Source: Candidatus Rokuibacteriota bacterium
GTDB lineage: Bacteria; Methylomirabilota; Methylomirabilia; Rokubacteriales; CSP1-6
DNA: 64,000 nt
Assembly: GCA_005887895.1 (NCBI GenBank)
Contig: VBPC01000173.1
Span: 3,006 to 67,005, forward strand
Direction of reading: 5' to 3'
Part shown: positions 1 to 64,000 of the stretch, piece by piece
Position numbering within the stretch: position 1 is the first letter of the stretch
Layout: the number at the start of each line of letters is the position of its first letter
The notes under the pieces: generated by a model
Databases searched by the model: none
What the model saw: the letters and a program-made list of their open reading frames with translations, nothing else
Told to the model about the DNA's origin: nothing
Translations under genes and position numbers: made by a program

Positions 1-593
1 TCGACGAGCTCGATCAGCTCGGCCTTGGCCTCGTCGACGCCGGCCACGTCGTTGAACGTGGTCTTGAGCTCCTTGCGGTCGTAGATCTTGTGCTTGCTGC
101 GCCCGAAGGAGAGCGCCTGGGTGGGCCCACCGCCGACCCGCCGCATCAGGAACATCCAGATGCCGACCATGATCCCGAGCGGGATGACCCACCCGAACAG
201 GAGGTCCTTCCAGAACGTCGTCTCGATGCGGCCGGCGAACTCGACGTGGTGCTGCTCGAGCTCGGCGACGATCCGCTGCTCGTCCACGCCGGGAATGCGC
301 GTCACCGAGAAGACGCGGACCTCCTCCTCGGAGCCCAGAAGCTGCCGGAGGCGGTCGCCCGGCATGGCCGGGGGCGGCGGCAATGCGCCGGGCTTGGCCA
401 CGCCACGGATCTCCTTCTCGGTGAGGGCGACGCGCTCGATCTTGTCGGCGCGCAGCAGGTCGAGGAACTTCGACATCGGCAGCTCGATGGTCCGCGGGGC
501 CAGCAGCCAGCTCTGGAGGAGCGACAGCAGGACGACCACGACCAGGGCATAGGCGAGCGAGAACTGGATGCGCTGGCTGAGGCGAGGCTTCAT
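1..593 (-). CDS. ftsH: ATP-dependent zinc metalloprotease FtsH, N-terminal fragment (gene runs off the window edge)
   Basis: Minus-strand translation from the ATG (plus-strand 'cat' at 591-593) reads MKPRLSQRIQFSLAYALVVVVLLSLLQSW (TM helix)...FWKDLLFGWVIPLGIMVGIWMFLMRR (TM2)...KELKTTFNDVAGVDEAKAELIELV. This is the canonical FtsH N-terminus and the start of its AAA module. It is absent from the ORF track because it is open at the window edge. Confidence 0.75.
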   Translation of the reverse strand, partial: MKPRLSQRIQFSLAYALVVVVLLSLLQSWLLAPRTIELPMSKFLDLLRADKIERVALTEKEIRGVAKPGALPPPPAMPGDRLRQLLGSEEEVRVFSVTRIPGVDEQRIVAELEQHHVEFAGRIETTFWKDLLFGWVIPLGIMVGIWMFLMRRVGGGPTQALSFGRSKHKIYDRKELKTTFNDVAGVDEAKAELIELV

Positions 594-634
594 CGAGGGC
601 CCCTCTGCTCGATGCTAGCGTCAGGGTCCGAGTG

Positions 635-689
635 TGTCAAACGTACGGGCCTCTTTCCGCTTGACACATCGAGGCGTTGGCCCTAAAAC
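635..689. promoter_or_regulatory. Candidate divergent sigma70-like promoters between ftsH and the cydA-like gene
   Basis: The plus strand carries TTGACA (661-666), a 17-nt spacer and TAAAAC (684-689), about 95 nt upstream of the ATG at 784. The minus strand carries TTGACA (635-640 on the plus-strand scale), a 17-nt spacer and TAGCAT, facing ftsH. This is a pattern match only. Confidence 0.2.
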
Positions 690-783
690 TTGCCCGGAAC
701 GCTCATGTGATTTCGCGAACAAGCTCGTCTGCGGTGAGGGAAGTCGCACGCTCGCGGGAAGTTCGCAGTCAGAGGCCGAATCG

Positions 784-2574
784 ATGAGCATCGTGACCGC
801 CGCGCGCCGGAGCGCGTACGCGGGTGTCCTGCTGGCCGCCGTCCTGACGCTCGTTTTCCTCGCCCTCCCGGCCGAGGCCCAGCAGGCCGCCGCCAGGGAG
901 CCCGCCTACCGGGCGTTCCCCCTGCTCGGCTCACGGCTGGCCGTGTGGGCCGTCGCGCAGCTGCACCTCAACTTCGCCGCGTTCATCCTCGGCGTGCCGA
1001 TCTTCGCGGTGATCATCGAGATCATCGGCTGGCGCACGCGTGACGCCCGCTACGACTGGCTGTCGCATGAGTTCGTGAAGCTGACGTTCGCGGCGTTCTC
1101 CACGACGGCGCTGCTCGGCGCGTTCCTGCTCTTCCTCTTCGTCGGCTACTACCCGAAGTTCTGGACCTACATGTCCTCTATCTTCTTCCCGACGTACTGG
1201 GTCTACGCCCTGCTGTTCTTCGCCGAGACGTTCACCGTCTACCTCTGGTACTACGGCTGGGACTGGCTGTCGGGCTCCCGCAAGTGGATCCACGTCAGCC
1301 TGGGCGTGCTGTCGAACCTCTTCGGCACCGCCATCCTCGTGGTCGCCAACTCGTGGGTCACCTTCATGATGTCGCCCTCGGGCATCGACGACTCGGGCGC
1401 GCTCAAGGGCGGCGTGTGGGCGGCCATCCACAACCCCACCTGGATCCCGATCAACATCCACCGGCTGATCGCCAACATCGTGTTCGGGGGCACCATCGCG
1501 GGGGCGTACGCGGCATTCCGCTTCCTTTCCGCCAAGACGGACGAAGAGCGGGCGCGGTACGACTGGATGGGCTACATCGGCAATTTCGTCGCGCTGTCGG
1601 CCTTCATCGTGCTGCCGTTCGCCGGCTACTACCTGGGCCGGGAGATCTACGCGTTCAACCAGACGATGGGCATCACGATGATGGGCGGCTTCATGTCGTG
1701 GCTGTGGATCATCCAGGCCATTCTCATCGGCATCCTCTTCCTCGGCTCGAACTACTACCTCTGGCTCGGCATGGAGCGCATCCCGGGCGCCGAGCGCTAT
1801 CGCAAGTACGTCCCGCCGATGCTCATCATCCTCACCGTCGGGTTCATGGTGTGGGCGACGCCGCGCTCGATGGTCGTCACCCTGGACGAGGCGCGGGCCA
1901 TGGGCGGCACCCACCATCCACTCCTCGGCTTCTTCGGCGTGATGTCGGCCAAGAACACGGTCGTGAACCTCATGATCCTCACGACGTTCCTCTCCTACAT
2001 CCTCTACCGCCGCGCGAACCGGATCTCGACGCGGTCGTGGGTGCGCACCGGGATGGCGATCCAGTGGGCGGCCTTCGCTGTGGCCGCCGTCGTCGTGGTC
2101 TTCTACGGCGTCTACGGCTACTTCGTGGAGTCGATCGTGCGCATCGGCTTCTCGGTCTACCAGGTGGTGGCGGTGCTGGCCGCCATCGTGGTGGTCATGG
2201 CCATCGACGTGCCGCTGTTCAAGGGCGCGCGCTCGACCGGCACCATCCGCTGGGGCACCATCGCGCCCCACTCGCAGTACGTGCTCATTCTCCTGGCCGT
2301 CACCTTCACGTGGCTGATGGGCCTCATGGGCTTCGCGCGCTCCGGCATCCGGCAGCACTGGCACGTGTACGGCGTCCTGCGGGACACCTCGGTGGACGCG
2401 GCGACGCCCGCCCTCGGGTACGCGGCCAACGTGATCACGTCGGTGACGCTCGTGTTCTTCGCGCTCGTCATGTTCATCTTCTGGATCGGCGGCCTGGGCG
2501 AGAAGGGCAAGGAGACGGCGCACGGGCACGCGCCGGCCCCGGTGCTGGCCGGCGGCAGCGACCAGGACGTCTAG
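784..2574 (+). CDS. Cytochrome bd-type quinol oxidase subunit I (CydA) family homologue with an extra N-terminal signal/TM segment; no cydB follows
   Basis: The start at the ATG at 784 (MSIVTAARRSAYAGVLLAAVLTLVFLALPAEA) is inferred. The segment AQLHLNFAAFILGVPIF...GYYPKFWTYM...FFAETFTVYLWYYGWDWLSGSRKWIHVSLGVLSNLFGTAILVVANSWVTFMMSP aligns by eye with CydA TM1-TM4. The putative haem-ligand His in TM1, a Glu in the FFAETF motif and the His in INIHRLIANIVFGG are conserved. Confidence 0.7.
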   Translation: MSIVTAARRSAYAGVLLAAVLTLVFLALPAEAQQAAAREPAYRAFPLLGSRLAVWAVAQLHLNFAAFILGVPIFAVIIEIIGWRTRDARYDWLSHEFVKLTFAAFSTTALLGAFLLFLFVGYYPKFWTYMSSIFFPTYWVYALLFFAETFTVYLWYYGWDWLSGSRKWIHVSLGVLSNLFGTAILVVANSWVTFMMSPSGIDDSGALKGGVWAAIHNPTWIPINIHRLIANIVFGGTIAGAYAAFRFLSAKTDEERARYDWMGYIGNFVALSAFIVLPFAGYYLGREIYAFNQTMGITMMGGFMSWLWIIQAILIGILFLGSNYYLWLGMERIPGAERYRKYVPPMLIILTVGFMVWATPRSMVVTLDEARAMGGTHHPLLGFFGVMSAKNTVVNLMILTTFLSYILYRRANRISTRSWVRTGMAIQWAAFAVAAVVVVFYGVYGYFVESIVRIGFSVYQVVAVLAAIVVVMAIDVPLFKGARSTGTIRWGTIAPHSQYVLILLAVTFTWLMGLMGFARSGIRQHWHVYGVLRDTSVDAATPALGYAANVITSVTLVFFALVMFIFWIGGLGEKGKETAHGHAPAPVLAGGSDQDV

Positions 2575-2575
2575 G

Positions 2576-3373
2576 ATGCACGTGCCCGTCGGCGTGAAGG
2601 TCGGCCTCTTCGCCGTCGCCGTGATGGGCAGCTACTCCTACTTCGCCAACTCGATCCCGCAGATCGAGTCCAAGCCGCCGCAAGAGCTGTCGCTGGAAGG
2701 CGGCAACGTCACGCCGGCCCAGCTCGTGAAAGCCGGCGAGGAGATCTTCCACACCAAGGGCACCTGCGAGATCTGCCACCGCATCGGCCAGCCGGGCACG
2801 CGGGCGCCCGACCTGGCCGGCGCCGGCGGGCGCGCCGCCAAGCGGAAGCCCGGCATGAGCGCCAAGGCCTACCTCATCGAGTCGCTGCTGCAGCCGCAGG
2901 CCTACGTCGTCGAGGGCTACCCGCCGATCATGCCGGCCGTGGACAAGCCGCCGATCGCGCTCAATCGCTCCGAAGTGTGGGCGCTGACCGCGTTCCTCGA
3001 GTCGCTCGGCGGCACCGTCGACGTGACGCTGAACGACATCCCGGCCAGCGTCGGCGCGGCGGCGGCCGGCGGCGGGGCGGCGGAGTTCAAGATTCCGGGC
3101 GATCCTCAGGCCGGCGCCCAGGTGTTCCAGGGCAAGGGCACCTGCATCGCGTGCCACAAGGCGGGCAAGATCGGCGCCTCGCCGGTCGGTCCCGACCTCT
3201 CGCAGATCGCCAAGATCCAGACGCCCGACTACATCATGGGGAAGATCCTGAATCCGGCCGGCATGGGCACAGTGGCCGGCTTTCCCAAGGGTGTCATGCC
3301 CCAGGACTTCGGCACGCGGCTGACCTCGAAGGAGTACGTCGATCTCGTCTCCTTCCTGCTCACCCTGAAATGA
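2576..3373 (+). CDS. Dihaem c-type cytochrome
   Basis: There are two CxxCH motifs (CEICH, CIACH), each followed by a distal Met-containing segment, and an N-terminal hydrophobic anchor. The gene begins 1 nt after the upstream stop. Confidence 0.8.
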   Translation: MHVPVGVKVGLFAVAVMGSYSYFANSIPQIESKPPQELSLEGGNVTPAQLVKAGEEIFHTKGTCEICHRIGQPGTRAPDLAGAGGRAAKRKPGMSAKAYLIESLLQPQAYVVEGYPPIMPAVDKPPIALNRSEVWALTAFLESLGGTVDVTLNDIPASVGAAAAGGGAAEFKIPGDPQAGAQVFQGKGTCIACHKAGKIGASPVGPDLSQIAKIQTPDYIMGKILNPAGMGTVAGFPKGVMPQDFGTRLTSKEYVDLVSFLLTLK

Positions 3374-3377
3374 GCCG

Positions 3378-4142
3378 ATGAGATTCCTCCGCTCGCGCTT
3401 CCTGCAGGCCGTCGCGATCTTCGTGCTGGCGTTCGTCGTCCTGCGCTTCGGGATCCGGCCGCCGGCGCCGTGGAGCGTCCTGTCGCTCTACATGTTCATC
3501 ATCACGCTGGCGCTCCTCATCTTCGTCTCATCCGATCGCGACTCGTGGCGCGACTTCGTGCGGCCGATCTGGCTGACGCTGACCGACCCGCGCTACCGCG
3601 GGCTGCGTTCGGTCATCGTCGTGCTGGTGCCGCTGCTGTTCGGCTACTACGCCTACACCCAGGCGGCGGCCAAGCCCCAGGGGCCGCCCGAGCTGCGCGC
3701 GGTGCACCCGGCGCCGCCCGCCTCGATCCAGTTCCGCGGCAAGGAGATCAACATCTCCGGTGTGGAGAACCCGCTGCGCAAGGACGCGGCGGCGTTCGGC
3801 AAGCACGTGGCGGCCGGCCACGACACCTACATCCGCAATTGCGTCTACTGCCACGGCGACAACCTCGACGGCAAGGGCCACTTCGCCTACGGCTTCAACC
3901 CGCCGCCGGCGAACTTCCAGGATCCCGGCACCATCGCGATGCTGCAGGAGGCCTACCTCTTCTGGCGAATCGCCAAGGGCGGCCCGGGGCTGCCGAAGGA
4001 ATCGACGCCGTGGAACTCGGTGATGCCGGCCTGGGAGGAGCGTCTCACGGAGGAGCAGATCTGGCAGGTGATCATGTTCCTGTACGATTTCACCGGCCAG
4101 CAGCCGCGCCGTTGGGAAGCGGGAGAGCATGCCTCCCACTAG
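3378..4142 (+). CDS. Membrane-anchored mono-haem class I cytochrome c
   Basis: Two N-terminal TM helices are followed by a single CVYCH haem-binding motif and a downstream Met region (NSVMPAW). Confidence 0.75.
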   Translation: MRFLRSRFLQAVAIFVLAFVVLRFGIRPPAPWSVLSLYMFIITLALLIFVSSDRDSWRDFVRPIWLTLTDPRYRGLRSVIVVLVPLLFGYYAYTQAAAKPQGPPELRAVHPAPPASIQFRGKEINISGVENPLRKDAAAFGKHVAAGHDTYIRNCVYCHGDNLDGKGHFAYGFNPPPANFQDPGTIAMLQEAYLFWRIAKGGPGLPKESTPWNSVMPAWEERLTEEQIWQVIMFLYDFTGQQPRRWEAGEHASH

Positions 4143-4158
4143 GTGGCGGGCGCCGATA

Positions 4159-5733
4159 ATGGCCCATCTGCGTCGTTGCCTTCTCGCTCCTCCCTGCGGC
4201 GTGGCCGGGCCACGCCGCAGTCGTCGCTCGTCGGCGCCTAGCATCTGGACCATTCTCGGCGCCCTACCTCGACCCGGGCTGGCACAGCTGATTTTCTGCG
4301 CGAGTGTTGCGGCCTCGCTGGCGCTCGCCGCGGACGTCGGTAATGCGTTCGCGCAAGCTGGGGATGCGAATGCGGGGAAGGCGGTTTACGAGAAGAAGTG
4401 TGCGGGGTGTCATGGTCAGAACGGCGACGGGAAGGGGCCGGCGGCGGAGCTGCTGGTGCCGGCGCCGCGGGATTTCACGCGGGGGTTGTACAAGATCCGG
4501 ACGACGGCGAGCAAGGCGCCGTCGGACCGGGACCTGTTCAAGATCATCACGGACGGCATGCCCGGGACCTCGATGCCGTCGTGGGCGGTTCTCCCGGACA
4601 AGGACCGCTGGAATCTCGTGGCATACCTGAAGACCCTGGCGCCGGAGGCGTTCAAGGAGGCGCCCAAGAAGCTCGAGCTGCCGAAGGAGGTCGCCTCCTC
4701 GGAGGCGTCGATCAAGCGCGGCAAGGAGATGTTCGAGGCGATCGAGTGCCACAAGTGCCACGGCACCGACGGGCGCGCCGATGGGCCGTCGCGGCCTGAG
4801 CTCAAGGACGAGTGGGGCCATCCGATCGCGCCGGCCAACCTCACCAAGCGCTGGACCTTCCGGGGCGGGCCGGGACGGACCGAGATCGCCACCCGGCTGG
4901 CCGCCGGCGTCCTCGGCACGCCGATGCCGACCTTCATCGACAGCGTCGAGAAGCCGGAGGACATCTGGCACCTCGCGAACTATCTCGCCTCGCTGGGCCC
5001 CGAGCGCCCGAGCTACGCCACCCTGATCACGGTCACCGCCGTCCGCGGCGACATCCCCGACGATCCCAACGCCGAGTTCTGGAAGAAGCTGACGCCGAGC
5101 GCCATCCCGCTGATGGGCCAAATCATCCAGGATCCGCGTAACTTCAATCCGTCGGTGGATCTCGTCGCCGTCCGAGCTGCCTACAACGAGCGGGACGTCG
5201 TGTTCCACCTGACGTGGGACGACCCCAGCGAGTCGAAGGGCGACGGCAAGCAGACGTTCGCCGACGCGATCTCGCTCCAGTTCCCGCCGCAGATCACCGC
5301 GTCGATCGAGCGGCCCTATTTCCTGATGGGCGACGCCAACGAAGGCGTGTACCTGTTGCGCTGGGAGCAAGGCAAGGGCGTCGGCGAGGCGACCGCCAAC
5401 GGGCCGACGAAGATCGCACCGATCGCGGGCGGCGAGGCGGGCGGCAAGGCGGTGTACGACCACGGCCAGTACCGGCTGGTGATGCGGCGCCCGCTGGCCG
5501 CCACCGGCGAGGCGCGGCCGACGTTCCGGCCGGTCGTGTTCACGCCGGTGGCGATCCAGGCCTGGGACGGCGGCGCCGGGGAGACCGGCACCAGGATGTC
5601 GCTGACGTCATGGTACTATCTGCGGCTGGAGGAACCGCAGTCGAACCGACGCTTCGTCATTCCTCCCGTCGTGGCAATCCTCACACTGGCAGCCATGGTC
5701 CTCGTCGTGCGCGCGGCGAATCGCGTCCGATGA
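4159..5733 (+). CDS. Dihaem cytochrome c fused to an EB_dh-like (DMSO-reductase gamma / ethylbenzene dehydrogenase gamma type) haem-b domain, with a C-terminal TM anchor
   Basis: The N-terminal half carries CAGCH and CHKCH. The C-terminal half (HLTWDDPSESKGDGKQTFADAISLQFPP...YFLMGDANEGVYLLRW...) resembles the Met/Lys-ligated haem-b EB_dh fold. A C-terminal hydrophobic helix (VIPPVVAILTLAAMVLVV) follows. The start is uncertain: ATG 4129, ATG 4159 or GTG 4201 are all possible. Confidence 0.6.
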   Translation: MAHLRRCLLAPPCGVAGPRRSRRSSAPSIWTILGALPRPGLAQLIFCASVAASLALAADVGNAFAQAGDANAGKAVYEKKCAGCHGQNGDGKGPAAELLVPAPRDFTRGLYKIRTTASKAPSDRDLFKIITDGMPGTSMPSWAVLPDKDRWNLVAYLKTLAPEAFKEAPKKLELPKEVASSEASIKRGKEMFEAIECHKCHGTDGRADGPSRPELKDEWGHPIAPANLTKRWTFRGGPGRTEIATRLAAGVLGTPMPTFIDSVEKPEDIWHLANYLASLGPERPSYATLITVTAVRGDIPDDPNAEFWKKLTPSAIPLMGQIIQDPRNFNPSVDLVAVRAAYNERDVVFHLTWDDPSESKGDGKQTFADAISLQFPPQITASIERPYFLMGDANEGVYLLRWEQGKGVGEATANGPTKIAPIAGGEAGGKAVYDHGQYRLVMRRPLAATGEARPTFRPVVFTPVAIQAWDGGAGETGTRMSLTSWYYLRLEEPQSNRRFVIPPVVAILTLAAMVLVVRAANRVR

Positions 5734-5789
5734 GGTCACCGATGGTCGATCACATGCTCAACTCACGCACAGCAGGAGGGGTACCGGTC

Positions 5790-6479
5790 ATGCGGAAGGT
5801 AGCGACGGCAGGCAGCGTGGCCGCGCTCGTCATCGGCGCGGCGATGTGGTGGGCAGCCTCGGTGGACGCGCAGGGCGGCGGCACCATCGAGGCTGACGTG
5901 AAGTACAACGGCGCGCCCAAGGTCGAGAAGCTCAAGGTCAACAAGGACACCGAGAAGTGCGGCACCGAGACGACGATCGAGCACGTGGTGGTGGGCTCCA
6001 ACAAGGGCCTCGCCAACGCGGTGGTCTCGGTTCCCGACGCCAAGGGGGCCACCAAGGCCAAGGGCGCGATCGACCAGCACGGCTGCCGGTTCGTGCCCCA
6101 CGTGGTCGTGATGCAGCCCGGCGAGATCGAGATCAAGAACTCCGACGACATCCTGCACAACATCCACACGTACTCGACGGCCAACCCGTCCATCAACAAG
6201 GCCCAGCCGAAGTTCAAGAAGGTGATGACGGAGAAGCTCGAGAAGCCGGAGTTCGTGAAAGTCACCTGCGACGTGCACAGCTGGATGCTCGGCTGGGTGG
6301 CGGTGGTGCCGGGCCTGGCCGCCGCGACCGACAACAACGGCGTCGCCAAGATCGAGAACGTGCCGGCCGGCAAGCACAAGGTCGAGGTGTGGCACGAGAC
6401 GCTGGGCAAGCAGGAGAAGGACGTCGACGTCAAGGCCGGGCAGGTGACCAAGGTCAGCTTCGAGCTGAAGGGCAAGTGA
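5790..6479 (+). CDS. Periplasmic cupredoxin-like (type-1 copper) protein with a C-terminal beta-sandwich domain
   Basis: An AGGAGG ribosome-binding site lies 7 nt upstream of the ATG, and a signal peptide follows. The putative Cu ligands are His in KNSDDILHNIH and Cys/His/Met in CDVHSWM (C-x2-H-x2-M). The C-terminus is CarboxypepD_reg-like (GVAKIENVPAGKHKVEVWHE). It is a paralogue of the gene at 13177-13926. Confidence 0.6.
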   Translation: MRKVATAGSVAALVIGAAMWWAASVDAQGGGTIEADVKYNGAPKVEKLKVNKDTEKCGTETTIEHVVVGSNKGLANAVVSVPDAKGATKAKGAIDQHGCRFVPHVVVMQPGEIEIKNSDDILHNIHTYSTANPSINKAQPKFKKVMTEKLEKPEFVKVTCDVHSWMLGWVAVVPGLAAATDNNGVAKIENVPAGKHKVEVWHETLGKQEKDVDVKAGQVTKVSFELKGK

Positions 6480-6512
6480 GCCGGGCCGGCGGCCGGAGAC
6501 GGGGGAACGCGC

Positions 6513-7176
6513 ATGCTTGACTGGTGGCTGCCTGAAAACGTCTCGACCTACGGGCGGGACATCGACTGGTTGTTCCACCTCATCTACTACATCACCGGGA
6601 TCACCGCGATCCTCGTGTTCGGGGCCATGATCATCTTCCTGGTGATGTACCGCGACCGTCCCGGTCGCCGGGCCCGCTACACCCACGGCAACACCACGCT
6701 GGAGATCGTCTGGACGATCGTGCCGGCGCTGATCCTCGTGATCCTGACGCTGCTGAGCGTCCCGGCGTGGTCGAAGATCAAGATGACCATGCCGGAGACG
6801 GACTTCATCGTGCAAGTGACCGCGAAGCAGTTCAACTGGCAAATCACCTATCCCGGCCCCGACGGCAAGTTCGGCACCGACGACGACAAGACGCTGCTCG
6901 ACGAGATGCACGTGGCAGGACGCGGTGCCGGGCCGCCAGATCGTGCAGTGGTTCGAGGCGACCAAGCCCGGCAAGTACGAGCTGCCGTGCGCCGAGCTGT
7001 GCGGCTTCGGCCACTCCGGCATGCGCGGCTGGATCTACGTGCACACGCCCGACGAGTACGCGAAGTGGGCGGCGGAGAACCTGACGGCCCAGGCGGCCGG
7101 CGGCGAGCAGAAGCAGGCGGACGAGGCCAAGCCGGCGGCGCCCGCCGCCAAGACGGGAGGAAAGGCCAAGCGATGA
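6513..7176 (+). pseudogene. coxB: Cytochrome c oxidase subunit II (CoxB) disrupted by an internal deletion of about 27 codons plus a frameshift
   Basis: Frame 0 (6513 to about 6911) encodes the two TM helices and ...VQVTAKQFNWQITYPGP...DDDKTLLDEMHV. The conserved continuation (PVG..V....TS.DViHsF.vP...vK) is absent. Frame +2 resumes at about 6917 with QDAVPGRQIVQWFEATKPGKYELPCAELCGFGHSGMRGWIYVHTPDEY, which contains the CuA ligands, and runs to the stop at 7176. Confidence 0.7.
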
Positions 7177-8927
7177 GCGCCACCACCGCGACGGCTCACG
7201 CGCACGTTGCACACGAGCATCACGAGCTGGGCTTCGTCCGGACGTACATCTTCTCGACCGATCACAAGATGATCGCCCGCCAGTTCCTGTTCCTGGGGCT
7301 GACGATGATGATCCTCGGCGGCCTGCTGGCGCTGATCGTGCGCTGGCAGCTGGCGTGGCCGGAGACGCCGATCCCCGGCATGGCGCACATCTTCACCGAG
7401 ACCTCGCCGCCCGGGATCATCCAGCCGCCGCAGTACAACATGGCGTTCACCATGCACGCCACGATCATGATCTTCTTCGTGATCATGCCCATCCTGGCCG
7501 GCGCCTTCGGCAACTTCTGCATCCCGCTCATGATCGGCGCCCGCGACATGGCCTTCCCGTTCCTGAACATGCTGTCGTTCTGGGTGACGGGCACGGCCGG
7601 GGTCATCATGCTGTCAGGCTTCTTCGTCGAGGGCGGCCACGCCGCCGCCGGCTGGACGTCCTACGCGCCGTTGTCGGCGGTGCCGGAGTACACCGGCGTC
7701 AACTGGGGCCAGAACATCTGGTGCATCAGCCTGTTCGTCATGGGCGTCGGCTCCATGATGGGCTCCATCAACTACATCACCACGATCATCAACATGCGGG
7801 CGCCCGGCATGCGCCTGTTCCGCATGCCGCTCGTCGTGTGGTCGCTGTTCATCACGGCCATCCTCCTGCTGCTGGCGCTGCCGGTGCTGACCTCCGGTGT
7901 GGCCATGCTGCTGTTCGACCGCACGCTCGGCACCTCGTGGTTCAAGCCGTCGGGCGGCGGCGAGCCGCTGCTGTGGCAGCACCTGTTCTGGTACTTCGGC
8001 CATCCCGAGGTCTACATCCTCATCCTGCCGGCCATGGGCATCGCCTCGGAGATCCTGCCGGTGTTCTCCCGCAAGCCGATCTTCGGCTACCACGCCATGG
8101 CGTTCTCGATGATCGGCATCGCGTTCCTGTCGTGGATCGTCTACGGCCACCACATGTTCGTGAGCGGGATGAACCCCCGGCTCGGCATGGCGTTCACGGT
8201 GAGCACGATGATCATCGCGGTGCCCTCGGCCATCAAGACCTTCAACTGGCTGGGCACCCTGTGGGGCGGCCGCATCCAGTTCAAGGTGCCGATGCTGTTC
8301 GCGCTCGGCTTCGTGTCGATGTTCGTGATCGGCGGGCTCAGCGGCATCTTCATGGCCAGCACCCCGGTCGACATCTACATCCAGGACACCTACTTCATCG
8401 TGGCCCACATCCACTACGTCGTGTTCGGCGGCTCGATCTTCGGCGCCTTCGCGGCGATCTACTTCTGGTTCCCGAAGATGTTCGGGCGGATGCTGAACCC
8501 GGTCCTCGGCCATCTCCACTTCTGGGGCACCCTGATCTTCTTCAACTGGGTGTTCTTCCCGATGCACATCATCGGCGTCGGTGGCCAGATGCGGCGGATC
8601 TACAACCCGATGCAGTACGAGTTCCTCCAGCACCAGCAGCACTGGAACGTGTTCATGACCTACGGCGCGCTGTGCCTGGGCGCCGTCCAGCTGCTGTTCG
8701 TGGTCAACTTCTTCTGGTCGCTGTTCGCCGGCCGCAAGGCGCCGATGAACCCGTGGAACTCCACGACCCTCGAATGGACGGCGCCCTCGCCGCCGCCGCA
8801 TCTCAACTGGGGCGCGACCGTGCCCACCGTCTACCGGGGGCCGTACGAGTACAGCGATCCCGAGGCGGCCGAGGACTTCCTGCCGCAGAACCAGCCGCCG
8901 GCCCGGGTCGGCGCGCGGGCTCACTGA
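7173..8927 (+). CDS. coxA: Cytochrome c oxidase subunit I (A-family haem-copper oxidase)
   Basis: The ATG overlaps the coxB stop (ATGA). The protein is 584 aa with 12 TM helices and the hallmark motifs [22 protein letters not shown] and HHMF...GGLSGI...HYV. The tail extends out to ...PARVGARAH. Confidence 0.92.
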   Translation: [584 protein letters not shown]

Positions 8928-8941
8928 CGGAGACGCCCGGG

Positions 8942-9820
8942 GTGAGGCTGGCGCATCGCCTGGCCGTGCTGACGGCCGCCGCGACCGGCGTGCTCATCGT
9001 CTTCGGCGGGCTCGTGACGAACACGGGCGCCGCCCTGGCGGTGCCCGACTGGCCGACGACGTTCGGCCACAACATGTTCCTGTTCCCACCCTCGCAGATG
9101 GTGGGCGGCGTGTTCTACGAGCACAGCCACCGCCTGCTCGGCGCCCTCGTGGGCGGACTGACGGTGGGGCTGGCGGCGATCCTCTGGCGGCGCGGCGGCC
9201 GCTGGCGCGCGCTCGCCGTCGCCGCCGCGCTCCTCGTCGTCCTCCAGGGCGTCGTCGGAGGGCTGCGGGTGGTGCTGCAGACGGAGGCGCTCGCCATGAT
9301 CCATGGTCCGCTGGCGCAGGCGTTCTTCGCGCTGACCGTCACCATCGCGCTGCTCACGTCGCCCCGGATGGCCGCGCCGGCGCTCACGGTGGATGCGACC
9401 ACGCGCCGGCTGACGCTGACCGCCGCGGCGACGGTGTATCTACAGATCGTGTTCGGCGCGCTCCTCACTCACGCCGGTTATCTCGGCCTCCACCTGGCCG
9501 GCGCGCTGGCCGTCTTCGTCCTGGTGCCGATCGTCACCGCGCGCCTGCGGCATGGCGGCGACCCGGTGGCCGCGCCGGCGGCCCGCGCCCTCCTGGCTCT
9601 GCTGGGGCTGCAGCTGCTGCTCGGCGTCGGCAGCTATCTGGTGCGCTTCTCGGCGATCTGGATCCCGGGCGGACAGCTCACGATGCTGGCGGCGCCCGTC
9701 GCGCATCGGCTGGCCGCCGGCCTCGTCCTCGCGGCCGTCGTGGTGCTGGCCGTCCGCGTGCTGGCCTCCGCGCGGCCGGCGGTGCTCGACGTTCCCGGCG
9801 TGCTCGGAGTCGTGTCATGA
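8942..9820 (+). CDS. ctaA: Haem A synthase (CtaA/COX15 family, short type-2 form)
   Basis: The GTG start is in frame with the stop at 9820. The protein has eight TM helices, the motifs DWPTTFGHNMF and YEHSHRLLG, and His in downstream helices. Confidence 0.7.
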   Translation: MRLAHRLAVLTAAATGVLIVFGGLVTNTGAALAVPDWPTTFGHNMFLFPPSQMVGGVFYEHSHRLLGALVGGLTVGLAAILWRRGGRWRALAVAAALLVVLQGVVGGLRVVLQTEALAMIHGPLAQAFFALTVTIALLTSPRMAAPALTVDATTRRLTLTAAATVYLQIVFGALLTHAGYLGLHLAGALAVFVLVPIVTARLRHGGDPVAAPAARALLALLGLQLLLGVGSYLVRFSAIWIPGGQLTMLAAPVAHRLAAGLVLAAVVVLAVRVLASARPAVLDVPGVLGVVS

Positions 9821-9938
9821 AGCCCCGCGCGTCTGGAACAGGCCACCTGCGGTTCACGCCGGCCGCGCGGACCCCGCTACGATTGAAGCCCCGCGCGCCT
9901 GGAACAGGCCACCTGCGGTTCACGCCGGCCGCGCGGAC
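9818..9938 (+). repeat. Tandem direct duplication (2 x 55 nt with one mismatch, 11-nt spacer) that exactly fills the ctaA-ctaB intergenic region
   Basis: Copy 1 at 9818-9872 is tgaagccccgcgcgTctggaacaggccacctgcggttcacgccggccgcgcggac. The spacer is cccgctacgat. Copy 2 at 9884-9938 is identical except for a single T-to-C change. Copy 1 starts at the ctaA stop codon and copy 2 ends at the ctaB ATG. Each unit contains the inverted pair ccgcgcg / cgcgcgg. Confidence 0.85.
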
Positions 9939-10841
9939 ATGACGCCGCGGGGCGAGGTCGTCGTGGCGGCGCTTGCGCGCGAGCGCGGACGCGTGGCCGG
10001 CGACCTCCTGTCGCTGACGAAGCCGCGCGTCGTCCTGATGGTGCTCGTGACGACGGTGGTCGGCTACTACGTCGGTCTGGCCGGCGCGCCCGACTACGCG
10101 CGCCTGGCGGCGCTCCTGCTCGGCACGATGCTGGCGGCCGGCGGCACGCTGGCGCTGAACCAGTACTGGGAGCGTGACGTCGACGCCCTCATGGAGCGCA
10201 CGCGCACGCGCCCGCTGCCCGAGGGACGGCTGGCCCCGCTGGAGGCGCTGCTGTTCGGCGGGGGGCTCACGGCGGCGGGGCTCGGCGTGCTGGCCCTCGG
10301 CGTCGGCTGGCTGGCCGCGCTGGTGGTGGCGGCCACGTTCGTGCTCTACATCTTCGCGTACACGCCGCTCAAGGTGCGGACGCCGTTCTGCACGCTGGTC
10401 GGCGCCGTGCCGGGTGCGCTGCCGCCGGTGGCCGGCTGGGCCGCCGCGCGCGACGACGTCGGGGTGGGCGCCTGGGTGCTGTTCGGCATCCTGTTCCTCT
10501 GGCAACTGCCCCACACGCTGGCCATCGGGCGTCTCTACCGTGACGACTATGCCCGGGCCGGCGTGCGGCTGCTGCCGGTGATCGACGCCCAGGGGCGGGC
10601 CACCGAGCGACAGATCCTCAGCGGCTGCCTGGGGCTGCTGGCGGTGAGCCTGCTGCCCACGCTGATCGGCCTGGCCGGCGGCGTCTACTTCGCGGGCGCC
10701 CTCGTCCTCGGCGCCGGGTTCGTCACGCTCGGCGCCCAGCAGGCGCTGGCGCCGTCGGCGTCGCGCGTGCGACGCGTGCTGCTGGCCTCGCTGCTCTACC
10801 TGCCGGCGCTGCTGGCGCTGCTGGCCTTCGACAAAGCATGA
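9939..10841 (+). CDS. ctaB: Protohaem IX farnesyltransferase (haem O synthase)
   Basis: The protein is 301 aa and belongs to the UbiA family, with motifs LTKPRVV, NQYWERDVDALMERTRTRPLP and LFLWQLPHTLAIG. Confidence 0.85.
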   Translation: MTPRGEVVVAALARERGRVAGDLLSLTKPRVVLMVLVTTVVGYYVGLAGAPDYARLAALLLGTMLAAGGTLALNQYWERDVDALMERTRTRPLPEGRLAPLEALLFGGGLTAAGLGVLALGVGWLAALVVAATFVLYIFAYTPLKVRTPFCTLVGAVPGALPPVAGWAAARDDVGVGAWVLFGILFLWQLPHTLAIGRLYRDDYARAGVRLLPVIDAQGRATERQILSGCLGLLAVSLLPTLIGLAGGVYFAGALVLGAGFVTLGAQQALAPSASRVRRVLLASLLYLPALLALLAFDKA

Positions 10842-10966
10842 GCATGAGCGCCGTCATGACCGACCCCGGCGACCTCGGCCAGCGCAACCGGCTCGTCCGC
10901 CGCATCCTGCTCGGCATCGTCGCCGTGCTGATCGTCGCCTCGTTCATGGTGGGGATTCGCTGGTGA
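10838..10966 (+). CDS. Small single-TM protein (42 aa) wedged between ctaB and cox3
   Basis: Its ATG overlaps the ctaB stop (ATGA). The sequence is MSMSAVMTDPGDLGQRNRLVRRILLGIVAVLIVASFMVGIRW. It is in the same frame as, and directly upstream of, the next gene, and is below the ORF-track size cut-off. Its coding status is unproven. Confidence 0.3.
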   Translation: MSMSAVMTDPGDLGQRNRLVRRILLGIVAVLIVASFMVGIRW

Positions 10967-11038
10967 CCGCCGCCGACGCCGCCCACCGGCGGCGGCGACG
11001 ACGACCGCAACGGCTCGTGGGGCCGGCCGCTCGACAAC

Positions 11039-11575
11039 GTGCGGCTGGCGATGATGTTCCTGATCGCGGGCGAGGTGATGTTCTTCGCCGCCCTCGTCTC
11101 CGGCTTCTTCGTCCTGCGGCTGGCGGCGCCGCTGTGGCCGCCGCCGCTGCAGCCGCGGCTGCCCGTGTTCGTGACCGGGCTCAACACGCTCGTCTTGCTC
11201 GGCTCGAGCATCGCCATGCTCGGCGCGACGCGCGCCGTGGGGCGCGGGGAGCGGTCGCGGGCGCTGCGCCGCCTGGCCCTCACGGCCGCGCTCGGCATCC
11301 TGTTCCTCGCCGTGCAGGGCTACGAATGGACGCGGCTGATCGAGTACGGCCTCACCACCTCGTCCGGCGCCTACGGCGGCACGTTCTACACACTGATCGG
11401 CGCGCACGCCGCCCACGTGCTGGGCGCGCTGATCTGGCTGGCCGTCACCCTGACGCTGGCCGCCCGCGGGCGTTTCCTCGACGGCCGCACCGCCGTGCTG
11501 CGAGCGTGCGCGATCTACTGGCACTTCGTCGTGGCCCTGTGGCCGGTTCTCTACGTGACGGTCTACCTGATATGA
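11039..11575 (+). CDS. Cytochrome c oxidase subunit III family protein (short, copy 1)
   Basis: A GTG start gives a 178-aa protein with motifs YEWTRLIEYGL, GTFYTLIGAHAAHVLGALIWL and YWHFVVALWPVLY. Confidence 0.7.
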   Translation: MRLAMMFLIAGEVMFFAALVSGFFVLRLAAPLWPPPLQPRLPVFVTGLNTLVLLGSSIAMLGATRAVGRGERSRALRRLALTAALGILFLAVQGYEWTRLIEYGLTTSSGAYGGTFYTLIGAHAAHVLGALIWLAVTLTLAARGRFLDGRTAVLRACAIYWHFVVALWPVLYVTVYLI

Positions 11576-11787
11576 CGCACGCGTTCGGACGAGTCCTGGC
11601 CTGTGCTTCCTGCATGTCGACCGCGTACGGCGACCAGTCGTTCACCTGGGCGTACGGCGCGCTCATCGTGGCTCCCTTCCTGGTCGCCATCGCGCTCGGC
11701 GCCGTGCTCGCCTGGAGCGCGGGGTATCGGCTGCGGTGGTGCCGCGTGACGCCGATGGCGACGCCGATCAACGAGGAGGTTTCATGA
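11572..11787 (+). CDS. Small membrane protein with an N-terminal CxxC motif (71 aa)
   Basis: The ATG overlaps the cox3 stop and the stop overlaps the next ATG (ATGA at both ends). The sequence MTHAFGRVLACASCMSTAYGDQSF... contains a hydrophobic helix (ALIVAPFLVAIALGAVLAW). Confidence 0.4.
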   Translation: MTHAFGRVLACASCMSTAYGDQSFTWAYGALIVAPFLVAIALGAVLAWSAGYRLRWCRVTPMATPINEEVS

Positions 11788-12398
11788 GTGCTGCAACCCC
11801 GCACGCAGCGGTGGAGCGCGCCGAGACCCCGCTCACGCCGGAGAGCTGGGGCAAGCTCGGGATGTGGATCTTCCTGGCCGGCGACGCCGTCGGCTTCGGC
11901 ACGCTGCTGGCGTCCTACGGCGGCATGCGCGCGACCAGCGCCGACTGGCCGAATCCCTACGCGGTGCTCGGCATCAACCTGACCGCCGCCATGACGTTCC
12001 TGCTGATCTGCTCGAGCGTCACGATGGTGAAGGCGCTCGAGTGGCTGGGCCGCGGCGACCGAGCCAAGGCCAAGATGTTCCTGTTCTTCACCGCGCTGGG
12101 CGGGGCCATCTTCGTCGGCTGCCAGGCCTATGAATGGACGCACCTGATCGAGCGTGGCCTGCACATCAACGGCAATCCCTGGGGGGCCGCGCTGTTCGGC
12201 ACCTCGTTCTTCATCGTCACCGGCTTCCACGGCCTCCACGTGACGGGCGGCGTCATCTACCTGCTGGCGATGATCGGCGTCGTGTCCCGCCGGCCCGATC
12301 CGGCGGCCAGCTACAACGCGGTCGAGATCGCCGGCCTCTACTGGCACTTCGTCGACCTCGTGTGGATCATGGTGTTCACCTTCATGTACCTCCTCTAA
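11784..12398 (+). CDS. Cytochrome c oxidase subunit III (copy 2)
   Basis: The protein is 205 aa with motifs AYEWTHLIERGL, FFIVTGFHGLHVTGGVIYL and YWHFVDLVWIMVF. Confidence 0.85.
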   Translation: MSAATPHAAVERAETPLTPESWGKLGMWIFLAGDAVGFGTLLASYGGMRATSADWPNPYAVLGINLTAAMTFLLICSSVTMVKALEWLGRGDRAKAKMFLFFTALGGAIFVGCQAYEWTHLIERGLHINGNPWGAALFGTSFFIVTGFHGLHVTGGVIYLLAMIGVVSRRPDPAASYNAVEIAGLYWHFVDLVWIMVFTFMYLL

Positions 12399-12411
12399 GG
12401 AGGCGAGATCG

Positions 12412-12750
12412 ATGGCAGCCGAGCACAAGCATCCCAACTACATGGCGATCTTCTACCTGCTGGCGGTGCTGACGGTCGGCGAGATCGCCGTCGTGTTCCT
12501 GCCGCACTACATCGGGATCAGCAAGTTCGCCGTCGGCGTGTTCCTGTGCGCCTTCGCGATCGTCAAGGCGGCGCTGGTCGCCATGTACTTCATGCACCTG
12601 AAGTTCGAGGCGCGCACGCTGGGCCTCATCGCCCTCACGCCGCTGACGATCGCCACGCTGCTGGTGTTCGTCATCCTTCCCGACGCTTCGTTCGTGGATC
12701 ACAAGACGGCGAACGTCAAGCCGGCGGCCGAAGAGCCGGCCAAGCACTGA
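12412..12750 (+). CDS. Prokaryotic cytochrome c oxidase subunit IV (caa3-type CoxD/CtaF family)
   Basis: The sequence HKHPNYMAIFYLLAVLTVGEIAVVFLP...AIVKAALVAMYFMHLKFE is the signature of the small three-helix subunit IV family. Confidence 0.75.
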   Translation: MAAEHKHPNYMAIFYLLAVLTVGEIAVVFLPHYIGISKFAVGVFLCAFAIVKAALVAMYFMHLKFEARTLGLIALTPLTIATLLVFVILPDASFVDHKTANVKPAAEEPAKH

Positions 12751-12783
12751 CAGCGGCCCCGCGGGTGGGGGAGCGCGTGGGGC

Positions 12784-13149
12784 ATGGCGGAGGACGGGCC
12801 GCTGGCGCGGGTGGTGCGCGCCGAGGGGCGGACGCTGCGGCTGCGCTGTCCGCGCTGCGGCCGCGCCCCGCTCTTCCGCGGCTGGTTCACCATGAACGTC
12901 GTCTGCGCGGTCTGCTCTCTCCGCTTCGAGCGGGCCCCCGGCTACTGGATCGGTGCCATCTACGTGAACTACGGCGTCACGGTGACGATCGCGGTGGCGG
13001 GCTACTTCCTGCTGTGGGCGCTGGCCGGCGTCGAGACCGGACAGCTCGCGCTGTGGGTGCCGTTCGTGATCGCGTTTCCGCTGTGGTTCTTCCGCTACAG
13101 CCGGGCGCTCTGGCTCGGCCTCGAGTATGCGCTGAACCCGGACCCGTAG
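12784..13149 (+). CDS. DUF983-family membrane protein (zinc-ribbon plus TM), a family typically found in oxidase operons
   Basis: The signature is CPRCGRAPLFRGWFTMNVVCAVCSLRF followed by two TM helices. Confidence 0.7.
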   Translation: MAEDGPLARVVRAEGRTLRLRCPRCGRAPLFRGWFTMNVVCAVCSLRFERAPGYWIGAIYVNYGVTVTIAVAGYFLLWALAGVETGQLALWVPFVIAFPLWFFRYSRALWLGLEYALNPDP

Positions 13150-13176
13150 GGTCCGCGACCTGAGCAAGGAGTCGGT

Positions 13177-13926
13177 GTGCTGAGAATCGTGGCGATGGTC
13201 GTGCTCGCGATGGCGCTGGCGACGCCGGCGCCGGCCTACGAGGTCGTCACCGTGCCCGACGGCGGCACCCTGGCCGGCGTGGTGAGGTTCGCCGGCCCAC
13301 CGCCGAAGCTCGACCCGCTGCCGGTGAACAAGAACCGCGACGTGTGCGGCGACGAGAAGGCCACGGAGGCGCTCATCGTCGGGCCCGACCACGGCGTGCG
13401 TGGCAGCGTCATCCTCGTGGAGGGCGTCACCCGCGGCAAGGCGCCGGCCGGGGAGGTCCTGCTCGACAACCACAAGTGCCTGTTCGTCTCCCACGTCAGC
13501 GCGACGACGACGGGCGAGCGCGCGCGGGTGAAGAACTCCGACGGCATCCTGCACAACACGCACGGCTTCCTGGCCCGGACGACGGTCTTCAACCTCGCGC
13601 TGCCGAACCGCGACCAGATGATCGACATCACCCGGCGGCTCGGCAAGCCGGGGGTGGTGCGCGTCGTGTGCGACGCGCACACCCACATGTTCGGCTGGAT
13701 CGTCGTGCACGACAGCCCCTACTTCGCCGTGAGCGACGACCACGGCGCGTTCCGCATCGAGGGCATCCCGCCCGGCAGCTACAAGGTCACGCTCTGGCAC
13801 GAGGGCTACCGGCCCCGCGGCCTCGACAAGGACGGGCGCGCGCTGTACGACGAGCCCCGCACCATCACCCGCGACGTCACGATCGCGCCGACGGCGACGG
13901 CGACGGTCGACTTCGAGCTCAAATAG
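13177..13926 (+). CDS. Periplasmic cupredoxin-like (type-1 copper) protein, paralogue of 5790-6479
   Basis: A signal peptide is followed by VKNSDGILHNTHGF and VVCDAHTHMFGW (C-x2-H-x2-M). The C-terminal beta-sandwich (FRIEGIPPGSYKVTLWHE...VDFELK) has the same architecture and conserved blocks as the upstream paralogue. Confidence 0.6.
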   Translation: MLRIVAMVVLAMALATPAPAYEVVTVPDGGTLAGVVRFAGPPPKLDPLPVNKNRDVCGDEKATEALIVGPDHGVRGSVILVEGVTRGKAPAGEVLLDNHKCLFVSHVSATTTGERARVKNSDGILHNTHGFLARTTVFNLALPNRDQMIDITRRLGKPGVVRVVCDAHTHMFGWIVVHDSPYFAVSDDHGAFRIEGIPPGSYKVTLWHEGYRPRGLDKDGRALYDEPRTITRDVTIAPTATATVDFELK

Positions 13927-13935
13927 GAGAGGCGC

Positions 13936-15846
13936 ATGTACAAGCACATCTACGTTCCGGTCGACAACTCGGACTACTCGAACCGGGCCATCGACCTGGC
14001 CGTCGAGCTGGGCCGTGCATTCGGCGCACGGCTCACGGGTTGTCACGTGTACGCCGCCCGGCTGCACGACTACCGGTTCAAGCAGATGGAGTACACGCTG
14101 CCGGAGGAGTACAAGGACGAGACGGAGCTCGAGCGCCAGCGCAAGATCCACGACTCGCTGATCGCCATGGGCCTGCAGCTGATCTCGGAGTCCTACCTCG
14201 ATGTCCTGAAGGCCCGGGCGGAGGCGGCCGGCCTCGCCTTCACGCCGAAGATGATGGACGGCAAGCACTACAAGGCGCTCATCGAGGACTGCGCGAGCGC
14301 CGACTACGACCTGGTCATCATGGGCGCCCTCGGCATGGGCGCCGTCAAGGACAGCCAGCTCGGCTCCGTGACCGAGCGCTTCGTCCGTCGAGTCACGCGC
14401 GACACGCTGGTCGTGCGCAATGCCGACGCCCTCCGCGACGCCCAGGGCGCGATCGTCGTCGGCCTCGACGGCTCCCCGCAGTCGTTCCACGGGCTCAAGC
14501 TCGGCCTGGCGCTGTCGCGGGCGCTCGGCCGGCCGGTGCGGGCCATCGCCGTGTACGATCCGTACCTCCATTACGCCATGTTCAACGGCATCGTGGGCGT
14601 CCTGAACGAGAAGGCGTCGAAGATCTTCCGGTTCAAGGAGCAGGAGCAGCTGCACGAGGAGATCATCGATACCGGATTGGCCAAGATCTACCAGTCGCAC
14701 CTCGAGATCGCTCGCAAGCTGGCCGCCGAGGACGGCGTCGACCTCGACATCACGCTGCTCGACGGCAAGTGCTTCGAGAAGATTCTGACCTTCGCCCGCA
14801 AGGAGCAGCCGTGGTTGCTCGTGCTGGGCCGGGTCGGCGTGCACTCCGAGGAGAACGAGACCGATCTCGGCTCCAACACCGACAATCTCCTGCGGCTGGC
14901 GCCCTGCAACGTCCTGCTCACCGGCGGGCGGTTCTATCCGCCGCTGGACGTCAAGGCCGAGGAGATCATCTCGTGGACCGAGGAGGCCGAGGCGCGCATG
15001 GAGCGGGTGCCGCCCCAGGTCAAGGGCGTGGCCCGCACCGCCCTGCTGCGCTACGCGATCGAGCAGGGCCATACGGTCATCACCAACAAGGTCATCGACG
15101 AGGCGATGGCCATCTTCATGCCGACCCGCATGGCGGAGACGATGCAGATCATGGCGGAGGACCTCGCGGTGGCCCAGCTGCGCAAGGACGGCCAGGCGGC
15201 GACGGCGATCTGCTCGGTGTGCGGCTACACCGTCAAGGGACCGAGCGCGGTGGTGACGTGCCCGGTGTGCTCGGCGGCCCCCGACAAGTTCCAGACGATC
15301 ACCCGGGAGGTCGTGGAGACGATCGCGGCCCAGGAAGGCGGCGTCGCCGAGGAAGAGTCGATGCCCGGCGTCGTCACCAAGTGGTCGGCCGACGCCCGCG
15401 ACGCCCTGCGCGAGGTGACCGACGGCTACCTGCGCCGGCGCGCCAAGGCCCGCATCGAGAAGTACGCGCGCTCGAAGAAGATCCCGGTCATCACCTGCCA
15501 GCTCGCGCTGCCGATGATCGAGGAGACGGTCGGCCGCGACAAGCTCGGGGCCGGCTGGGACACGCTCCTCGCCAAGACCCGGTTCGAGCCGGCCGCGGCG
15601 CCGGCGGCGGCGGCCGTGGCGCCGGCGACGAGCGCGTTCACGTGGACCGAGGACGCCGTCGCCCGGCTCAACCGGGTGCCGGCGGGGTTCATGCGGGACA
15701 TGACGCGCGAGGAAATCGAGCGCGTCGCTGCGACGAAGAACGCCACGCTCATCGATCTCGCCCTGTGCGAAGAGGGTATCGGGCACGCCCGCGAGACGAT
15801 GAACGAGGTCATCGCGGGATACGTCTCGAACAAGAAGCCGCGCTGA
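13936..15846 (+). CDS. Multi-domain protein: tandem universal-stress-protein (UspA) domains, a PCP_red domain, a CxxC...CxxC zinc ribbon, and a second PCP_red domain
   Basis: The two USP modules begin YKHIYVPVDNSDYSNRAIDLAVEL and AIVVGLDGSPQSFHGLKLGLALS. The zinc ribbon is CSVCGYTVKGPSAVVTCPVC. The two PCP_red domains (WTEEAEARMERVPPQVKGVARTALLRYAIEQGHTVIT and WTEDAVARLNRVPAGFMRDMTREEIERVAATKNATLI) match the BchB C-terminal domain motif W.peAe..L..iP.FvR......E.fA...G...it. Confidence 0.65.
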   Translation: MYKHIYVPVDNSDYSNRAIDLAVELGRAFGARLTGCHVYAARLHDYRFKQMEYTLPEEYKDETELERQRKIHDSLIAMGLQLISESYLDVLKARAEAAGLAFTPKMMDGKHYKALIEDCASADYDLVIMGALGMGAVKDSQLGSVTERFVRRVTRDTLVVRNADALRDAQGAIVVGLDGSPQSFHGLKLGLALSRALGRPVRAIAVYDPYLHYAMFNGIVGVLNEKASKIFRFKEQEQLHEEIIDTGLAKIYQSHLEIARKLAAEDGVDLDITLLDGKCFEKILTFARKEQPWLLVLGRVGVHSEENETDLGSNTDNLLRLAPCNVLLTGGRFYPPLDVKAEEIISWTEEAEARMERVPPQVKGVARTALLRYAIEQGHTVITNKVIDEAMAIFMPTRMAETMQIMAEDLAVAQLRKDGQAATAICSVCGYTVKGPSAVVTCPVCSAAPDKFQTITREVVETIAAQEGGVAEEESMPGVVTKWSADARDALREVTDGYLRRRAKARIEKYARSKKIPVITCQLALPMIEETVGRDKLGAGWDTLLAKTRFEPAAAPAAAAVAPATSAFTWTEDAVARLNRVPAGFMRDMTREEIERVAATKNATLIDLALCEEGIGHARETMNEVIAGYVSNKKPR

Positions 15847-15854
15847 GCGATGAC

Positions 15855-16002
15855 GGTTCGTGGGCGGCGGCGGGGGCGGGGTCCGGCGACCACGAGGTAG
15901 GCGGCGATGGTTGGGATGCGTGATTCCCTCGTGCCGGGTGGCTCCGTAAGCGGTTGCGGGAAACGGGTCGGCGGACCCCGCCCCCGCCGCCGCCCACGAA
16001 CC
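15855..16002. repeat. 36-nt inverted repeat (35/36 match) with a 76-nt spacer, forming a large potential stem-loop between the USP/PCP_red gene and the radical-SAM gene
   Basis: Arm 1 at 15855-15890 is ggttcgtgggcggcggcgggggcggggtccggcgac. Arm 2 at 15967-16002 is gtcggcggaccccgcccccgccgccgcccacgaacc, the reverse complement with one G/C mismatch. The loop contains a nested cacgagg / cctcgtg inverted pair. Confidence 0.85.
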
Positions 16003-16037
16003 TCCGCGCTCGCACATCTCTCCTTCGGAAGGATCCC

Positions 16038-17465
16038 GTGAGCTCGCCGGCCTCGCCTCAGGCGTCGCCGCCGGCGGCGATGTACACGGCGTATTCGGTG
16101 TCGTGGAACCTCACGCAGCGGTGCAATTTGGAGTGTGCGCATTGTTATATGTCGGCGCACGCGGGGGCCGACTCGCGGGGTGAGCTTTCGACCGACGAGT
16201 GCCGGCGCGTGATCGATGAGATTGCGCGGGTCAATCCGAACGTGTTCTTGATCCTGACCGGCGGGGAGCCGTTGCTGCGCCGGGACATCTTCGACGTCGC
16301 GGGGTACGCGTCGGGCAAGGGGTTCACGACCGTGCTCGGGACCAACGGCGTGCTGCTGCGCGAGCCGCAGGCACGGCTGATGCGCGAGCGCGGGGTGCTC
16401 GGGGCGTCCATCAGCCTCGATTCCACCGAGCGCGTGAAGCACGATGCCTTCCGGCGGCTGCCGGGGGCGTGGGACGGCGCGGTGCGGGCGACGCGCGTGC
16501 TGACCGACGCCGGCCTCGACTTCTCGCTGCACATGTCGGTGACGGACTGGAACGTGGGCGAGGTGCCGGCGATGATCGACCTCGCGAGGGAGCTGGGCGC
16601 CAAGGTGCTCAACTTCTTCTTCCTGGTGCGGACGGGCCGCGGCCGTCGGCTGACCGACATCGATCCCGACGCCTACGAACGGATCCTCACCTATCTGGCG
16701 AAGGTCCAGGGCGCCGGCGAGGGTCCGCCGGGCTTCGTGCGCCGGATGCTCGGCCTCGACCGCCGTGCCGGGGGGCCACGACACGGCCCTCCCGACGCCG
16801 CTGCAACTCCGTTCGAGGATCCGTGGTCGACGCCGGTGGGGCGCGCCGACGGGCTGCTGATCCGCGCGAAGTGCGCGCCGCACTTCCGGCGGATCCTGTG
16901 GGAGCTCAATCCGGCCTCGCCGCTGCTGCGCAACTACGCGCACGGCTCGTGCCCGGCCGGCAAGTACTACTGCCGCATCACGCCGGAGGGCGATGTGACG
17001 CCGTGCCCCTACATGCCCGTCGCCGCCGGGAACGTGAGATCGACGGCGTTCGACGAATTGTGGCGGACGGCGTCGGTCTTCGGGGACCTGCGCGAGTCGA
17101 AGCTGGGCGGCCGCTGCGGCGCCTGCGAGTTCTCCCGCGTGTGCGGCGGCTGCCGCTGCCGGGCCTACGCGGCCTCCGGCGACTACCTCGCCGAGGATCC
17201 GGCGTGCGGCTATCAGCCGGGGGCTCACGGCGGCGTCGTGATCGAGCTGCCGGCCACGCTCACCTTCGGGCTGCCCGTCGATTACGAGCTCGCCTGGGAG
17301 TCGGAGGCGCGCGAGCGCCTCGCCGCGATCCCCTCCTTCGCGCGCGGCATGGTCGTGAAAGCCGTCGAGGCGTACGCCCGCGGCCGCGGCGACCGCGTCG
17401 TCACGCGCGAGCTGCTCGCGCAGGTGCGCGGCTCGTGGGGCGGCCGATTCCGTCCGCAGGCGTGA
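16038..17465 (+). CDS. Radical SAM enzyme with SPASM auxiliary-cluster domain (NirJ/AhbD/PqqE-like) plus a C-terminal PCP_red-like domain
   Basis: A GGAAGGA ribosome-binding site lies 5 nt before the GTG at 16038; an alternative ATG is at 16080. The radical-SAM motif is CNLECAHC (CxxxCxxC), followed by the GGEPLL and GTNGVLL blocks. The SPASM cysteines are CPAGKYYCRITPEGDVTPCPYM...CGACEFSRVCGGCRCRAYAASGDYLAEDPACGY. The tail (LAWESEARERLAAIPSFARGMVVKAVEAYARGRGDRVVTREL) is a PCP_red motif. Confidence 0.75.
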   Translation: MSSPASPQASPPAAMYTAYSVSWNLTQRCNLECAHCYMSAHAGADSRGELSTDECRRVIDEIARVNPNVFLILTGGEPLLRRDIFDVAGYASGKGFTTVLGTNGVLLREPQARLMRERGVLGASISLDSTERVKHDAFRRLPGAWDGAVRATRVLTDAGLDFSLHMSVTDWNVGEVPAMIDLARELGAKVLNFFFLVRTGRGRRLTDIDPDAYERILTYLAKVQGAGEGPPGFVRRMLGLDRRAGGPRHGPPDAAATPFEDPWSTPVGRADGLLIRAKCAPHFRRILWELNPASPLLRNYAHGSCPAGKYYCRITPEGDVTPCPYMPVAAGNVRSTAFDELWRTASVFGDLRESKLGGRCGACEFSRVCGGCRCRAYAASGDYLAEDPACGYQPGAHGGVVIELPATLTFGLPVDYELAWESEARERLAAIPSFARGMVVKAVEAYARGRGDRVVTRELLAQVRGSWGGRFRPQA

Positions 17466-17884
17466 GCGCCGACGATGGCAGGTTTCGCGCGGCCGCCCGC
17501 GGCTACCTCGTGTACGGCGTCGTCTACTGGATCGGCGGCGCCTGGCTCTGGCTGCACGACGTCGGCCGGGGCTCGGCGGCCAGCGTCGGCTGGATCCTCC
17601 TCGGCGCCGTGCTCGTCGTCCTGGTGCCGTACCTGTTGCGCCGCCGCCGGCGCGCGTTCGAGCGCTACGTGCTCAGCCGGCGCGACTTCGCCCGCATCGT
17701 CGCGCTGTTGCTGGCCGTGCGCGTCCTGGCGGTCGCCCGCGTCGTGTTCCGCGCGGGTAGCGCGACGGTGGCGGCGCCGTGGGGCGGCGTCGTGAGCTAC
17801 CGTGTCGGCGGGGCCGTGTTCATCGTCGTCACGCTGACGGCGCTGGCCCTCGTGGCGCGGGCCGCCTGGGCCCGGGAGCCATGA
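17462..17884 (+). CDS. Hypothetical membrane protein (about 140 aa, 3-4 TM helices)
   Basis: The GTG overlaps the upstream stop (GTGA). Hydrophobic helices include YLVYGVVYWIGGAWLWL and WILLGAVLVVLVPYLL. It lies in the operon between the radical-SAM and Mrp genes. Confidence 0.45.
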   Translation: MSADDGRFRAAARGYLVYGVVYWIGGAWLWLHDVGRGSAASVGWILLGAVLVVLVPYLLRRRRRAFERYVLSRRDFARIVALLLAVRVLAVARVVFRAGSATVAAPWGGVVSYRVGGAVFIVVTLTALALVARAAWAREP

Positions 17885-17885
17885 G

Positions 17886-18746
17886 GTGAAGCGCTATCGG
17901 GACATCGCGGGCGACGGCGGCTCGGACATCGTCGGCCAGGTCGAGGCGCAACAGCAGCGTCTGGCCGCGCGCCTGCGCGACGTGCACGCCATCGTCGCGG
18001 TCGTGTCCGGCAAGGGCGGGGTCGGGAAGTCGTCGGTGACGGCGAACCTCGCCGGCGCCTTCGCCCGGACCGGCGCGCGCGTGGGCGTCCTCGACGCCGA
18101 CCTCAACGGTCCCAGCATGGCGACGATGCTCGGCGTCCGCGGGCGCACGCTGGTGGTGGGCGCGGCCGGCGTCGAGCCGCCGCTCGGCGCGCTCGGCATC
18201 CGCGTGATGTCGATGGACCTGCTGCTGGCCGACGATGCCACCCCGCTGACGTGGCAGGCGCCCACCCAGGCCGAGGCGTACACGTGGCGCGGCGCCATGG
18301 AGGCCAACGCGCTCCGGGAGTTCCTGGCCGACACGGCGTGGGGGGCGCTCGACGTGCTCTTCATCGACCTGCCGCCCGGGAGCGATCGTCTCGCCACGGT
18401 CGTCGGCCTGTTGCCCGCCCTGGCCGGTACCGTCGTCGTGACGATTCCCTCCGACGTCTCCCGCCTCGTCGTCCGCAAGTCGATCACCGTGGCCCAGGGC
18501 CTGAAGGCGCCCGTGCTGGGCGTGATCGACAACATGGCGGGAATGTTCCCCGGTCCCGGCGGCGAGGCACTGGCGCGCGAGGCGGGCGTGCCGTTCCTCG
18601 GATCGGTGCCGTTCGACCCCGCGCTGGCCGAGGCGGCCGACCGCGGGGAGCCGTACGTGGCGGTCGCGCCCGCCGCGCCCGCCGCGCGTGCCTTCACGGC
18701 CATCGCCGCCCGCCTCGGCCAGGCGCTCCTCGGCCCGCGCTCGTGA
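17886..18746 (+). CDS. Mrp/NBP35/ApbC-family P-loop ATPase (Fe-S cluster carrier)
   Basis: The deviant Walker A motif is VVSGKGGVGKSSVTANLA, with LDADLNGPS, DLPPGSD and IDNMAG blocks. The GTG start overlaps the upstream stop. Confidence 0.8.
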   Translation: MKRYRDIAGDGGSDIVGQVEAQQQRLAARLRDVHAIVAVVSGKGGVGKSSVTANLAGAFARTGARVGVLDADLNGPSMATMLGVRGRTLVVGAAGVEPPLGALGIRVMSMDLLLADDATPLTWQAPTQAEAYTWRGAMEANALREFLADTAWGALDVLFIDLPPGSDRLATVVGLLPALAGTVVVTIPSDVSRLVVRKSITVAQGLKAPVLGVIDNMAGMFPGPGGEALAREAGVPFLGSVPFDPALAEAADRGEPYVAVAPAAPAARAFTAIAARLGQALLGPRS

Positions 18747-19249
18747 CCGCGCGCTACTGTCTCGCTTGCGGCGCCCCGCTGGCGACGGTGAGCGAGGGCG
18801 GCCGCCGGCGCCGCCGCTGTCGGCGTTGCGGCTGGACGTTCTACGCGAACCCGGTTCCCGCCGCGGTCGCGGTGATCGTCGTCGGCGGCCGGGTCCTTCT
18901 CGGGCGTCGCGCGCGGCCGCCCTACGCGGGCACCTGGGACCTGCCGGGCGGTTTCCTCGAAGCTGGCGAGGCGCCCGAGAGAGGGCTGCGGCGCGAGCTT
19001 CGTGAGGAGATCGGCGTCGGCGTGCGCCGCGCCTCGTTGATCGGCTTCGCCACCGACCGCTACGGTCCGCGCGGCTTCGCCGTCCTCGCCATCGTCTACC
19101 GCGTGGTCCCGACCTCGAAACGCATTCGGGCCGCCGACGACGTCTCGGAGGCCCGCTGGTTCAACATCGCCGCGCCGCCCTTCAGCGAGATCGCCTTCCC
19201 GGGCCTGCGCCGCCTCCTCCGCCGCTATCTGGAGTCCCCCCACCGCTGA
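18743..19249 (+). CDS. NUDIX hydrolase with an N-terminal zinc ribbon
   Basis: The zinc ribbon is CLACGAP...CRRCGW. The Nudix box is GGFLEAGEAPERGLRRELREEIGV. The GTG start overlaps the Mrp stop. Confidence 0.75.
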   Translation: MTARYCLACGAPLATVSEGGRRRRRCRRCGWTFYANPVPAAVAVIVVGGRVLLGRRARPPYAGTWDLPGGFLEAGEAPERGLRRELREEIGVGVRRASLIGFATDRYGPRGFAVLAIVYRVVPTSKRIRAADDVSEARWFNIAAPPFSEIAFPGLRRLLRRYLESPHR

Positions 19250-19266
19250 GACACGTCGACATCCGA

Positions 19267-19285
19267 GCGGCGGCTTTGCCGCCGC
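19267..19285 (+). terminator. GC hairpin downstream of the NUDIX gene (gcggcggc-ttt-gccgccgc), candidate intrinsic terminator
   Basis: It is a perfect 8-bp stem with a 3-nt loop followed by aatcgatgttctgg. There is no clean U-tract, which is normal at this GC content. Confidence 0.3.
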
Positions 19286-19345
19286 AATCGATGTTCTGGG
19301 GGGAGGCAGCGCGAGCGCGAGCCGTCAGGCTCGCGCCGCGCGTCG

Positions 19346-19368
19346 GAAGGGGGGCGAAGCCCCCCTCC
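19346..19368. terminator. GC hairpin (ggggggc-gaa-gcccccc) between convergent genes, candidate bidirectional terminator
   Basis: It is a 7-bp perfect stem with a GAA loop and extending gga/tcc pairs. It lies 8 nt beyond the stop of the minus-strand gene at 19377. Confidence 0.3.
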
Positions 19369-19376
19369 GAGGCGAG

Positions 19377-20111
19377 CTAGGGACAGGAGACGCCGGGCGC
19401 GAGCTGGTAGTTGCTCACCTTGTAGGTCGCGACGAAATCGTCGTCCCACGACGTCAGGCGCAGCGGGCCGACCGCCGTCTCGCCGTCCCAGCCGAGCACG
19501 CGCGCGCGGGCCGCGAGCTCGCGGGCGGGGAGCCGGCCGGCGAGGTAGTCGCCGGCGGTGGCCCGGTCCATGAACACCGCGATGGTCTCGTGCACCGGGC
19601 GGCCCGACGGCGTCGCCGCGGCCTGCTTGAGCCACTCCAGGATGACGGTGAAGCCGTCGAGCGACGGGTCGGCCATCAGCCCGGGGGCCTCGCTCATGCG
19701 GCGAACCATCGGCCCGACGTAGCGGGAGAACATCCGCGACGCACGTTCCTCGATCGTGTAGGCGGCGAATTCCGGCGAGGGCTGCTGGTCGATGTAGAGG
19801 TTGATCGACAGGTAGCGGAGGTCGCCGTCGAGATGCTTCGGCTTGTAGAAGCCGATGCCGTTGCGCTTCACCTCGACCCACGGCATGCAGTGGTACACCT
19901 TGGCACTCAGATCGTGGAGGGCCGGCGCGTACCGGGCGGCGAGGCGCTTGCCCTTCTCGGAGGTGTGCTGCTCGGGCGGCAGGACGCTGTCGTCGGCGGG
20001 GGCGGCCAGGGTCGGGCCCGGCGCCGCCATGGCGAGCGTGACGAGGACGACCGCGGCCAATCCGCGGCGGAACGTCTGGGCAATCCGGTGGGCAGGTCGT
20101 GAAATGTCCAT
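19377..20111 (-). CDS. Hypothetical secreted protein (signal peptide; no recognised domain)
   Basis: The start MDISRPAHRIAQTFRRGLAAVVLVTLAMAAPGPTLAAPA is chosen for its signal-like N-terminus. The codon usage is good. Confidence 0.5.
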   Translation of the reverse strand: MDISRPAHRIAQTFRRGLAAVVLVTLAMAAPGPTLAAPADDSVLPPEQHTSEKGKRLAARYAPALHDLSAKVYHCMPWVEVKRNGIGFYKPKHLDGDLRYLSINLYIDQQPSPEFAAYTIEERASRMFSRYVGPMVRRMSEAPGLMADPSLDGFTVILEWLKQAAATPSGRPVHETIAVFMDRATAGDYLAGRLPARELAARARVLGWDGETAVGPLRLTSWDDDFVATYKVSNYQLAPGVSCP

Positions 20112-20194
20112 ATTCGCCCCTCTAAGCACAGCCAGTGCCATGCTGCGCTCTGTCTGTGATATTCGCCGCTTGGACAGCAGAGGGGGGCAGGGTC

Positions 20195-20226
20195 GGCGCC
20201 CGGATGACACGCCGGGCGCCGACTCT
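20195..20226 (-). terminator. 12-bp perfect-stem hairpin (gtcggcgcccgg-atgacacg-ccgggcgccgac) just 3' of the minus-strand lipoprotein gene
   Basis: The palindrome is read directly from the sequence. It lies about 10 nt beyond the stop codon at 20239 and has no U-tract. Confidence 0.3.
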
Positions 20227-20238
20227 GTCACACCGATG

Positions 20239-20496
20239 TCAGCGCTCCAGGATGGCCTCCTGGCCGACGGTGATGGGCTTGCCCCACCAGCCCTGATCAC
20301 GGGCCAGGGCGATGTCCTGACGCGTCACGCGGGGGGTGCCGCCTTCCTTGTTCCGGGTCGAGAAAAAGAAATGGTCCCCGGAGGCGAAGTGGGTGGGGTG
20401 CTCCTTCCACGTCGCCCATTCGTCACTCGTCGCGCAGCCCGCGAGCACGAGCAGCACGCTTGCCCCAAGCAGGAATTTCCAGTGGTCGATGCGCAT
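20239..20496 (-). CDS. Small lipoprotein (about 85 aa)
   Basis: The sequence MRIDHWKFLLGASVLLVLAGCATSDEW... contains an LAGC lipobox. Confidence 0.5.
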   Translation of the reverse strand: MRIDHWKFLLGASVLLVLAGCATSDEWATWKEHPTHFASGDHFFFSTRNKEGGTPRVTRQDIALARDQGWWGKPITVGQEAILER

Positions 20497-20641
20497 AGCG
20501 GTCATCCTCCAGAAGAGGGTCGTCTTTGCCCCCGATCCATCGCTGCCGAACCGGTGCAGCCACATGCTACCTGCGGCTCCGCGGTCTTTCAACCGTGGTA
20601 GACTCCGATGAAATCGGGCACGCGGAGATCGCACCACGCCA

Positions 20642-21523
20642 ATGAACCCGCTCACGATCCATGCGCAGCCGCAAGGCCTGCGCCGCCCGGTGCTGATCAC
20701 GGCCTTCAGCGGCTGGAACGACGCGGCCGAGGCGGCCACCACCGCCGCGCGCTACCTGGCCACCACGTTCCACGCGGAGAAATTCGCCGAGATCGACCCC
20801 GAGGAGTTCTATCACTTCGGGCTCACCCGGCCGTACGTGCGGTTCAAGGCGGGGTCCGAGACCGAGCGTGAGATCGTGTGGCCGGCCACCGAGTTCTCGG
20901 TGGCACGCGCGCCCGAGCTGTCGCGCGACCTCGTCATCGCCGTGGCCGGCGAGCCGCATCTCAAGTGGCGGACCTACTGCGCGAGCGTGCTCGAGCTGGC
21001 CCAGCGCTGCGAGGTGACGCTCGTGCTCACGCTCGGCGCGCTGCTGGCGGAGGTGCCGCACACGCGCCCGGTGCGCGTGGCGGGCGGCGCCTCTGATCCC
21101 GAGCTGGCCGCGCAGCTCGGCGTGCGGCCGACGCGCTACGAGGGCCCGACCGGCATCGTCGGCGTGCTCAACACCGTCTGCCGCGAGCAGGGCCTGGCGA
21201 CGGCCAGCGTGTGGGCGAACGTCCCGCACTACATCTCCGGCATCGAGAATCCGAAGGCCGCGCTCGCCCTCGTGCAGCGCGTGCTCACGCTGCTCAACGT
21301 CGAGGCTGACCTCACCGATCTCGAGGACGCCACCCGGCAATTCGAGCAGAACCTCGCCGAGATCGTCGCGCAGAACGCCAAGATCAAGGCCTACGTCGCC
21401 AAGCTCGAATCACGCGATGCCGCCGAGGCGGCCGAGGCCGAGCCGGCCGGTAGCGACCTGCCGCCGGCCTCCGAGCTCGTCGAGGAGATCGAGCAGTTCC
21501 TGCGGCAGCAACGTCCGGAGTGA
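20642..21523 (+). CDS. PAC2-family protein (proteasome-assembly-chaperone-like / ATP-grasp-like)
   Basis: The sequence LRRPVLITAFSGWNDAAEAATTAARYL...YEGPTGIVGVLNTVC is the PAC2-family pattern. Confidence 0.6.
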   Translation: MNPLTIHAQPQGLRRPVLITAFSGWNDAAEAATTAARYLATTFHAEKFAEIDPEEFYHFGLTRPYVRFKAGSETEREIVWPATEFSVARAPELSRDLVIAVAGEPHLKWRTYCASVLELAQRCEVTLVLTLGALLAEVPHTRPVRVAGGASDPELAAQLGVRPTRYEGPTGIVGVLNTVCREQGLATASVWANVPHYISGIENPKAALALVQRVLTLLNVEADLTDLEDATRQFEQNLAEIVAQNAKIKAYVAKLESRDAAEAAEAEPAGSDLPPASELVEEIEQFLRQQRPE

Positions 21524-22401
21524 CGCGCGGAGCACGTTTCACCGCGGCGGCCGTCGCCGCCCTGCTCCTCGCCGCTCCGGTCGCCGCGCCCGCCACCGAA
21601 CGCCTTCGCGTCAGCTGGCACCCCAAGCGTCCGCACCCGGGCGACGTCGCCTGGGTGCACGTCGCCGGCGCCGGCGAGGCCGCCGCGATCGAGGGGTCTC
21701 TCGGGCCGCGCTCGCTCACGTTCTTTCCCTACGCGGGGGGCCAGGCCGCCGTGGTCGGGATCGATCTCGAGACGAAGCCGGGCGCCCTGCCCTGGCGGCT
21801 GGCCGTGCTCGAGTCGGGCCTCGAGCCGCATAGCCTCGGTGGCCGCCTCACCGTCCACGAGCGTGCCTTCGCCGTCCAGCGCCTCACGCTGCCCCCTGGA
21901 ATGGTCGACCCGGATCCGGAGACGGAGCGGCGGGCGATGGCCGAAGGCGAGCGGCTGGCGACCCTGTACCGGACGATCACGCCGGCGCGGTTGTGGCGCG
22001 GTGGGTTCGTCCGCCCCGTGGCCGGCCGCGAGCCCGCCACGGGCTTCGGCGCGCGGCGGGTCATCAACGGCCAGCCACGCTCACCGCACAGCGGTGCCGA
22101 CTACGCCGCGCCGCGTGGCACGCCGGTGGTGGCCGTCAACAGCGGCCGCGTGGCCCTCGTGGGCGACTTCTTCTTCCCGGGCCGGCTGGTCGCACTGGAC
22201 CACGGCCTCGGCGTCTACACCCTCTACTTCCACCTCGATTCCGTCGCGGTCGTCGACGGCGAGATGGTCGAGCGCGGTCAGGTCCTGGGCACGGTCGGCT
22301 CCACCGGACGGGCGACCGGACCACACCTGCACTTCGGCGCAGTCGTCGGCACCGCTCGCGTGGACCCCGCGGCCCTGCTGAAGCTCGATCTGCGCGAGTA
22401 G
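21520..22401 (+). CDS. M23-family metallopeptidase (secreted)
   Basis: A signal peptide is followed by HSGADYAAPRGTPVVAVNSGRV and GSTGRATGPHLHFGAVV (the HxxxD and HxH motifs). Confidence 0.8.
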   Translation: MTRGARFTAAAVAALLLAAPVAAPATERLRVSWHPKRPHPGDVAWVHVAGAGEAAAIEGSLGPRSLTFFPYAGGQAAVVGIDLETKPGALPWRLAVLESGLEPHSLGGRLTVHERAFAVQRLTLPPGMVDPDPETERRAMAEGERLATLYRTITPARLWRGGFVRPVAGREPATGFGARRVINGQPRSPHSGADYAAPRGTPVVAVNSGRVALVGDFFFPGRLVALDHGLGVYTLYFHLDSVAVVDGEMVERGQVLGTVGSTGRATGPHLHFGAVVGTARVDPAALLKLDLRE

Positions 22402-22491
22402 GGGACTCGACCGCCGGTTGGAGATGGGGGCTCCGGGATGGCCCCCAACCCCCGAGGACGGCTCGGAGCGCCGCGGGGCGCTCCTCGAGCG

Positions 22492-22725
22492 TCAGCGCCG
22501 GCGGGCCCCCTTCCGCTTGCCGCCCGCGCGCGCCTTCGCCCGCTTCTTGCCACCCCGGCTCTTCGTCCGGCTCTTGCCGCGGGCCTTGGCCGAGCCAGTG
22601 CGCTTGGCCTTCGCCTTCCGCTTCGGCTTGGCCGTGGCGCGACGCTTCGCCGGCGACGGCGTGGAGTCCATACCCATCGGGTCGGACGGCATCTGCGAGC
22701 TCATCCCTTCCATCGGTCGTTCCAT
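22492..22725 (-). CDS. Lys/Arg/Ala-rich basic protein (histone H1-like / Hc1-like low-complexity tail)
   Basis: The C-terminal two-thirds reads PAKRRATAKPKRKAKAKRTGSAKARGKSRTKSRGGKKRAKARAGGKRKGARRR. The start is uncertain (MERPMEG at 22725, or later Met codons). Confidence 0.4.
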   Translation of the reverse strand: MERPMEGMSSQMPSDPMGMDSTPSPAKRRATAKPKRKAKAKRTGSAKARGKSRTKSRGGKKRAKARAGGKRKGARRR

Positions 22726-22762
22726 CGTCTCCTCCGCGGGGGCGCTCGACGTGTCTGCTGCC

Positions 22763-23833
22763 TTACGGTGCACGCGGCGCGCGAGCGGCGCAAGAGGGAT
22801 TTTCGATGCGCGCCACGATCCGCGCGCGGCGGCGCGCCGCGGTGCCCGCCAGCGCCTGATTCGACCACGCGGCGAGCGTCGTGCGCGCGAGGATGGCGCG
22901 GACCGCCGCGCGCGACACCTTCACCGGCGGCGCCGCTGCCAGCGGATTGGGGTGGGCGGCCAGCATCTCCAGCGTCGCCTGGCCGATCACCAGCGGCCAC
23001 GCGCAGGCCAGGCGCATGCGCCATTCGCGCCGCGGGACGGCCAGCGTATAGCGCCAGGCGGCGTCGTAATGGCCGAGCGCCACGTCGAGCAAGCGGTCGA
23101 GCAGGGGGCGGGCCCGCGCGGCGCCGGCCGGCTCGAGCAGGTCGGCGGGGCCCAGGCCCAGCACCGCCAGCTCGCGGGCCGGCAGGTAGCAGCGTCCATG
23201 GGCGAGGTCGGCGGGCACGTCGCGCAGCACGTTGGTGTACTGCAGCGCCTTGCCGAAGCGCACGCCCATCGCCCGCATCGTCGTCGGCTCCCAGCACGCC
23301 AGGCGCGGACGGTGAGCCATGTGGACGTCGGTCCAGAACTCGCCGACGCAGCCGGCCACCAGGTACGTGTAGCGGTCGAGCTCCTCCAGCGTGGCGAGTG
23401 CCGCCAGACCGCCGGCGTCGTCGCCGGGAAAGCGGCCGAGGTCGAATAGCATCCCATCGGTCAGCGTCGTCAACACGGAGCGCACGCGCTCGCGGTCCGC
23501 GTCCGGCAGCCGGGCGAGACGCGCGAGGACCGCGTCGAGGCGCTCGAGCAGGCGCCGCTCGGCGACCTGCGTCTGGTGTGGCCCGCAGGCGCGGGCCACG
23601 GCGGCGACGTCGCCCGGCTCGCCGGCATAGCGCCGCCGCAGCGTCTCCAGATGGCGGATGCGCTCCGGCCGGGCGATCAGTCGCGTGTCGGCGACGGTGT
23701 CGGCGGCCCGGGCCAGCAGGTAGCCGAGCCCGAGCGGCTCACGGAGCGGAGCGGGCAGGATGGCGAGCGAGAGATAGAAGCTTCGGCTGACCTGCCGGAG
23801 CAGGTCCCCGAGGAGCTCGTCACTCGTAGTCAA
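22763..23833 (-). CDS. Squalene/phytoene synthase family protein (HpnC/HpnD-like)
   Basis: The family blocks are VSRSFYLSLAILP, YLVAGCVGEFWTDV and ALQYTNVLRDVPADLAHGRCYLP, the last being the second Asp-rich and flap region. Confidence 0.7.
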   Translation of the reverse strand: MTTSDELLGDLLRQVSRSFYLSLAILPAPLREPLGLGYLLARAADTVADTRLIARPERIRHLETLRRRYAGEPGDVAAVARACGPHQTQVAERRLLERLDAVLARLARLPDADRERVRSVLTTLTDGMLFDLGRFPGDDAGGLAALATLEELDRYTYLVAGCVGEFWTDVHMAHRPRLACWEPTTMRAMGVRFGKALQYTNVLRDVPADLAHGRCYLPARELAVLGLGPADLLEPAGAARARPLLDRLLDVALGHYDAAWRYTLAVPRREWRMRLACAWPLVIGQATLEMLAAHPNPLAAAPPVKVSRAAVRAILARTTLAAWSNQALAGTAARRRARIVARIENPSCAARAPRAP

Positions 23834-24122
23834 ACGGACGCTTGGGCGGGTCCGGCGAGTCCTTGGCCTTCTTGAGGCCTTCCTGGAACTTGCGGTCGAG
23901 CACCTTGCCCTTCTGCGACTCGGCCTGCATCTGGTCGCGGAAGCGCTGCTCCCGCTCGGCCGACTTGCTGCGCAGCACGTCGAATGCGGCGCCGAGGTCG
24001 TCGACCGTGCGCTTCGGGGGCGGAGGTTCGTGCGCCACCACGGCGGCCAGATCCGGGTCGATGGTCAGCTTGGCCTGGCAGCACGGACACGCGACGACGA
24101 TCGACTTGGGCGGGGCCGACAT
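23820..24122 (-). CDS. Small CPCC zinc-ribbon protein with a charged C-terminal tail
   Basis: The N-terminus is MSAPPKSIVVACPCCQAKLTIDPD, followed by a K/E/R-rich tail. It overlaps the downstream gene by 14 nt. Confidence 0.4.
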   Translation of the reverse strand: MSAPPKSIVVACPCCQAKLTIDPDLAAVVAHEPPPPKRTVDDLGAAFDVLRSKSAEREQRFRDQMQAESQKGKVLDRKFQEGLKKAKDSPDPPKRPFDYE

Positions 24123-24179
24123 GGCGCCACGCTAGCAAGCGCATCGGAAAGGGTCAAGAGCAGGCTAGAATCGGCGTCG

Positions 24180-25094
24180 ATGGCCGACCTCAGCAACGAG
24201 TTCTCCTGGTCGCGCAGCCGTGACGCGACGTTTCAGGACTGCCGGCGCAAGTACTACCTGCACTACTACGGCGCCTGGGGCGGCTGGGCGGCCGACGCCG
24301 CCGCCGACGTCCGGCTCCTCTATATCCTCAAGCAGCTCGCCTCGCGCCAGATGTGGGCCGGCCGCGTGGTCCACGACGCGATCGAGATGGCCCTGCACGT
24401 CTACCAGCAGGGCCGCGACGTTCCCGTCGAGCCCTTCGTGGCCGACGTCATCGAACGCATGCGCGGGGAGTGGCGCAGCTCGCGGGCCGGCCGCTACCGC
24501 GACAGCCCCAAGACGCTGGCGCTCTTCGAGCACGAGTACGCGGTCGATCTGAAGCCCGAGGTCTGGCAGGCGCTCAGCCGCAACGTGAGCACGTGCCTGC
24601 GCAACTTCTTCCGCCTGCCGCTGCTGGCCGAGGTCCGCAAGACCGCGCCCGAGCACTGGTCGATCGAGCACTGGTCGAAGGTCTTCGACTTCGAGGGGAC
24701 GCCGGTGTGGAGCGCGCCGGACTTCGGCTTCTGGAACGACGCCGGCCGGCTCACGCTGGTGGACTGGAAGACCGGCGCCAGCGACGCCGACGCCACCGCG
24801 TTCCAGCTCGGCTGTTACGCGCTCTACGCGCGCGAGGTCCTCGGGGTGCCGGCCGCCCAGGTGGTGCTGCTGGAGGTCAACCTGCGCGAGCCGACCGTGA
24901 CGCCGCTGGCCTGGGACGACGCGCGGCTGGAGGCCATTCGCGAGCAGCTGCGCCTGTCCATCCGCTCGATGCGCGCCTACCTCGCCGAGCCCGCCGCGAA
25001 CGTCGCGCGCCGGGAGGACTTCGAGCGGACCGAAGAGCTGCGGATCTGCCGCTGGTGCAACTTCCGCCGCGTGTGCCGGCCGGAGCTGGTGTGA
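24180..25094 (+). CDS. PD-(D/E)xK nuclease with Cas4/AddB-type four-Cys cluster (stand-alone Cas4-like protein)
   Basis: The N-terminal Cys is in FQDCRRKYYLHYY. The nuclease core is LTLVDWKTG and VLLEVN. The C-terminal cysteines are CRWCNFRRVC. This N-Cys plus three-C-terminal-Cys spacing is typical of Cas4/RecB-family Fe-S nuclease domains. Confidence 0.6.
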   Translation: MADLSNEFSWSRSRDATFQDCRRKYYLHYYGAWGGWAADAAADVRLLYILKQLASRQMWAGRVVHDAIEMALHVYQQGRDVPVEPFVADVIERMRGEWRSSRAGRYRDSPKTLALFEHEYAVDLKPEVWQALSRNVSTCLRNFFRLPLLAEVRKTAPEHWSIEHWSKVFDFEGTPVWSAPDFGFWNDAGRLTLVDWKTGASDADATAFQLGCYALYAREVLGVPAAQVVLLEVNLREPTVTPLAWDDARLEAIREQLRLSIRSMRAYLAEPAANVARREDFERTEELRICRWCNFRRVCRPELV

Positions 25095-25116
25095 CGCGGG
25101 ACGGGCGGCTCCGGCG

Positions 25117-25416
25117 ATGAGCCTCGACTTTCTGGTGACGTCGCTGATCGTCTTCGGATCGCTCTTGCACACGAGCGCGTTCGCCTTCCTGCCCCAGTTC
25201 GTGAGCGCCGACGAGCCACATCCGCTGGCCCGCATGTTCGAGCTGAGCACCGTGTTCATGCTGCTGACGTTCGACGTCTTCGTCGGCTACTGGGCTCTTC
25301 GCCGCTCGATTCGCACGCGCGTGATCTCGCGTCCGCGGGTGTTGACGTGGATGCGCCGGGCGTTCGCCGGCGCGTTCGTCGCGCTCGGCGCCAGGCTCGC
25401 GCTCGCCGACCGCTGA
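25117..25416 (+). CDS. Small hypothetical membrane protein (2-3 TM helices)
   Basis: The sequence is hydrophobic throughout (MSLDFLVTSLIVFGSLLHTSAFAFLPQF...). Confidence 0.35.
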   Translation: MSLDFLVTSLIVFGSLLHTSAFAFLPQFVSADEPHPLARMFELSTVFMLLTFDVFVGYWALRRSIRTRVISRPRVLTWMRRAFAGAFVALGARLALADR

Positions 25417-25426
25417 CGATCCCCGC

Positions 25427-26683
25427 TCAGACCATCACGCCGACCGGCGGACCGCCCGGCGTCCAGCCGGGAAAGAGCGGCGCGGTCGCCGGCAGGCCGA
25501 GGTGTCGCGTCGTGACCTCGTGGAACAGCGCGCGAAAGTCGGTGGTGACCGCCAGGTCGCGGCCCTCGAAGCGCTGCTCGGGGGCGAGGCCGGGCCACCG
25601 CCCATGGACGCGGCCGCCGCGCACAGCCCCGCCGAGCACCAGCATCGCGGTCGCGTGACCGTGATCGGTTCCGCGGTTGCCGTTCTCGGCCACCGTCCGG
25701 CCGAACTCCGACATCGTGAGCACCACCACGTCGCTCAGTCGATCGCCCAGGTCGCGCGCGAAGGCGGCGAGGCCGCCGCCCAGCTCGCGCAGGCGATTGG
25801 CGAGCTGTCCCTGCTCGCCGCCCTGGCCGACGTGCGTGTCCCAGCCGTCGACGTCGACGAAGCCGATCCGAAGTCCGACGTCGGCGCGGATGAGCTGCGC
25901 CACCTGGCGCAGGGCCTCGCCGAAGCGGCCGCGCGGATAGTCGGCGCCGTTGGCTGGCGCCAGCTGCGCCGCGCCGGCGCTCTTCAGCAGCTTCACGGCC
26001 TCGAAGGTCGCGCGGCCGGCGCCGTGCAGCAGGTCGTGCACACCGTCGTCGTAGAGCGACTCGAAGCCCCGGCGCGCCCGCGAGGTCTCGGCGCCCGCCC
26101 GCACGTCGAAGCGCTCGAGCGAGCTCAGGGCGAGGGCGCCGGCGTCGCCGCGCAGGCTGCGCGGCAACCGCGGCCCCACCGCGACGGCCCGAAACGGCGT
26201 CGCCCGCTCGGTCGGGAGCGCGCCGGCAGCGCGGCCGAGCCAGCCGTCGGGGATGCTTTTCACGCCGGGCGTCCCGCTCTCCATGTAGTCCTGGGCGTCG
26301 AAGTGCGAGCGCGTCGTGCTGGGCGAGCCGCAGGCGTGCACGAGGGCCAGCGCCCGCGCCGTCCACAACGGCTCCAGCGCGGCCAGCGCCGGATGGAGCG
26401 CGAAGAAGCCGTCGAGATCGACGGCGCCGCGCGCCTCGCCCGCGCGCGGGCGGGCGATCGCGATGCTGGAGCGCGCGCCGTAGTATGCCGGGTCGCCGTG
26501 CGGCACCACCATGCTGAGCCCGTCGACGGCGCCGCGCTGGAAGATGGCCACCAGCACCTTGCCGCGCGCGTCGGCCGCGGCGGCGGCGCGGGCCAGGAAC
26601 CGTGGCGGGGCCGCCACGGCGGCCAGCGCGCAGGCGCCGCTCTTCAGGAGCGCGCGTCGGGTCAGCAGCGCGGTCGCTCGCAT
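25427..26683 (-). CDS. DUF1501-family protein (Tat-exported, sulfatase/alkaline-phosphatase-like fold)
   Basis: The N-terminus MRATALLTRRALLKSGACALAAV is a twin-arginine signal. The blocks VHACGSPSTTRSHFDAQDYME and GTDHGHATAMLVLGGAVRGG are DUF1501 hallmarks. Confidence 0.75.
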   Translation of the reverse strand: MRATALLTRRALLKSGACALAAVAAPPRFLARAAAAADARGKVLVAIFQRGAVDGLSMVVPHGDPAYYGARSSIAIARPRAGEARGAVDLDGFFALHPALAALEPLWTARALALVHACGSPSTTRSHFDAQDYMESGTPGVKSIPDGWLGRAAGALPTERATPFRAVAVGPRLPRSLRGDAGALALSSLERFDVRAGAETSRARRGFESLYDDGVHDLLHGAGRATFEAVKLLKSAGAAQLAPANGADYPRGRFGEALRQVAQLIRADVGLRIGFVDVDGWDTHVGQGGEQGQLANRLRELGGGLAAFARDLGDRLSDVVVLTMSEFGRTVAENGNRGTDHGHATAMLVLGGAVRGGRVHGRWPGLAPEQRFEGRDLAVTTDFRALFHEVTTRHLGLPATAPLFPGWTPGGPPVGVMV

Positions 26684-26694
26684 CGGCCGTCCTC

Positions 26695-28341
26695 CTAGCG
26701 TCGCTGGAATTCCGGGGAGCCGAGGACGAGCGCCGCCATTTTGGCGACGTCGGTGTCGGCGGGCCCGCGGTGGTCGGGTGCCAGGCGCGTGACCGGGGGC
26801 GCCGCGCGCTGCGCGCTCAACACGTCCCGCGTGGCGGAGGTGGCGCGCCCGTGGAGGAGCGAGGCCAGCAGCCGCTCGAGCGCGACGTCGGGCGACCGGC
26901 GATCGGCGTCGCTCACGAGGCCGGCCACGTCGACCCGCACGCCGGCCACCCGGCCTTCGGCGAGCGCGAGCGCGAAGTTCATCCGGGCCAGCAGCGCGCC
27001 GGGATTGACCCACGCCTCCGCGCGGTCTGGATGTCCGGTCGGCGGCTGCGCCTCGTAGAGCCCCTCGCCGATCTCCGCCGAGGCGCGCGCGAGGGCTGCC
27101 GCGCCTCGCGCGTCGAGGCTGGCGCCGAGCGCGCGGGCGGCGCTCGCCACGAACTCCGACGGCTTCTTGATCTTGGCGTCGGCGGTCGCGGGAGCGAGGA
27201 ACTCCGGGGCCGCGAAGACCACCCGCAGCATCGCCCGGATGTCGCCGCCGGAGGCGCGATAGGCCGCCGCCACGCGCTCGACGAGCGCCGGCGGGGGATC
27301 GTCGGCCACGAAGCGGCGCACCAGCTTGCCGGCCACGAAGCGGGCGGTCGCCGGGTGCCGGGCCAGCAGCTCGAGCACCTCGTCGCCGTCGCGCTGGCCG
27401 CCTGCGCGCACCGGCCGATCCAGCACGAGCTTGTCACCGCCGTCGTGCATCGCCGGGCGAAAGGCGAAGCGCGCCTCCTGACGCGGCCGGTCGATGGTCC
27501 ACCCGCTGAAGGCGCGCGCCACCTCGGTGACGTCGGCCTGCGTGTAGCCGCCGTCGACGCCCAGCGTGTGAAGCTCCATCAGCTCGCGGGCGTAGTTCTC
27601 GTTGAGCCCGGCCCGCCGACCGGCGTTGGGGCCGGCGCGCACGGTGAAGCCCGGACGCGTGCTCAGCCAGTTGTCGAGGTAGAAGAGCATGGCCGGGTGC
27701 TGGGCGGTCGCCCGTAGCAGGTCGGGGAAGCGGCCGAGCGCGTGGGGACGGATGACGTCGCGCTCGTAGGCCGTCAGATACCAGCGCAGCTCGCCCTTGC
27801 CCGCGAAGACGTTGAAGTGGTTGAACCAGAAGTCGACCATCACCTCCTGCAGCTGCCGCTCGCTCGTCACCGCCCGCAGCATCTTCGCGGCCTGCAGCTC
27901 GCCCACGATCCGGAACGGTCGCTTGTCCGTCCGGAGCTCGCGCATCTCGTTGCGGGTCATCTCGCCGCTGGCGAGCTTGCGCCGGGTTTCTGCGTCAGGG
28001 CGCGGGTACTCGCGCTGCAGGTCGCCGATCGACATCGTCAGCGTGGGGAGCGTGGCGAGGGCGCGCTCGGTCACCGCATCGTCGATTCGTTCGGGGTCCA
28101 GCTGACGCTCGAGCCAGGCGGCGAGGCCGATGGCCTTCACCTGCTCGACGTCGCCCGGCCGCGGCCCGTACGTCACCCGCTGCAGGACGTGCAGCACGCG
28201 TTCATCGATCGACGACGACGGCGTGGAGGCGGCCTGCACCGTTGCCACCCGGGTCGTGGCAACCGGCTCGTCTCGCAGTGCGCAGCTGCACGAGGCGACC
28301 GCGGCGAGCCCGACGACGACGGCCAGCCGGGCGCGCCTCAT
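26695..28341 (-). CDS. DUF1800-family protein (usual partner of DUF1501)
   Basis: The blocks VMVDFWFNHFNVF, MLFYLDNWLS and NENYARELMELHTLG match DUF1800. Confidence 0.75.
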   Translation of the reverse strand: MRRARLAVVVGLAAVASCSCALRDEPVATTRVATVQAASTPSSSIDERVLHVLQRVTYGPRPGDVEQVKAIGLAAWLERQLDPERIDDAVTERALATLPTLTMSIGDLQREYPRPDAETRRKLASGEMTRNEMRELRTDKRPFRIVGELQAAKMLRAVTSERQLQEVMVDFWFNHFNVFAGKGELRWYLTAYERDVIRPHALGRFPDLLRATAQHPAMLFYLDNWLSTRPGFTVRAGPNAGRRAGLNENYARELMELHTLGVDGGYTQADVTEVARAFSGWTIDRPRQEARFAFRPAMHDGGDKLVLDRPVRAGGQRDGDEVLELLARHPATARFVAGKLVRRFVADDPPPALVERVAAAYRASGGDIRAMLRVVFAAPEFLAPATADAKIKKPSEFVASAARALGASLDARGAAALARASAEIGEGLYEAQPPTGHPDRAEAWVNPGALLARMNFALALAEGRVAGVRVDVAGLVSDADRRSPDVALERLLASLLHGRATSATRDVLSAQRAAPPVTRLAPDHRGPADTDVAKMAALVLGSPEFQRR

Positions 28342-28997
28342 CGCGGCGCCTCCTCGCCGCGACGCTCGCGGCGCAGCTGCTGGCGCTGCTCGGGCGTCAG
28401 CTGGCGCGGGCGCTGGCGCTCCGCCGGCGTCATGTGCTGGCGGAACCGCTGGCGCTCCTCGGGGGTCATCTGCTGGCGCACCTGCTCACGGGCGTGTGCG
28501 CGCTCCTCCGGCGTCATGCGCTGCCAGCGCTGATAGTTCTCCATCACCCGCTGGCGCTCTTGCGGCGGGAGGCTCTGGAACTGGCGATAGCGCTCGAGGA
28601 TCCGCTCACGCCGCTCGGGCGGCAGCCGCTGGAAGCGGTCGTAGGCGCGCTGCAGCTCCTGGCGTCGGGCCTCCGGCAGCTCGTTCCAGCGCTGGAAGTC
28701 CTCGAGAATCCGCTGGCGCTCGGTCGGCGGCAGCCCGCGGAAGCGCTGGAAGTTGTGCCGCGCGGTCTGCCGCTCCTGCGGGGAGAGCGCGCGCCACTGG
28801 CGATAGTTCTCGAGGATGCGCTGGCGCTCCTCGGGCGGCAGCCGGCGCCAGCGCTCGAGATTGCGCTCGACGACGGCCCGCTCGTCGGGCGACAGGTTGT
28901 CGAGCCCCGGCGGCGTCTGGCCCCATGCCACCTCGAGGAGGCCGCCGGCCAGCAGCGCCGCCGCCGTGAGCGCGATGGGAAGCCAGCGGCGCATCAT
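28338..28997 (-). CDS. Secreted repeat protein of the DUF3106-like type (about 22-aa repeats with conserved W/R and the PP-ERQR core)
   Basis: After a signal peptide come more than seven repeats of LPPEERQRILENYRQWRALSPQERQ and related units such as RFRGLPPTERQRILEDFQRW. Confidence 0.55.
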   Translation of the reverse strand: MMRRWLPIALTAAALLAGGLLEVAWGQTPPGLDNLSPDERAVVERNLERWRRLPPEERQRILENYRQWRALSPQERQTARHNFQRFRGLPPTERQRILEDFQRWNELPEARRQELQRAYDRFQRLPPERRERILERYRQFQSLPPQERQRVMENYQRWQRMTPEERAHAREQVRQQMTPEERQRFRQHMTPAERQRPRQLTPEQRQQLRRERRGEEAPR

Positions 28998-29287
28998 CGC
29001 GCGGGCCCCTGGCCGGTGACTGCCGGTGCCGGCGGTGGTGGCGGTGGCGGCATCGACTCCGCCGCTGGTCGGGCTTCGAGCATTCGCATCATCTCGAGCA
29101 GTCGCCAGCGCTCGACGACGCTCATGCGTCGCATGAGATCGCGCTCCTGTGGCTTCGTCTCGGCCAGCAGATCGAGATCGAGCAGGAGCTGCGCGTCCGG
29201 CGGGGCCTCCGGCTCGGCCGCGGCGGCCGCGCGCGCTCCGGCGAGGGCGACGAGAACGACGGCTGCCAGCGCCAGGCCACGACGCAC
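28994..29287 (-). CDS. Small secreted Pro-rich protein
   Basis: A signal peptide (MRRGLALAAVVLVALAGARAAAA) is followed by ...RWRLLEMMRMLEARPAAESMPPPPPPPAP. Confidence 0.4.
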   Translation of the reverse strand: MRRGLALAAVVLVALAGARAAAAAEPEAPPDAQLLLDLDLLAETKPQERDLMRRMSVVERWRLLEMMRMLEARPAAESMPPPPPPPAPAVTGQGPAR

Positions 29288-29288
29288 G

Positions 29289-29747
29289 TCAGCGCGCTCC
29301 GCCGAGCCGATCGAGCTGGCGGATCGCGTCCAGGTCCTCGAGCATGTCGAGCCGCTCGACGATCTGATATTGCTGCAGCAGCGGCAGCCGAGCGCCGAGG
29401 ACCGTCTCCTCCATCGTCACGACGTCGCTGGGCGTCCGCGGCAAGCCGTGCACGGCGAACACGATCAGGGCCGTCGCGAAGCCCGCCGCCAGCACGGTCG
29501 GCACCGGCCGCCGCCACCACGCCCGGCGCGACGCGGCCACTCGCGCCCGCAGCTCGGCCTGGTAGCGCCCCCAGTCGAGCGGCGGCGGCGCGGGCGCGCC
29601 GGCCACCAGCGCCTCCAGCACGACGCGGCTCTCGTCGGCCGCGCGCCGGCACGCCGAACAGCCGTCGACATGGGCGGCCACCCGCGCGCGCTCGGCCGGC
29701 GGCAGGTCGCCGCGGACGAACGCGATCAGCTCGCTCTCAGGATGCAT
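29289..29747 (-). CDS. Zinc-dependent anti-sigma factor (ZAS-type)
   Basis: It carries the HxxxCxxC motif HVDGCSAC, a single TM helix (TVLAAGFATALIVFAV) and a periplasmic tail. It overlaps the upstream sigma-factor gene by 11 nt. Confidence 0.7.
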   Translation of the reverse strand: MHPESELIAFVRGDLPPAERARVAAHVDGCSACRRAADESRVVLEALVAGAPAPPPLDWGRYQAELRARVAASRRAWWRRPVPTVLAAGFATALIVFAVHGLPRTPSDVVTMEETVLGARLPLLQQYQIVERLDMLEDLDAIRQLDRLGGAR

Positions 29748-30378
29748 CGCTCTGGCCTCGCCCCATCGTCTTGCGCAGCGCGCTCACCGCGCGATGCAGG
29801 TGCACGCGCACCGTCGCCTCCGAGCATGCCAGCACCTGCGCGATCTCGCTCGTCGCCAGGTCTTCCTGCACGTGCAGCAGCAGCGCCGCCCGCTGCTGCG
29901 GCGAGAGCCGCTCCACCTCGCGCCAGACCTGCGCCATCAGCCGCTCACGCCCGAGCAGGTCGGCCGGATCGGCCGTGGCCCCTGGCTGCCGCTCGAGGAG
30001 GCCGCCGCGCTCGGGATCCTCGCCCTCGTCCCTGACCGTGAACCGCTGCCACCAGCGGCCGCGTCGCCGGTGATCCAGGCAGAGGTTGACCAGGATCCGA
30101 TAGAACCAGGTGGAGAACTTCGCCTCGCCGCGGAAGCTCGCGGCCGTCCGATACACGCGGAGAAACGCTTCCTGCGAGAGGTCGCGGGCGTCCTCGGCGT
30201 CGCGCAGCAGCGACCAGGCCAGCCGGTACGCGCGCCCCTGGTGCCGGGCGACCAGCACGTCGAAGGCCGCCTCGTCTCGGGCCGCGACCCGCGCCAGCAG
30301 CGTTTCATCCGATGTCTCCTGGGTCAACGCGACCTCTGTCGTCAACCATCCCATTCCTCGCTCGCCGGCAGCAAGCAT
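29737..30378 (-). CDS. ECF (sigma-70 family group 4) RNA polymerase sigma factor
   Basis: Region 2 is DLSQEAFLRVYRT...FSTWFYRILVNLCLDHRR. Region 4 is LSPQQRAALLLHVQEDLATSEIAQVLACSEATVRVHLHRA. Confidence 0.85.
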   Translation of the reverse strand: MLAAGERGMGWLTTEVALTQETSDETLLARVAARDEAAFDVLVARHQGRAYRLAWSLLRDAEDARDLSQEAFLRVYRTAASFRGEAKFSTWFYRILVNLCLDHRRRGRWWQRFTVRDEGEDPERGGLLERQPGATADPADLLGRERLMAQVWREVERLSPQQRAALLLHVQEDLATSEIAQVLACSEATVRVHLHRAVSALRKTMGRGQSDAS

Positions 30379-30425
30379 CCCGACCCAGGACCGGCCGGGC
30401 CGGCCTGGGTCGGGCGAGCTGCCGC

Positions 30426-30824
30426 TTACGAGCCGTCGCGCCGGTCCTCGCGCACGTCGCGCCGGTCGTGCCGGAGATCGCGCCGATCCTGGCGCACGTC
30501 GCGCACGTCACCGCGCCGGTCGGCGCGGTCCGCGCGGAGATCCTGGCGATCGCGGCGGATCTCCTGCCGCTCCGCCTGGGCGCCGGCGGTGTCGCCCTGG
30601 CGAACATCCCCCCGCAGCTCGCGGCGGTCCTGGCGCAGATCGCGCCGGTCCTGACGGATGTCACGCGTGTCCCGGCGGACGTCGCGCCGGTCCTGACGGA
30701 CGTCCCGCCGATCGTGGCGGATGTCCTGGCGGTCGCGGTGCACGTCCTCCGCGAGCGCCGGGGTCGCGGCCAGCGCCGCGAGCAGGCTCGTCGTGATCAC
30801 CATCCCTGTCAGCTTCATGTCCAT
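30426..30824 (-). CDS. Secreted highly charged heptad-repeat protein ((D/E)RRD(V/L/I)RQ repeats)
   Basis: A GAGGAG ribosome-binding site precedes the ATG. A signal peptide (MDMKLTGMVITTSLLAALAATPALA) is followed by more than 12 near-perfect 7-aa repeats, RQDRRDVRQDRRDVRRDTRDIRQDRRDLRQDRRELR.... The underlying DNA has 21-nt periodicity. Confidence 0.55.
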   Translation of the reverse strand: MDMKLTGMVITTSLLAALAATPALAEDVHRDRQDIRHDRRDVRQDRRDVRRDTRDIRQDRRDLRQDRRELRGDVRQGDTAGAQAERQEIRRDRQDLRADRADRRGDVRDVRQDRRDLRHDRRDVREDRRDGS

Positions 30825-30939
30825 TCTCCTCAACGAGAGCGATATGGACTGCTTGCTCGATAGGACGCGCGCCCCGACAGCCCCGTTTACCCCAAATGCC
30901 GCACCGCGCCGTGACACACACCGATACCGACATAGAGAC

Positions 30940-31092
30940 GCGCCACGGCTTCGCCGGGGGCGCGCCGAACGTGGGGGATTTGGGGGCCATGTCGGGGCCC
31001 CGCACGACGTCAACCATTCCAGAGAAGCGCCACGGCTCCGCCGGGGCGCTGCGAAGGTTTGGGGGCTTGGGGGCCATGTCGGGGCCCCCATC
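30940..31092. repeat. Two tandem REP-like direct repeats (about 68 nt, roughly 88% identical, 87-nt period) in the intergenic region
   Basis: Copy A is agacgcgccacggcttcgccgggggcgcgccgaacgtgggggatttgggggccatgtcggggcccc. Copy B is agaagcgccacggctccgccggggcgctgcgaaggtttgggggcttgggggccatgtcggggcccc. Each contains the hairpin ggggcc-atgtcg-ggcccc. Confidence 0.75.
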
Positions 31093-31095
31093 TAA

Positions 31096-32268
31096 TCAAT
31101 CGAGAACCACCAGCCCGCGATGCGAGCGATTGAGGCCGTGAGCGCCGGTGCGCGTGACGAGCACCGTATCCTTCACGTTGAGACCGACCTCGCCGGCCAC
31201 GTAGTATGGCGTCTCCACGCGCAGCACCATCCCCATCTCGAGCGCGCCGCCGTCGGGCGCCAGGCGCGGCGGCTCGGCGGGCTCGAGCCCGATGCCGTAG
31301 CCGACGTGGTGACGGGCGAAGCGGGGGAGCCCGGCCTTGCGGGTGGCCGTGATGGCGGCCTCGAACACGGCGGCGCCGGTGACGCCGGGTCGCACGGTGT
31401 CCAGCGCGGCCTCGAGCCCCGCGTGGATCGCGTCGAACGTCGCCTGCTGCGACGCGGACGGCTCGCCCATCACGGCCATGCGGGCCACGTCCGAGTGATA
31501 GCCCTTCACGACGCAGCCGAGGTCGAAGCGCACGAGCTCGCCGGCGCGCAGCGGGCGGTCGGTGGGCCACGGCGCCGGCACCGCCGAGCCGGCGCCGAAC
31601 GCGACGATCGTGCAGTACGGCGTCGCGCCCTGGGCGATGACCTCGCGCTCGAACGCCTCGGCGGCCTCGCGCTCGGTGACCCCCGGGCTCAGCAGCGCGA
31701 GCACCACGTTGATCGCCTCCTCGGCGACGTGGAGCGCGCGCTGCAGGCAGTCGATCTCGTACGGTCCCTTGACGAGCCGCGCCGCGGCCAGCGTCGCCGA
31801 CCCGGGCACGACGCTCACGCCTTTCAGTCGCTCGCGCACGGCCGCCGCCGTCGCGGCCGGCAGCCCGGCGTCGTCGAGACCGACACGGCCGCCGGCGACG
31901 CCCAGCAAGCCCAGGGCGGCGGCCAGCGCGTCGGCGCCGCTCGCAATCGGCTCGGCGACGAGCCGGCTCAGCCGCCGCGCCGCCTCGCTCCGCGCGCCGG
32001 CCGCGTCGAGATGGAATCGTCCGTGGCAGAGGACGTGGCCGACCTCGACGTTGCCCTCGACGACGGCGGCGGCGTCGAGCGTCGGCACGACCAGCGCGGT
32101 GCTGGCGCGGGTCACGACCGCGTAATACTCCTGCGCCGGATAGACGCTCCGCGCGAGGCTGCGAAAGCCGGTGAGGTAGGCGACGTTGGCCGGCGACGCC
32201 GCCACCAGCGCGTCGAGCCCCTCGCGCTCCAGGGCTTCGGCGAGCCGCTCGGCTTGGTGCGGGTACAT
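31096..32268 (-). CDS. M24-family metallopeptidase (Xaa-Pro aminopeptidase / creatinase-like)
   Basis: The N-terminal creatinase-like domain is followed by the pita-bread catalytic domain, with blocks VRFDLGCVVKGYHSDVARM and HHVGYGIGLEPAEPP. Its start overlaps the SDR stop (TGATG). Confidence 0.75.
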   Translation of the reverse strand: MYPHQAERLAEALEREGLDALVAASPANVAYLTGFRSLARSVYPAQEYYAVVTRASTALVVPTLDAAAVVEGNVEVGHVLCHGRFHLDAAGARSEAARRLSRLVAEPIASGADALAAALGLLGVAGGRVGLDDAGLPAATAAAVRERLKGVSVVPGSATLAAARLVKGPYEIDCLQRALHVAEEAINVVLALLSPGVTEREAAEAFEREVIAQGATPYCTIVAFGAGSAVPAPWPTDRPLRAGELVRFDLGCVVKGYHSDVARMAVMGEPSASQQATFDAIHAGLEAALDTVRPGVTGAAVFEAAITATRKAGLPRFARHHVGYGIGLEPAEPPRLAPDGGALEMGMVLRVETPYYVAGEVGLNVKDTVLVTRTGAHGLNRSHRGLVVLD

Positions 32269-32960
32269 CAGATCATCAGCAGCGTGCCGGTCACGTAGCC
32301 CGCGCTCTCGGCGGCGAGCGAGGCGACGGCGTCGGCGACGGCGGTGACGGGCACCCACGTCTTGGGGTCGGCGTTCGACATGGCGGCGCGATTGGCGGGC
32401 GTGTCCATCGTGCTGGGCAGCACGGCATTGACCGTGATGCCGTGCGGCTTCACCTCCTGGGAGAGCGCCTGGGCCAGGGCGATCACGCCGGCCTTGGCGA
32501 CCGTGTAGGCGATGAAGCCGCCCGCCGGCGGAACCACCGCGCGCGAGGCGATCATCACGACGCGGCCGGCGCCGGCGGCGATCATGTGCGGCAGCGTCGC
32601 GCGCGCGGCCGTGAACGCCGTCGTCAGGTTGAGCGCGAGCATGGTATCCCAGGTGGCGCGATCGGTCTCGACGAGACGGCCGCCGGCGAAGCCGCCCACC
32701 CCGGTGACCAGGACGTCGAGGCGCCGGTGGCGCTCGACCAGCGCCGCGGTCAGTCGCGCCATGGCGGCCTCATCGCTCACGTCGCAGCGCTCCAGGGTCA
32801 GGCGCGCGCGCGCGGCGGCGTCCACCGAGGCCTGCAGCCGCTCGCGCTCGCTCTCCACGATCCACGGCACACAGACGGCGGCGCCGTCGGCGAGGAAGCG
32901 GTGGACGACCGCCTGGCCGAGCGCGCCGCTGCCGCCAGTGACGAGGGCCACGCGGGCCAC
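32268..32960 (-). CDS. SDR-family short-chain dehydrogenase/reductase
   Basis: The NAD(P)-binding motif is ALVTGGSGALGQAV. The catalytic YxxxK is YTVAKAGV, with a conserved NAVLP block. Confidence 0.8.
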   Translation of the reverse strand: MARVALVTGGSGALGQAVVHRFLADGAAVCVPWIVESERERLQASVDAAARARLTLERCDVSDEAAMARLTAALVERHRRLDVLVTGVGGFAGGRLVETDRATWDTMLALNLTTAFTAARATLPHMIAAGAGRVVMIASRAVVPPAGGFIAYTVAKAGVIALAQALSQEVKPHGITVNAVLPSTMDTPANRAAMSNADPKTWVPVTAVADAVASLAAESAGYVTGTLLMI

Positions 32961-32962
32961 GG

Positions 32963-33874
32963 CTACTCGGGCCCCGCCGGCGCCATCATGATCGCCGACC
33001 GCTGGATCTCGTCGTAGCGGACCTTCGACACGTCGAAGTCTTCGAGGTTCTCGCGCAGCTTCTTGAAGGTCTGCTCGAACGACGGCAGCGTCTTGCGCGC
33101 GCGCGTCAGGGGCGTGGTGCGCGCCAGCAGGTAGTTCTTCACGTAGGGATGGTTGATGCCGCGCTTCTTGACCCTGGCGACGACCTGGGCCAGCACCTCG
33201 TCGGCCGCCCGCACCATCTCCGCACGCTCGGTGCGGTCCACGAGGCCGCGGCGCAGCCCGCCCTTGAGGAATTTGTCCACCCGGCGGAGGATCGGCGCGA
33301 AGGCGCCTCCGGCGAAGCGCTTGTTCTGCTCGTAGAGCAGGCCCAGCGTGACGAAGTGGGCCGACTCGAACTGCAGCGCCCAGTCGTCCTCGGTGGAACT
33401 GGGCTGCTGCTCGGCCAGCGCCCGGTACATCCGGATGACCTCCAGCGACTTCTCCTTGAGGTTGTGCGCCTTCTCGGTGTTCAGCGGCAGCACCTGGAAC
33501 GCGACCTCCGGCTCCGGCACCAGGATCGCCGGAACGTAGTCGGCCTTCAGCTTGTCGAGCGCGGTCCGGCGATGGTTTCCGTTCGGCGTCCAGTAGACCC
33601 CCGCCTCCGGCGAAACGACGAGGATGGGGTCTACGAAGCGGTCGATCCGCTTGACCGCCTCGGTGAGCCGCTTGACGTGCGTCGGCGAGACGTCGCGCTG
33701 GTAGGGGCTGGCGACGACCTTCGCGCGGGGGAGCAGGACGAAGAGCTGCCAGTGCTCGCCGATCGGCTCCTGGTAGACCGCCAGCACGTGGCCGCCGTCG
33801 CGCTCGACCTGCTCGACCAGCGCGCGCGCGGCCTTGGAAGGCTCCCGGGCCGGGTACACCGCAAAGTCCGCCAT
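32963..33874 (-). CDS. ParB-like nuclease-domain protein (ParB/Srx superfamily, about 300 aa)
   Basis: The sequence VKRLTEAVKRIDRFVDPILVVSPEAGVYWTPNGNHRRTALDKL is the ParB N-terminal-like core, with a GNHRR variant of the DGQHR/GxxR motif. Confidence 0.5.
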   Translation of the reverse strand: MADFAVYPAREPSKAARALVEQVERDGGHVLAVYQEPIGEHWQLFVLLPRAKVVASPYQRDVSPTHVKRLTEAVKRIDRFVDPILVVSPEAGVYWTPNGNHRRTALDKLKADYVPAILVPEPEVAFQVLPLNTEKAHNLKEKSLEVIRMYRALAEQQPSSTEDDWALQFESAHFVTLGLLYEQNKRFAGGAFAPILRRVDKFLKGGLRRGLVDRTERAEMVRAADEVLAQVVARVKKRGINHPYVKNYLLARTTPLTRARKTLPSFEQTFKKLRENLEDFDVSKVRYDEIQRSAIMMAPAGPE

Positions 33875-33884
33875 GGCCCTGATC

Positions 33885-34877
33885 CTACGCCGGACTCGCC
33901 GTCACCGGCGCCACCCGTCGCCCGACGAGGCGGCGGGCGCCGCCGGCGATCCCGGCCGGCAGGAAGATGATGAAGACGATCAGCAGGACGCCGTAGATCG
34001 TCTCGGCCATGCCGAGGAACTTCAGGCCGAAGGCGATGCGCAAGCCCTCGGACAGGGCCGTGGTCAGCGCGGTGCCGATCAGCGGACCGAGCAGCGAGTA
34101 CATTCCGCCCAGCACGACGGCGAAGACGATCTTCAGCGAGACGCCGATGCCCGACAGCGTGTCGGGGTTCACGTAGGTGATGTACTGCGCGTAGAGCGCG
34201 CCGCCGAAGGCGGTGAGCGCGGCCGACGCGACGGTGATGCCGAGCTTGAAGCGGGTGACGTGGATGCCGACGGAGGCGGCGGCCGTCTCGTCCTCGCCGA
34301 TCGCCTCCAGCGCCGCGCGCGCCATCGAGCGGTCCACGCGGTGCCAGATCCAGAGGCCGGCCAGCCAGACGAGCAGCGCCGCGTAGTAGAAGACGCGCTT
34401 GTCGGCGAACTGGACCGCCAGCAGGGAGTCGCCGCCGGCGGTCTTCAGGGTGAGGCCGAGCGAGCCATCGGTGCAGTCGCGCTCGGCGATGATGAGCAGC
34501 CGCACGACCTCGCCGACGGCGAGGGTCACGAGGCCGAAGTAGTGACCGACCACGCGAAACCGGAAGCAGGGATAGCCGAGCACCAGCGCCACCAGCACGG
34601 CCAGCCCCACGCCGGCCGGCCCGCCCAGCCACGGCGTGAGCCGGAAGTGGTTCCAGAGCAGCACGGTGGTGTAGGCGCCGACGCCGAGAAACGCGCCGTG
34701 GCCGAGGGAGACGAGGCCGAAGCGGCCCATCAGCGACCACGCGCTGCCGATGAAGGCCCAGATGAAGATCTGGATCGCGACGTGCAGGACGTACTGGCGC
34801 ATGCCGCCCATGGGCACGAACGGCGCGCCGACGAGCGCGGCGATCGCCAGCGCGGCGGCCAGGCGGGGGCCGCTCAT
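33885..34877 (-). CDS. livM: Branched-chain amino acid ABC transporter permease (LivM-type)
   Basis: The protein has 8-9 TM helices and the block GHGAFLGVGAYTTVLL. Its start overlaps the livH stop (ATGA). Confidence 0.8.
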   Translation of the reverse strand: MSGPRLAAALAIAALVGAPFVPMGGMRQYVLHVAIQIFIWAFIGSAWSLMGRFGLVSLGHGAFLGVGAYTTVLLWNHFRLTPWLGGPAGVGLAVLVALVLGYPCFRFRVVGHYFGLVTLAVGEVVRLLIIAERDCTDGSLGLTLKTAGGDSLLAVQFADKRVFYYAALLVWLAGLWIWHRVDRSMARAALEAIGEDETAAASVGIHVTRFKLGITVASAALTAFGGALYAQYITYVNPDTLSGIGVSLKIVFAVVLGGMYSLLGPLIGTALTTALSEGLRIAFGLKFLGMAETIYGVLLIVFIIFLPAGIAGGARRLVGRRVAPVTASPA

Positions 34878-35737
34878 TCGCGCCTGGCCAGGATGCCGCC
34901 CGGCCGCGCGAACATCACGACGATGAACACCACGAAGGCGATGACGTAGCCCATCTCGGTGGAGAACATCACGCCCCCGATGGCGATGATCTCGCTCATC
35001 ACGAACGAGGCCACGAAGGCGCCGACCATGTTGCCGAGCCCGCCCAGCACGCAGATCATGAACGTGAGCGGTCCGAACTGGCCGCCGAAGAACGGGTGGA
35101 CCGAGTACTGGAACGACAGCAGCGTGGCGGCGAGGCCGGCCATCGCGCCGCCGACGGCCGAGGTGACGACGTAGACGCGCTGGGGGTTGGCGCCCATGAG
35201 CGCCATCGCGTCCCGGTCCTGGGAGACCGCGCGGATCGCGGTGCCGATGTACGTGTGGCGCAGGAAGAGGTAGAGGGCCAGCATGGCCAGGATCGAGATC
35301 GCGAAGGGGATGACCCGCGTGAACGGCAGGAAGATGCCGCCGATCTCCACGCTGGGCAGGCTCAGCCGCACCGACCGGTGGTCGGTCGTCCACAGGAACG
35401 TCGCGAACGACTGCAGGAAGAAGAGCAGCCCGCCGGTGGCCAGCAGCTGGTTGATCGGCGCGCTGGTCAGGATCGGCGAGATGATCAGCAGGTGCACCGC
35501 GATGCCGAGCAGGGCGCCGACCACGAGCGTGGCCGGCCCGGCCACCCACACCGACCAGCCGTGCCCCTGCACCATGAAGTAGAAGGCGTACATCGCCAGC
35601 ATGACGAGGTCGACGTAGGCGATCCACACGATGTCGAGCACGCCGAAGATCAGGTTGAGGCCGAGCGCGAGGACGGCGAGGACGCCGCCCAGCAGGATGC
35701 CGTTGATGGCGGCCTCGACGAGGAAGATCGGATCCAT
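34874..35737 (-). CDS. livH: Branched-chain amino acid ABC transporter permease (LivH-type)
   Basis: The blocks are MDPIFLVEAAINGILLGGVLAVLALGLNLIFGVL and YIGTAIRAVSQDRDAMALMG. Confidence 0.8.
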   Translation of the reverse strand: MDPIFLVEAAINGILLGGVLAVLALGLNLIFGVLDIVWIAYVDLVMLAMYAFYFMVQGHGWSVWVAGPATLVVGALLGIAVHLLIISPILTSAPINQLLATGGLLFFLQSFATFLWTTDHRSVRLSLPSVEIGGIFLPFTRVIPFAISILAMLALYLFLRHTYIGTAIRAVSQDRDAMALMGANPQRVYVVTSAVGGAMAGLAATLLSFQYSVHPFFGGQFGPLTFMICVLGGLGNMVGAFVASFVMSEIIAIGGVMFSTEMGYVIAFVVFIVVMFARPGGILARRE

Positions 35738-36441
35738 CAGAGGCCCATGTACGCCTTGCGCACGAAATCCTGCTCGCTCAGCAACTCGGCGCGTCCCTCC
35801 ATGCGGATGCGCCCGACCTCCAGCAGGTAGGCGCGGTCGACGAGCTTCAGCACCTGACGGACGTTCTGCTCGACGACGAGGATCGTGTAGCCCTCCGCAC
35901 GGACGCGCCGGATGAGGTCGAACAGGCGGAACACCATGACCGGGGCCAGGCCCATGGACGGCTCGTCCAGCAGGATCAGCTTGGGCCGCGACATGAGCGC
36001 GCGGCCGATCGCGAGCATCTGCTGCTCGCCGCCCGAGAGGCTGCCGGCCCGCTGCGCGCGGCGCTCGGCGAGGACCGGAAAGAGCCCGTAGACTCGCTCG
36101 AGGCTCTGGCGATACGCGCGGCGGGCCGGCGGCAGGAAGGCGCCCATCTTGAGGTTCTCGGCGACGGTGAGGCCGGGGAAGATCCGGCGGCCCTCGGGAA
36201 CGTGGGCGATGCCGTGGGCCACGATCTGATGGGCCCGCCGGCCCGTGAGCGGCGTTCCCTCGAAGACGAGCTCACCGCCGCGCGACGGCACGAGTCCCGA
36301 GATGACCCGCATCAGCGTCGTCTTGCCGGCGCCGTTCGGCCCGACCACGGCGACCGCCTCGCCGGCGGCGACTGTCAGGCTGACGTCCCACAACGCGGTG
36401 AACGCGCCGTACCCCGCCGTGACCCGACGGACCTCGAGCAT
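35737..36441 (-). CDS. livF: ABC transporter ATP-binding protein (LivF-type)
   Basis: Walker A is GPNGAGKTT, the ABC signature is LSGGEQQMLAIGRAL, and Walker B is LILLDEPS. Confidence 0.85.
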   Translation of the reverse strand: MLEVRRVTAGYGAFTALWDVSLTVAAGEAVAVVGPNGAGKTTLMRVISGLVPSRGGELVFEGTPLTGRRAHQIVAHGIAHVPEGRRIFPGLTVAENLKMGAFLPPARRAYRQSLERVYGLFPVLAERRAQRAGSLSGGEQQMLAIGRALMSRPKLILLDEPSMGLAPVMVFRLFDLIRRVRAEGYTILVVEQNVRQVLKLVDRAYLLEVGRIRMEGRAELLSEQDFVRKAYMGL

Positions 36442-37172
36442 CAGGCCAGGACGAGCTTCTCGCCGAGGTACGCCTCGATCACGCGCGGATCCTCCGCGAC
36501 CTGGCGCGGCACGCCCTCGGCGATCTTCTCGCCGTGATCGAGGACGACGATGCGATCGACCACGCGCATGAGCATGGCCATGATGTGCTCGACCCAGACG
36601 ATCGTGATCCGGTACTGGTCGCGCACGCGCTTGAGCATCTCGGCGGCGTCGTGCATCTCGGCGGGATCGAGGCCGCCGAGGCTCTCGTCGGCCAGCAGCA
36701 GCCGGGGGCCGGTGGCGAGCGCGCGGGCCAGCTCCAGCTTCTTGAGGCCCCCGGCGCCGAGCAGTGTCGTGGACGCGGCGCCGTCGGTCGGCAGCCCCAC
36801 CAGCTCGAGGATCTCGCGCGCCCGCGCGCGGGCGGCCGCCTCGCTGGAGCGCTTCGCCGCCCCGTAGTGCGCCGCGACCGCGACGTTGTCCAGGATCGAG
36901 AGCTTGCGGAACGGCCGCGGGATCTGGAACGTCCGCGCCACGCCGTGGTGGCAGATCGCGTCGGGCGTCAGCCCGGCCAGCTCCTCGTCGCGGAAGCGGA
37001 TCGAGCCCGAGGTCGGCACCAGCGCTCCCGACACGCAATTGAACAGCGTCGTCTTGCCCGAGCCGTTCGGCCCGATCAGCCCGAGAATCTCCCTCTCGCG
37101 CACCTCGAACGACACGCCGTTGAGCGCCATGAAGCCGCCGAACTGCTTCGTCAGGCCGGTGACAGTGAGCAC
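36441..37172 (-). CDS. livG: ABC transporter ATP-binding protein (LivG-type)
   Basis: Walker A is GPNGSGKTT, the signature variant is LGGLKKLELARAL, and Walker B is LLLADESL. Confidence 0.85.
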   Translation of the reverse strand: MLTVTGLTKQFGGFMALNGVSFEVREREILGLIGPNGSGKTTLFNCVSGALVPTSGSIRFRDEELAGLTPDAICHHGVARTFQIPRPFRKLSILDNVAVAAHYGAAKRSSEAAARARAREILELVGLPTDGAASTTLLGAGGLKKLELARALATGPRLLLADESLGGLDPAEMHDAAEMLKRVRDQYRITIVWVEHIMAMLMRVVDRIVVLDHGEKIAEGVPRQVAEDPRVIEAYLGEKLVLA

Positions 37173-37222
37173 GGGACCGATCGGCGCCCGAGCGTGGCGC
37201 TCCGGCGGCGACGTCTCCTAAC

Positions 37223-38548
37223 TCAGCGCGCGGCCCAGGGCGAGGAAGGTGGCAGCAGCACCGGCGGATTGCCCAGGCTGGCGACCACCGGTGGATAGAC
37301 GTGCTTCAGGCCGCCCTCGACGACCTGGAAGACGGCGGCGATCGCGCGCAGGTTCTGCCCCGCCATCGGATGCCCGGGCGGCTGGAACTTCACGCCGTAG
37401 CCCTGCAGCGTCCCGCCTTCCGGAATGTCCGTCTCGCGCGCGGCGGCCGCGAGGGCGTCGGCCGAGAAGCCGCCGTGCTTCTGGATGGCCCGCGGCAGCA
37501 CGTCGTTCAGGAGGATCCACATGTTGTTGAAGCCCATCGAGACGTGCGGCGCGATCTGGGCGGCCGGGATGTTCGGCTCGAAGGCCTTGTAGCGCTTGAG
37601 CATCTCCTGCGTGAGGTCCGCCACGCCCGGCCGCAGCTTCTTGGGATCGATCAGCTGAGCCGCGGGCGGATCGACCGTGTGGAAGCCCTCCACGTCGGGG
37701 CCGAAGGCTTCCTTGAGCTTGTCGAGCTGACTGTGACCGGCGCCATGGCCGATGTAGATCTTCACGCGGAGCCCCTGCTCGCGGGCCTGGCGGAGGAAGA
37801 GCGAGATGTCCGGGGCGTAGCCGGTGTGGAGCAGCACGTCGGGCCGGGCGGCCCGCAGCTTCGTCACGAGGGAGGAGAGATCGGGCGACTGGATCGAGAA
37901 GCCCTCCTTCAGCACGATCTGCATGCCCTGCTTCTTCGCCTCCGCCTCGTTGGCGGCGGCGACGCCGGTCCCATAGGGACCGTCCTCGTGGATGATGGCG
38001 ACGCGGACGTCCCGGGGCGCCTTCTTCAGCTTCTCCTGGGAGTAATGCGCCACGTACTGGACAGAATTCTCGCCGAAGAGGCTGCCGTTCGGCTGCGGGC
38101 GGAACGTGTACTGGAGGTTGCGGTCCTTGAGCACGGCGTCGGCGATGGCGGTGGTGATCCACAGGAACTTCTTCTGCTTGTCCACCTTCTCGGCCAGCGG
38201 CACCGCGTGGGCCGAGGAATAGATGCCGGCCAGGATGTCGACCTTCTCGGCGTTCAGCAACCGCTCGGCCTCGTTGATGGCCACCTCGGCCTTCGACTGG
38301 CCGTCGGCGTCGACCTGGACGATCTTGTACTTGCCGAGCACCCCGCCCTTCTCGTTGACGTAATCGATCAGCATCTTGGCGCCGCGCCAGCAGTTGAGCG
38401 AGCCGCCGGCCGCGAACGCGCCGGTGTGATCGAAGAGCACCCCGATCTTGATCGTCTGTCCCTGCGCCGCCGCCGGTCGCGTGCCGGACGCGCCGACGGC
38501 CACGGCGAGCAGCAGCACGAGCAGCAGGGCGACGCGGGTGGACTTCAC
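37223..38548 (-). CDS. ABC transporter substrate-binding protein (LivK/Leu-Ile-Val-binding family, periplasmic)
   Basis: A GAGGAGG ribosome-binding site precedes the GTG start. A signal peptide is followed by the type-I periplasmic binding fold (IKIGVLFDHTGAFAAGGS...). Confidence 0.75.
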   Translation of the reverse strand: MKSTRVALLLVLLLAVAVGASGTRPAAAQGQTIKIGVLFDHTGAFAAGGSLNCWRGAKMLIDYVNEKGGVLGKYKIVQVDADGQSKAEVAINEAERLLNAEKVDILAGIYSSAHAVPLAEKVDKQKKFLWITTAIADAVLKDRNLQYTFRPQPNGSLFGENSVQYVAHYSQEKLKKAPRDVRVAIIHEDGPYGTGVAAANEAEAKKQGMQIVLKEGFSIQSPDLSSLVTKLRAARPDVLLHTGYAPDISLFLRQAREQGLRVKIYIGHGAGHSQLDKLKEAFGPDVEGFHTVDPPAAQLIDPKKLRPGVADLTQEMLKRYKAFEPNIPAAQIAPHVSMGFNNMWILLNDVLPRAIQKHGGFSADALAAAARETDIPEGGTLQGYGVKFQPPGHPMAGQNLRAIAAVFQVVEGGLKHVYPPVVASLGNPPVLLPPSSPWAAR

Positions 38549-38589
38549 GACGACCTCCTCGGCGGGACGTGGACTGCAGGGTATCACAG

Positions 38590-39192
38590 TCACCGGTGGC
38601 GGCGCGCCAGCACCATCCACTCGCGACCCTGGCGGGCGCGCGCCGAGCGCAGCGGCGGGAACGCACGCTCCAGGCGAAAGGCCGGCGCGAACAACCGGCG
38701 GATCTCGGACGCCGACACCGTGAACGGCGGCCCCGCGGTCTGCGCCCGCAGCGGGAAGAAGCAGGCGAGCAGCCAGCCGCCCGGCCGCAGGATGGCGGCC
38801 ATCGTCCGCACGTAGTCGGCGCGGCGCGCGGGATCGATCGCGCAGAAGCACGTGTACTCCCACACGCCGTCGAAGGCGTGGGCGTGGTCGAGCGCCAGCG
38901 TGAAGACGTCGCGCTGCTCGAACGCGACGTCGACGCCCTCGCGCCGGGCCAGCGCGCGCGCGGCCGTCACCGCGGCCGTCGAGAAGTCGAAGCCGGTGAC
39001 GTCGTAACCGTGCGCGGCCAGGAACCGCGCGTCGTGGCCGCGGCCGCAGCCCGGCACCGCGACGCGGCCGCGGGCCGGCGGCGTGGTCTCGACGAAATCC
39101 ACGAGCGGAGGCGCCGCGCGGCCGAGCTCCCAGCCGTCGCCGCCGGTGGCGTAGAGCCGCTCCCAGAACTCCGGCGTGCTCACACGGGCCAT
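38590..39192 (-). CDS. SAM-dependent methyltransferase (TPMT / tellurite-methyltransferase-like)
   Basis: The N-terminus PEFWERLYATGGDGWELG and the SAM motif I block VAVPGCGRGHDARFLA match this family. Confidence 0.55.
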   Translation of the reverse strand: MARVSTPEFWERLYATGGDGWELGRAAPPLVDFVETTPPARGRVAVPGCGRGHDARFLAAHGYDVTGFDFSTAAVTAARALARREGVDVAFEQRDVFTLALDHAHAFDGVWEYTCFCAIDPARRADYVRTMAAILRPGGWLLACFFPLRAQTAGPPFTVSASEIRRLFAPAFRLERAFPPLRSARARQGREWMVLARRHR

Positions 39193-39836
39193 GCGAAGCC
39201 CTGGAAATCCGTGATGGCGCGCTCGGCGCCGGCGCCGACCAGCTCGCGGCCGGTGTGGGCGGTGGTCACGCCGATGACGCGCATGCCGGCGTTGCGAGCG
39301 GCGTGGACGCCCACCAGCGAGTCCTCGAACACGAGACACGTGCGCGGCGGCAGCGCGATCCCGGCCGCCGCCTTCAGATAGACCTCCGGGTTCGGCTTGC
39401 CCCACTGCACGTCCTCGGCGGTGACGATCGTCCCGAAGTGTTGCCGCAGGCCGACCTCGCCCAGGAGCACCTCGGCGTCGCGCCGTGACGCCGAGGTCGC
39501 CACTGCCCGCGGCACGTCCAGCCGCACGAGGACCTCGACGAAGGCCGGCGCGCCGGGGATCGCCACCATGCCGCGGGCGGTCAGCTGCGTGTAGAGCTCG
39601 CGCTTGCGCGCGGCGAGCGCCACCGCCTCCTCGCGGGCGACCGCGCGGCCGAGCAGGAGCGGCACCGCCTCCTCGGCCGGGCGGCCGATGGTGAGGCGCC
39701 AGTAGTCCGGCGGCGGCTCGACGCCCATGTCGCCGAGCAGGAGGCGCCAGGCGTCGCGATGGTGGGCGCCGGAATCGATCAGGACGCCATCCATGTCGAA
39801 GATGACGCCCCGCGCGTCGGCGGCGCGAACGCTCAC
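39180..39836 (-). CDS. HAD-superfamily hydrolase (subfamily IA, beta-phosphoglucomutase-like)
   Basis: Motif I is IFDMDGVLIDS, motif II is ATSASRRD, and motif III/IV is GKPNPEVY...FEDSLVGVHAARNAGM. Confidence 0.75.
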   Translation of the reverse strand: MSVRAADARGVIFDMDGVLIDSGAHHRDAWRLLLGDMGVEPPPDYWRLTIGRPAEEAVPLLLGRAVAREEAVALAARKRELYTQLTARGMVAIPGAPAFVEVLVRLDVPRAVATSASRRDAEVLLGEVGLRQHFGTIVTAEDVQWGKPNPEVYLKAAAGIALPPRTCLVFEDSLVGVHAARNAGMRVIGVTTAHTGRELVGAGAERAITDFQGFAWPV

Positions 39837-40465
39837 GACCGGAGGCGATAGAGCGGCGCGAGCATCCGGAAGGTTTCCAGCGCGGCGCTGCGATACTGCG
39901 CCTCGGTCCAGCGGGCCGCCTCGTCGGCCGGGACGGCGCGGCCCAGGACGAGCTGGCCGTCGCGCGTGCGCATCAGCTCGTCGGCCAGCCCGGCCAGCTG
40001 GTCGGGCGTGAGATCGGCCAGCGGTGTCGCCGGCGCCTCGTCGTGCTCGTTCTTGAACCAGGCCAGCCCGCGCACCCGTCGGAGCACCGGCCCGAGCTTG
40101 CCGGCGCTGCGCTTCCAGGCGCTCGCCCAGCGCTTCTTGTCGGCGTGCTCGGGCCCGACCTCGAAGAGGAAGCGCACGCAGTGACGCGATACCGCCACCT
40201 TGAAGTGGCCGTGCTTCTTGTAGCCGCGCGTGTCGGGGCCAAAGGCCACCCACGTGTCGTCGGGCGCGTTCACCGTGCGGCGGGCGTGCCTGGCGACGTG
40301 GGCGAAGCTGGGCCCGCCGGTGGCGCGGCTCACGCCGGGCGCCAGGCTGTGGCCCAGCGCCTCCAGCTTGGGCCGGATGCGGCCGCGGATCTCCGTCATG
40401 CGCGGCTGGAAGCCCTTCACGTCGAACACCCTGAAGTCTCCGGCGTTGAACGCGGCAGCGGGCAT
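39833..40465 (-). CDS. Hypothetical protein (DUF1054/YktB-like, low confidence)
   Basis: The protein is 211 aa and has the His/Arg-rich blocks FAHVARHARRTV and GYKKHGHFKV. The family assignment rests on memory of the pattern only. Confidence 0.35.
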   Translation of the reverse strand: MPAAAFNAGDFRVFDVKGFQPRMTEIRGRIRPKLEALGHSLAPGVSRATGGPSFAHVARHARRTVNAPDDTWVAFGPDTRGYKKHGHFKVAVSRHCVRFLFEVGPEHADKKRWASAWKRSAGKLGPVLRRVRGLAWFKNEHDEAPATPLADLTPDQLAGLADELMRTRDGQLVLGRAVPADEAARWTEAQYRSAALETFRMLAPLYRLRS

Positions 40466-40490
40466 CGGCGTCTCCCTGGTGGCGTCGCTG

Positions 40491-41954
40491 TTACAGGTCG
40501 TCGAGGGGGAAGATCGGCCGCCGCACGTGCGCGAACGGGAACCGTCCCAGATTGGAAGAAGACAGCCCGGGCGCGTCGACCTCGAGGATCGCGCGGGCGA
40601 TCGGCTCGAACGCGGCACGGTAGTGCACGGAGGATTTCACCACCAGGAGCTTCTCGGCGGCGGGATCGATGCCGACGAAGCGGATCATCTCGGGGTCGAG
40701 CGTCTGCCACCGGTGGGAGATGAGGATGATCTTGACGTCGTTGACGTCGAGCACGGCGGTCGTCCCCAGCCGGCCCTCCAGCCCGCGGCACATCGGTCCC
40801 TTGTGGACGAAGCGACCGTCGGAGAGCGTGCGGACACGGCCGGTCACGGCCAGCGGCGCACCGTGACGCGGATCGATCCGGCCGCCGACCGCGAGGCTCA
40901 CGGTGGCGCCGACGCCGGCGTCGGCGCACGCGCGCGCGGCCGGCGGATCCCACAGGCACGCCACCGTCGCGCTGCGGGCGCCCACCCGCAGCAGCTCTCT
41001 CAGGATGCCGGTGGTGTCACCGGCGGCGCCGCCGCCGGTGTTGTCGGCGATATCGGCCAGCACGACCGGCCGGCCGTCGAGGGCCAGCGCCCGCGCGACC
41101 GCGTCCTTCACCGACAGCGCGGTGTGCAGGAACTCGCGGCGCAGCGCCCACGCCGCTTCGGCCAGCTCGTCGGCCAGTGCGTCGGCCAGCGCCTGGTCGC
41201 GATCGGTCGCCACGTAGATCGACAGTCCGGCGTCGTGGATGTCGGCCAGCGGGAACCCGGCGAACACCGAGATCGAGATCACGCCCGGCCGCCGCTCCAT
41301 CGTGTCGGCCAGATCGTAGAGCCGGCGCATCGGGCCCCGCGCGGTGGCCTGGCCCGCGATGGGCGGCAGCATCGGCGGCTGGCGGAAGGCGACGGTGGGC
41401 CGCAGGCGCCCGCCGGCCACGTCGGCCAGCCGCAGGGCCGCCTCGCGCCCGCGCGCGTCCATGTCGACGTGCGGATAGGTCTTGTAGCCGTGCAGCAGCG
41501 TGGCCGTCTCGACCATCGTGCGCGTGACGTTGGCGTGGAAATCGAGCGTGACCGCGATCGGCACCGATCCCACTGCGCCGCGCACGGCCTGCAGCAGGTC
41601 GCCCTCGCCGTCGTCGATGCCCTCGACCACCATCGCGCCGTGCAGGTCGAGCAGGACGCCGTCGAGCGGTCCCGCCGCGCGCAGGTCGGCCAGCAGCCGC
41701 TCGCGCGTCTCGGCGTAGAAGCTCTTGAGCACGCGGCCGGCCGGCGAGGCGGCCGCGGCCAGCGAGGGCACCAGGGTGACGCCGCGGGCGGCGGCGCCGT
41801 CGATCATCCCGCCCAGACAGGTGCCGGTGTCGCGGTAGGCTTCGAGGATCTCGCCGCCGTAGCGCAGGTCGCGCGCCTCGAACTGGCCACGATCGGTGGA
41901 GATGGGGCTGAACGTGTTGGTCTCATGCGAGACCATCGCGACGAAGAACCGCAC
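40491..41954 (-). CDS. M81-family metallopeptidase (MlrC microcystinase-like; DUF1485/DUF1446)
   Basis: The blocks are MRFFVAMVSHETNTFSP, LDLHGAMVVEG and IVLADIADNTGGGAAGDTTGIL. Confidence 0.7.
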   Translation of the reverse strand: MRFFVAMVSHETNTFSPISTDRGQFEARDLRYGGEILEAYRDTGTCLGGMIDGAAARGVTLVPSLAAAASPAGRVLKSFYAETRERLLADLRAAGPLDGVLLDLHGAMVVEGIDDGEGDLLQAVRGAVGSVPIAVTLDFHANVTRTMVETATLLHGYKTYPHVDMDARGREAALRLADVAGGRLRPTVAFRQPPMLPPIAGQATARGPMRRLYDLADTMERRPGVISISVFAGFPLADIHDAGLSIYVATDRDQALADALADELAEAAWALRREFLHTALSVKDAVARALALDGRPVVLADIADNTGGGAAGDTTGILRELLRVGARSATVACLWDPPAARACADAGVGATVSLAVGGRIDPRHGAPLAVTGRVRTLSDGRFVHKGPMCRGLEGRLGTTAVLDVNDVKIILISHRWQTLDPEMIRFVGIDPAAEKLLVVKSSVHYRAAFEPIARAILEVDAPGLSSSNLGRFPFAHVRRPIFPLDDL

Positions 41955-42046
41955 CCTGCCTCCTGACGCGCTCGACGCAGCTTCCCGGCGCCGCCGGCGG
42001 AGATAGTGTAAATGGTCGAGTCAGCCTGTTCAACGAGGAGGAGGTC

Positions 42047-42424
42047 ATGAGCGAGGGATCGTGCTTCCACAACCTGCGCGAGGGCGGCATCGTGCGCCAG
42101 CTGGCGGCCGGGGTGACCGCCCGCGTGTTCCCCGGCGTCAACGCCATGCTCTCGGTCGTCACCCTCGAGCCGCACTCGGTGTCGCCGCTGCACGCGCATC
42201 CCAACGAGCAGTGGGGCGTGTGTCTCGAGGGTGAGTGGGTACGGATCCAGGACGGCGTCGAGCATCACGTCAAGGCCGGCGACTTCTGGCAGACGCCGCC
42301 GAACGTCCCCCACGGCGGGCGCACGCTCGACTCTCGCTGCGTCGTGCTCGATATCTTCGCGCCGCCGCGCGAGGAATATCGCCAGGCCGGCAGCGGCCTC
42401 GGCTCCGCGACGCTCGCGCGCTGA
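42047..42424 (+). CDS. Cupin-domain protein
   Basis: A GAGGAGGAGG ribosome-binding site lies upstream. The cupin motifs are PHSVSPLHAHPNEQWGVCLEG and VPHGG. Confidence 0.7.
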   Translation: MSEGSCFHNLREGGIVRQLAAGVTARVFPGVNAMLSVVTLEPHSVSPLHAHPNEQWGVCLEGEWVRIQDGVEHHVKAGDFWQTPPNVPHGGRTLDSRCVVLDIFAPPREEYRQAGSGLGSATLAR

Positions 42425-42617
42425 TGCCGCGTCCTCGTCGCGCCGGCGCCTCGCGCGCCGGCCGCCGTCACCAGGCGGCGCCCCGCTGGCCCGGGCGGCG
42501 AGCCGGCCCGTCCTGGTCCGCAGTCCGCACCGTCCTCGCGTCGGGTCGTGTTGACCGGCGCTCGGCCGCGTGGTCCTGCCCGACGGGTATTTCGTGGCGG
42601 GGTGTTACAATCGCGGC

Positions 42618-43583
42618 GTGAATTCCGGGACGCGATCGGTCTTTGTCGTGACGGGTGGGGCGGGGTTCATCGGGTCGCATGTCGTCGAGCGGCTGTTGCG
42701 TGATCAGCCGGGGGCGACGGTACGGGTGCTCGACGATTTCTCGACCGGTAGCGAGGCGAACCTGCCGTTTGCGGCCGCCGCCGGGAACCGGCTGGAGATC
42801 GTGCGCGGCGACATCCGGGATCTCGACACGGTGGAGCGGGTGGCGACGGGGGCGTCGGTGATCTTTCATCAGGCGGCGCTGCGGTCGGTGCCGCGGTCGG
42901 TGGACGATCCGCTCGGCACGAACGCGCGGAACGTGACGGGCACGCTGCACGTGCTCGAGGCGGCGCGGCGCCAGCGCGTGCGGCGCGTGGTGTACGCGTC
43001 GTCGTCGTCGGTGTACGGCGACCGGCCGGAGCTGCCCAAGCGCGAGGACCAGCCGCCGGCGCCGATCTCGCCCTACGCGGTCTCCAAGGCGGCCGGCGAG
43101 CAATACGCCCGGGTGTGGACGCAGCTCTACGGCGTCGAGACGGTGGGCCTCCGCTACTTCAACGTCTTCGGACCGCGGCAGGACCCCGCCTCCGAGTACG
43201 CCGCCGTCATCCCGCGCTTCATCCTGTGGGCGCTGCACGGCACGCCGCTCGAGGTGCACGGCGACGGCGAGCAGTCGCGCGACTTCACCTACATCGACAA
43301 CGTGGTCGACGCCAACCTGGCCGCGGCGAGCGCGCCGGCCGCCGCCGGCGAGGCCTTCAACGTCGGCTGCGGCAATCGCGTGAGCCTGCTGGAGATCATC
43401 GGGCGGCTGGAGAAGATTCTCGGCCATCCCGTGGCACGGCGGCACACGCCGGCCCGGGCGGGCGACGTGCCGCACACCCAGGCCGACGTGAGCAAGGCCG
43501 AGAAGCTGATGGGCTACGTGCCGCAGGTCGACTTCGACGAAGGCTTCCGGCGGACGGTCGACTACTTCAGGAGGAGCGCATGA
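42618..43583 (+). CDS. NAD-dependent epimerase/dehydratase (UDP-GlcNAc/Glc 4-epimerase-like)
   Basis: The cofactor motif is VFVVTGGAGFIGSHVV, and the catalytic pair is SSSSVYG...YAVSKAAGE (YxxxK). A GTG at 42618 is the inferred start; the ORF-track GTG at 42570 would add an atypical 16-aa extension. Confidence 0.8.
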   Translation: MNSGTRSVFVVTGGAGFIGSHVVERLLRDQPGATVRVLDDFSTGSEANLPFAAAAGNRLEIVRGDIRDLDTVERVATGASVIFHQAALRSVPRSVDDPLGTNARNVTGTLHVLEAARRQRVRRVVYASSSSVYGDRPELPKREDQPPAPISPYAVSKAAGEQYARVWTQLYGVETVGLRYFNVFGPRQDPASEYAAVIPRFILWALHGTPLEVHGDGEQSRDFTYIDNVVDANLAAASAPAAAGEAFNVGCGNRVSLLEIIGRLEKILGHPVARRHTPARAGDVPHTQADVSKAEKLMGYVPQVDFDEGFRRTVDYFRRSA

Positions 43584-44986
43584 CGCGCCGAGCGCTGCTC
43601 GCGATGCTGGGCGCGGCGCTGGTGGCGGTGGCCGGCGGCGCCGGGGCCGACGCCCAGGGTCCGCCGAACCTCGTCGTCCAGGTGTCGACCGAGCCGCCCG
43701 GCCTCGACCTCACCGCGACGCCGGCCTCGGCCACCGCCGGGGTCGTTCTCTACAACATCCAGGAGTGCCTGCTGAAGGTCGATCGACACGGCAAGCTCGT
43801 GCCGTGGCTGGCCGAGCGGTGGCACACCGCGGACAACCGCAACTACACGTTCTTCCTCCGGCGCGGTGTGCGCTTCCACAACGGCCGCGAGCTCAAGGCC
43901 GCCGACGTGAAGTACGTGTTCGAGCGGGCGCTGAACCCGGAGACCAAGCATCCCTACGCGAAGGACTACGAGGCGATCGGCGACATCATCGTCAAGGACG
44001 ACTACACCGTCACCTTCACGCTCAAGAGCGTCAACGCCAACTTCCTGCAGAACATCGCGCGTCAGGGCTCGGTGATCTATCCGCGCGACAAGGACTACTA
44101 CGTCAAGGGGCTGCCGAAGCTCGATCGCGTCACCTTCCGCTTCATCACCGATCCCAACGCGATCCAGGCCGCCCTGAAGGCCGGCGACATCGACGCCTCG
44201 CTGTTCGGGCTCGGGGCCGAGCACGTGCAGGACTTGCAGAAGGACCCGCGGTTCACGGTCATCGTGGGCGACACCACCAACGACGTCATCCTCGCCATGA
44301 ACAACTCGCGCAAGCCCTACCGCGACGTGCGCGTGCGGCGGGCGATGACGTACGCGATCAACAAGCCGGACGTCCTCAAGGGCGCCATGTTCGGCATGGG
44401 CAAGATCCTCGGCACCAACGTCGATCCGCTCAATCCCTACTACGTCGACCTCTCGAACGCGATGCCCTACGATCCCGCCCGGGCCAGGAAGCTGCTGGCC
44501 GAGGCCGGCTACCCGAACGGGTTCGAATCCGTCCTCCGGGTCTCGCCCCAGTACCAGTACACGGTGCGTTCGGGTGAGGTGATCGTCGACAACCTGCGCA
44601 AGGTCGGCGTCAATGTGAAGATCGAGCAGATCGAGTGGGCGCAGTGGCTCGCCCGCGTCTTCCGCGAGGCCGACTACGACCTCACGATCATCGGACACGC
44701 CGAGGCGTGGGACATCAAGAACTACGCGAACCCGAAGTACTACTTCCGCTACGACAGCCCGAAGTTCCAGGAGCTCTTCACGAAGTCCGAGGAGACCGTG
44801 GACGACGCCAGGCGCCGCGACCTCTACGTGCAGATGCAGAAGCTGCTGGTGGAGGAGGCGCCGGCGGTGTGGCTCTACATGCACCCCCGCCTGGCGGTGG
44901 CCAAGAAGGGCGTGCAGGGCCTCTGGAAGGACCTGCCCGTTCCGGCCGCCGACCTCTCCGAGGTCTCGTGGACGCCGGCCAAGTAA
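43580..44986 (+). CDS. ABC transporter substrate-binding protein, family 5 (peptide/nickel)
   Basis: A signal peptide (MTRRALLAMLGAALVAVAGG) is followed by the SBP_bac_5 fold. Its ATG overlaps the upstream stop. Confidence 0.8.
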   Translation: MTRRALLAMLGAALVAVAGGAGADAQGPPNLVVQVSTEPPGLDLTATPASATAGVVLYNIQECLLKVDRHGKLVPWLAERWHTADNRNYTFFLRRGVRFHNGRELKAADVKYVFERALNPETKHPYAKDYEAIGDIIVKDDYTVTFTLKSVNANFLQNIARQGSVIYPRDKDYYVKGLPKLDRVTFRFITDPNAIQAALKAGDIDASLFGLGAEHVQDLQKDPRFTVIVGDTTNDVILAMNNSRKPYRDVRVRRAMTYAINKPDVLKGAMFGMGKILGTNVDPLNPYYVDLSNAMPYDPARARKLLAEAGYPNGFESVLRVSPQYQYTVRSGEVIVDNLRKVGVNVKIEQIEWAQWLARVFREADYDLTIIGHAEAWDIKNYANPKYYFRYDSPKFQELFTKSEETVDDARRRDLYVQMQKLLVEEAPAVWLYMHPRLAVAKKGVQGLWKDLPVPAADLSEVSWTPAK

Positions 44987-45000
44987 GCCTCGCCTAGCGC

Positions 45001-45945
45001 GTGCGCGGTTACGCCGCCCGGCGGGTCGCGGCGCTCGCCGTCACCCTCCTCTTCGTCTCGGCGCTGGTGTTCGTGGTCGTGCGCGTGCTGCCCGGCGATC
45101 CGGTGGCCGTCATCATGGGCACCGAGGGCGGCCGCGAGGCCGGCGACCGCCTGCGCCGGGCGATGGGCCTCGACCGGCCGCTGCCGCTGCAATACCTGAC
45201 CTGGGTCGCCGGCGCGCTGCGCGGCGATCTGGGGCGCTCGATCCAGTACGACGTGCCCGTCGGCGCGCTCATCCTCTCCCGCCTGCCGGTGACGCTGCCG
45301 CTGACCCTCCTGGCCGCCGCCTTCATGGTGCTGGCCGCGCTGCCGCTCGGCCTCTACGCCGCCACCCGCCATCGGCGCGCCGGGGACTACGCGGCCATGA
45401 TCGTGTCGCAGATCGGCATCTCGGTCCCGCAGTTCTGGTCGGGCCTGCTGCTCATCCTCTTCTTCTCGGTGCGGCTCGGCTGGGTGCGCTCGGGCGGCTT
45501 CGACGGCTGGTCGGCCGGCGTCGGACCGGCCCTCCGCTCGCTGCTGCTGCCGGCGGTCGCGCTCGGGTTCTTCCAGGCCGCGGTGCTGGTGCGGGCCACG
45601 CGCTCGGCCGTGCTCGACGTGCTGCGGGAGGACTATGTGCGCACCGCGCGCGCCAAGGGCGTGAGCGAGCCGCGCGTGCTGGCCCGGCACACGCTCCGCA
45701 ACGCGCTGATCCCGATCGTGACCGTGGCCGGCATCCAGCTCGGGCAGCTCGTGGCGGGCTCGATCGTGCTGGAGTCGGTGTTCGCGCTGCCGGGCCTCGG
45801 TCGCCTGGCCCTCGGCGCGATCACCGCGCGCGACCTGCCGGTGGTGCAGGGGGTCGCACTGTTCGTGGCCTCCGTCATCGTCGTCATCAACTTCGCGGTC
45901 GACCTGGCCTACGGCCTCCTCGACCCGCGAATCCGGTACGAGTAG
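45001..45945 (+). CDS. ABC transporter permease (DppB/OppB-type)
   Basis: The protein has six TM helices and the EAA-like block RTARAKGVSEPRVLARHTLRNALIP. Confidence 0.8.
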   Translation: MRGYAARRVAALAVTLLFVSALVFVVVRVLPGDPVAVIMGTEGGREAGDRLRRAMGLDRPLPLQYLTWVAGALRGDLGRSIQYDVPVGALILSRLPVTLPLTLLAAAFMVLAALPLGLYAATRHRRAGDYAAMIVSQIGISVPQFWSGLLLILFFSVRLGWVRSGGFDGWSAGVGPALRSLLLPAVALGFFQAAVLVRATRSAVLDVLREDYVRTARAKGVSEPRVLARHTLRNALIPIVTVAGIQLGQLVAGSIVLESVFALPGLGRLALGAITARDLPVVQGVALFVASVIVVINFAVDLAYGLLDPRIRYE

Positions 45946-45946
45946 G

Positions 45947-46768
45947 GTGGCCCGCCGGCGGCCGCTGCGCCACCTCACCTTCACGCTCGGCGCTCTCATC
46001 ACGATCGCGCTGCTCGCCACCGCCGGCCTCAGCCTGCTCTACACACCGGCCGATCCGCTGGCGATGTCGATCGGTGGCCGGCTGCAGGGGCCCTCCGGTG
46101 TCCATCCGTTCGGGACCGATCAGTTCGGCCGCGACATCCTGTCGCGCGTCATGACCGGCGCCGTCACCTCGATCGCCGTCGGCGTGATCGCCGTCGGCAT
46201 CGGCGCCGGCGTCGGGGTGGTGCTCGGCCTCCTGAGCGGCTACGTCGGCGGCTGGCTCGACGAGTGGCTGATGCGGCTGGTCGACGCCGTGCAGGGGTTT
46301 CCGGCCATTCTCTCCGCGCTGCTGTTCACCGCGGTGTTCTCGCCGGGCATGGTCGTCAGCATGGTCGCGATCGGCATCGCCTTCGTCCCCGCCTTCGCCC
46401 GACTCGCCCGCGGCTCGGTGCTCGAGCTGCGCGAGCGCGAGTTCGTGGTGGCCGCGCGCGCGCTCGGCGGCCGCGACGCGCGGCTGCTGCTGCGTCACAT
46501 CCTGCCGAACTCGCTGCCGCCGCTCATCGTGCAGGCCACCACCAGCTTTCCCGTGGCGATCCTGGCCGAGGCGGCGCTAGCGTATCTGGGTCTGGGAACG
46601 CAGCCGCCGTATCCGTCGTGGGGGCTCATGCTGAAGGAGGCGCAGAATTTCCTGTCGCTCAATCCGTGGTTCGCCGTCTTTCCGGGCGGGGCCATCGCCC
46701 TCACCGTGCTTGGTCTGAACCTTCTGGGCGACGGCCTGCGCGACCTGCTGGACCCGAAGACCGCTTGA
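45947..46768 (+). CDS. ABC transporter permease (DppC/OppC-type)
   Basis: The EAA block is FVVAARALGGRDARLLLRHILPN. Confidence 0.8.
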   Translation: MARRRPLRHLTFTLGALITIALLATAGLSLLYTPADPLAMSIGGRLQGPSGVHPFGTDQFGRDILSRVMTGAVTSIAVGVIAVGIGAGVGVVLGLLSGYVGGWLDEWLMRLVDAVQGFPAILSALLFTAVFSPGMVVSMVAIGIAFVPAFARLARGSVLELREREFVVAARALGGRDARLLLRHILPNSLPPLIVQATTSFPVAILAEAALAYLGLGTQPPYPSWGLMLKEAQNFLSLNPWFAVFPGGAIALTVLGLNLLGDGLRDLLDPKTA

Positions 46769-46780
46769 GCATCCTTATTT

Positions 46781-46816
46781 GACAATTGTGCAAAGGTACC
46801 TTTATCGTATCGGTTG
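46781..46816 (+). promoter_or_regulatory. AT-rich island with a TTGACA box about 100 nt upstream of yjbQ (candidate promoter)
   Basis: The stretch tttgacaattgtgcaaaggtacctttatcgtatcgg is the lowest-GC patch in this part of the window. TTGACA is followed 17-19 nt later by TTATCG/TATCGT. Confidence 0.25.
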
Positions 46817-46886
46817 GCCTCGGCGCTGGCACGCCGGCTTGAACATCGCTGGCGAATCTGACGGGCGCCTCGGAGAATGCACGGAC

Positions 46887-47315
46887 ATGAAGGTCTTCAG
46901 TACGTCGTTGACGCTGTCGACGGAGGAGCGTACCGAGGTCTCGGACATCACCAAGCTCATCCGTGAGGTGGTTCAGCAGTTCCCGGTGGCGAACGGCATC
47001 GCGCTCATCAATACGCTCCACACGACCTGCGCGCTCTTCATCAACGAGTTTCAGAGCGCGTTGATCGACGATCTCAAGGGGCTCATCGAGCGGCTGGTGC
47101 CGGAGCGGGGCGGCTACCGTCACGATGACCCGCGCTTCTCCGACTGTGAGCGGGGCAACGCCCACGCCCACCTGCGGGCCGCGCTGCTCGGTCGCAACCT
47201 CGCCGTCGGGCTCGTGAACGGCGAGCTGTCGCTGGGGCGGTTCCAGTCGGTGATCTTCGCGGAGCTCGACGGGCCGCGAAAACGAGAGATCACCGTCCAG
47301 ATCCTCGGAGAATAG
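46887..47315 (+). CDS. YjbQ/UPF0047-family protein (secondary thiamine-phosphate synthase-like)
   Basis: The sequence MKVFSTSLTLSTEERTEVSDITKLI...IALINTLHTTCALFINE...RGNAHAHLRAALLG matches this family. Confidence 0.7.
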   Translation: MKVFSTSLTLSTEERTEVSDITKLIREVVQQFPVANGIALINTLHTTCALFINEFQSALIDDLKGLIERLVPERGGYRHDDPRFSDCERGNAHAHLRAALLGRNLAVGLVNGELSLGRFQSVIFAELDGPRKREITVQILGE

Positions 47316-47460
47316 CGGCCCTCCGTCCGACCTGCGTCCCTCCCGCCGCCTCTCGGCGCGCCGGGCGCGGCGCATCAAGGATTTGACCGGCCCCCACCCG
47401 CTGTGCTGCTAGAATTCGTGTTCAGGTGTTGAACATGCCCGGCGCTCCCGCGCCCCGTCG

Positions 47461-49167
47461 ATGACCGCTCTCGTTGCTCCCCACGGCGGGCGCCTCGTCG
47501 ACCTGCAGGTGGCCGCCGCCGAGGCGACGGCGCTGCGGGCGGAGGCCGCCCGCTTGCCCTCGCTGCAGCTCTCCGATCGCGCGGTGTGCGACCTCGAGCT
47601 GCTCGCCTCGGGCGGCTTCTCGCCGCTCGAGCGCTTCATGTCGCGCGCCGATCACGACCGGGTGGTCGGCGAGATGCGGCTGGCCGGGGGCGCGCTGTTT
47701 CCGATCCCGGTGACGCTGCCGGTCGAGCCCGGCGCCGCCGGCCTGCGACTCGACGGGCGCGTCGCGCTGCGCGACAGCCGCAACGACCTGCTCGCCGTGA
47801 TGACGGTCGAGGAGATTTACGAGTGGGACTGGCGGCCGGTCGCTGGCGAGGTGTTCGGCACGCTCGACGCCCGGCATCCCCTGGTGGCCGAGATGCAGCG
47901 CTGGGGCCGCCTCAACGTTTCGGGGCGGCTGCAGCAGCTGCAGCCGCCGGCCCGCCACGACTTCCGCGACCTGCGCCTCACGCCCGCCGAGACCCGCGCC
48001 CGGCTGGCCGCCCTCGGCCGCGCCAACGTCGTCGCATTCCAGACGCGCAACCCGCTGCACCGCGTGCACGAGGAGCTGACCAAGCGTGCCGTCGCCGGCG
48101 CGGACGGCGTGCTGCTGCTGCACCCGTCGGTCGGTATGACGAAGCCCGGCGACGTCGATCACTACACGCGCGTGCGCGGCTACAAGGCGCTGGCCGAGAA
48201 GTACTACGAGAGCGACCGGATCGTGCTGGCGCTGCTGCCGCTGGCCATGCGCATGGCGGGCCCGCGCGAAGCCCTCTGGCACGCCCTCATCCGGCGCAAT
48301 CACGGCGCCAACCACTTCATCGTGGGCCGCGACCACGCGAGCCCCGGCGTCGACTCCGCCGGCCGGCCGTTCTACGGTCCCTACGACGCCCAGGAGCTCG
48401 TGGCCAAGCATCGCGACGAGCTCGGCGTCCGGATGGTGCCGTTCAGCGAGCTGGTGTACCTGCCCGACGAGGATCGCTACGAGGAGATCTCGCGCGTCAG
48501 CGCCGCCACGCGCACCGCCTCGATCTCCGGCACCCAGGTGCGCGAGCAGTACCTGAACCAGGGCCGCCCGCTGCCGGCGTGGTTCACGCGGCCGGAGGTC
48601 GCCGAGATCCTCGCCGAGACGTACCCGCCGCGCCACCGCCAGGGCGTCTGCGTCTGGTTCACCGGCCTCAGCGGCAGCGGCAAGTCCACGACTGCCGACG
48701 CCCTCACGGTGCTGCTGCTCGAGTGCGGCCGCCAGGTCACGTTGCTCGACGGCGACGTCGTCCGCACGCACCTGTCCAAGGGCCTGGGCTTCAGCCGCGA
48801 GGATCGCGACACGAACATCCGCCGCATCGGCTTCGTCGCCGCCGAGATCGTGCGCCACGGCGGCCTGGCCCTGTGCGCCGCCGTCAGCCCCTACCGGGCG
48901 ACCCGCGACGAGTGCCGCGCGATGGTCGGCGCCGACCGCTTCGTCGAGGTCTTCGTCGACACCCCGCTCGACGTGTGCGAGGCGCGTGACAGCAAGGGCC
49001 TCTACGCCAAGGCGCGGCGCGGCGAGCTGCGCGGCTTCACCGGCATCGACGATCCGTACGAGGCGCCGGCGGCGGCCGAGTTGACGCTGGACACTGTGAG
49101 CCACTCGGTGGCCGACAACGCCCGCCGCGTCCTCGACGAGCTCCGCCGGCGCGGCTTCGTGCGCTGA
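47461..49167 (+). CDS. Bifunctional sulfate adenylyltransferase (ATP sulfurylase) / adenylylsulfate kinase
   Basis: The N-terminal domain carries the ATP-sulfurylase blocks [17 protein letters not shown] and GRDHASPG. The C-terminal domain carries the APS-kinase P-loop [16 protein letters not shown]. Confidence 0.85.
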
Positions 49168-49171
49168 CCGG

Positions 49172-49798
49172 ATGGACCGTCACGACGCCCGCCAGCTGGA
49201 GATCCTGACCGCGATCGGTGAGGGCCGGCCGCTCAGCCAGCGCGCGCTGGCCGAGCGGGTGGGGATCGCGCTCGGTCTCGTGAACCTCTACCTGCGCCGG
49301 CTCAGCCGCAAGGGCTACGTGAAGATCACCGAGTTCCCCACCAAGCCCGCCGCGCGCAAGCGGCTGCGGTATCTGCTGACGGCCAAGGGCCTGACCGAGA
49401 AGAGCCGGCTCACCTACGAGCACATGCTCTACTCGCTGCACCTCTTCCGCCGCACGCGGGAGACGCTGCGGGCGTCGCTGGCGCTCATGGCCGGGCGGGG
49501 CATGAAGCGCGTGGCGCTCTACGGTCCCGGCGAGGCGGCCGAGCTGGCCTACCTCACGCTGAAGGAGTTCGGGCTGGAGCCGATCGGCGTCTTCGCGCCC
49601 ACCGCCGGCGGCGAGTTCCTCGGCTTTCCCGTGCAGGCTGCCGCCGCGCTGCGGCCCGAGGACCTGGACGCCGTGATCGTGGCGACATTCGACCGGCCGC
49701 AGGTGGAAGTCGCCGCGCTCGTGCGCCAGGGCATCCCGGCCGCCAAGTGCCTGACGCTGCGGCGGCTGACGCCGGCCGCGAACGGGAACGGCGCGTGA
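49172..49798 (+). CDS. Winged-helix transcriptional regulator (MarR-like N-terminus) with a C-terminal Rossmann-like domain
   Basis: The HTH is LSQRALAERVGIALGLVNLYLRRLSRKGYV. The C-terminal block is KRVALYGPGEAAELAYLTLKEFGLEPIGVF. Confidence 0.5.
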   Translation: MDRHDARQLEILTAIGEGRPLSQRALAERVGIALGLVNLYLRRLSRKGYVKITEFPTKPAARKRLRYLLTAKGLTEKSRLTYEHMLYSLHLFRRTRETLRASLALMAGRGMKRVALYGPGEAAELAYLTLKEFGLEPIGVFAPTAGGEFLGFPVQAAAALRPEDLDAVIVATFDRPQVEVAALVRQGIPAAKCLTLRRLTPAANGNGA

Positions 49799-51642
49799 GC
49801 CGCTTCGCCGACGCGCGCCGCCTCGCGCGGCTGCTGCGCCGCTACGTGGCGCCGTACTGGCCGGCGCTGGGAGTGCTGCTGCTGACCAGCGCGCTGGCCA
49901 CCGGGCTGGCCGCGCTGTTGCCCGTCGTCATGGCGCCGATCCTCGACCTGGCGCTGGGCGGCGCCCGGCCGACGCCGGCCGGCGGTGTGGGGCTGGGTGG
50001 CCTGAGCCTGACCAATCTCGGCGGCGCGGTGCTCGGGTGGCTCGGCGCCTCCGCGGTCGACGATCGCTTCCGCGCCATCGCGCTGCTCTGCCTGGCCTAC
50101 GTCGCCGTGGGCCTCGTCAAGGGCTGGCTCGACTTCGGCAACTACCTGCTGGCGTTGTGGCTGCGCGTGCGCGCGGCCAGCGCGCTGCAGGCCGATCTCT
50201 TCCGCCATCTGCTGACGATGTCGATGAGCTTCTTCACGCGTCACCGCTCGGCCGAGCTCGTCTCGCGGCTGTCCACCGACACGCGCTCCGCCACCGCGGG
50301 CCTGGAGACGATCGTCTGCACGGTCTTCAGCGCGCCACTGCTCATCGCGTTCTACGCCTACCTGCTGGCGCGGACGAATCCACGCCTGGTCGGAGCCGCC
50401 CTCGCCGCCGCGGTGCTGCACTATGCGGTCACGCGGGGCATCCGCGGGCCCGTGCGTCGGTTCGCGACCGACCAGTTCTCGGTGCTGGCCGAGGTGGCCT
50501 CGCGCTTCCAGGAGGCGCTCGTCAACGTCCGCACGGTGAAGTCGTTCGCGGCGGAGACGTTCGAGCTCCGGCGGCTGGGCGCCACGCTGCGCGAGGTGCT
50601 GCGGGTCAACGTGAAGTTCGGCGTGTACAAGCACATCGAGGAGCCGGCGCGCGCCGTCGTCAACTACGTCGTGGAGGCCGGGCTGATCCTCCTGGCGGCG
50701 TGGGAGCTCCTGGCCGGACGTCTCACCGCGCCGGCGTTCTTCCTCTTCCTTTATGTGGGCCGCGCCGTCATGGTCCAGATCGGCCTCCTGGCCGGCGCCT
50801 ACACGGCCATGCAGGGCATCCTGGCGGCCACCAGCCGGGTGGACGAGCTGTTCGCCGAGCGCCCGGCCGTGCCCGACGGCGCGGAGACGATCGACGCGTT
50901 CCGCGACCGCATCGCGCTGCGCGACGTCACCTTCCGCTACGGCGACGGCGAGCCGGTGCTCTGGCGGGTGACCCTCGACGTCCGCAAGGGCGAGGTGGTG
51001 GCGGTGGTGGGGCCGAGCGGCGTCGGCAAGTCGACGCTGGTCGACCTCGTGCTGCGCCTGTACGATCCCACCGCCGGCGTGATCACCATCGACGGGCGCG
51101 ACCTCCGGTCGCTGCGGCAGCACGCCTATCGCCGACTCTTCGGCGTCGTCGCCCAGGAGCCGCTGCTGTTCAACACGACGATCCGCGACAACATCGCCTA
51201 CGGTCGCGACGACGTGGCCGAGGCCGAGATCGTGCGCGCCGCCCGCGTGGCCAACGCGCACGACTTCGTCGTGGAGTTCCCGGACGGCTACGACACGGTG
51301 GTGGGCGATCGCGGCATCCGCCTGTCCGGCGGCCAGCGCCAGCGGATCGCCATCGCGCGGGCGGTGGTCGGCAGCCCGCCCATCCTCATCCTCGACGAGG
51401 CGACGAGCTCGCTCGACAGCGAGTCGGAGCGCCTGGTGCGCCAGGCGATCGAGCAGGTCGTGCAGGGGGCCACGTCGATCGTCATCGCGCACCGGCTGTC
51501 GACGGTGCTGCACGCCGACACGATCGTGGTCCTCAACCGGGGCGGGGTGGAGGCGGTCGGGCGCCACGCGCAACTGCTGGAGACGAGCGAGACCTACGGC
51601 AGCCTGTACCGGCTGCAGTTCAGCGAGGCCGGCGCGGTATGA
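49795..51642 (+). CDS. ABC exporter, fused permease-ATPase (MsbA/lipid-A-flippase-like)
   Basis: A six-TM domain is followed by Walker A GPSGVGKST, the signature LSGGQRQRIAIARA and Walker B ILILDEATS. The GTG start overlaps the upstream stop. Confidence 0.8.
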   Translation: MSRFADARRLARLLRRYVAPYWPALGVLLLTSALATGLAALLPVVMAPILDLALGGARPTPAGGVGLGGLSLTNLGGAVLGWLGASAVDDRFRAIALLCLAYVAVGLVKGWLDFGNYLLALWLRVRAASALQADLFRHLLTMSMSFFTRHRSAELVSRLSTDTRSATAGLETIVCTVFSAPLLIAFYAYLLARTNPRLVGAALAAAVLHYAVTRGIRGPVRRFATDQFSVLAEVASRFQEALVNVRTVKSFAAETFELRRLGATLREVLRVNVKFGVYKHIEEPARAVVNYVVEAGLILLAAWELLAGRLTAPAFFLFLYVGRAVMVQIGLLAGAYTAMQGILAATSRVDELFAERPAVPDGAETIDAFRDRIALRDVTFRYGDGEPVLWRVTLDVRKGEVVAVVGPSGVGKSTLVDLVLRLYDPTAGVITIDGRDLRSLRQHAYRRLFGVVAQEPLLFNTTIRDNIAYGRDDVAEAEIVRAARVANAHDFVVEFPDGYDTVVGDRGIRLSGGQRQRIAIARAVVGSPPILILDEATSSLDSESERLVRQAIEQVVQGATSIVIAHRLSTVLHADTIVVLNRGGVEAVGRHAQLLETSETYGSLYRLQFSEAGAV

Positions 51643-52661
51643 GCAGGCCGGCGCGACAGGGGAGGGCGACCGTGGGCGGTGTCCAGGGCGTCGTGAACTG
51701 GGCGGAGGCGTCGGTGCTGGTGACCGGCGGCACCGGCTCGTTCGGCAACAAGTTCGTGGAGATCATGCTCGAGAAATACCACCCGCGCCGCCTGGTGGTG
51801 TTCAGCCGCGACGAGCTCAAGCAGTCGGAGATGATGGGGCGCTTCAAGGATCCCAGCCTGCGCTTCTTCGTGGGCGACGTGCGCGACAAGGAGCGGCTGG
51901 AGCGCGCGATGCACGGCGTCGACGTCGTGATCCACGCCGCCGCCCTCAAGCAGATCCCCTCCTGCGAGTACAACCCCTTCGAGGCGATCCAGACCAACGT
52001 CATCGGGGTCAAGAACGTCATCGACGCGGCGATCGACCAGGGCGTGCCGCGGGTGATGGCCATCAGCACCGACAAGGCCGTCAACCCGATCAACCTCTAC
52101 GGGGCCACCAAGCTCTGCGCCGAGAAGCTGGTCGTGCAGGGCAACGCCTACGGCCACCCGCGTTCCACGATCTTCAGCGTGGTGCGCTACGGCAACGTCA
52201 TCGGCAGCCGGGGCAGCGTCATCCCGCTCTTCGCCGAGCAGAAGCGCACCGGCACGGTGACGGTGACCGACCCCGACATGACGCGCTTCTGGATCCGGCT
52301 CGAGGACGGCGTCGCCTTCGCGATCCGGTGCATCGAGCGGATGCGGGGCGGCGAGATCTTCGTGCCCAAGATCCCCAGCATGCGCATCCTCGACCTCGTG
52401 CAGGCGGTGGCGCCCGGCTGCCGGGTGGACGTCATCGGCATCCGGCCCGGCGAGAAGCTGCACGAGATCCTGATCTCCGAGGACGAGAGCCGCCAGGCCG
52501 TCGAGTTCGACGACATGTTCGTGGTGGAGCCCATCTATCCCTCGTGGCCGTTTCCCGCCTGGGAAGGCGGGAAGCGGCCCGGCGCCGGCTTCCGCTACTC
52601 GAGCGACACGAATCAGTGGTGGCTCAGCGGTGCCGAGATGCAGGACCTGGCCCGTGGCTGA
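51639..52661 (+). CDS. pseB: UDP-N-acetylglucosamine 4,6-dehydratase (inverting), PseB/FlaA1 family
   Basis: The blocks are VLVTGGTGSFGNKFV, YGATKLCAEK (YxxxK) and the PseB-typical HAAALKQIPSCEYNPFEAIQTNVIGVKNVIDAAI. Confidence 0.85.
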   Translation: MSRPARQGRATVGGVQGVVNWAEASVLVTGGTGSFGNKFVEIMLEKYHPRRLVVFSRDELKQSEMMGRFKDPSLRFFVGDVRDKERLERAMHGVDVVIHAAALKQIPSCEYNPFEAIQTNVIGVKNVIDAAIDQGVPRVMAISTDKAVNPINLYGATKLCAEKLVVQGNAYGHPRSTIFSVVRYGNVIGSRGSVIPLFAEQKRTGTVTVTDPDMTRFWIRLEDGVAFAIRCIERMRGGEIFVPKIPSMRILDLVQAVAPGCRVDVIGIRPGEKLHEILISEDESRQAVEFDDMFVVEPIYPSWPFPAWEGGKRPGAGFRYSSDTNQWWLSGAEMQDLARG

Positions 52662-53743
52662 TCCGCTGGCCCTGCACGGCGGCCGGCCCGTCCGGAGCGC
52701 GTTGCTGCCGTACGGCCGCCACCTCGTCGACGCCGCCGACGTGCAGGCCGTGGTGGCGACGCTGCGCGACGGGCTCATCACGACCGGCCCCGCGGTGGCG
52801 GACTTCGAGCGCGCGTTCGCCGCCGCGGTGGGGGCGCGCCACGCGGTGGCCGTCAGCTCGGGGACCGCGGCGCTGCACACGGCCGTGTTCGCCGCCGGCC
52901 TCGGGCCCGGCGACGAAGCCGTCACCACGCCGCTGACGTTCGTGGCGACGTCAAACGCCGTCCTCTACCAGGGCGCCCGGCCGGTCTTCGCCGACGTGCG
53001 CCCGGACACCCTCACGCTCGACCCGGCCGCCGCCGCCGCCGCGCTCACGCCGCGCACGCGCGCGCTGATGCCCGTGCACTTCGCCGGCCAGGCGTGCGAC
53101 CTGGACGCGTGGGAGCGCCTGGCCCGCGCCCGCGGTCTCGTGCTGATCCAGGACGCCGCCCACGCGCTCGGCGCCGAGGTGGGCGGCCGTCGCGTCGGCG
53201 GCGGGGAGGGCCTCACCGTCTTCAGTCTCCATCCGGTCAAGCACATCACGACCGGCGAGGGCGGCGTGGTGACGACCGACGACGCCGGCCTGGCCGAGCG
53301 GATGCAGCGCTTTCGCAACCACGGCCTGGCGACGGATGCCGGCACGCGCGACGCCCACGGGCGCCTCTGGTCGGAGATGGTGGACCTCGGCTACAACTAC
53401 CGGCAAGGACGTGCCCGGCTTCACGCTGCCCCAGGTCGTGCCCGACGCCCGGCACGCCTGGCATATCTTTCCGGTGCTGGTGGAGTCGCAGCGGCTGTCC
53501 GCCGATCGCGCCACGGTCTACGCCGCGCTGCGCGCCGAGAACATCGGCGTCACGCTGCACTACGTGCCGGCCTACTGGCATCCCTACTACGCCGCGCGCG
53601 GCTACACGCGAGGGCTCTGTCCCGTCGCCGAGGACGGCGCCGAGCGGCTGCTCACGCTGCCGATCTTTCCGGGCATGACCGACCAGGACGTGGCCGACGT
53701 CATCCACGCGGTGCGGAAGGTCGCGGAGCACTACCAGCGATGA
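52654..53743 (+). pseudogene. pseC: DegT/DnrJ/EryC1-family aminotransferase (PseC-like) disrupted by an internal deletion of about 30 codons plus a frameshift
   Basis: Frame 1 encodes the N-terminal two-thirds up to ...RLWSEMVDLGYNYR (cgg at about 53401) and then runs into out-of-frame Arg/Ala-rich sequence. The conserved continuation (MTDIQAALGLSQL...RRR.IA..Y...L) is missing. Frame +2 resumes immediately with KDVPGFTLPQVVPDARHAWHIFPVLVESQR...HYVPAYWHPYY...VIHAVRKVAEHYQR and ends at the stop at 53743. Confidence 0.7.
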
Positions 53744-54735
53744 CCGCGCTGCGCGTGGCGTTCCTCACCGATGCCGGCGGCGACGCCGGGCTGGGCCACT
53801 TCAAGCGCTGCGTTGCCCTCGCGCGGGCGCTGGGGGCGCGTGGCGCGCGCGTCGACGTCCTCGTGAGCGGGGCGCTGGAGGCCGGGCTGGCGGCCGTCGC
53901 GGCCGATGTCACCCCTCGGCCGCTGGCCTGGTGGGGCGCGCCGGGACGCGTGCTCGACGCGCTGGTCGGCCGCGGCGTCGACGTCGTCGTCGTCGACTCG
54001 TACCACGCCGATGCCGCGCTGCTGACCGCGCTGCGCCGCGCGGCGCTCGTCGTCGCCATCGACGATCTCGCCGATCGCGCGGTGCCCGCCGACGTCGTGA
54101 TCAACGGCGCCTGGCACGCCGAGCGGCTCGCCTATCGCGTGCCCGCCGAGGCGGTGACGCTGCTCGGGGCGCGCTACGCGCTGCTCGACCCCGCCTTCGC
54201 GGCGACGCCGTCACCGCGCGCGCGCGACGGCGTCGCGCGCGTGCTCGTGACGCTGGGTGGCGCCACGCCGGCCGCCCAGACGGCCGCGGCGACGGCGGCC
54301 GTACGCTCGGCGCTGCCCGACGCGACGGTCGACGTGGTCGGGGGTCTCGTGCCGGGGGCGTCGGCGCCGGTGCACGGCGTGACGCTCCACGGGGCGGTGC
54401 CGAGCCTGCGCCCCCTGCTCACCGGCGCCGATCTCGCCGTGACCGCAGCCGGCATGACGCTCTACGAGTGCCTGGCGGCGGCCACACCGACCGTCGCCGT
54501 CTGCCTGGCCGACAACCAGCGTCCGAACATCGAGCACCTCGGCGCCGCCGGCCTGGTCGTGCCGGCCGACTTCGCGACGCTGACCGCGACGGTCGCCCGC
54601 GTGGCCGCGGATCGCTCGCTGCGCGGCCGCCTGGCCGCCGACGGCCGGCACGCGATCGACGGTCGCGGGGCCGGGCGTGTCGCCGACGAGATCGTACGGC
54701 TCGCCGCCACGCGCACTACCGCCAGGAGCAGCTGA
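53740..54735 (+). CDS. pseG: PseG-like UDP-sugar hydrolase (GT28 C-terminal-domain fold)
   Basis: The blocks are RVAFLTDAGGDAGLGHFKRCVALARAL and the C-terminal AVTAAGMTLYECLAAATPTVAV. The ATG overlaps the pseC stop. Confidence 0.65.
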   Translation: MTALRVAFLTDAGGDAGLGHFKRCVALARALGARGARVDVLVSGALEAGLAAVAADVTPRPLAWWGAPGRVLDALVGRGVDVVVVDSYHADAALLTALRRAALVVAIDDLADRAVPADVVINGAWHAERLAYRVPAEAVTLLGARYALLDPAFAATPSPRARDGVARVLVTLGGATPAAQTAAATAAVRSALPDATVDVVGGLVPGASAPVHGVTLHGAVPSLRPLLTGADLAVTAAGMTLYECLAAATPTVAVCLADNQRPNIEHLGAAGLVVPADFATLTATVARVAADRSLRGRLAADGRHAIDGRGAGRVADEIVRLAATRTTARSS

Positions 54736-56069
54736 TGCGTGTGGCGTTTCTCATCAGGCGCGATAACCATTACCGCTTGCTGGGGCCGGTCATCGACCGG
54801 GCGCTCGCGCGCGGCTGGGACGTCGAATGCTGGAAGGCGGCCGACGAGGGTTTCAAGGGCGACCGGGCGCTCGAGCGGCGCGATGCGGGTCCGGCCTTCC
54901 GCTCGGGTCGACCATGCCTGCGCGAGTTCGGGGTCGACGGGCTCGCCCGGCTCGTCGCCGACACCAGCCCGGACGTCGCGATCACGCTCTACCGCGCGCC
55001 CGGGATCGCGCGCGAGGGCCGCGTCCGCTGGCTCGCCCTGCAATACACGCTCAACATCGGCGACCTCGTGGACGGCGATGGCACCACGCCGTTCGACGCG
55101 ATCGGCGTGCACAGCGAGCACTGGCGGACCCTGGCCGCCGACTCGCTGCGCATGCTCGACGAGACGCGCGGCCGGGCTCCCGGGCCGGTGGACGACCGGG
55201 CGGTGGCGGCGACGCTGCGCCACCGTGGCGTCGTCGTCGGCTTCCCCGAAATGGACGGGTTCCACCTGACCGACGCGGCCGCCGTGCGGGCGACGCTCGG
55301 ACTGGAGGCGACGCGGCCCGTCGTCCTGTATTGCCCGTTCCCCTTCCTCAGCAACCCGCGCACCTTCTGGACCAGGAATATCTACGGGCCGTTCCAGGCC
55401 AACCCGTACACGGCGAAGATCGCGCACCGGATGCATCGCGCCGACCGCTTGATCGATCGCGCCGGCCGGCTGCGCCAGCGACTGGCCGTCCGGCTGCCGG
55501 CCGGGCGTCGATATGCTCGGGACGTCGCCAACGGCTGGGACGACCGGGGCGTGGTGCAGGCCGTGCGCGCCTTCTGCGACGCCAACGGCGCCGCACTCAT
55601 CGTCAAGGCCCGCGCGAAGGATCCGGTGGCGTCCTATCTCAGAACGGTGGCGGATCACGTACGCTACGACAGCACCGATTATCCGGCGACGATCCTGGAG
55701 CTGATGAGCATCGCCTCGCTGTGCGTGCATTTCTTCAGCACGGTGGCCTACGAAGCGGCCTATGCCGGGGTGCCGTCCGTCTGCGTGACCGCCGACGCGG
55801 ACGACCTGGGCTTCTCGCCGACCCTCCGGGCGTCGTTCCTCTCGACGGCGTCCGGGAGCAGCTTCAATTTCCCAGGGGTGACGTACCCCGTCAGCGTCGC
55901 GGCGCTGGTCGCCGACCTCCCGCGGCGTCGGCTCGGGGATTTTCCGCTCGAGCCGGCCGCGCGCGCCCAGTACCTCGAGAAATTCGTCGGCCGCGACGAC
56001 GGCAAGGCCTCCGACCGCCTGCTCGACGTCGCGGCCTCCCTCGTCGAGGGCGAGGGAGCCGTGCGATGA
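54735..56069 (+). CDS. Hypothetical GT-B-fold-like protein (TagF/CDP-glycerol glycerophosphotransferase-like or candidate nonulosonic-acid transferase)
   Basis: The protein is 444 aa. The C-terminal blocks IVKARAKDP and ELMSIASLCVHFFSTVAYEAAYAGVPSV resemble the nucleotide-sugar-binding half of GT-B/TagF-like enzymes. There is no firm family match from sequence inspection alone. Confidence 0.35.
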   Translation: MRVAFLIRRDNHYRLLGPVIDRALARGWDVECWKAADEGFKGDRALERRDAGPAFRSGRPCLREFGVDGLARLVADTSPDVAITLYRAPGIAREGRVRWLALQYTLNIGDLVDGDGTTPFDAIGVHSEHWRTLAADSLRMLDETRGRAPGPVDDRAVAATLRHRGVVVGFPEMDGFHLTDAAAVRATLGLEATRPVVLYCPFPFLSNPRTFWTRNIYGPFQANPYTAKIAHRMHRADRLIDRAGRLRQRLAVRLPAGRRYARDVANGWDDRGVVQAVRAFCDANGAALIVKARAKDPVASYLRTVADHVRYDSTDYPATILELMSIASLCVHFFSTVAYEAAYAGVPSVCVTADADDLGFSPTLRASFLSTASGSSFNFPGVTYPVSVAALVADLPRRRLGDFPLEPAARAQYLEKFVGRDDGKASDRLLDVAASLVEGEGAVR

Positions 56070-57127
56070 GACTGCGCGTCGGCCAGCGATGGATCGGCGA
56101 CGGCGAACCGTGCTACGTCATTGCCGAGGCGGGCTCGAATCACAACGGCAGCCTGGAGACGGCGCTGGCGCTCATCGACGTGGCCGCCGAGGCCGGCGCC
56201 GACGCGGTGAAGTTCCAGGGCTTCCGCGCGCGCACGCTCTACCCGCGCAGCGCCGGCACGTCCGACTACCTCGGCGACCCGCGCTCGATCTACGAGATCA
56301 TCGAGGCGATGGAGCTGTCGCCGGCGTGGCTGCCCGTGCTGGCCGCCCACTGCGCCCGGCGCGCCATCCACTTCCTCTGCACACCGTTCGACGAGGAGTG
56401 GGTGGAGCTTCTCGATCCGCACGTGCCGGCCTTCAAGCTGGCCTCGTACGAGCTGAGCCACCTGCCGCTGGCGCGGGCGGTGCTGGCCAAGCGCAAGCCC
56501 GTCTTCGCGTCGACCGGCGCGCACACGATCGACGAGGTCCGCCCGCTGCTCGACGTCGCGCGCGAGGTCGGCAACGATCGGCTCGTCGTCCTGCAGTGCA
56601 CGGCCGCCTATCCGACCCCGCCCGACGCGGTGAACGCCCGCGCGATCGTGACGCTGCGCGGGGCCACCGGGCATCTCGTCGGCCTCTCGGACCATTCCCG
56701 GGATCCGATCATCGCGCCGGTCGTCGCCGTGGCGCTGGGCGCCTGCGTGATCGAGAAGCATTTCACGCTGAGCAACCGGATGCCCGGTCCCGATCAGAAG
56801 TTCGCCGTCGAGCCCGACGAGCTGAAGCGGCTGGTGCAGGCGGTCCGTCAGACCGAGGCGGTGCTCGGCACTGGCGACAAGAAGGTGCTCCCCGTGGAGG
56901 GCGAGCTCCGTCGGTTCGCGCTCCGCTCGGTCTTTGCCCTGCGTGCGATCAAGACCGGCGAGGCGTTCTCGGCCGACAACGTGCGGGTCTTGCGCAACGG
57001 CGTGAACGCGCCCGGGCTGCCGCCCGCCGCGTACGGACGCCTGCTCGGGCGGGTGGCGACGCGGGACATCGCGGCCGAGGCGCCCATCACGACGGCGATG
57101 GTGGAGGATGGCGCTGAGCTGGCGTAG
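56066..57127 (+). CDS. pseI: Pseudaminic acid synthase (NeuB family)
   Basis: The blocks are CYVIAEAGSNHNGSLETALALIDVAAEAGADAVKFQ, a TIM barrel, and a C-terminal SAF domain (FALRAIKTGEAFSADNVRVLR). Confidence 0.85.
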   Translation: MRLRVGQRWIGDGEPCYVIAEAGSNHNGSLETALALIDVAAEAGADAVKFQGFRARTLYPRSAGTSDYLGDPRSIYEIIEAMELSPAWLPVLAAHCARRAIHFLCTPFDEEWVELLDPHVPAFKLASYELSHLPLARAVLAKRKPVFASTGAHTIDEVRPLLDVAREVGNDRLVVLQCTAAYPTPPDAVNARAIVTLRGATGHLVGLSDHSRDPIIAPVVAVALGACVIEKHFTLSNRMPGPDQKFAVEPDELKRLVQAVRQTEAVLGTGDKKVLPVEGELRRFALRSVFALRAIKTGEAFSADNVRVLRNGVNAPGLPPAAYGRLLGRVATRDIAAEAPITTAMVEDGAELA

Positions 57128-57584
57128 CGCGCGGATGGACGACGCCGTGCTGCTGTGGCGATGGGCCAACGATGCCGAGACGCGGCGCCGTTCGTTCAAC
57201 CCGGCGCCGATCCCGTACGCCGACCATCTCGCCTGGCTCGACGCGCGCCTGGCCTCCGACGCGACGCGCCTGTGGATCGTCAGCGACGAGCTCGGCCCGG
57301 TAGGACAGGTACGCGCCGACCTGGCGGACGGCGTGGCGGAGATCAGTCTCGCCGTGGCCCCCGAGCGCCGCGGGCAGGGCCTGGGCAGCGCGATGCTGCG
57401 GCAGGCACCGGGCTCGGTCGGCGCGGCGTGGGGCGACGTTCGGCTGCGCGCCCGGGTTTTCGCCGACAACGCGCCATCGCTGCGGATGTTCAGGCGCTGC
57501 GGCTTCCGCGAGGTCGACACGCACGAGGCGGCCGGCGCCGAGGTGATCGTGTTCGAGCTGGCCGGCGACCGCCGGCAACGGTAG
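57108..57584 (+). CDS. pseH: GNAT N-acetyltransferase, PseH-like
   Basis: The acetyl-CoA motif is RRGQGLGSAMLRQA and the gene sits between pseI and the rest of the pse cluster. It overlaps the pseI end by 20 nt. Confidence 0.65.
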   Translation: MALSWRSARMDDAVLLWRWANDAETRRRSFNPAPIPYADHLAWLDARLASDATRLWIVSDELGPVGQVRADLADGVAEISLAVAPERRGQGLGSAMLRQAPGSVGAAWGDVRLRARVFADNAPSLRMFRRCGFREVDTHEAAGAEVIVFELAGDRRQR

Positions 57585-57594
57585 GAGACGCCCG

Positions 57595-58596
57595 ATGCGA
57601 TTCGTCGTCTTCGGCGCCGGCTCGATCGGACTGCGCCACCTCCGCAACGCCCGCGCGCTCGGCCACGCCATTGCCGGGGTGTTCGATCCCGATCCCGGCC
57701 GCCTGGCGGCCGCCGCGGCGCTGGCCGGCGCCGGCGCGCTCGTGACCGGTGACGAGACGGCGGCGCTGGCCCTCACCGCCGACGCCGCGCTCGTGTGCTC
57801 GCCGACGCACCGCCACGTCGAGCAGGCGCGGGCGGCGGTGGCGCGCGGCTGGCACGTGCTGGTCGAGAAGCCGCTCTCGCACGCGCTCGACGGCACCGCG
57901 GCGCTGGTGGCCGAGACCGCCGCCGCCCGCCGGACCGTGCTGGTCGGCTGCAATCTTCGATTCCTGCCGAGCCTGATGCTCGTCAAGCGCCTGGTCGACG
58001 AGGGCCGCGTCGGCACGCCGCTGTCAGCCCGCGCGGAGTGCGGCTACTATCTGCCGTACTGGCGCCCCCAGACCGACTATCGCCGTGGCTACGGCGCCCG
58101 GCGGGCGATGGGCGGCGGGATCATTCTCGACGCCATTCACGAGCTGGATTACCTGCGCTGGCTGCTGGGCGACCCGCGCGAGGTGTTTTGCTACGCGGGC
58201 AAGGTCTCCAGCCTCGAGATCGACACCGAGGACAACGCCGATCTCCTGCTGCGCTTCGATTACGGCGCGGTCGCCAACGTGCACCTCGACTACCTGCAGC
58301 GGACCTATCGCCGCTCGTGCGAGGTGATCGGCGAGGACGGCGTCATCGTGTGGGACTACATCGCGCAGACGGTGCGCGTGTACGGCAAGGAGGAGCGGCG
58401 GCTGGAGGTCTTCGAGGAGTCGATCAACACCGATCGCAACGCCATGTTCGTCGAGGAGCTGCGGCACTTCGTGGCGTGCGCCGAGACCGGCGCCCCGCCG
58501 ACGCTGGACGCCGCCGGCGGCCGTCGCGTGCTGGAGATCGCGCTGGCCGCCAAGGCGTCGGCCGCCGAGGGGCGGGCGGTGAGGCTCGATCGATGA
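57595..58596 (+). CDS. Gfo/Idh/MocA-family NAD(P)-dependent oxidoreductase
   Basis: The N-terminal Rossmann block is MRFVVFGAGSIGLRHLRN, with the blocks VLVEKPLS and GGGIILDAIHELDYLRWLLG. Confidence 0.8.
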   Translation: MRFVVFGAGSIGLRHLRNARALGHAIAGVFDPDPGRLAAAAALAGAGALVTGDETAALALTADAALVCSPTHRHVEQARAAVARGWHVLVEKPLSHALDGTAALVAETAAARRTVLVGCNLRFLPSLMLVKRLVDEGRVGTPLSARAECGYYLPYWRPQTDYRRGYGARRAMGGGIILDAIHELDYLRWLLGDPREVFCYAGKVSSLEIDTEDNADLLLRFDYGAVANVHLDYLQRTYRRSCEVIGEDGVIVWDYIAQTVRVYGKEERRLEVFEESINTDRNAMFVEELRHFVACAETGAPPTLDAAGGRRVLEIALAAKASAAEGRAVRLDR

Positions 58597-60668
58597 TCGC
58601 CGCCATCGTCCAGGCGCGCCTGGGCTCGACGCGACTGCCCGGCAAGACGCTGATGGACGTGGCCGGCCGCCCGCTGCTCGGCCATCTCGTGGAGCGCACG
58701 CGCCGCATCCCGGGCCTGGACGCCGTCGTCCTCGCGACGACCGGGCGTCCCGCCGACCGCGCGCTCGCCGACTTCGCCGGCGCCTACGGACTGCCGGTGT
58801 ACGCCGGCAGCGAAGAGGACGTGCTCGATCGCTTCTACCAGGCGGCGCGCCGGTTCGGCGTGTCGGTCGTCGTCCGCGTGACCCCTGACTGTCCGCTCCT
58901 CGACCCCGCCGTCGCCGGCCTCGTGCTGCGGCGCTTCCTCGACGCCGCCGGGGAGCTCGATTACGCCAGCAACACCCAGCCGCCGACGTTTCCCGACGGC
59001 CAGGACACCGAGGTCTTCTCGGCGGCGGCGCTGGCCCGGGCCTGGCGCGAGGCGCGCCTGCCCTCCGAGCGCGAGCACGTCACGCCGTACATCTGGAAGC
59101 ATCCCGACCGCTTCCGTCTCGCCAACGTCCGCCACGCCGAGGACCTGTCGCGGATGCGCTGGACGGTGGACGAGGCGGCCGATCTCGAGTTCGTCCGTCG
59201 CGTCTTCGCCCGCCTCGGCGCCGACCGGCCGTTCGGCATGGGCGAGGTGCTGGACCTGCTGCGCCGCGAGCCGGCGCTGCTCGACATCAATCGCTCGCTC
59301 ACGCGCAACGACGGCTACGCCAGGTCCGTGCGGGCCGACGGCGCGCTGAGCGGCCATCCGGGAGAGTCAGGCATGGAGACGCCGCGCCCGCTCGCGCGCT
59401 CCGAGGAGTACTTCGCGCGCGCCGAAAAAGTCATCCCGTCCTGCACGCAGACGTTCAGCAAGGGCCACACGCAGCTCGTCCGCGGGGTGGCGCCGCTGTT
59501 CCTCCAGCGTGCCGACGGCAGCCACGTGTGGGACGTCGACGGCAACGAGTACATCGACTATCCGCTGGCGCTCGGCCCGATCGTGCTCGGCCACAACGAT
59601 CCCGACGTGACCGCCGCCGTCCGCGCCCAGCTCGCCGACGGGGTGGCCTTCTCGCTGCCGCATCCGCTCGAGGTCGAGGTGTCGGAGCTGCTGACCGAGG
59701 TCATCCCGTGCGCGGCGATGGTGCGTTTCGGCAAGAACGGCCCCGACGCCACCGCCGGCGCCGTGCGGGTGGCCCGTGCCTACACCGGGCGCGAGCGCAT
59801 CGCCGCCTGCGGCTACCACGGCTGGCAGGACTGGTACATCGGCGCCACGACGCGCCACCGCGGCGTGCCGGCGGCCGTGCGCGAGCTGACGCAGCTCTTC
59901 GCCTACAACGACCTCGCGTCGCTCCGGAAGATCTTCGACGACCATCCCGGCCAGATCGCCGCCGTGATCATGGAGCCGGTGGGCGTCGTGGAGCCGGTCG
60001 GCAGCTTCCTGCAGGACGTGGCGGCGCTGGCCCGCGCCAACGGCGCCGTGCTGATCTACGACGAGGTGGTGACGAGCTTCCGCGTCGCCCTCGGCGGTGC
60101 TCAGGCGCACTACCGCGTCACGCCGGACCTGGCGTGCATCGGCAAGGCCATGGCCAACGGCTATCCGGTGTCGGCAGTGGTCGGCCGCCGCGACCTGATG
60201 CAGGTCTTCGACGAGATCTTCTTCTCGTTCACGTTCGGCGGCGAGGCCCTCTCGCTGGCTGCCGCCCGGGCCACCATCACCAAGATCCGCGACACCGACG
60301 TCATCCCGCACCTGTGGCGCCAGGGCCGGCGACTCCAGGACGGTTACAACGCGCTGGCCGCCGAGGCCGGCGTGGCCGAGATCACGCGCTGCATCGGGCT
60401 GCCACCGCGCACGGTGCTGACCTTCGCGGATCGCCGGGGCGTCGAGTCGCTCGCCCTCAAGAGTCTCTTCCAGCAGGAGGTGGTCCGCCGCGGCATCCTC
60501 AATACCGGCGGCTTCAATCTCTGCGCCCGTCACAGCGACGGCGACGTCGCCCGCACGCTGGAGGCGTGTCGCGCGGCGCTGGCGGTGCTGGCGGCGGCCG
60601 TGGCCGCCGACGACGTCGAGGCGCGGCTGCAGGGGCCGGCGATCCAGCCGGTGTTCCGTCGTGCCTGA
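58593..60668 (+). CDS. Bifunctional fusion: CMP-nonulosonate / acylneuraminate cytidylyltransferase (SpsF/PseF-like) N-domain plus class-III (GSA-aminomutase/HemL-like) PLP aminotransferase C-domain
   Basis: It is a single uninterrupted 692-aa frame. The N-terminal part (MIAAIVQARLGSTRLPGKTLMDVAGRPLLGHLVERT...VRVTPDCPLLDP) is the CTP_transf_3 family. The C-terminal part (FSLPHPLEVEVSELL..., GTFGGEALSLAAARAT, and the PLP lysine region CIGKAMANGYPVSAVVG) is class-III aminotransferase. Confidence 0.7.
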   Translation: MIAAIVQARLGSTRLPGKTLMDVAGRPLLGHLVERTRRIPGLDAVVLATTGRPADRALADFAGAYGLPVYAGSEEDVLDRFYQAARRFGVSVVVRVTPDCPLLDPAVAGLVLRRFLDAAGELDYASNTQPPTFPDGQDTEVFSAAALARAWREARLPSEREHVTPYIWKHPDRFRLANVRHAEDLSRMRWTVDEAADLEFVRRVFARLGADRPFGMGEVLDLLRREPALLDINRSLTRNDGYARSVRADGALSGHPGESGMETPRPLARSEEYFARAEKVIPSCTQTFSKGHTQLVRGVAPLFLQRADGSHVWDVDGNEYIDYPLALGPIVLGHNDPDVTAAVRAQLADGVAFSLPHPLEVEVSELLTEVIPCAAMVRFGKNGPDATAGAVRVARAYTGRERIAACGYHGWQDWYIGATTRHRGVPAAVRELTQLFAYNDLASLRKIFDDHPGQIAAVIMEPVGVVEPVGSFLQDVAALARANGAVLIYDEVVTSFRVALGGAQAHYRVTPDLACIGKAMANGYPVSAVVGRRDLMQVFDEIFFSFTFGGEALSLAAARATITKIRDTDVIPHLWRQGRRLQDGYNALAAEAGVAEITRCIGLPPRTVLTFADRRGVESLALKSLFQQEVVRRGILNTGGFNLCARHSDGDVARTLEACRAALAVLAAAVAADDVEARLQGPAIQPVFRRA

Positions 60669-61449
60669 GATCCGCACGCTCGACGTGAAGGCGGCGCTCA
60701 CCGAGTACTACACGACGTACTACCGCCACACGCTCGGCATCCCCGGCTGGCGCGATCTCGTCGCTGTCCGCCTGGATGACGCGGCCTACGAAGGCCAGCG
60801 CCTCGTGGCGCTGGAACGCGCCGTCGGCCCCATCCGCGGCCGGCGGCTCCTCAACGTGGGCTGCGGCACCGGCGGCTTCAACGTGCTGGCCGAGAACGCC
60901 GGTGCCGAGGTGTGGGGCATCGACGAGTCGCCGGCCGCCGTGGCGATCGCCCAGGCGCGCATGCGCCGCGGCGAGCGCGCGCTCCAAGCGATGGCCGAGA
61001 CGCTGCCGTTCCCCGACGCGAGCTTCGATCTCGTGTACTGCTACGCCGCCATCGAGCACGTCGAGGACGCGCGACGCTCGCTGCGTGAGATGGTCCGCGT
61101 GATGCGCCCCGACGCGCGGCTCTACCTGCACACCAACAACCGCTGGAGCTGCTTCGAGGGCCACTACAAGGTCTTCTGGCTGCCGTGGCTGCCGGCCGCG
61201 CTGGCCAGGCGCTATCTCGCCGCCCGCGGCCGGCCCACGGCATACCTCGCGACACTGCGACCGCTGTCGCGCCGGCAGTGCCTCGGCCTGCTCGACGCGG
61301 CGGGTGGCCGCGTGCTGCGCGACGTCGACCTCGGCTACGGCCGGCCGGTCGGCGGCCCGCTCTGGCCGTTCGTGCGTCTGTATTATCGGCTCTTCGGCGT
61401 GACGCCGTACATCGAGTTCCTCGCCGCCCGGCGGGAGGCACGCGCATGA
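60661..61449 (+). CDS. Class I SAM-dependent methyltransferase
   Basis: Motif I is LLNVGCGTGGFNVLAENAGAEVWGIDES and motif II is DLVYCYAAIEHVED. Confidence 0.75.
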   Translation: MPEIRTLDVKAALTEYYTTYYRHTLGIPGWRDLVAVRLDDAAYEGQRLVALERAVGPIRGRRLLNVGCGTGGFNVLAENAGAEVWGIDESPAAVAIAQARMRRGERALQAMAETLPFPDASFDLVYCYAAIEHVEDARRSLREMVRVMRPDARLYLHTNNRWSCFEGHYKVFWLPWLPAALARRYLAARGRPTAYLATLRPLSRRQCLGLLDAAGGRVLRDVDLGYGRPVGGPLWPFVRLYYRLFGVTPYIEFLAARREARA

Positions 61450-62222
61450 CGTGGCGCGATCTGATCTGCCGGCGACGCAAGCAGGCGCTCGAGCGGCTCG
61501 GCAGCAACCGGGGATGGTTCCGCGAGCTCTCCGCGTATTACCGCGGCCTCACCATGCAAGAGTTCTGGGTCCGCTACGCGATCCTCCGCATGGAGGCCGC
61601 CAAGCTGTGGGATCGCAAGCCGCGGGAAGGCGAGGCCGACTACCGTTCGTTCTTCGCCGAGACGGACTACTTCGTCCTGCGCCAGATGTACTACCACCGC
61701 AACAGCTGCTTTCACTGGGTCGGTGACGCCCTGCGCCGGGCGGGGGAGGAGGGCGACGTCTGCGAATATGGCTGCGGCGTGGCGCCGGTGACGGCGTGGC
61801 TGCGCCCGCGCTTCCCGCGCTGGCGCTTCACGATCGTGGATCTGCCGGCGCCGGCGCTGGAGTTCGCGCGGTGGCGGTTCCGCGAGGCCGGCAACGTCGA
61901 GGCGCGGGAGCCGGGCTTCGGCCGCGACCTGCCGCTCGTGCGTGCCTACGACGTCATCATGTGCCTGGAGGTGCTCGAGCACGTCGTCAATCCGCTCGAG
62001 GTCGTGCGTCACCTGGTCGAGCACCTGAAGCCGGGCGGCCGGCTGCTGTTGAACTTCTCCGACGACCCCGGCCGCGAGAACCTCGTGGAAAGCGCCGCCG
62101 AACGCGCGGCCACCGTCACCTACCTCGATACCCACCTCGTCGGGGAGGTCACGCTGGGGCCGCAGGAGCTGTACGCCCGTTACGTCAAGCCGTCTTCGAA
62201 GGAGGCCCGCCGAGCCCGATGA
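61446..62222 (+). CDS. Class I SAM-dependent methyltransferase (second, distinct)
   Basis: The blocks are VCEYGCGVAPVTAWL and YDVIMCLEVLEHVVNP. The ATG overlaps the upstream stop. Confidence 0.65.
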   Translation: MTWRDLICRRRKQALERLGSNRGWFRELSAYYRGLTMQEFWVRYAILRMEAAKLWDRKPREGEADYRSFFAETDYFVLRQMYYHRNSCFHWVGDALRRAGEEGDVCEYGCGVAPVTAWLRPRFPRWRFTIVDLPAPALEFARWRFREAGNVEAREPGFGRDLPLVRAYDVIMCLEVLEHVVNPLEVVRHLVEHLKPGGRLLLNFSDDPGRENLVESAAERAATVTYLDTHLVGEVTLGPQELYARYVKPSSKEARRAR

Positions 62223-63274
62223 ACATCCTGGTGACCGGAGGCGCCGGCTTCATCGGCTCGCACGTCGCCGAGGCGTACGCACGCCAGGGCGATCGCGTCG
62301 TCGTCGTCGACAATCTCTCGCGGGCGCAGCTGCTGCACGCCTCGCCGCGCACCGCCGAGTTCACGTGGAACCTCCTCGCCAAGACGCCGAATGTCAGCTG
62401 CGTCCGGGGAGACGTGCGCGACGCCGCGCTGATCGCCGACATCGTCCGCGACGTGGACGCCATCGTGCACACCGCGGGGCAGACGGCGGTGACGACGTCG
62501 CTCACCGATCCCGTGGCCGACTTCGAGACGAACGTCGTGGGGACCTTCCGCGTGCTGGAGGCGGCCCGGGCGGCCGGCCGGGCGATCCCCGTCGTCTTCA
62601 CGTCGACCAACAAGGTGTACGGCGAGAACGTCAACGCGCTCGGCGTGCGCGAGGCCGGCGCCCGCTACGTGTTCACGTCGGGCCACGAGGACGGCGTGCC
62701 CGAGACGCTGTCGGTCGATCACACCAAGCACACGCCCTACGGCGCCTCCAAGCTCGCCGCCGACCTCTACGTGCAGGAATACGGGCGGCTCTACGGTCTG
62801 CCGACGGCCGTCTTCCGCATGAGCTGCATCTGCGGCCGGCGCCAGTTCGGCGTGGAGGACCAGGGCTGGGTCGCCCACTTCGTGATCTCCGCGCTGCTCG
62901 GCCGCCCGCTGACGATCTACGGCGACGGCAAGCAGGTGCGCGACGTGCTCTTCGTCGACGATCTGGTCGAGGCCATGCAGGCCTTCATCGCGCGGCCGGC
63001 CGCCGGCGGCCTGGTCTGCAACGTGGGGGGCGGCCCGCGCTTGACGCTCTCGCTCCTCGAGCTGCTGGACTTCCTCGAGCGCGAGACGGGCCGGCGGCCG
63101 CCGGTTCGGTTCGCCGACTGGCGGGCGTCCGACCAGCGCGTCTACGTCTCCGACGTGCGCCGCGCCGCCGACGTCCTCGGCTGGCGGCCGCGCACGTCGC
63201 CCGCCGATGCCGTGCGCGCCATGCTCGCCTGGGTCGCCGACCACCGCGAGCTCTTCCAGGAGTCGGTGTCCTGA
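62219..63274 (+). CDS. NAD-dependent sugar-nucleotide epimerase/dehydratase (CDP-paratose/tyvelose 2-epimerase-like)
   Basis: The blocks are ILVTGGAGFIGSHVAEAY and YGASKLAADLYVQEY (YxxxK). Confidence 0.8.
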   Translation: MNILVTGGAGFIGSHVAEAYARQGDRVVVVDNLSRAQLLHASPRTAEFTWNLLAKTPNVSCVRGDVRDAALIADIVRDVDAIVHTAGQTAVTTSLTDPVADFETNVVGTFRVLEAARAAGRAIPVVFTSTNKVYGENVNALGVREAGARYVFTSGHEDGVPETLSVDHTKHTPYGASKLAADLYVQEYGRLYGLPTAVFRMSCICGRRQFGVEDQGWVAHFVISALLGRPLTIYGDGKQVRDVLFVDDLVEAMQAFIARPAAGGLVCNVGGGPRLTLSLLELLDFLERETGRRPPVRFADWRASDQRVYVSDVRRAADVLGWRPRTSPADAVRAMLAWVADHRELFQESVS

Positions 63275-64000
63275 AGGTCGGGCTGTTGATCCCGTCGTTC
63301 CTGCCGGTGCTCGGCGGCGCCGAGATCGGCGCGCTCGAGCTGGCGAAGCGCCTGACCGCCCGCGGCCACGCGGTGGCGGTGGCCACGCCGCAGCTGGATC
63401 CCGCGTGGCCGCGCCACCAGACGCTCGACGGCGTCGACGTCCATCGCTATCCGGTGGTCGCGGCCGGCGGCCGCGGGCGGACGGCGAACATCGTCGTCGC
63501 GTCGCTCCGGCACCTCGGATCTCTGTGGCGACGGCTCGCCCCCGACGTCATCAATCAGCACTATCTGCTGCCGACCGGGGTCGCCGGCCAGTGGTGGGCG
63601 GGGCGCCTCGGCATCCCGACGGTGACCACGCTGATCGGCATGGACGTCTGGGACCCGCACTACCGTCCGGCCGCGCCGTGGCGCGCGCTCATGCGACGCG
63701 CGATCCGTCGCACGCAGGCGGTGACGTGCATCTCGTCGTTCGTGGCCGACGTCGTGCGCCGCGAGTATCCGCCGGGCCCCGGCGTGCCGTGCCGGGTCGT
63801 GCCGTACGGGGTGGACGTGAAGACGTTCCGGCCGGGGCCGACGGCGATGCGACAACGCTACGGCCTGACGGCCGCCGACCGGATCGTCCTCACTGTGCAG
63901 CGGCTCTATCCGCGCAAGGGGGTGGCGACGTTTCTCGAGGCCGCCGCCCTCGTCGTTCGCGAGGCGCCCGACGCGCGCTTCGTGATCGTCGGCGACGGGC
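63271..64000 (+). CDS. GT4-family glycosyltransferase, N-terminal part (runs off the window end)
   Basis: The sequence KVGLLIPSFLPVLGGAEIGALELAKRLTARGHAVAVATPQ and the later ...LTVQRLYPRKGVATFLEAAALV are typical GT4 blocks. The start codon is ambiguous: there is no in-frame ATG or GTG near the upstream stop, and CTG 63271 or TTG 63283 are possible. Confidence 0.6.
   Translation, partial: MKVGLLIPSFLPVLGGAEIGALELAKRLTARGHAVAVATPQLDPAWPRHQTLDGVDVHRYPVVAAGGRGRTANIVVASLRHLGSLWRRLAPDVINQHYLLPTGVAGQWWAGRLGIPTVTTLIGMDVWDPHYRPAAPWRALMRRAIRRTQAVTCISSFVADVVRREYPPGPGVPCRVVPYGVDVKTFRPGPTAMRQRYGLTAADRIVLTVQRLYPRKGVATFLEAAALVVREAPDARFVIVGDG

What the first reader, a model, noticed from the sequence alone, without database searches (positions are those of the whole stretch)
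784..5733. CydB-less cytochrome bd subunit-I homologue operonic with three c-type cytochromes: candidate non-canonical quinol:cytochrome c or bd-like oxygen-reductase module
The CydA-family protein keeps the residues corresponding to the bd haem ligands, judging from the TM1 His, the FFAETF Glu and the INIHRL His. It has gained an N-terminal signal/TM segment, and no cydB/cydX follows it. Instead it is followed without gaps by a dihaem cytochrome c, a membrane-anchored monohaem cytochrome c and a dihaem c/EB_dh fusion; the genes are 1-4 nt apart or overlapping. This sits directly upstream of cupredoxin and an A-type oxidase. That arrangement suggests either a bd-like enzyme that exchanges electrons with c-type cytochromes (a complex-III substitute feeding the aa3 oxidase) or one of the poorly characterised cydA-only bd-like clades. 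No such complex has been characterised biochemically, to my knowledge.
Basis: partly seen in the sequence, partly recalled or inferred. Interest (0 to 1): 0.7.

Follow-up and report, generated by a model that had tools for sequence, protein, structure and literature searches.

The report
Known bd-like (OR-N2) cytochrome c module
This is a real, strongly conserved four-gene respiratory module built on a cytochrome bd subunit-I relative and three c-type cytochromes. It belongs to the already catalogued but biochemically untested "OR-N2 / bd-like oxidase" class, here in a soil Rokubacteria genome and embedded in an aa3 oxidase operon.

Summary
Genes at 784-2574 (CydA-like, 596 aa), 2576-3373 (dihaem c), 3378-4142 (3-TM monohaem c) and about 4129/4201-5733 (dihaem c + EB_dh + TM anchor) form a tight operon. 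No cydB or second cydA was found in the window.

It is not a new kind. Residue signature, about 14 helices and operon content match the OR-N2 subfamily of the bd superfamily (Murali, Gennis and Hemp 2021). That is the "bd-like oxidase + two cytochromes c + alternative NxrC" cluster known from Nitrospira, Nitrospina and anammox bacteria since 2010-2013. No member has a solved structure or measured activity.

New context found here:
- The gene order held in 63 of 63 loci with room, across four or more phyla.
- In Rokubacteria and Gemmatimonadota the module is followed by a putative blue-copper protein and a full aa3 operon.
- In Acidobacteriota, ActA-ActB-ActE of alternative complex III directly precede it, with no NrfD-type subunit.
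- An AhbD/NirJ-like radical SAM enzyme, a Usp-PCP_red protein and an Mrp/NUBPL ATPase travel with it.

I favour, narrowly, a complex-III-like quinol:cytochrome c role (0.4) over a cytochrome-c-dependent oxygen reductase (0.33).

The parts
784..2574 (+). CydA-like membrane subunit (596 aa) of OR-N2 type. It has an N-terminal signal/anchor helix plus 13 TM helices. Key residues are H61, Y141, E148, H170, H226, M387, S520 and W526.
2576..3373 (+). Dihaem cytochrome c (265 aa) with a weakly hydrophobic N-terminal anchor.
   Evidence: CxxCH at 64 and 190. Pfam Cytochrom_C E 2.3e-18. C64/C67/H68/M119 and C190/C193/H194/M241 are conserved in 66 sequences. It is fused to the CydA-like protein in P0121, P0124 and P0134.
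3378..4142 (+). Membrane-anchored monohaem cytochrome c (254 aa) with three N-terminal TM helices.
   Evidence: CxxCH at 155. Pfam Cytochrome_CBB3 E 6.7e-9. Hydropathy segments at 3-30, 29-53 and 79-97. C155/C158/H159/M216 are conserved in 72 sequences.
4129..5733 (+). Dihaem cytochrome c + EB_dh (type II DMSO-reductase gamma / NxrC-like) domain + C-terminal TM anchor. The start may be 4129, 4159 or 4201.
   Evidence: Pfam and NCBIfam hits. The dihaem domain matches 6h5l_B at E 3e-46, and the EB_dh domain matches Kuenenia NxrC 7b04_C at E 3.5e-4. The EB_dh haem ligands are not strictly conserved.
5790..6479 (+). Secreted 229-aa protein: putative type-1 copper (cupredoxin-like) domain plus a CarboxypepD_reg-like domain.
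   Evidence: H123, C160, H163 and M166 (a C-x2-H-x2-M motif) are invariant in 51 sequences. Pfam CarboxypepD_reg E 3e-8. It lies downstream of the module in 16/17 Rokubacteria and 32/33 Gemmatimonadota loci. The fold is not confirmed.
6513..7176 (+). coxB (COX2 with the CuA motif CAELCGFGHSGM). An 80-bp deletion at 6914/6915 interrupts it and shifts the frame.
   Evidence: Three-frame translation and GC3 switch. blastn against L002 and L005. DNA alignment. tblastn.
7173..8927 (+). coxA (COX1, 584 aa, A1-type with the GHPEV motif).
   Evidence: Pfam COX1 E 7.8e-153. Sequence. Start position.
8942..10841 (+). ctaA (about 8942-9820) and ctaB (9939-10841), the haem A and haem O synthases.
   Evidence: tblastn with L005 CtaA and CtaB. 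Pfam UbiA E 3.9e-53. COX15-CtaA is annotated in L005.
10967..12750 (+). Two COX3-family genes and COX4_pro.
   Evidence: Pfam.
12751..13926 (+). DUF983 protein, then a second cupredoxin-like/CarboxypepD_reg paralogue (13177-13926, 36% identical to the protein at 5790-6479).
   Evidence: Pfam. tblastn. Alignment.
13927..18746 (+). Accessory set that travels with the module in other phyla: Usp + PCP_red x3 + rubredoxin-like protein (about 13936-15846), AhbD/NirJ-like radical SAM/SPASM + PCP_red protein (within 15924-17465), and an Mrp/NUBPL Fe-S carrier ATPase (within 17838-18746).
   Evidence: Pfam. NCBIfam: AhbD 307 bits and NirJ2 302 bits, both below their cut-offs. Conserved next to the module in Gemmatimonadota (44/44 for the radical SAM gene), NC10 and Acidobacteriota.

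Best explanation
**Identity (high confidence, about 0.9).** This is the four-subunit 'OR-N2 / bd-like' membrane complex of a Candidatus Rokubacteria (Methylomirabilota) bacterium.
- A CydA-derived subunit with about 14 helices keeps the haem b558-type ligands (H226, M387), the His of the buried high-spin haem (H61) and the cytoplasmic proton-path residues (E148, H170).
- It has lost the Q-loop, the Glu ligand of haem b595 (now Ser520) and any CydB partner.
- It is joined by three membrane-anchored periplasmic subunits carrying five His/Met c-haems and an NxrC-like domain.

**Function (inferred, about 0.4).** The complex connects the quinone pool with periplasmic c-type cytochromes and the blue-copper protein, in the manner of an alternative complex III. 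The CydA-like subunit would be the quinol-interacting membrane part. The c-haems would be the wire that hands electrons to the co-operonic aa3 oxidase.

**Shown:** composition, conservation, synteny and gene fusions.
**Inferred:** that the four proteins form one complex, the haem content, quinol reactivity and the direction of electron flow.
For: **Membership.**
- The residue pattern H61/Y141/E148/H170/H226/M387/N391/S520/W526 matches the published OR-N2 reference H99/Y183/E190/H213/H269/M430/N434/S563/W569. From H226 onwards the offset is a constant 43.
- The model has 13 TM helices plus an N-terminal helix.

**One complex.**
- The gene order held in 63/63 loci with room.
- Natural fusions exist: CydA-like + dihaem c, and monohaem c + dihaem c/EB_dh.

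**Complex-III-like role.**
- The aa3 operon follows the module in 15/17 Rokubacteria/Methylomirabilota and 33/33 Gemmatimonadota loci. In this window it is nested between the module and the module's accessory genes.
- In 9/10 Acidobacteriota loci, ActA (E 6e-72), ActB (E 1e-287) and ActE (E 3e-55) of alternative complex III directly precede the CydA-like gene with overlapping stops and starts. No NrfD-type ActC/ActF is present in the fully accounted 17.6-kb locus L080.
- The same idea was proposed for the Nitrospina/anammox cluster.
Against: - No quinol-binding residues can be identified. The published view is that the Q-site residues are all absent.
- H61, E148, H170 and W526, which serve oxygen reduction and proton delivery in true bd oxidases, are invariant in 82 sequences. 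That fits a catalytic haem site at least as well.
- A related Nitrospinae-type cluster carries its own membrane cytochrome b for quinone contact.
- I could not check whether genomes with this cluster lack bc1 or ACIII.
- Co-location with aa3 is absent in the Acidobacteriota, Myxococcota and two NC10-type loci.
Confidence: 0.4

Rival explanations
1. The complex is a cytochrome c (or cupredoxin)-oxidising terminal oxygen reductase of bd type. Electrons would enter from the c-haems into the b558-type haem (H226/M387) and pass via W526 to a His61-ligated high-spin haem. There O2 would be reduced with protons taken from the cytoplasm through E148/H170, giving charge separation without pumping. Tyr141 might replace the missing third haem as an electron/proton donor.
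For: - It is homologous to oxygen reductases over the whole CydA fold.
- H61, E148, H170, W526 and Y141 are invariant in 82 sequences from four or more phyla.
- This is the published working hypothesis for OR-N enzymes and for NIDE0901-type proteins in Nitrospira, which lack haem-copper oxidases.
- The mono- plus dihaem anchored cytochromes parallel CcoO/CcoP of cbb3 oxidases (Pfam/NCBIfam hits).
- An AhbD/NirJ-like tetrapyrrole radical SAM enzyme is linked to the module and could supply a special haem.
- The Nitrospinae-type variant has a separate cytochrome b for quinone contact.
Against: - The b595 ligand E445 is replaced by Ser in 81/82 sequences, and E99 is Tyr, so the di-haem active site of real bd oxidases is not intact.
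- The module sits in one apparent operon with a complete aa3 oxidase in two phyla. That is unusual for two independent terminal oxidases.
- With ActA/B/E but no NrfD-type subunit in Acidobacteriota, a pure cytochrome c oxidase would leave the Fe-S/haem wire without an electron entry point.
- Orthologous clusters occur in strictly anaerobic anammox bacteria.
Confidence: 0.33
2. The complex runs in reverse as a cytochrome c:quinone reductase. Driven by the membrane potential, it would push electrons from a high-potential periplasmic donor into the quinone pool, as proposed for nitrite oxidisers.
For: This was proposed for the orthologous cluster next to NXR in Nitrospira, Nitrospina and anammox bacteria. 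The EB_dh domain is related to NxrC.
Against: No NXR, or other high-potential-donor enzyme, was found among the roughly 55 ORFs scanned in this window. Co-location with aa3 argues for forward flow to oxygen.
Confidence: 0.1
3. The complex is another small-molecule reductase or detoxifier (for example NO or peroxide) that uses c-type cytochromes as donors.
For: A single His-ligated high-spin haem with a proton path could serve other substrates. A detoxifying role was raised as an open question for OR-N enzymes.
Against: There is no specific evidence for it. No nitrogen-oxide genes lie nearby.
Confidence: 0.07

Closest known systems
OR-N2 subfamily of the cytochrome bd superfamily (Murali, Gennis and Hemp 2021). 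Also called the NIDE0901-like 'bd-like oxidase' of Nitrospira, 'TO_1' of Ca. Manganitrophus, and the bd-like + mono/dihaem c + alternative NxrC cluster of Nitrospina and anammox bacteria.
   Same: - Same signature residues and spacing.
- About 14 helices, no Q-loop, no CxxCH in subunit I and no CydB.
- Operon with several cytochromes c and an EbdC/NxrC homologue, with cupredoxin-like proteins nearby.
   Different: - Here there is no NXR and no OR-N1 partner in the window.
- The host is a non-nitrifying soil lineage.
- The module is embedded in an aa3 oxidase operon.
- I did not compare it directly with a Nitrospira sequence. The only Nitrospirota relative I retrieved (P0271, 35% identity) is an orphan gene.
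Canonical cytochrome bd quinol oxidases (CydAB; qOR1-3, e.g. E. coli bd-I 6rko, Geobacillus 5ir6).
   Different: - No CydB or CydX.
- The Q-loop is replaced by extra helices.
- E445 is Ser and E99 is Tyr.
- It has an added N-terminal helix and three c-type cytochrome partners.
Alternative complex III (ActABCDEF; 6f0k, 6btm).
   Same: - A multihaem c wire on a polytopic membrane subunit, encoded directly upstream of an A-type oxidase.
- In Acidobacteriota the module is physically joined to ActA, ActB and ActE.
   Different: There is no NrfD-family subunit, and no ActA or ActB in this window. Quinol oxidation by the CydA-like subunit is unproven.
cbb3-type cytochrome c oxidase (CcoNOP).
   Same: A catalytic membrane subunit plus a membrane-anchored monohaem and a dihaem cytochrome c. 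The cytochrome domains hit cbb3 subunit III profiles.
   Different: The catalytic subunit is unrelated (bd fold, not haem-copper), and there is no CuB site.

Membership tests
Cytochrome bd superfamily (CydA fold) | Sequence and fold homology to subunit I | tested here: met
Cytochrome bd superfamily (CydA fold) | Axial ligands of haem b558 (H186, M393) and the His of the active-site haem (H19) | tested here: met
   H226, M387 and H61 are invariant in 82 sequences. The H61 and H226 equivalences come from HMMER alignments. M387 is assigned by its spacing relative to the published table.
Canonical quinol-oxidising bd (qOR1-3, bd-I/bd-II) | Glu ligand of haem b595 (E445) and Glu99 | tested here: not met
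   Ser520 (81/82 sequences) and Tyr141 (82/82) occupy these positions.
Canonical quinol-oxidising bd (qOR1-3, bd-I/bd-II) | Adjacent cydB (and cydX) | tested here: not met
   The next genes are cytochromes c. There was no Cyt_bd_oxida_II hit among about 55 window ORFs. The rest of the genome was not available.
Canonical quinol-oxidising bd (qOR1-3, bd-I/bd-II) | Periplasmic Q-loop with quinol-binding residues | tested here: inconclusive
   The stretch between the H226 helix and the M387 helix is modelled as three further TM helices (one is the counterpart of CydA TM6) plus a loop of about 30 residues. Sequence alignment to CydA stops there. The literature states that the Q-site residues are absent. 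I did not make a residue-level structural superposition.
OR-N2 (Murali et al. 2021) | Signature residues H/Y/E/H/H/M-N/S/W at the positions in Supplementary Table 6 | tested here: met
   H61, Y141, E148, H170, H226, M387/N391, S520 and W526. From H226 onwards the spacing is identical to reference TKS59798.1.
OR-N2 (Murali et al. 2021) | 14 transmembrane helices | tested here: met
   The AF2 model has 13 long helices plus an N-terminal hydrophobic helix. The N-terminal one may be a cleaved signal peptide.
OR-N2 (Murali et al. 2021) | Operon with several cytochromes c and an EbdC homologue | tested here: met
   The arrangement is conserved in 63/63 loci with room.
OR-N2 (Murali et al. 2021) | Placement inside the OR-N2 clade in a CydA phylogeny or HMM classifier | not tested
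OR-N1 | Gly at the E107 position, M400/S449 spacing, and an operon with petA/petB/petD | tested here: not met
   Glu148 is present, the spacing does not fit, and there are no pet genes.
OR-C | CxxCH motifs in subunit I | tested here: not met
   No CxxCH in the 596-aa protein. A few relatives are fused to a cytochrome c.
Alternative complex III | NrfD-type quinol-binding subunits ActC/ActF with ActA and ActB | tested here: not met
   None in the window. ActA, ActB and ActE are present only in the Acidobacteriota relatives.
Type II DMSO-reductase gamma / EB_dh haem b subunit | Met and Lys axial ligands of haem b | tested here: inconclusive
   Domain coverage is complete (TIGR03477). The Met position (M400) is Met in only 40/59 sequences, and the inferred Lys position is Arg in the window (K in 15/59). 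The Lys position was placed by eye from the NxrC alignment.
Cupredoxin (type 1 copper) | His, Cys, His and Met ligands on a cupredoxin fold | tested here: inconclusive
   The ligand-like residues are invariant. The Pfam cupredoxin hit reaches only E 0.11 in 1 of 11 sequences. The model is poor in that region, and Foldseek found no match.

The most novel reading that the evidence does not exclude
The OR-N2 module is a third, bd-derived type of quinol:cytochrome c oxidoreductase. Its CydA-like subunit would have taken over the job of the NrfD-type subunits of alternative complex III; Acidobacteriota still pair it with ActA/B/E. In Rokubacteria and Gemmatimonadota it would work as a unit, possibly a supercomplex, with the aa3 oxidase encoded in the same operon. 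Its haem supply would be served by a dedicated AhbD/NirJ-like radical SAM system.
Probability: 0.3. Interest if true: 0.8.

Novelty: new member of a known kind. Interest (0 to 1): 0.45.

Why it matters
**Abundance.** OR-N 'bd-like oxidases' are common in soil and water bacteria. At least 594 species genomes carry a relative, and the family spans 1152 protein clusters at 50% identity. They include the key nitrite oxidisers.

**Open question.** After 15 years nobody knows whether they reduce oxygen or talk to the quinone pool.

**What this locus adds.** It shows that the same module works without nitrite oxidoreductase. In two phyla it is embedded in an aa3 oxidase operon. In a third it is spliced onto alternative-complex-III parts that lack their usual quinol-binding subunit.

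**How to test it.** This gives a concrete prediction: quinol:cytochrome c activity, and aa3 respiration that depends on the module. The test could be run in cultivable Gemmatimonadota or Acidobacteriota, if an isolate carries the cluster.

Tried and rejected
- **Canonical bd-I/bd-II.** Rejected: no cydB, E445 and E99 are not conserved, and the Q-loop region does not align.
- **OR-C and OR-N1 classes.** Rejected on the absence of haem c motifs, on the residue signature and on operon context.
- **COX2-COX1 fusion protein (ORF 6513-8927).** Rejected. It is an artefact of an 80-bp deletion and frameshift.
- **Nitrospirota comparator P0271.** It turned out to be an orphan gene beside a NuoF-like gene, so it was not informative for synteny. 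P0160 was also an orphan.
- **Confirming the cupredoxin fold.** This failed. Pfam was weak, the PDB sequence search found nothing, and the AF2 model had pLDDT 66 with the putative copper region below 50. Foldseek matched only the transthyretin-like C-terminal domain.
- **Literature searches.** Searches for a link between bd-like oxidases and AhbD/NirJ radical SAM enzymes, and for Rokubacteria respiratory chains, found nothing relevant.
- **Complex III elsewhere in the genome.** Not testable. Only the 64-kb window and flanks of 8-10 kb around each related locus were available.


Full report
**1. What is there**

The window is GC-rich (about 68%). Its closest relatives are MAGs of Candidatus Rokubacteria / Methylomirabilota. 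From 784 to 5733 there are four co-directional genes.

- **CydA-like protein (784-2574, 596 aa).** Only its N-terminal 240 residues match Pfam Cyt_bd_oxida_I (E 1.2e-18). It has no CxxCH motif.
- **Dihaem cytochrome c (2576-3373).**
- **Monohaem cytochrome c (3378-4142).** It has three N-terminal hydrophobic helices.
- **Dihaem c + EB_dh protein (to 5733).** It has two c-haem domains, a complete EB_dh / type II DMSO-reductase gamma-type domain (TIGR03477 E 4.6e-28) and a C-terminal membrane anchor.

The spacers are 1 and 4 nt. The fourth gene can start at ATG 4129 (14-nt overlap), ATG 4159 or GTG 4201. The identical 596-aa protein is called on seven soil metagenome contigs.

**2. The CydA-like protein**

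HMMER alignments to solved CydA chains give these equivalences:

| Window residue | Geobacillus | E. coli | Role in bd oxidases |
|---|---|---|---|
| H61 | H21 | H19 | His of the active-site haem |
| Y141 | E101 | E99 | Glu near the active site |
| E148 | E108 | E107 | proton channel |
| H226 | H186 | H186 | haem b558 ligand |

So the 'FFAETF Glu' is a proton-channel residue, not a haem ligand.

**3. It is a catalogued class**

Murali, Gennis and Hemp (2021) split the bd superfamily into qOR, OR-C and OR-N. [quoted passage not shown] Their Supplementary Table 6 lists the OR-N2 reference residues H99, Y183, E190, H213, H269, M430/N434, S563 and W569.

The window protein has H61, Y141, E148, H170, H226, M387/N391, S520 and W526. 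From H226 onwards the offset from the reference is a constant 43 residues. OR-N1 (Gly at the E107 position, different spacing, pet genes) and OR-C (haem c motifs in subunit I) do not fit.

Earlier papers describe the same cluster in Nitrospira, Nitrospina and anammox bacteria: a bd-like protein with 14 helices, a monohaem c, a dihaem c, an alternative NxrC and cupredoxin-like proteins. They voice both functional ideas, a novel terminal oxidase and an 'alternative complex III' for contact with the quinone pool. Papers from 2024-2025 state that function and subunit composition remain untested. OR-N is already recorded in Methylomirabilota, Gemmatimonadota, Acidobacteriota and Myxococcota.

**4. 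Conservation**

The family has 1152 clusters at 50% identity with E <= 1e-3, and relatives in at least 594 species genomes. I analysed 81 loci.

- The order CydA-like, dihaem c, monohaem c, dihaem c/EB_dh held in 63 of 63 loci long enough to show it.
- These residues are invariant in 82 sequences: H61, E79, Y141, E148, H170, H226, R227, M387, K390, N391, W526 and H527. S520 is present in 81 of 82.
- All five CxxCH motifs and a distal Met for each are conserved.
- The Met/Lys ligands expected for the EB_dh haem b are not. Met400 occurs in 40/59 sequences. The Lys position, which I placed by eye from the NxrC alignment, is Arg in the window and Lys in only 15/59. Whether that domain binds haem b is therefore open.
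- Gene fusions support one physical complex. The CydA-like protein is fused to the dihaem c in three independent clusters. The monohaem c is fused to the dihaem c/EB_dh protein in NC10-type loci.

**5. Context: the part that goes beyond the published descriptions I could read**

*(a) Copper protein and aa3 operon.* Downstream lie:
- a secreted 229-aa protein with invariant H123, C160, H163 and M166 (a C-x2-H-x2-M, type-1-copper-like motif) and a CarboxypepD_reg domain;
- coxB, coxA (A1-type, GHPEV motif), ctaA, ctaB, two COX3 genes and COX4.

This copper-protein + cox block follows the module in 15/17 Rokubacteria/Methylomirabilota and 33/33 Gemmatimonadota loci with room. It is absent in 7/7 Acidobacteriota loci and the one Myxococcota locus.

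*(b) Accessory genes.* Three further genes accompany the module in every phylum sampled:
- a Usp + PCP_red + rubredoxin-like protein;
- a radical SAM/SPASM + PCP_red enzyme, closest to haem b synthase AhbD and to NirJ2 (about 300 bits, below both cut-offs);
- an Mrp/NUBPL Fe-S carrier ATPase.

They lie directly upstream in Gemmatimonadota (radical SAM gene in 44/44 loci) and NC10, and downstream in Acidobacteriota. In this window they sit after the cox genes (13927-18746). The aa3 operon is therefore nested inside the module's own gene neighbourhood.

*(c) Acidobacteriota hybrid.* In 9/10 Acidobacteriota loci the CydA-like gene is directly preceded by true ActA (E 6e-72), ActB (E 1e-287) and ActE (E 3e-55) of alternative complex III, with overlapping stop and start codons. 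No ActC, ActD or ActF is present in the fully accounted 17.6-kb locus L080.

*(d) Nitrospinae-type relative.* This cluster has the CydA-like protein fused to a cytochrome c, two MrpD-like subunits, a multihaem c/EB_dh protein and a separate cytochrome b. That matches the 'TO_2' cluster described for Ca. Manganitrophus.

**6. How it most likely works**

*Fairly safe.* This is a membrane complex in which periplasmic c-haems, and probably the copper protein, exchange electrons with a b558-type haem (H226/M387). Through W526 that haem would connect to a buried His61-ligated haem, which is served by a conserved cytoplasmic proton path (E148, H170).

*Not settled.* What happens at the membrane end is unknown. 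I narrowly favour a complex-III-like role, quinol to cytochrome c/cupredoxin to aa3 (0.4), for four reasons.
- One operon carrying both the module and a complete aa3 oxidase with its haem A genes suits consecutive partners better than two rival oxidases.
- In Acidobacteriota the ActA/B/E wire has no NrfD-type subunit, so the CydA-like protein is the only plausible quinol-contacting subunit there.
- The CydA fold resembles ActC/ActF.
- The cytochromes resemble those that bridge complex III and oxidases (QcrC, ActE and CcoP hits).

The main rival is a cytochrome-c-dependent oxygen reductase (0.33). It is supported by the invariant active-site His and proton path, by the published consensus, by the linked tetrapyrrole radical SAM enzyme, and by the variant that carries its own cytochrome b. 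It is weakened by the loss of the E445 and E99 carboxylates.

Reverse electron flow (0.1) and another reductase function (0.07) remain possible.

**7. Limits**

- I could not scan whole genomes for bc1 or ACIII. That would be the most informative computation.
- I made no phylogeny against the published reference set.
- The M387, S520 and W526 equivalences rest on spacing and on weak but consistent C-terminal alignments.
- The cupredoxin fold is not confirmed.

**8. Verdict**

This is a new member of a known, uncharacterised class, and the interest lies in the context rather than in the class.

Noticed in passing
window 6914/6915 (coxB, 6513-7176): There is an 80-bp deletion relative to L002 (99.3% identical) and L005. 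It shifts the frame, removes the stretch with the first CuA histidine (DVIHSF) and creates a false 804-aa COX2-COX1 'fusion' ORF (6513-8927). There is no obvious flanking repeat. It is either an assembly error or an inactivated coxB.
   Followed up: partly
window 13927-18746; L030-L084 upstream of the module; L015/L018; L055-L085 downstream: A conserved accessory trio travels with the OR-N2 module in all phyla sampled: a Usp + PCP_red x2-3 + rubredoxin-like protein, an AhbD/NirJ2-like radical SAM/SPASM + PCP_red enzyme, and an Mrp/NUBPL ATPase. This suggests dedicated haem synthesis or modification, or cofactor insertion. I found no paper linking these genes to bd-like oxidases.
   Followed up: partly
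L080 3487-12700 (also L055, L066, L068, L073, L075, L076, L081, L085): Acidobacteriota hybrid cluster: actA, actB and actE (true ACIII homologues) are followed directly by the CydA-like gene and the three cytochromes. ActC, ActD and ActF are absent. Ferrochelatase and a HemY-like oxidase lie divergently upstream.
   Followed up: yes
P0121, P0124, P0134; L018 10512-12725 (also L013, L015): Natural gene fusions occur. The CydA-like protein is fused to the dihaem (or a monohaem) cytochrome c, and the monohaem c is fused to the dihaem c/EB_dh protein (738 aa). These blur the published OR-N / OR-C boundary.
   Followed up: partly
L089 8851-22424: A Nitrospinae-type cluster has two small cytochromes c, a CydA-like-cytochrome c fusion, two MrpD-like antiporter subunits, a 761-aa multihaem c/EB_dh protein, a dihaem c and a cytochrome b. 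It resembles 'TO_2' of Ca. Manganitrophus.
   Followed up: no
window 5790-6479 and 13177-13926: Two paralogous secreted proteins (36% identical) carry invariant His/Cys/His/Met (a C-x2-H-x2-M motif) plus a transthyretin-like CarboxypepD_reg domain. This looks like an undescribed two-domain blue-copper protein family. Its C-terminal domain resembles Kuenenia 6hif_Y.
   Followed up: partly
window 4129-5733, residues 400 and 489: The expected Met/Lys ligands of the EB_dh haem b are not strictly conserved. Met occurs in 40/59 sequences, with Gly in 13, and the Lys position is mostly Arg. The domain may bind haem differently or not at all.
   Followed up: partly
L027 4780-7712 (minus strand): The Myxococcota locus has a second Cyt_bd_oxida_I protein of 712 aa and a CarboxypepD_reg protein divergently upstream of the module. 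It could be an OR-N1/OR-N2 pair.
   Followed up: no
window 9791-9940: The ctaA-ctaB junction holds about 115 nt more than the corresponding stretch of L005. The ORF containing ctaB is open from 9552, with a 163-aa extension that is probably not translated.
   Followed up: no

Follow-up and report, generated by a model that had tools for sequence, protein, structure and literature searches.

The gene at positions 4129 to 5733 (+ strand) of the 64,000-nucleotide stretch of DNA analyzed here (the window) encodes an alt_NxrC-type protein, in which a signal peptide is followed by a dihaem cytochrome c, by an EB_dh domain and, at the C-terminus, by a transmembrane anchor. We consider it likely that this protein (the focal protein) belongs, as redox subunit, to a bd-like membrane complex encoded by four genes (positions 784 to 5733); it would face the periplasm, be anchored at its C-terminus, and carry two haems of the c type and probably one of the b type. 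Its gene adjoins an aa3 oxidase operon but is probably not part of it.

The gene is real, its reading frame running without interruption on the + strand from ATG 4129 (534 aa) or ATG 4159 (524 aa) to the stop codon at 5731-5733. We favor ATG 4129 as the likelier start because the N-terminal peptide MPPTRWRA is conserved in the relatives P0004 and P0011; a start there overlaps the stop of the upstream monohaem cytochrome c gene by 14 nt. A hydrophobic signal peptide ending AFA/QA is placed at 4276-4350 (+) by hydropathy, by the translation and by homologues that start near this position. The motif RRSRRSS was considered as a Tat signal and rejected, since it is off consensus and since c-type cytochromes are exported unfolded via Sec.

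An earlier note on this DNA had proposed a fusion of a dihaem cytochrome c, an EB_dh-like domain and a C-terminal transmembrane anchor, and this architecture is borne out by Pfam, AF2, Foldseek and hydropathy. Pfam recognizes two cytochrome c domains (PF13442, 1.4e-22; PF00034, 4.6e-22), and the dihaem module, which is Kustc0457-like, spans 4372-4998 (+), with its haem-binding motifs at 4399-4413 (CAGCH) and 4747-4761 (CHKCH). Candidate distal Met ligands are M134/M139 and M256 (524-aa numbering), and the Cys, His and Met of the module are invariant or nearly so in 233 aligned sequences (232 relatives and the query). Residues 72-280 of the focal protein align with residues 10-219 of Kustc0457 (6H5L chain B), which is its full length, and across these N-terminal 210 residues the two are homologous (E 3e-46, 37% identity, rmsd 2.2 Å; Foldseek TM score 0.86). 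Kustc0457 occurs as a separate soluble protein in complex with the octahaem HAO-like Kustc0458, whereas the module of the focal protein is instead fused to an EB_dh domain and an anchor.

The EB_dh part is a beta-sandwich of the EbdC/NxrC-like, DOMON/CBM9 type at 5014-5643 (+), and we regard it as a putative haem-b domain. The HMM search that had been proposed for it returns PF09459 at 2e-16, with 61 bits against a cut-off of 33. With respect to the type II DMSO-reductase gamma subunits, the resemblance extends along the whole of the NCBIfam model TIGR03477 ('DMSO reductase type II haem b subunit'; positions 6-206 of 206 aligned) but stays under its curated cut-off (98 bits against 169.85). 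The fold itself came out as anticipated, since the AF2 model (pLDDT 83.4, pTM 0.78) contains an EB_dh-type beta-sandwich that matches EbdC (2ivf_C; TM score 0.79, E 3.7e-15) and Kuenenia NxrC (7b04_C; TM score 0.61, E 4.9e-15). In contrast to the focal protein, EbdC and NxrC are soluble, have neither c-haem domains nor a transmembrane anchor, and are encoded together with molybdoenzyme alpha and beta subunits. The anchor lies at 5653-5709 (+; hydropathy 2.73), is overlapped by a helix at model residues 456-482, is followed by the basic tail RAANRVR, and is kept in most full-length members of the family.

Far from being the unusual fusion that it was first taken for, the focal protein is a further, biochemically uncharacterised member of the known and widespread alt_NxrC family. 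We find 1180 close homologues of the protein and 925 family clusters (50% identity) at E<=1e-30 in many phyla; full-length members sharing 33-48% identity number more than 100. Among the named sources are Nitrospirota, Nitrospinota, Alpha- and Gammaproteobacteria, Gemmatimonadota and Sulfurivermis fontis, and individual members are fused to COX3, SCO1/SenC or FixO. The name alt_NxrC is used for Nitrospira, Nitrospina and anammox bacteria; the same family appears as the 'periplasmic cytochrome b' of TO_1 in Manganitrophus and as the EbdC-like subunit of OR-N2 operons (Murali et al.).

Three genes lie upstream on the same strand, a bd-like gene and two cytochrome c genes, all of which the earlier note had left out. 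The membrane core of the module is a cytochrome bd-like CydA homologue of the OR-N2 type (784-2574, +; 596 aa from ATG 784, with the frame open from 634), with about 13-14 hydrophobic or transmembrane segments. Pfam assigns it to Cyt_bd_oxida_I at 1.5e-18, covering only profile positions 2-241 of 418, and its PDB matches to CydA are weak. The OR-N2 signature, defined by His at the H19, H126 and H186 positions, Tyr at E99 and Glu at E107 (Murali et al., Table S6), is present as H111/Y191/E198/H220/H276, with spacings of 87/22/56 compared with 91/23/56 in the OR-N2 reference of the same table. The second gene (2576-3373, +) encodes a dihaem cytochrome c with two CxxCH motifs and a Pfam cytochrome c match; it is a homologue of Kuenenia Kustd1711 (7zs0/7zs1/7zs2_A, E about 1e-34), a high-potential cytochrome encoded in the nxr cluster (PMC11791136). 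The third (3378-4142, +) encodes a membrane-anchored monohaem cytochrome c with one CxxCH motif, again recognized by Pfam as cytochrome c, and with three predicted N-terminal transmembrane segments (residues 4-22, 33-51 and 79-97). A sister clade, represented by 111 sequences some 745 aa long, has this monohaem cytochrome fused to the N-terminus of the focal protein.

The four genes are tightly packed, with gaps and overlaps of -14 to +4 nt, and no terminator-like sites were found within 784-5733. The bd-like gene, the dihaem cytochrome c and the monohaem cytochrome c precede the focal gene in 57 of 57 evaluable Methylomirabilota species loci, a set gathered with the single focal protein as query that reached only Methylomirabilota-type genomes. 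Loci from other phyla were retrieved one by one, apart from this set, and the same gene order is seen in all of those examined (L002, L004, L006, L007, L008, L009, L010, L091 and L092), with the module present in two copies at each of L007, L010 and L091.

This arrangement is in line with what has been described for Nitrospira. The alt_NxrC_2 of N. moscoviensis (NITMOv2_3640), recorded as '1 SP, 1 TMH, diheme cyt c', resembles the focal protein in its signal peptide, its two haem-c motifs, its DMSO-reductase-like haem-b domain and its single transmembrane helix; it is conserved in anammox bacteria and Nitrospina, and its gene clusters with two membrane cytochromes c and bd-like_3. As in the window, that cluster combines a bd-like protein of 14 TM segments with a dihaem cytochrome c and a monohaem membrane cytochrome c. 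Judged by their descriptions, further equivalents of NITMOv2_3640 are the 'alternative NxrC' of Nitrospina gracilis and the corresponding proteins of the Kuenenia nxr cluster, of TO_1 and of OR-N2. TO_1 of Manganitrophus consists of a bd-like protein, two cytochromes c and the periplasmic cytochrome b, and is expressed at the 98th percentile. Unlike the Nitrospira cluster, the module of the window belongs to a host of Methylomirabilota/Rokubacteria type, has no NXR that we could find in the window, and leads directly into a cupredoxin gene and then an A-type cox operon; the focal protein (483-534 aa) is also shorter than the 66.8-kDa Nitrospira protein.

On these likenesses, the bd-like complex of the window corresponds to OR-N2 of Murali et al., to 'bd-like_3 / alt_NxrC_2' of Nitrospira and to 'TO_1' of Manganitrophus. 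The OR-N and TO names assume O2 reduction by the membrane subunit, for which quinone exchange is an alternative. Bd-like OR-N proteins are described as devoid of the quinol-binding Q-loop, and in the preferred reading the haem chain of the focal protein (c, c, then b) would take the place of that loop, serving on the periplasmic side as the port by which electrons reach or leave the transmembrane haems of the bd-like subunit. Such a port would accept electrons from high-potential periplasmic carriers or give electrons to them, and the carriers here are probably the other two cytochromes c of the operon together with the adjacent amicyanin-like cupredoxin, which may also connect the module to the neighboring aa3 oxidase. 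To our knowledge, neither a member of the alt_NxrC family nor an OR-N bd-like complex has ever been purified, and O2 reduction, subunit contacts and haem b are inferred here.

Downstream, between the module and coxB, lies a gene for a secreted protein in which an amicyanin-like cupredoxin is fused to a CarboxypepD_reg (Ig-like) domain (5790-6479, +). Its motif H..C-x2-H-x2-M does not vary among 8 sequences that represent 4 phyla, and its family profile matches amicyanin, blue-copper protein and CuA domains at E about 1e-3 with the ligands aligned. A single-sequence PDB search with this cupredoxin gave no match, and an AF2 model built from the two window paralogues alone was unusable (pLDDT 46.7). 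The gene directly follows the focal gene in 69 of the 74 loci. Beyond it, the A-type haem-copper oxidase operon (6513-12750, +) comprises coxB, coxA, ctaA, ctaB, two COX3 genes and COX4, as assigned by Pfam and by synteny with the loci L001 and L004. Within this operon, coxB (6513-7176, +) is disrupted by an 80-nt frameshifting deletion with its junction between 6914 and 6915, owing to a pseudogene or possibly to an assembly error, and is followed by coxA (7173-8927, +). We found no terminator-like site in the stretch from the module to coxB. In 53 of 58 Methylomirabilota loci and in one Gemmatimonadota locus (L008) the focal gene has CoxA downstream, while at least 10 loci carry the module without cox nearby (L002, L006, L007, L009, L010, L091 and L092, and the NC10-type L072, L079 and L081). 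The bd-like gene is present in every case. The tight cox linkage within Methylomirabilota is odd for an autonomous second terminal oxidase, and a complex-III-like role would account for it no less well.

Such a role is the core of the alternative that survives best, one that we hold to be possible though not likely: the bd-like module would act as a reversible quinol:cytochrome c/cupredoxin oxidoreductase, analogous to ACIII, with the focal protein as its periplasmic arm for the exit or entry of electrons and the cupredoxin passing electrons to CuA of the aa3 oxidase. The same possibility was raised by Lucker et al. 2013. It draws on the order module, cupredoxin, cox in the 53 Methylomirabilota loci and L008, on the stretch up to coxB in which we found no terminator-like site, and on the family fusions to COX3, SCO1/SenC and FixO. 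The module is moreover found beside NXR (in the literature), beside an Aio/Idr-type molybdoenzyme and beside the aa3 oxidase, that is, beside donors as well as acceptors, and one quinone-linked hub would explain these three contexts alike. ActA/ActE of ACIII and the dihaem QcrC of bcc-aa3 likewise are membrane-anchored multihaem c proteins that hand electrons on from a membrane complex to a neighboring haem-copper oxidase and whose genes often sit next to cox, and the focal protein has weak structural or sequence matches to 6f0k_E, 6lod_E and 7qhm_C. Compared with ACIII and bcc, however, the module has no membrane-core homology and no FeS subunit, and the resemblance is a functional one drawn from gene context alone. 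Against quinol chemistry, no quinone site is known and the Q-loop residues are absent according to the literature; the haem ligands H19 and H186 persist together with a channel Glu, as one would expect of an O2-reducing bd-type core; and in L009 a Rieske/cytochrome b complex directly upstream of the module would make a second quinol oxidase redundant.

With respect to haem b, the earlier note had expected Met and Lys as ligands, and half of this expectation stands. The Met of YFLMGD (Met390, codon 5326-5328) aligns with the ligand Met of EbdC and NxrC, but the position of the Lys is taken by Met480 (codon 5596-5598), preceded by Arg479 (codon 5593-5595; all on the + strand). This assignment comes from a profile of the EB_dh domain that matches 7b04_C (9e-43) and 2ivf_C (1.6e-28), both across the full length, and that equates M390 with EbdC M108 and NxrC M155, and M480 with EbdC K201 and NxrC K305; these are the axial haem-b ligands reported in the literature (M108/K201 in EbdC and M155/K305 in NxrC). 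With Met at the Lys position and Arg directly before it, Met/Lys ligation is unsupported for the focal protein, and its haem b, if present, is predicted from the sequence to be bis-Met (Met390/Met480). A HMMER pairwise alignment that set K305 on R479 scored -1.2 and was overruled by the profile alignment, and a Lys ligand at column 479 was rejected for the focal protein, where the residue is Arg.

Conservation of these positions differs between the orthologues and the wider family. Among the orthologues, M480 is kept in 121 of 122 and M390 in 109 of 122, with Arg at position 390 in 10 of 122; all 13 orthologues that lack M390 carry K479, which possibly compensates in these variants. Across the family, Met occupies column 390 in only 38 of 129 representatives, and some 43% of the representatives have no ligand-competent residue at column 390 or 480. 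The two columns nevertheless co-vary as Met/Lys, Met/Met and His/His pairs, and His at column 390 is accompanied by His at 480 in 4 of 4 sequences (Fisher P = 1.6e-4, uncorrected for phylogeny). Since the canonical ligands are not conserved family-wide, the EB_dh domain may be free of haem in many members. For the focal protein itself we think it rather doubtful that the domain is a structural or docking beta-sandwich without haem, which would reduce the subunit to an anchored dihaem cytochrome c with a spacer, a reading compatible with all the others. The missing Lys ligand, the orthologues with Arg in place of Met390, the family representatives that lack both ligand-type residues, and the fact that the nearest non-haem structural relatives are CBM9 modules would fit it, but the near-constancy of M480 and M390 among the orthologues and the co-variation of the columns as ligand-competent pairs, His/His included, speak for a haem site.

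At the far end of the cox operon we observe a second cupredoxin/CarboxypepD_reg paralogue (13177-13926, +), followed by a Usp-Usp-PCP_red-rubredoxin-like protein (13936-15846, +) and an AhbD/NirJ-like radical-SAM/SPASM protein with a PCP_red domain (15954-17465, +). The Usp-PCP/radical-SAM pair stands beside the module across phyla (L006, L008, L091 and the NC10-type loci), with a Usp-PCP homologue no more than 9 kb from the module in 27 of 28 fully flanked loci. Literature searches for a link of bd-like proteins to NirJ, AhbD or radical SAM found nothing, and searches for Rokubacteria with complex III and for iodate reductase with bd-like proteins gave nothing relevant. A bolder and still less probable proposal takes in this pair: the OR-N2 module might be a third kind of 'complex III', built of the CydA homologue, three membrane-anchored cytochromes (including the EB_dh protein with its bis-Met haem b), the amicyanin-like cupredoxin and a dedicated AhbD/NirJ-like radical-SAM tetrapyrrole enzyme, and acting as a quinone-linked reversible hub, perhaps with a modified haem, and not as a terminal oxidase. 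If this were true, the partner of the hub would vary with the high-potential enzyme available in the host, being the aa3 oxidase in Rokubacteria and Gemmatimonadota, NXR in anammox bacteria and nitrite oxidisers, and an Aio/Idr-type molybdoenzyme in Proteobacteria.

The neighbors of the focal gene are oxidase components, and CoxB has no cytochrome c domain, both as the earlier note had stated. From this one may suppose that the focal protein is the dedicated electron-entry subunit of the aa3 oxidase and stands in for the cytochrome c domain missing from CoxB, and the conserved cox adjacency and the fusion of the representative P0194 to a C-terminal segment of COX3 would agree with it. We judge this improbable, since the bd-like gene always accompanies the focal gene, also at the loci where cox is absent nearby, since a cupredoxin gene intervenes in the large majority of loci and encodes the more usual kind of CuA donor, and since coxB is disrupted in the window while the focal gene is intact. 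The conserved cupredoxin would be a more natural donor to CuA than the focal protein.

No molybdoenzyme was found among the ten long open reading frames screened in the window (28-61 kb), nor in the gene calls of L001, L002, L004, L006, L008, L009 and L010. In proteobacterial relatives the module does adjoin an Aio/Idr-type molybdoenzyme, which tells against the preferred reading, since a partnership with a molybdoenzyme is conceivable elsewhere in the family. That the focal protein is the membrane anchor or gamma subunit of a periplasmic type II DMSO-reductase-family (NXR-like) enzyme encoded elsewhere in the genome, the role originally proposed for 'alternative NxrC' in nitrite oxidisers, is very improbable: the EB_dh fold common to EbdC and NxrC and the proteobacterial neighbor, albeit of the Aio/Idr type, would suit it, but no molybdopterin enzyme appeared in these screens, the family occurs in organisms not known as nitrite oxidisers, such as Sulfurivermis fontis, and in N. 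moscoviensis the alt_NxrC_2 transcript lies 2.5- to 4-fold below NxrABC.

The window supplies context and not a new entity. The module is near-universal in soil Methylomirabilota/Rokubacteria, where a cupredoxin gene and an aa3 oxidase operon are firmly linked to it; the presumed Met/Lys haem-b site is Met/Met here and is missing in many family members; and a radical-SAM gene of the tetrapyrrole type accompanies the module. With these points the alternatives (terminal oxidase versus quinone-linked hub; haem b present versus absent) are more sharply drawn but not settled, and the presence of the module in the cultured sulfur oxidiser Sulfurivermis fontis (L006) makes experiments feasible. The function of OR-N bd-like proteins and their alt_NxrC partners bears on the bioenergetics of nitrite oxidisers, comammox, anammox and Mn(II)-oxidising bacteria, in which these genes are among the most highly expressed.

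The focal protein is encoded on the + strand by an open frame that closes with the stop codon at 5731-5733 and opens at ATG 4129 or at ATG 4159, the start chosen in an earlier note on this DNA. Conservation of the N-terminal peptide MPPTRWRA among homologues suggests that ATG 4129, which overlaps the stop of the upstream gene, is the true start. In the sequence we read a hydrophobic signal segment (ending AFA/QA), two CxxCH motifs (CAGCH, 4399-4413, and CHKCH, 4747-4761) and a C-terminal hydrophobic helix followed by RAANRVR (5653-5709), all on the + strand. Pfam recognizes two cytochrome c domains and, above its cut-off, EB_dh (PF09459; E = 2e-16, 61 versus 33 bits); the NCBIfam profile TIGR03477, "DMSO reductase family type II enzyme, heme b subunit", aligns over positions 6-206 of 206, with a score (98 bits) under the curated 170. 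In an AlphaFold2 model built from 50 homologues (pLDDT 83.4, pTM 0.78), the two cytochrome domains are helical and are accompanied by a beta-sandwich and one terminal helix. Foldseek against the PDB matches the model to Kustc0457 (6h5l_B, TM 0.86), which corresponds to the N-terminal half of the protein, to EbdC (2ivf_C, TM 0.79, E = 3.7e-15) and to NxrC (7b04_C, E = 4.9e-15), with CBM9 modules ranked after. The layout described in the earlier note (dihaem cytochrome c, EB_dh-like domain, C-terminal anchor) is borne out by Pfam, sequence reading, AlphaFold2 and Foldseek alike, and the EB_dh match and EbdC/NxrC fold therefore speak against an unrelated beta-sandwich.

The same note called this fusion unusual, which does not agree with its distribution across many phyla or with its presence in the literature. 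A word-indexed search returned 1180 homologues; the best 120 of these all carry the same three Pfam domains, and their named sources are Methylomirabilota, Rokubacteria or Binatia. Exhaustive HMMER searching (representatives clustered at 50% identity) gave 925 clusters at E<=1e-30, of which over 100 are full-length members with 33-48% identity and mostly with a C-terminal hydrophobic helix, and a profile from distant members finds named proteins of Nitrospirota, Nitrospinota, Nitrosomonadales, Alpha- and Gammaproteobacteria and Longimicrobiales, and of the cultured Sulfurivermis fontis. Nitrospira moscoviensis alt_nxrC_2 has been listed as "1 SP, 1 TMH, diheme cyt. c" (Mundinger et al. 2019), and the TO_1 set of Manganitrophus comprises a bd-like protein, two cytochromes c and a periplasmic cytochrome b, with expression in the 98th percentile (Yu and Leadbetter). 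The focal protein has the architecture and operon of alt_NxrC_2, of the TO_1 cytochrome b and of the EbdC-like subunit of OR-N2, and we assign it to this family with high confidence; it is a further example of a known, uncharacterized kind. EbdC and NxrC share its fold and Met ligand but differ in having another second ligand, no c haems, no anchor and a molybdoenzyme partner. Across the family, the operon's monohaem cytochrome c is fused N-terminally in 111 sequences (P0271 and following) and C-terminally in P0128, and other members are fused to a COX3 C-terminal segment (P0194), SCO1/SenC (P0147) or FixO (P0248), although fusions with a single representative could be gene-calling artefacts.

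Upstream, close-packed and on the same strand, lie genes for a 596-aa Cyt_bd_oxida_I homologue (ATG 784-2574; the Pfam match is confined to the N-terminal 241 positions of the 418-position profile), a dihaem cytochrome c (2576-3373; Pfam, motif reading) and a monohaem cytochrome c (3378-4142; Pfam, hydropathy) that has three predicted TM segments. The bd-like protein has H111, Y191, E198, H220 and H276 (spacings 87/22/56), a signature that matches OR-N2 (H99, Y183, E190, H213, H269; spacings 91/23/56) and not OR-N1, where the Glu is absent (Murali et al.). The dihaem cytochrome is homologous to Kustd1711 (7zs0_A, E about 1e-34), an nxr-cluster cytochrome with haem potentials of about +350 mV (PMC11791136). 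Gene order was compared over 80 species-representative loci (55-82% identity), almost all of them from MAGs labelled Methylomirabilota/Rokubacteria; proteins of the window served as tblastn queries, and evaluable loci as denominators. The three genes stand in order upstream of the focal gene in 57/57 loci. In a sister clade of about 745 aa (48-65% identity), 111 sequences carry the monohaem cytochrome as an N-terminal extension of the focal protein; of two loci inspected, one (L004) has a cox operon and the other (L002) has none. Because of this synteny, the cross-phylum contexts and the monohaem fusion, the bd-like gene and two cytochromes are obligate partners of the focal protein. The earlier note's view that the neighbours are oxidase components holds for the downstream cox genes, but the defining partners lie upstream and had not been considered.

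With respect to the haem-b site, ligand columns were placed with a profile of 28 diverse C-terminal domains, which covers NxrC (E = 9e-43) and EbdC (E = 1.6e-28) from end to end. The NxrC ligands are Met155 and Lys305, "as in EBDH" (Chicano et al.). M155 of 7b04_C and M108 of 2ivf_C align with the Met of YFLMGD (M390 when counted from ATG 4159, codon 5326-5328), as the earlier note proposed, but its Lys ligand finds no counterpart: K305 of NxrC and K201 of EbdC align with M480 (codon 5596-5598), just after R479. Among 122 orthologues, position 390 is M in 109, R in 10 and L in 3, position 479 is R in 62 and K in 60, and position 480 is M in 121; in the 745-aa clade the counts are M 101/111 at 390, K 79, R 19 and Q 9 at 479, and M 72 and F 21 at 480. 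Across 129 distant representatives (P0121-P0270 set), column 390 is Met in only 38, and at column 480 R occurs 44 times, K 23, M 19 and H 13. Soluble members without the TM helix retain NxrC-like FGMGD...NGQK motifs. The columns co-vary: K, M, H or C occupies column 480 in 30/42 representatives with M or H at 390 versus 31/87 of the others (Fisher p = 1.6e-4, without correction for phylogeny), and His480 accompanies His390 in all four sequences that have the latter. From the alignment, we read these columns as indeed the axial ligand positions, which predicts a bis-Met haem b in the window's clade and Met/Lys or His/His in others; the 56/129 representatives with neither column of ligand type may have lost canonical six-coordinate haem b.

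Downstream, a secreted protein (5790-6479, +) precedes coxB, coxA, ctaA, ctaB, two COX3 and COX4 (all +) and a DUF983 gene, and a paralogue lies beyond the cox operon (13177-13926, +); in both, Pfam detects nothing but the CarboxypepD_reg domain at the C-terminus, and the N-terminal half has an H...C-x2-H-x2-M motif. Invariant across eight homologues drawn from four phyla are H132, C169-D-x-H172-x-x-M175, C108 and W210-H211, and the profile of these homologues matches amicyanin (1sf3_A, E = 1e-3), a type-1 blue-copper protein (5fc9_A, 1.1e-3) and a CuA domain (5u7n_A, 5.6e-4), with the His and C-x2-H-x2-M aligned to the amicyanin type-1 copper ligands. Judged from these residues, the paralogues are probably blue-copper electron carriers, and it is plausible that the first carries electrons between module and CuA; its counterpart is the "cupredoxin-like proteins" of the Kuenenia/Nitrospira/Nitrospina cluster. 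The gene directly follows the focal gene in 69/74 loci, and CoxA lies downstream in 53/58; the five cox-free loci (L061, L072, L076, L079, L081) all retain the module, and L072 and L081 carry NC10/Methylomirabilis labels. Linkage of the module to a cupredoxin is conserved, as is, in two phyla, its linkage to the aa3 oxidase; the aa3 operon is a frequent, lineage-specific neighbour. No terminator-like site was found between module and coxB. Relative to L001 and L004, coxB (6513-7176) has an 80-nt deletion (junction 6914/6915) that removes about 24 residues, including the CuA-ligand His of DVIHSF, and shifts the frame, the CuA C-terminal part (CAELCGFGHSGM) continuing in a different frame; this points to a pseudogene or else to a fault in the assembly. 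Ten long ORFs screened at 28-61 kb of the window include no molybdopterin enzyme. At about 49.7-60.7 kb lies an unrelated surface-polysaccharide/nonulosonic-acid-type cluster (ABC exporter, Polysacc_synt_2, DegT aminotransferase, NeuB with SAF, cytidylyltransferase, class-III aminotransferase).

Further along the + strand are a Usp-Usp-PCP_red-rubredoxin-like protein (13936-15846, Pfam) and an AhbD/NirJ-like radical-SAM/SPASM protein ending in a PCP_red domain (15954-17465; 308 bits for AhbD and 302 for NirJ2, both under cut-offs). In three phyla or more this pair occurs with the bd-like module, beside it or past the cox operon (also L006, L008, L091, L002, L070, L072, L079 and L081), which hints at a dedicated tetrapyrrole-modifying step encoded with the module; the literature searched held no link between the pair and bd-like complexes. 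In Sulfurivermis fontis (L006) the pair and SCO1 accompany a cox-free module, and in Longimicrobiales (L008) the pair, module, CarboxypepD_reg gene and COX2/1/3/4/CtaG follow one another. A Nitrospirota locus (L009) combines Rieske, cytochrome b, module, CarboxypepD_reg and a second bd-like gene, and L010 has two modules with a CarboxypepD_reg gene between them. Two tandem modules adjoin an Aio/Idr-type molybdoenzyme in Alphaproteobacteria (L007, L091), and in Nitrosomonadales (L092) module genes adjoin genes for AioA-like (396 bits, over the cut-off of 359) and AioB-like proteins as well as for two dihaem peroxidases. Neighbours in this set (L007 1-943, L091 1-1583, L092 129-5852, also L010 1-2634) comprise an arsenite-oxidase/iodate-reductase-type (AioA-like) molybdoenzyme together with its Rieske subunit, a HEAT-repeat protein and a pair of dihaem peroxidases (CCP_MauG), often with tandem duplication of the module. 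We presume this proteobacterial layout to be similar to published iodate-reduction islands.

The best explanation overall, and in our judgement a reasonably probable one, is that the focal protein serves as the periplasmic electron port of the bd-like complex. With its C-terminal anchor in the membrane and every redox domain periplasmic, it would substitute for the reportedly missing Q-loop and pass electrons from the c haems through the b haem to the transmembrane haems of the core. The core may then exchange electrons with quinone (Lucker and Kartal), and such a quinone-linked hub fits at least as well as an oxidase, given the cox linkage, the COX3, SCO1 and FixO fusions and the adjoining donor and acceptor enzymes of varied kinds. 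It may instead reduce O2, as in the OR-N/TO view, which fits the Rieske/cytochrome b neighbour at L009 and the H19 and H186 ligands kept in the bd-like protein. Least supported is the earlier note's direct entry subunit for CoxBA, because modules occur without cox, a cupredoxin gene separates the two, and the window's own coxB is disrupted.

We found no mention in the literature searched of four features: that module, cupredoxin and aa3 operon stand together almost universally in Methylomirabilota; that the haem-b site is predicted to be bis-Met here and its ligands vary across the family; that AhbD/NirJ-like radical-SAM genes and Usp-PCP_red genes go with the module; and that Aio/Idr-type genes adjoin it in Proteobacteria. 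The fusion itself will not surprise specialists; the gene context is useful for framing experiments, and the name "periplasmic cytochrome b" may be wrong for many alt_NxrC members.

Follow-up and report, generated by a model that had tools for sequence, protein, structure and literature searches.

The cox operon and its interrupted coxB gene

The DNA analyzed here, a 64-kb stretch referred to throughout as the window, comes from an uncultured soil Rokubacteria/Methylomirabilota population. The closest genomes were all metagenome-assembled Candidatus Rokubacteria or Methylomirabilota, with CoxA at 96% to JBGQFW010000026. The locus is an ordinary coxB-coxA-ctaA-ctaB-COX3-COX4 operon of this soil Rokubacteria population, and its first genes are arranged as follows.

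6513 to 6914, + strand: coxB 5′ part, frame 0, encoding a pair of transmembrane helices and the first part of the cupredoxin domain, ending ...LLDEMHV
6588 to 6914, + strand: foreign coxB allele patch, 327 nt, adjoining junction 1
6914/6915, + strand: junction 1, 80 nt absent (CCGGTCAACAAGGTCGTCCACGTGAACCTGCGCTCCCAGGACGTCATCCACAGCTTCTTCGTGCCCCAGTTCCGGATGAA in siblings), +1 frame shift
6915 to 7176, + strand: coxB 3′ part, frame +1, QDAVPGR...CAELCGFGHSGM, then an Ala/Lys-rich tail
7173 to 8927, + strand: coxA (subunit I), intact (PF00115, E 3e-153), its ATG overlapping the coxB stop

The coxB gene (6513–7176) is broken at 6914/6915, leaving two parts in different frames. The 5′ part starts with the ATG at 6513, and its peptide (...DDDKTLLDEMHV) reaches 6914, the base up to which it can be aligned to the coxB of siblings and relatives. 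Within it, the COX2 transmembrane domain of Pfam (PF02790) was matched with an E value of 2.3e-13 over profile positions 10–86 of 88. The 3′ part begins QDAVPGRQIVQWFEATKPGKYELPCAELCGFGHSGM in frame +1 and stops at TGA 7174–7176. Here, the COX2 profile (PF00116) was matched over positions 78–113 of 120 only, in another frame than the 5′ part, compared with positions 47–113 in one frame in the sibling contig L082. The window coxB retains the N-terminal helix pair and lacks a complete single-frame periplasmic cupredoxin domain. Both halves are otherwise open and conserved, with no further decay in either. Frame 0 has no stop before coxA, giving an 804-aa fused open reading frame (ORF), and an exact-product look-up of this coxB′-coxA fusion returned no record among known protein products. 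The exact product of coxA itself is recorded in JGI contig L001. An initial annotation of this DNA had already placed the two ends of coxB in different frames, and had seen the coxA start overlapping the stop of the C-terminal frame (ATGA); both observations held, with a +1 split at 6914/6915, the coxA ATG at 7173, and the TGA at 7174–7176.

Other features were observed around the operon. Directly upstream, at 784–4142, lies a CydA-like gene (PF01654, with no obvious CydB) followed by two c-type cytochrome genes; this may be a cytochrome bd-like oxidase variant. Between ctaA and ctaB, a 55-nt direct repeat occurs in two copies (9818–9872 and 9884–9938; 98% identical, period 66), and is also present in siblings L001 and L085. 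Further downstream, a G+C-rich inverted repeat of 37 nt (15855–15891 and 15966–16002; 97% complementary, 74 nt between the arms) is located between a Usp/PCP_red gene and a radical-SAM/SPASM gene. An Rfam scan of the whole window, including this inverted repeat, gave zero matches. From its position 9666 onward (window 17124), ENA scaffold L085 leaves the window in the middle of a SPASM cysteine motif and continues into unrelated sequence of lower GC; as the window reads through the motif normally, L085 is probably chimeric at this point.

Sibling contigs carry the missing 80 nt in coxB

To size the gap, positions 6400–7300 were used as a BLASTN query against 80 loci encoding related CoxA proteins. 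Alignments broke at 6914/6915 in essentially every alignable relative. The relatives carried extra bases at this point, 80 in the best-matching genomes and 81–82 in two, where the surplus reflects BLAST boundary placement. The same 80-nt gap was found against all three of the close sibling contigs first recovered. The gap is therefore exactly 80 nt, or 26 2/3 codons, corresponding to the 27-codon peptide PVNKVVHVNLRSQDVIHSFFVPQFRMK, and the 3′ part of coxB lies in frame +1 because these 80 bases are missing. The segment is kept in every alignable relative, down to 58% CoxA identity.

Siblings of the window were recovered by exact-product look-ups and a flank search, and are soil metagenome contigs, among them JGI contigs (Ga0066679, Ga0066704, Ga0209471, and others), ENA CRIT18-1 scaffolds, and k141 contigs. 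Jointly they tile the entire 64 kb, and the best sibling per stretch is 99.7–99.98% identical to the window, a few short divergent patches excepted. The siblings that span the coxB site, L084, L082, L083, L092, and L089 (the last being the same record as L084), come from independent JGI and ENA assemblies, and all contain the 80 nt. The closest, L084 (Ga0066679_10001617), differs from the window by four mismatches in 1–6587 and by one in 6915–7088. Siblings 99.9% identical to the window have coxB in an ordinary single frame. In addition, the 23-mer across junction 1 had zero matches in 241 million JGI metagenome contigs.

These comparisons bear on much of what had been proposed from the letters alone. 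The estimate of about 27 missing codons (80–85 nt) was accurate, and the alignment to orthologues suggested for sizing the gap has now given its exact length. Additional sequence of roughly 80 nt restoring a single frame had been named as evidence that would overturn the idea of a damaged gene, and the sibling contigs carry precisely that. The other escape named, a lineage that naturally lacks the segment and restores the frame, found no support, as the relatives keep the segment and the siblings are single-frame.

Several database proteins were considered as independent deletion alleles and rejected. The truncated or rearranged CoxB proteins P0003–P0008, P0011, P0043, and P0086 (source “src”) have junk-peptide or read-through ends, and P0003–P0008 and P0043 (...RSEERRVGKECRSRWSPYH, ...SEEHTSELQSPMYLVCRL) look like chimeric protein-level assemblies rather than natural variants.

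The missing segment contains a CuA ligand

The missing 80 nt code for PVNK(V/I)VHV.LRSQDVIHSFFVPQFRMK. In this segment, the histidine of DVIHSF aligns with chain residue 192 of 1M56_B, subunit II of Rhodobacter sphaeroides, which we take to be CuA ligand His217 in mature numbering (an offset of +25). The alignment of Cys227 to Cys252 agrees with this offset. The initial annotation had considered the CuA site intact; it is not, because the first CuA histidine sits in the missing 80 nt. The window keeps five of the six ligand positions, all within CAELCGFGHSGM, and so does not contain the full ligand set (His, Cys, Glu backbone, Cys, His, Met), while the DVIHSF histidine is retained in all siblings. 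Two β-strands of the cupredoxin fold are also held in the missing segment.

The 240-aa sibling version of the protein aligns with aa3 subunit II of R. sphaeroides (1M56_B) and Paracoccus denitrificans (1AR1_B/1QLE_B) at an E value of 1e-30, and shares with it two transmembrane helices and a cupredoxin domain with H...CxExCxxxHxxM ligands. In contrast, the window copy is without the strands bearing the first His ligand and is spread over two frames. The Thermus caa3 enzyme (2YEV_B) has a fused cytochrome c domain, which is absent here.

Three further holes in the window

Alignment with the siblings revealed that the window contains four holes of 65–101 nt, at 6914, 10966, 44088, and 53403, all of them private to the window. 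The three beyond coxB are listed below.

10966/10967, + strand: junction 2, 65 nt absent (GCCCGCTCGCC...GGGCGCGTC), in the first COX3-like gene
44088/44089, + strand: junction 3, 93 nt absent, in frame, in an SBP_bac_5 binding protein gene (43580–44986)
53403/53404, + strand: junction 4, 101 nt absent, causing a frameshift, in a DegT/DnrJ/EryC1 aminotransferase gene (52654–53743)

Junction 2 lies within the cox operon, which had been described as otherwise pristine; this does not hold, as the 65-nt hole damages the beginning of the first COX3-like gene. When compared with siblings L086 and L087, this gene (GTG at 10963, which overlaps the stop codon of a 42-aa ORF) has lost codons 2–22 and is shifted in frame. 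The conserved COX3 part persists as an ORF at 11039–11575, with a restart possible only at GTG 11039. In scaffold L085, an 11-N gap begins exactly at the left base of this junction, 10966.

At junction 3, the loss comprises AVDTMKSAPIGTGPFRFEDWVRGDRIVLVRN, the conserved GTGPF...DRIVL core of the SBP_bac_5 (ABC) solute-binding protein, and the shortened product had no record among known protein products by exact-product look-up. Sibling L108 ends exactly at 44088, L103 and L104 begin 16 nt into the missing piece, and L105 spans it. Junction 4 leaves 52654–53403 of the aminotransferase gene in one frame and 53404–53743 in another. A GC3 frame plot independently flagged a frame switch at ~53400, though the plot is too noisy for use alone. 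L103 ends exactly at 53403, the 10-N gap of scaffold L116 starts at the same base, and on the right side L119 and the right piece of L116 begin 7 nt later. The aminotransferase gene sits within a NeuB/CMP-sugar type cluster.

The three holes beyond coxB all fall in conserved genes, and two of them cause frameshifts. There is no microhomology at junctions 1 (CACGTG/CCGGTC...GGATGAA/GCAGGA), 2, and 4, and 1 nt at junction 3. Outside the four junctions, no coding indels relative to the siblings were found in the window. The base-level accuracy of the window is therefore high, and the holes form a separate, join-type class. Multiple lesions of the same type occur on one contig and are missing from near-identical sequences, as would be expected of an assembly-join artefact.

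Hole edges coincide with assembly break points

We mapped 54 sibling contig ends and N-gap edges in the window. Four of these fell exactly on left junction bases (10966, 44088, and, twice, 53403), compared with 0.003 expected by chance. None of the 54 fell on a right junction base. Instead, right-side sibling contigs begin 5–15 nt past the left edge and continue straight through the right edge of the window’s hole. A segregating deletion allele would make an assembly graph branch at both edges. As the siblings read through the right edges, the three left edges are best read as graph break points caused by a small variant just past the left edge rather than as branches of a deletion allele, and a biological deletion has no reason to coincide with positions where assemblers stop.

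This coincidence holds at three of the four holes, while coxB shows nearby breaks only. Around coxB, L090 ends at ~6841 and L084 at 7088, and L001 starts at 7144 and L085 at 7531; no sibling ends exactly at 6914, ~6841 and 7088 being the nearest ends. The window contains zero N, whereas the sibling scaffolds L085 and L116 have N runs at two of the hole sites.

The siblings have private deletions of their own, similar in size to those of the window. L108 lacks 84 nt between 12-nt direct repeats (window 39660–39731), L120 lacks 75 nt (window 59188–59261), breaking a 691-aa gene, and L103 lacks ~47 nt (window 44526–44565). Short holes are a frequent feature of this population’s assemblies.

A foreign coxB allele adjoins the junction

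In the 327 nt that lead up to junction 1 (6588–6914), the window shows 41 base differences and a 3-nt indel relative to L084, with the last difference at 6894, while the flanks of this patch are 99.4–100% identical to L084. The patch is ≤89% identical to every locus fetched, the best DNA match being L099 at 89%, and no donor was found among these loci. Of the base differences, 24 of 41 are at third codon positions; counted by codon, 18 are synonymous only and 12 change the amino acid, mostly conservatively. This pattern of third-position change and purifying selection indicates a functional natural allele of another strain rather than sequencing noise or decay. By the same reasoning, relaxed selection was ruled out as the source of the 44 differences in 6588–6894, which contrast with a single difference in the C-terminal half of coxB. 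Similar protein alleles, P0001 and P0004, run on normally through the 27-residue segment.

Mosaic alleles also occur elsewhere in the window. At 4182–4428, in the 5′ region of a dihaem cytochrome c/EB_dh gene, two alleles ~15% apart have near-identical flanks, one shared by the window, L084, and L094, and the other by L082, L091, L092, L095, and L097. The region has the appearance of a true recombination block within the population, and as such blocks occur, the coxB patch could itself be a genuine recombination tract.

Origin of the coxB hole

The annotation that drew attention to coxB left two explanations standing, a very recent inactivation of subunit II or a local assembly or sequencing deletion. 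With the siblings intact, the junction unique, and three more holes in the same window, the second is favored and the first has become unlikely. We consider it probable, at roughly 80%, that the coxB hole is an unfilled or collapsed join of assembled pieces at a strain-variable site; the organism itself most likely does not have the 80-nt hole. This reading follows from coxB being one of four holes, three of which lie at the breaks of other assemblies; for the coxB site, the argument is partly one of analogy with those three. In such a scenario, the population would contain several co-occurring strains, and the assembly graph would break at strain-variable sites. One piece ending with 6914 and another beginning with 6915 would then have been joined without the intervening 80 bases, whether through a scaffold gap whose Ns were dropped, the cutting out of unsupported sequence, or the collapse of the join. 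Over its final 327 nt, the left coxB piece would follow another strain’s variant arm, and the same join process could have acted at the other three sites, in each case without the 65–101 nt between neighboring pieces. The holes, their absence from all siblings, the three edge coincidences, and the foreign patch were observed directly; the exact technical step that removed the bases is inferred.

Gaps and local assembly errors at the scaffold joins of metagenome genomes have been described (PMC7111523; Chen, Anantharaman, Shaiber, Eren & Banfield 2020). The holes found here resemble those errors in being short missing or wrong stretches at joins, concentrated where strain variants stop the assembler, and in giving rise to gene calls that are truncated or frameshifted although the contig is otherwise accurate. 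A further likeness is that scaffolds L085 and L116, both siblings, have literal N-gaps at two of the junction bases. Unlike those errors, the window flanks are butted together with zero Ns, which counts against an artefact, since scaffold gaps would need to have had their Ns removed. Nor does a plain graph error fit well. De Bruijn graph errors of this kind normally require a shared k-mer at both ends, and the shared end sequence at the holes amounts to just 0–1 nt of microhomology.

A genuine and very recent deletion private to one strain is an unlikely alternative. Under this explanation, one strain lost 80 nt of coxB, including the CuA histidine, and its aa3-type oxidase was inactivated; a divergent piece of coxB may have been imported in the process, recombining homologously at ~6588 at its left end and joining illegitimately at its right. 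The sequence as given does carry the deletion, and the 327-nt foreign tract ends within 20 nt of the hole, the geometry of one-sided illegitimate recombination, in a population where recombination blocks are real (4182–4428). The other lesion of the operon (10966) would suit decay after loss of function, and the upstream CydA-like oxidase gene (784–2574) could in principle reduce dependence on the aa3-type oxidase. However, the deletion is absent from all five spanning siblings (L089 being the L084 record) and from all JGI contigs, and the lesion of a pseudogene, which would be looked for in independent sequences of the same lineage, appeared in none of them. Four deletions of 65–101 nt against ~0.1% substitutions over 64 kb far exceed natural indel rates, and two of the four holes are outside the cox operon, in conserved genes. 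Nor would a strain-private deletion predict that three left junctions, but no right junction, fall on break points of other assemblies. In coxB itself, the junction is without microhomology and neither half shows other decay. A comparable known process is homology-facilitated illegitimate recombination of naturally transformable bacteria, which, like the coxB site, combines a foreign tract that ends in homology at one side with a deletion at the other. The joins formed by that process usually have 3–10 nt of microhomology, unlike the coxB junction, and it cannot explain the other three holes, because there is no foreign tract there. That all four holes are real, so that one strain very recently lost coxB, the COX3-like start, the core of an ABC binding protein, and a sugar aminotransferase, is improbable.

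Two other accounts fare worse. Bases might have been removed after assembly by data handling, either through the stripping of masked or ambiguous stretches or through deliberate removal of segments when the window was prepared. The window’s lack of N, when runs of N occupy two of the hole sites in sibling scaffolds L085 and L116, would agree with such removal, as would the similar size of the four holes (65–101 nt). Random excision would not, however, match the contig ends of independent assemblies with single-base precision, nor would it adjoin a patch of foreign allele, and we regard this account as very improbable, though it overlaps with a faulty join if the stripped stretches were scaffold-gap Ns. 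A natural, functional subunit II made from the split sequence, by programmed frameshifting or with a shortened cupredoxin domain, has in its favor only that both halves stay open. It is effectively refuted, as a CuA ligand and two cupredoxin β-strands lie in the missing piece, the segment is kept in all alignable relatives, and the 99.9% identical siblings are single-frame.

A number of specific technical causes were tried and rejected. Junction slippage, or a small-k graph shortcut, was ruled out, as neither microhomology nor direct repeats occur at sites 1, 2, and 4 and site 3 has just 1 nt. The internal repeats of L002, TGCACGTG and GCAGGACG, would yield deletions of 24 or 45 nt rather than 80. 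A lost 80-column FASTA line does not fit either, since 80 does not divide 6914 and the remaining holes measure 65, 93, and 101 nt. Coverage dropout at extreme GC was rejected as a general cause, because the missing pieces have GC contents of 60, 83, 69, and 72% against 71% for the window, only site 2 being extreme.

Implications for gene calls and for the organism

The window contains at least four traps that would corrupt gene calls, in coxB, the COX3-like gene, the SBP_bac_5 gene, and the DegT-type aminotransferase gene. Before a frameshifted or truncated gene from a metagenome contig is labeled a pseudogene, it should be compared with its counterparts in sibling contigs. If the four holes were real, they would represent blunt deletions of 65–101 nt, each beginning at a polymorphic site, and would imply that genes decay rapidly in a free-living population and that deletions arise there by an unusual process, either targeted or linked to recombination. 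At face value, the coxB lesion would suggest a Rokubacteria strain that had just lost aerobic respiration via the aa3-type oxidase. Because coxB is intact in the population and the hole most likely belongs to the assembly, the organism would instead be expected to possess an ordinary subunit II of the CuA type and a functioning aa3-type oxidase operon.
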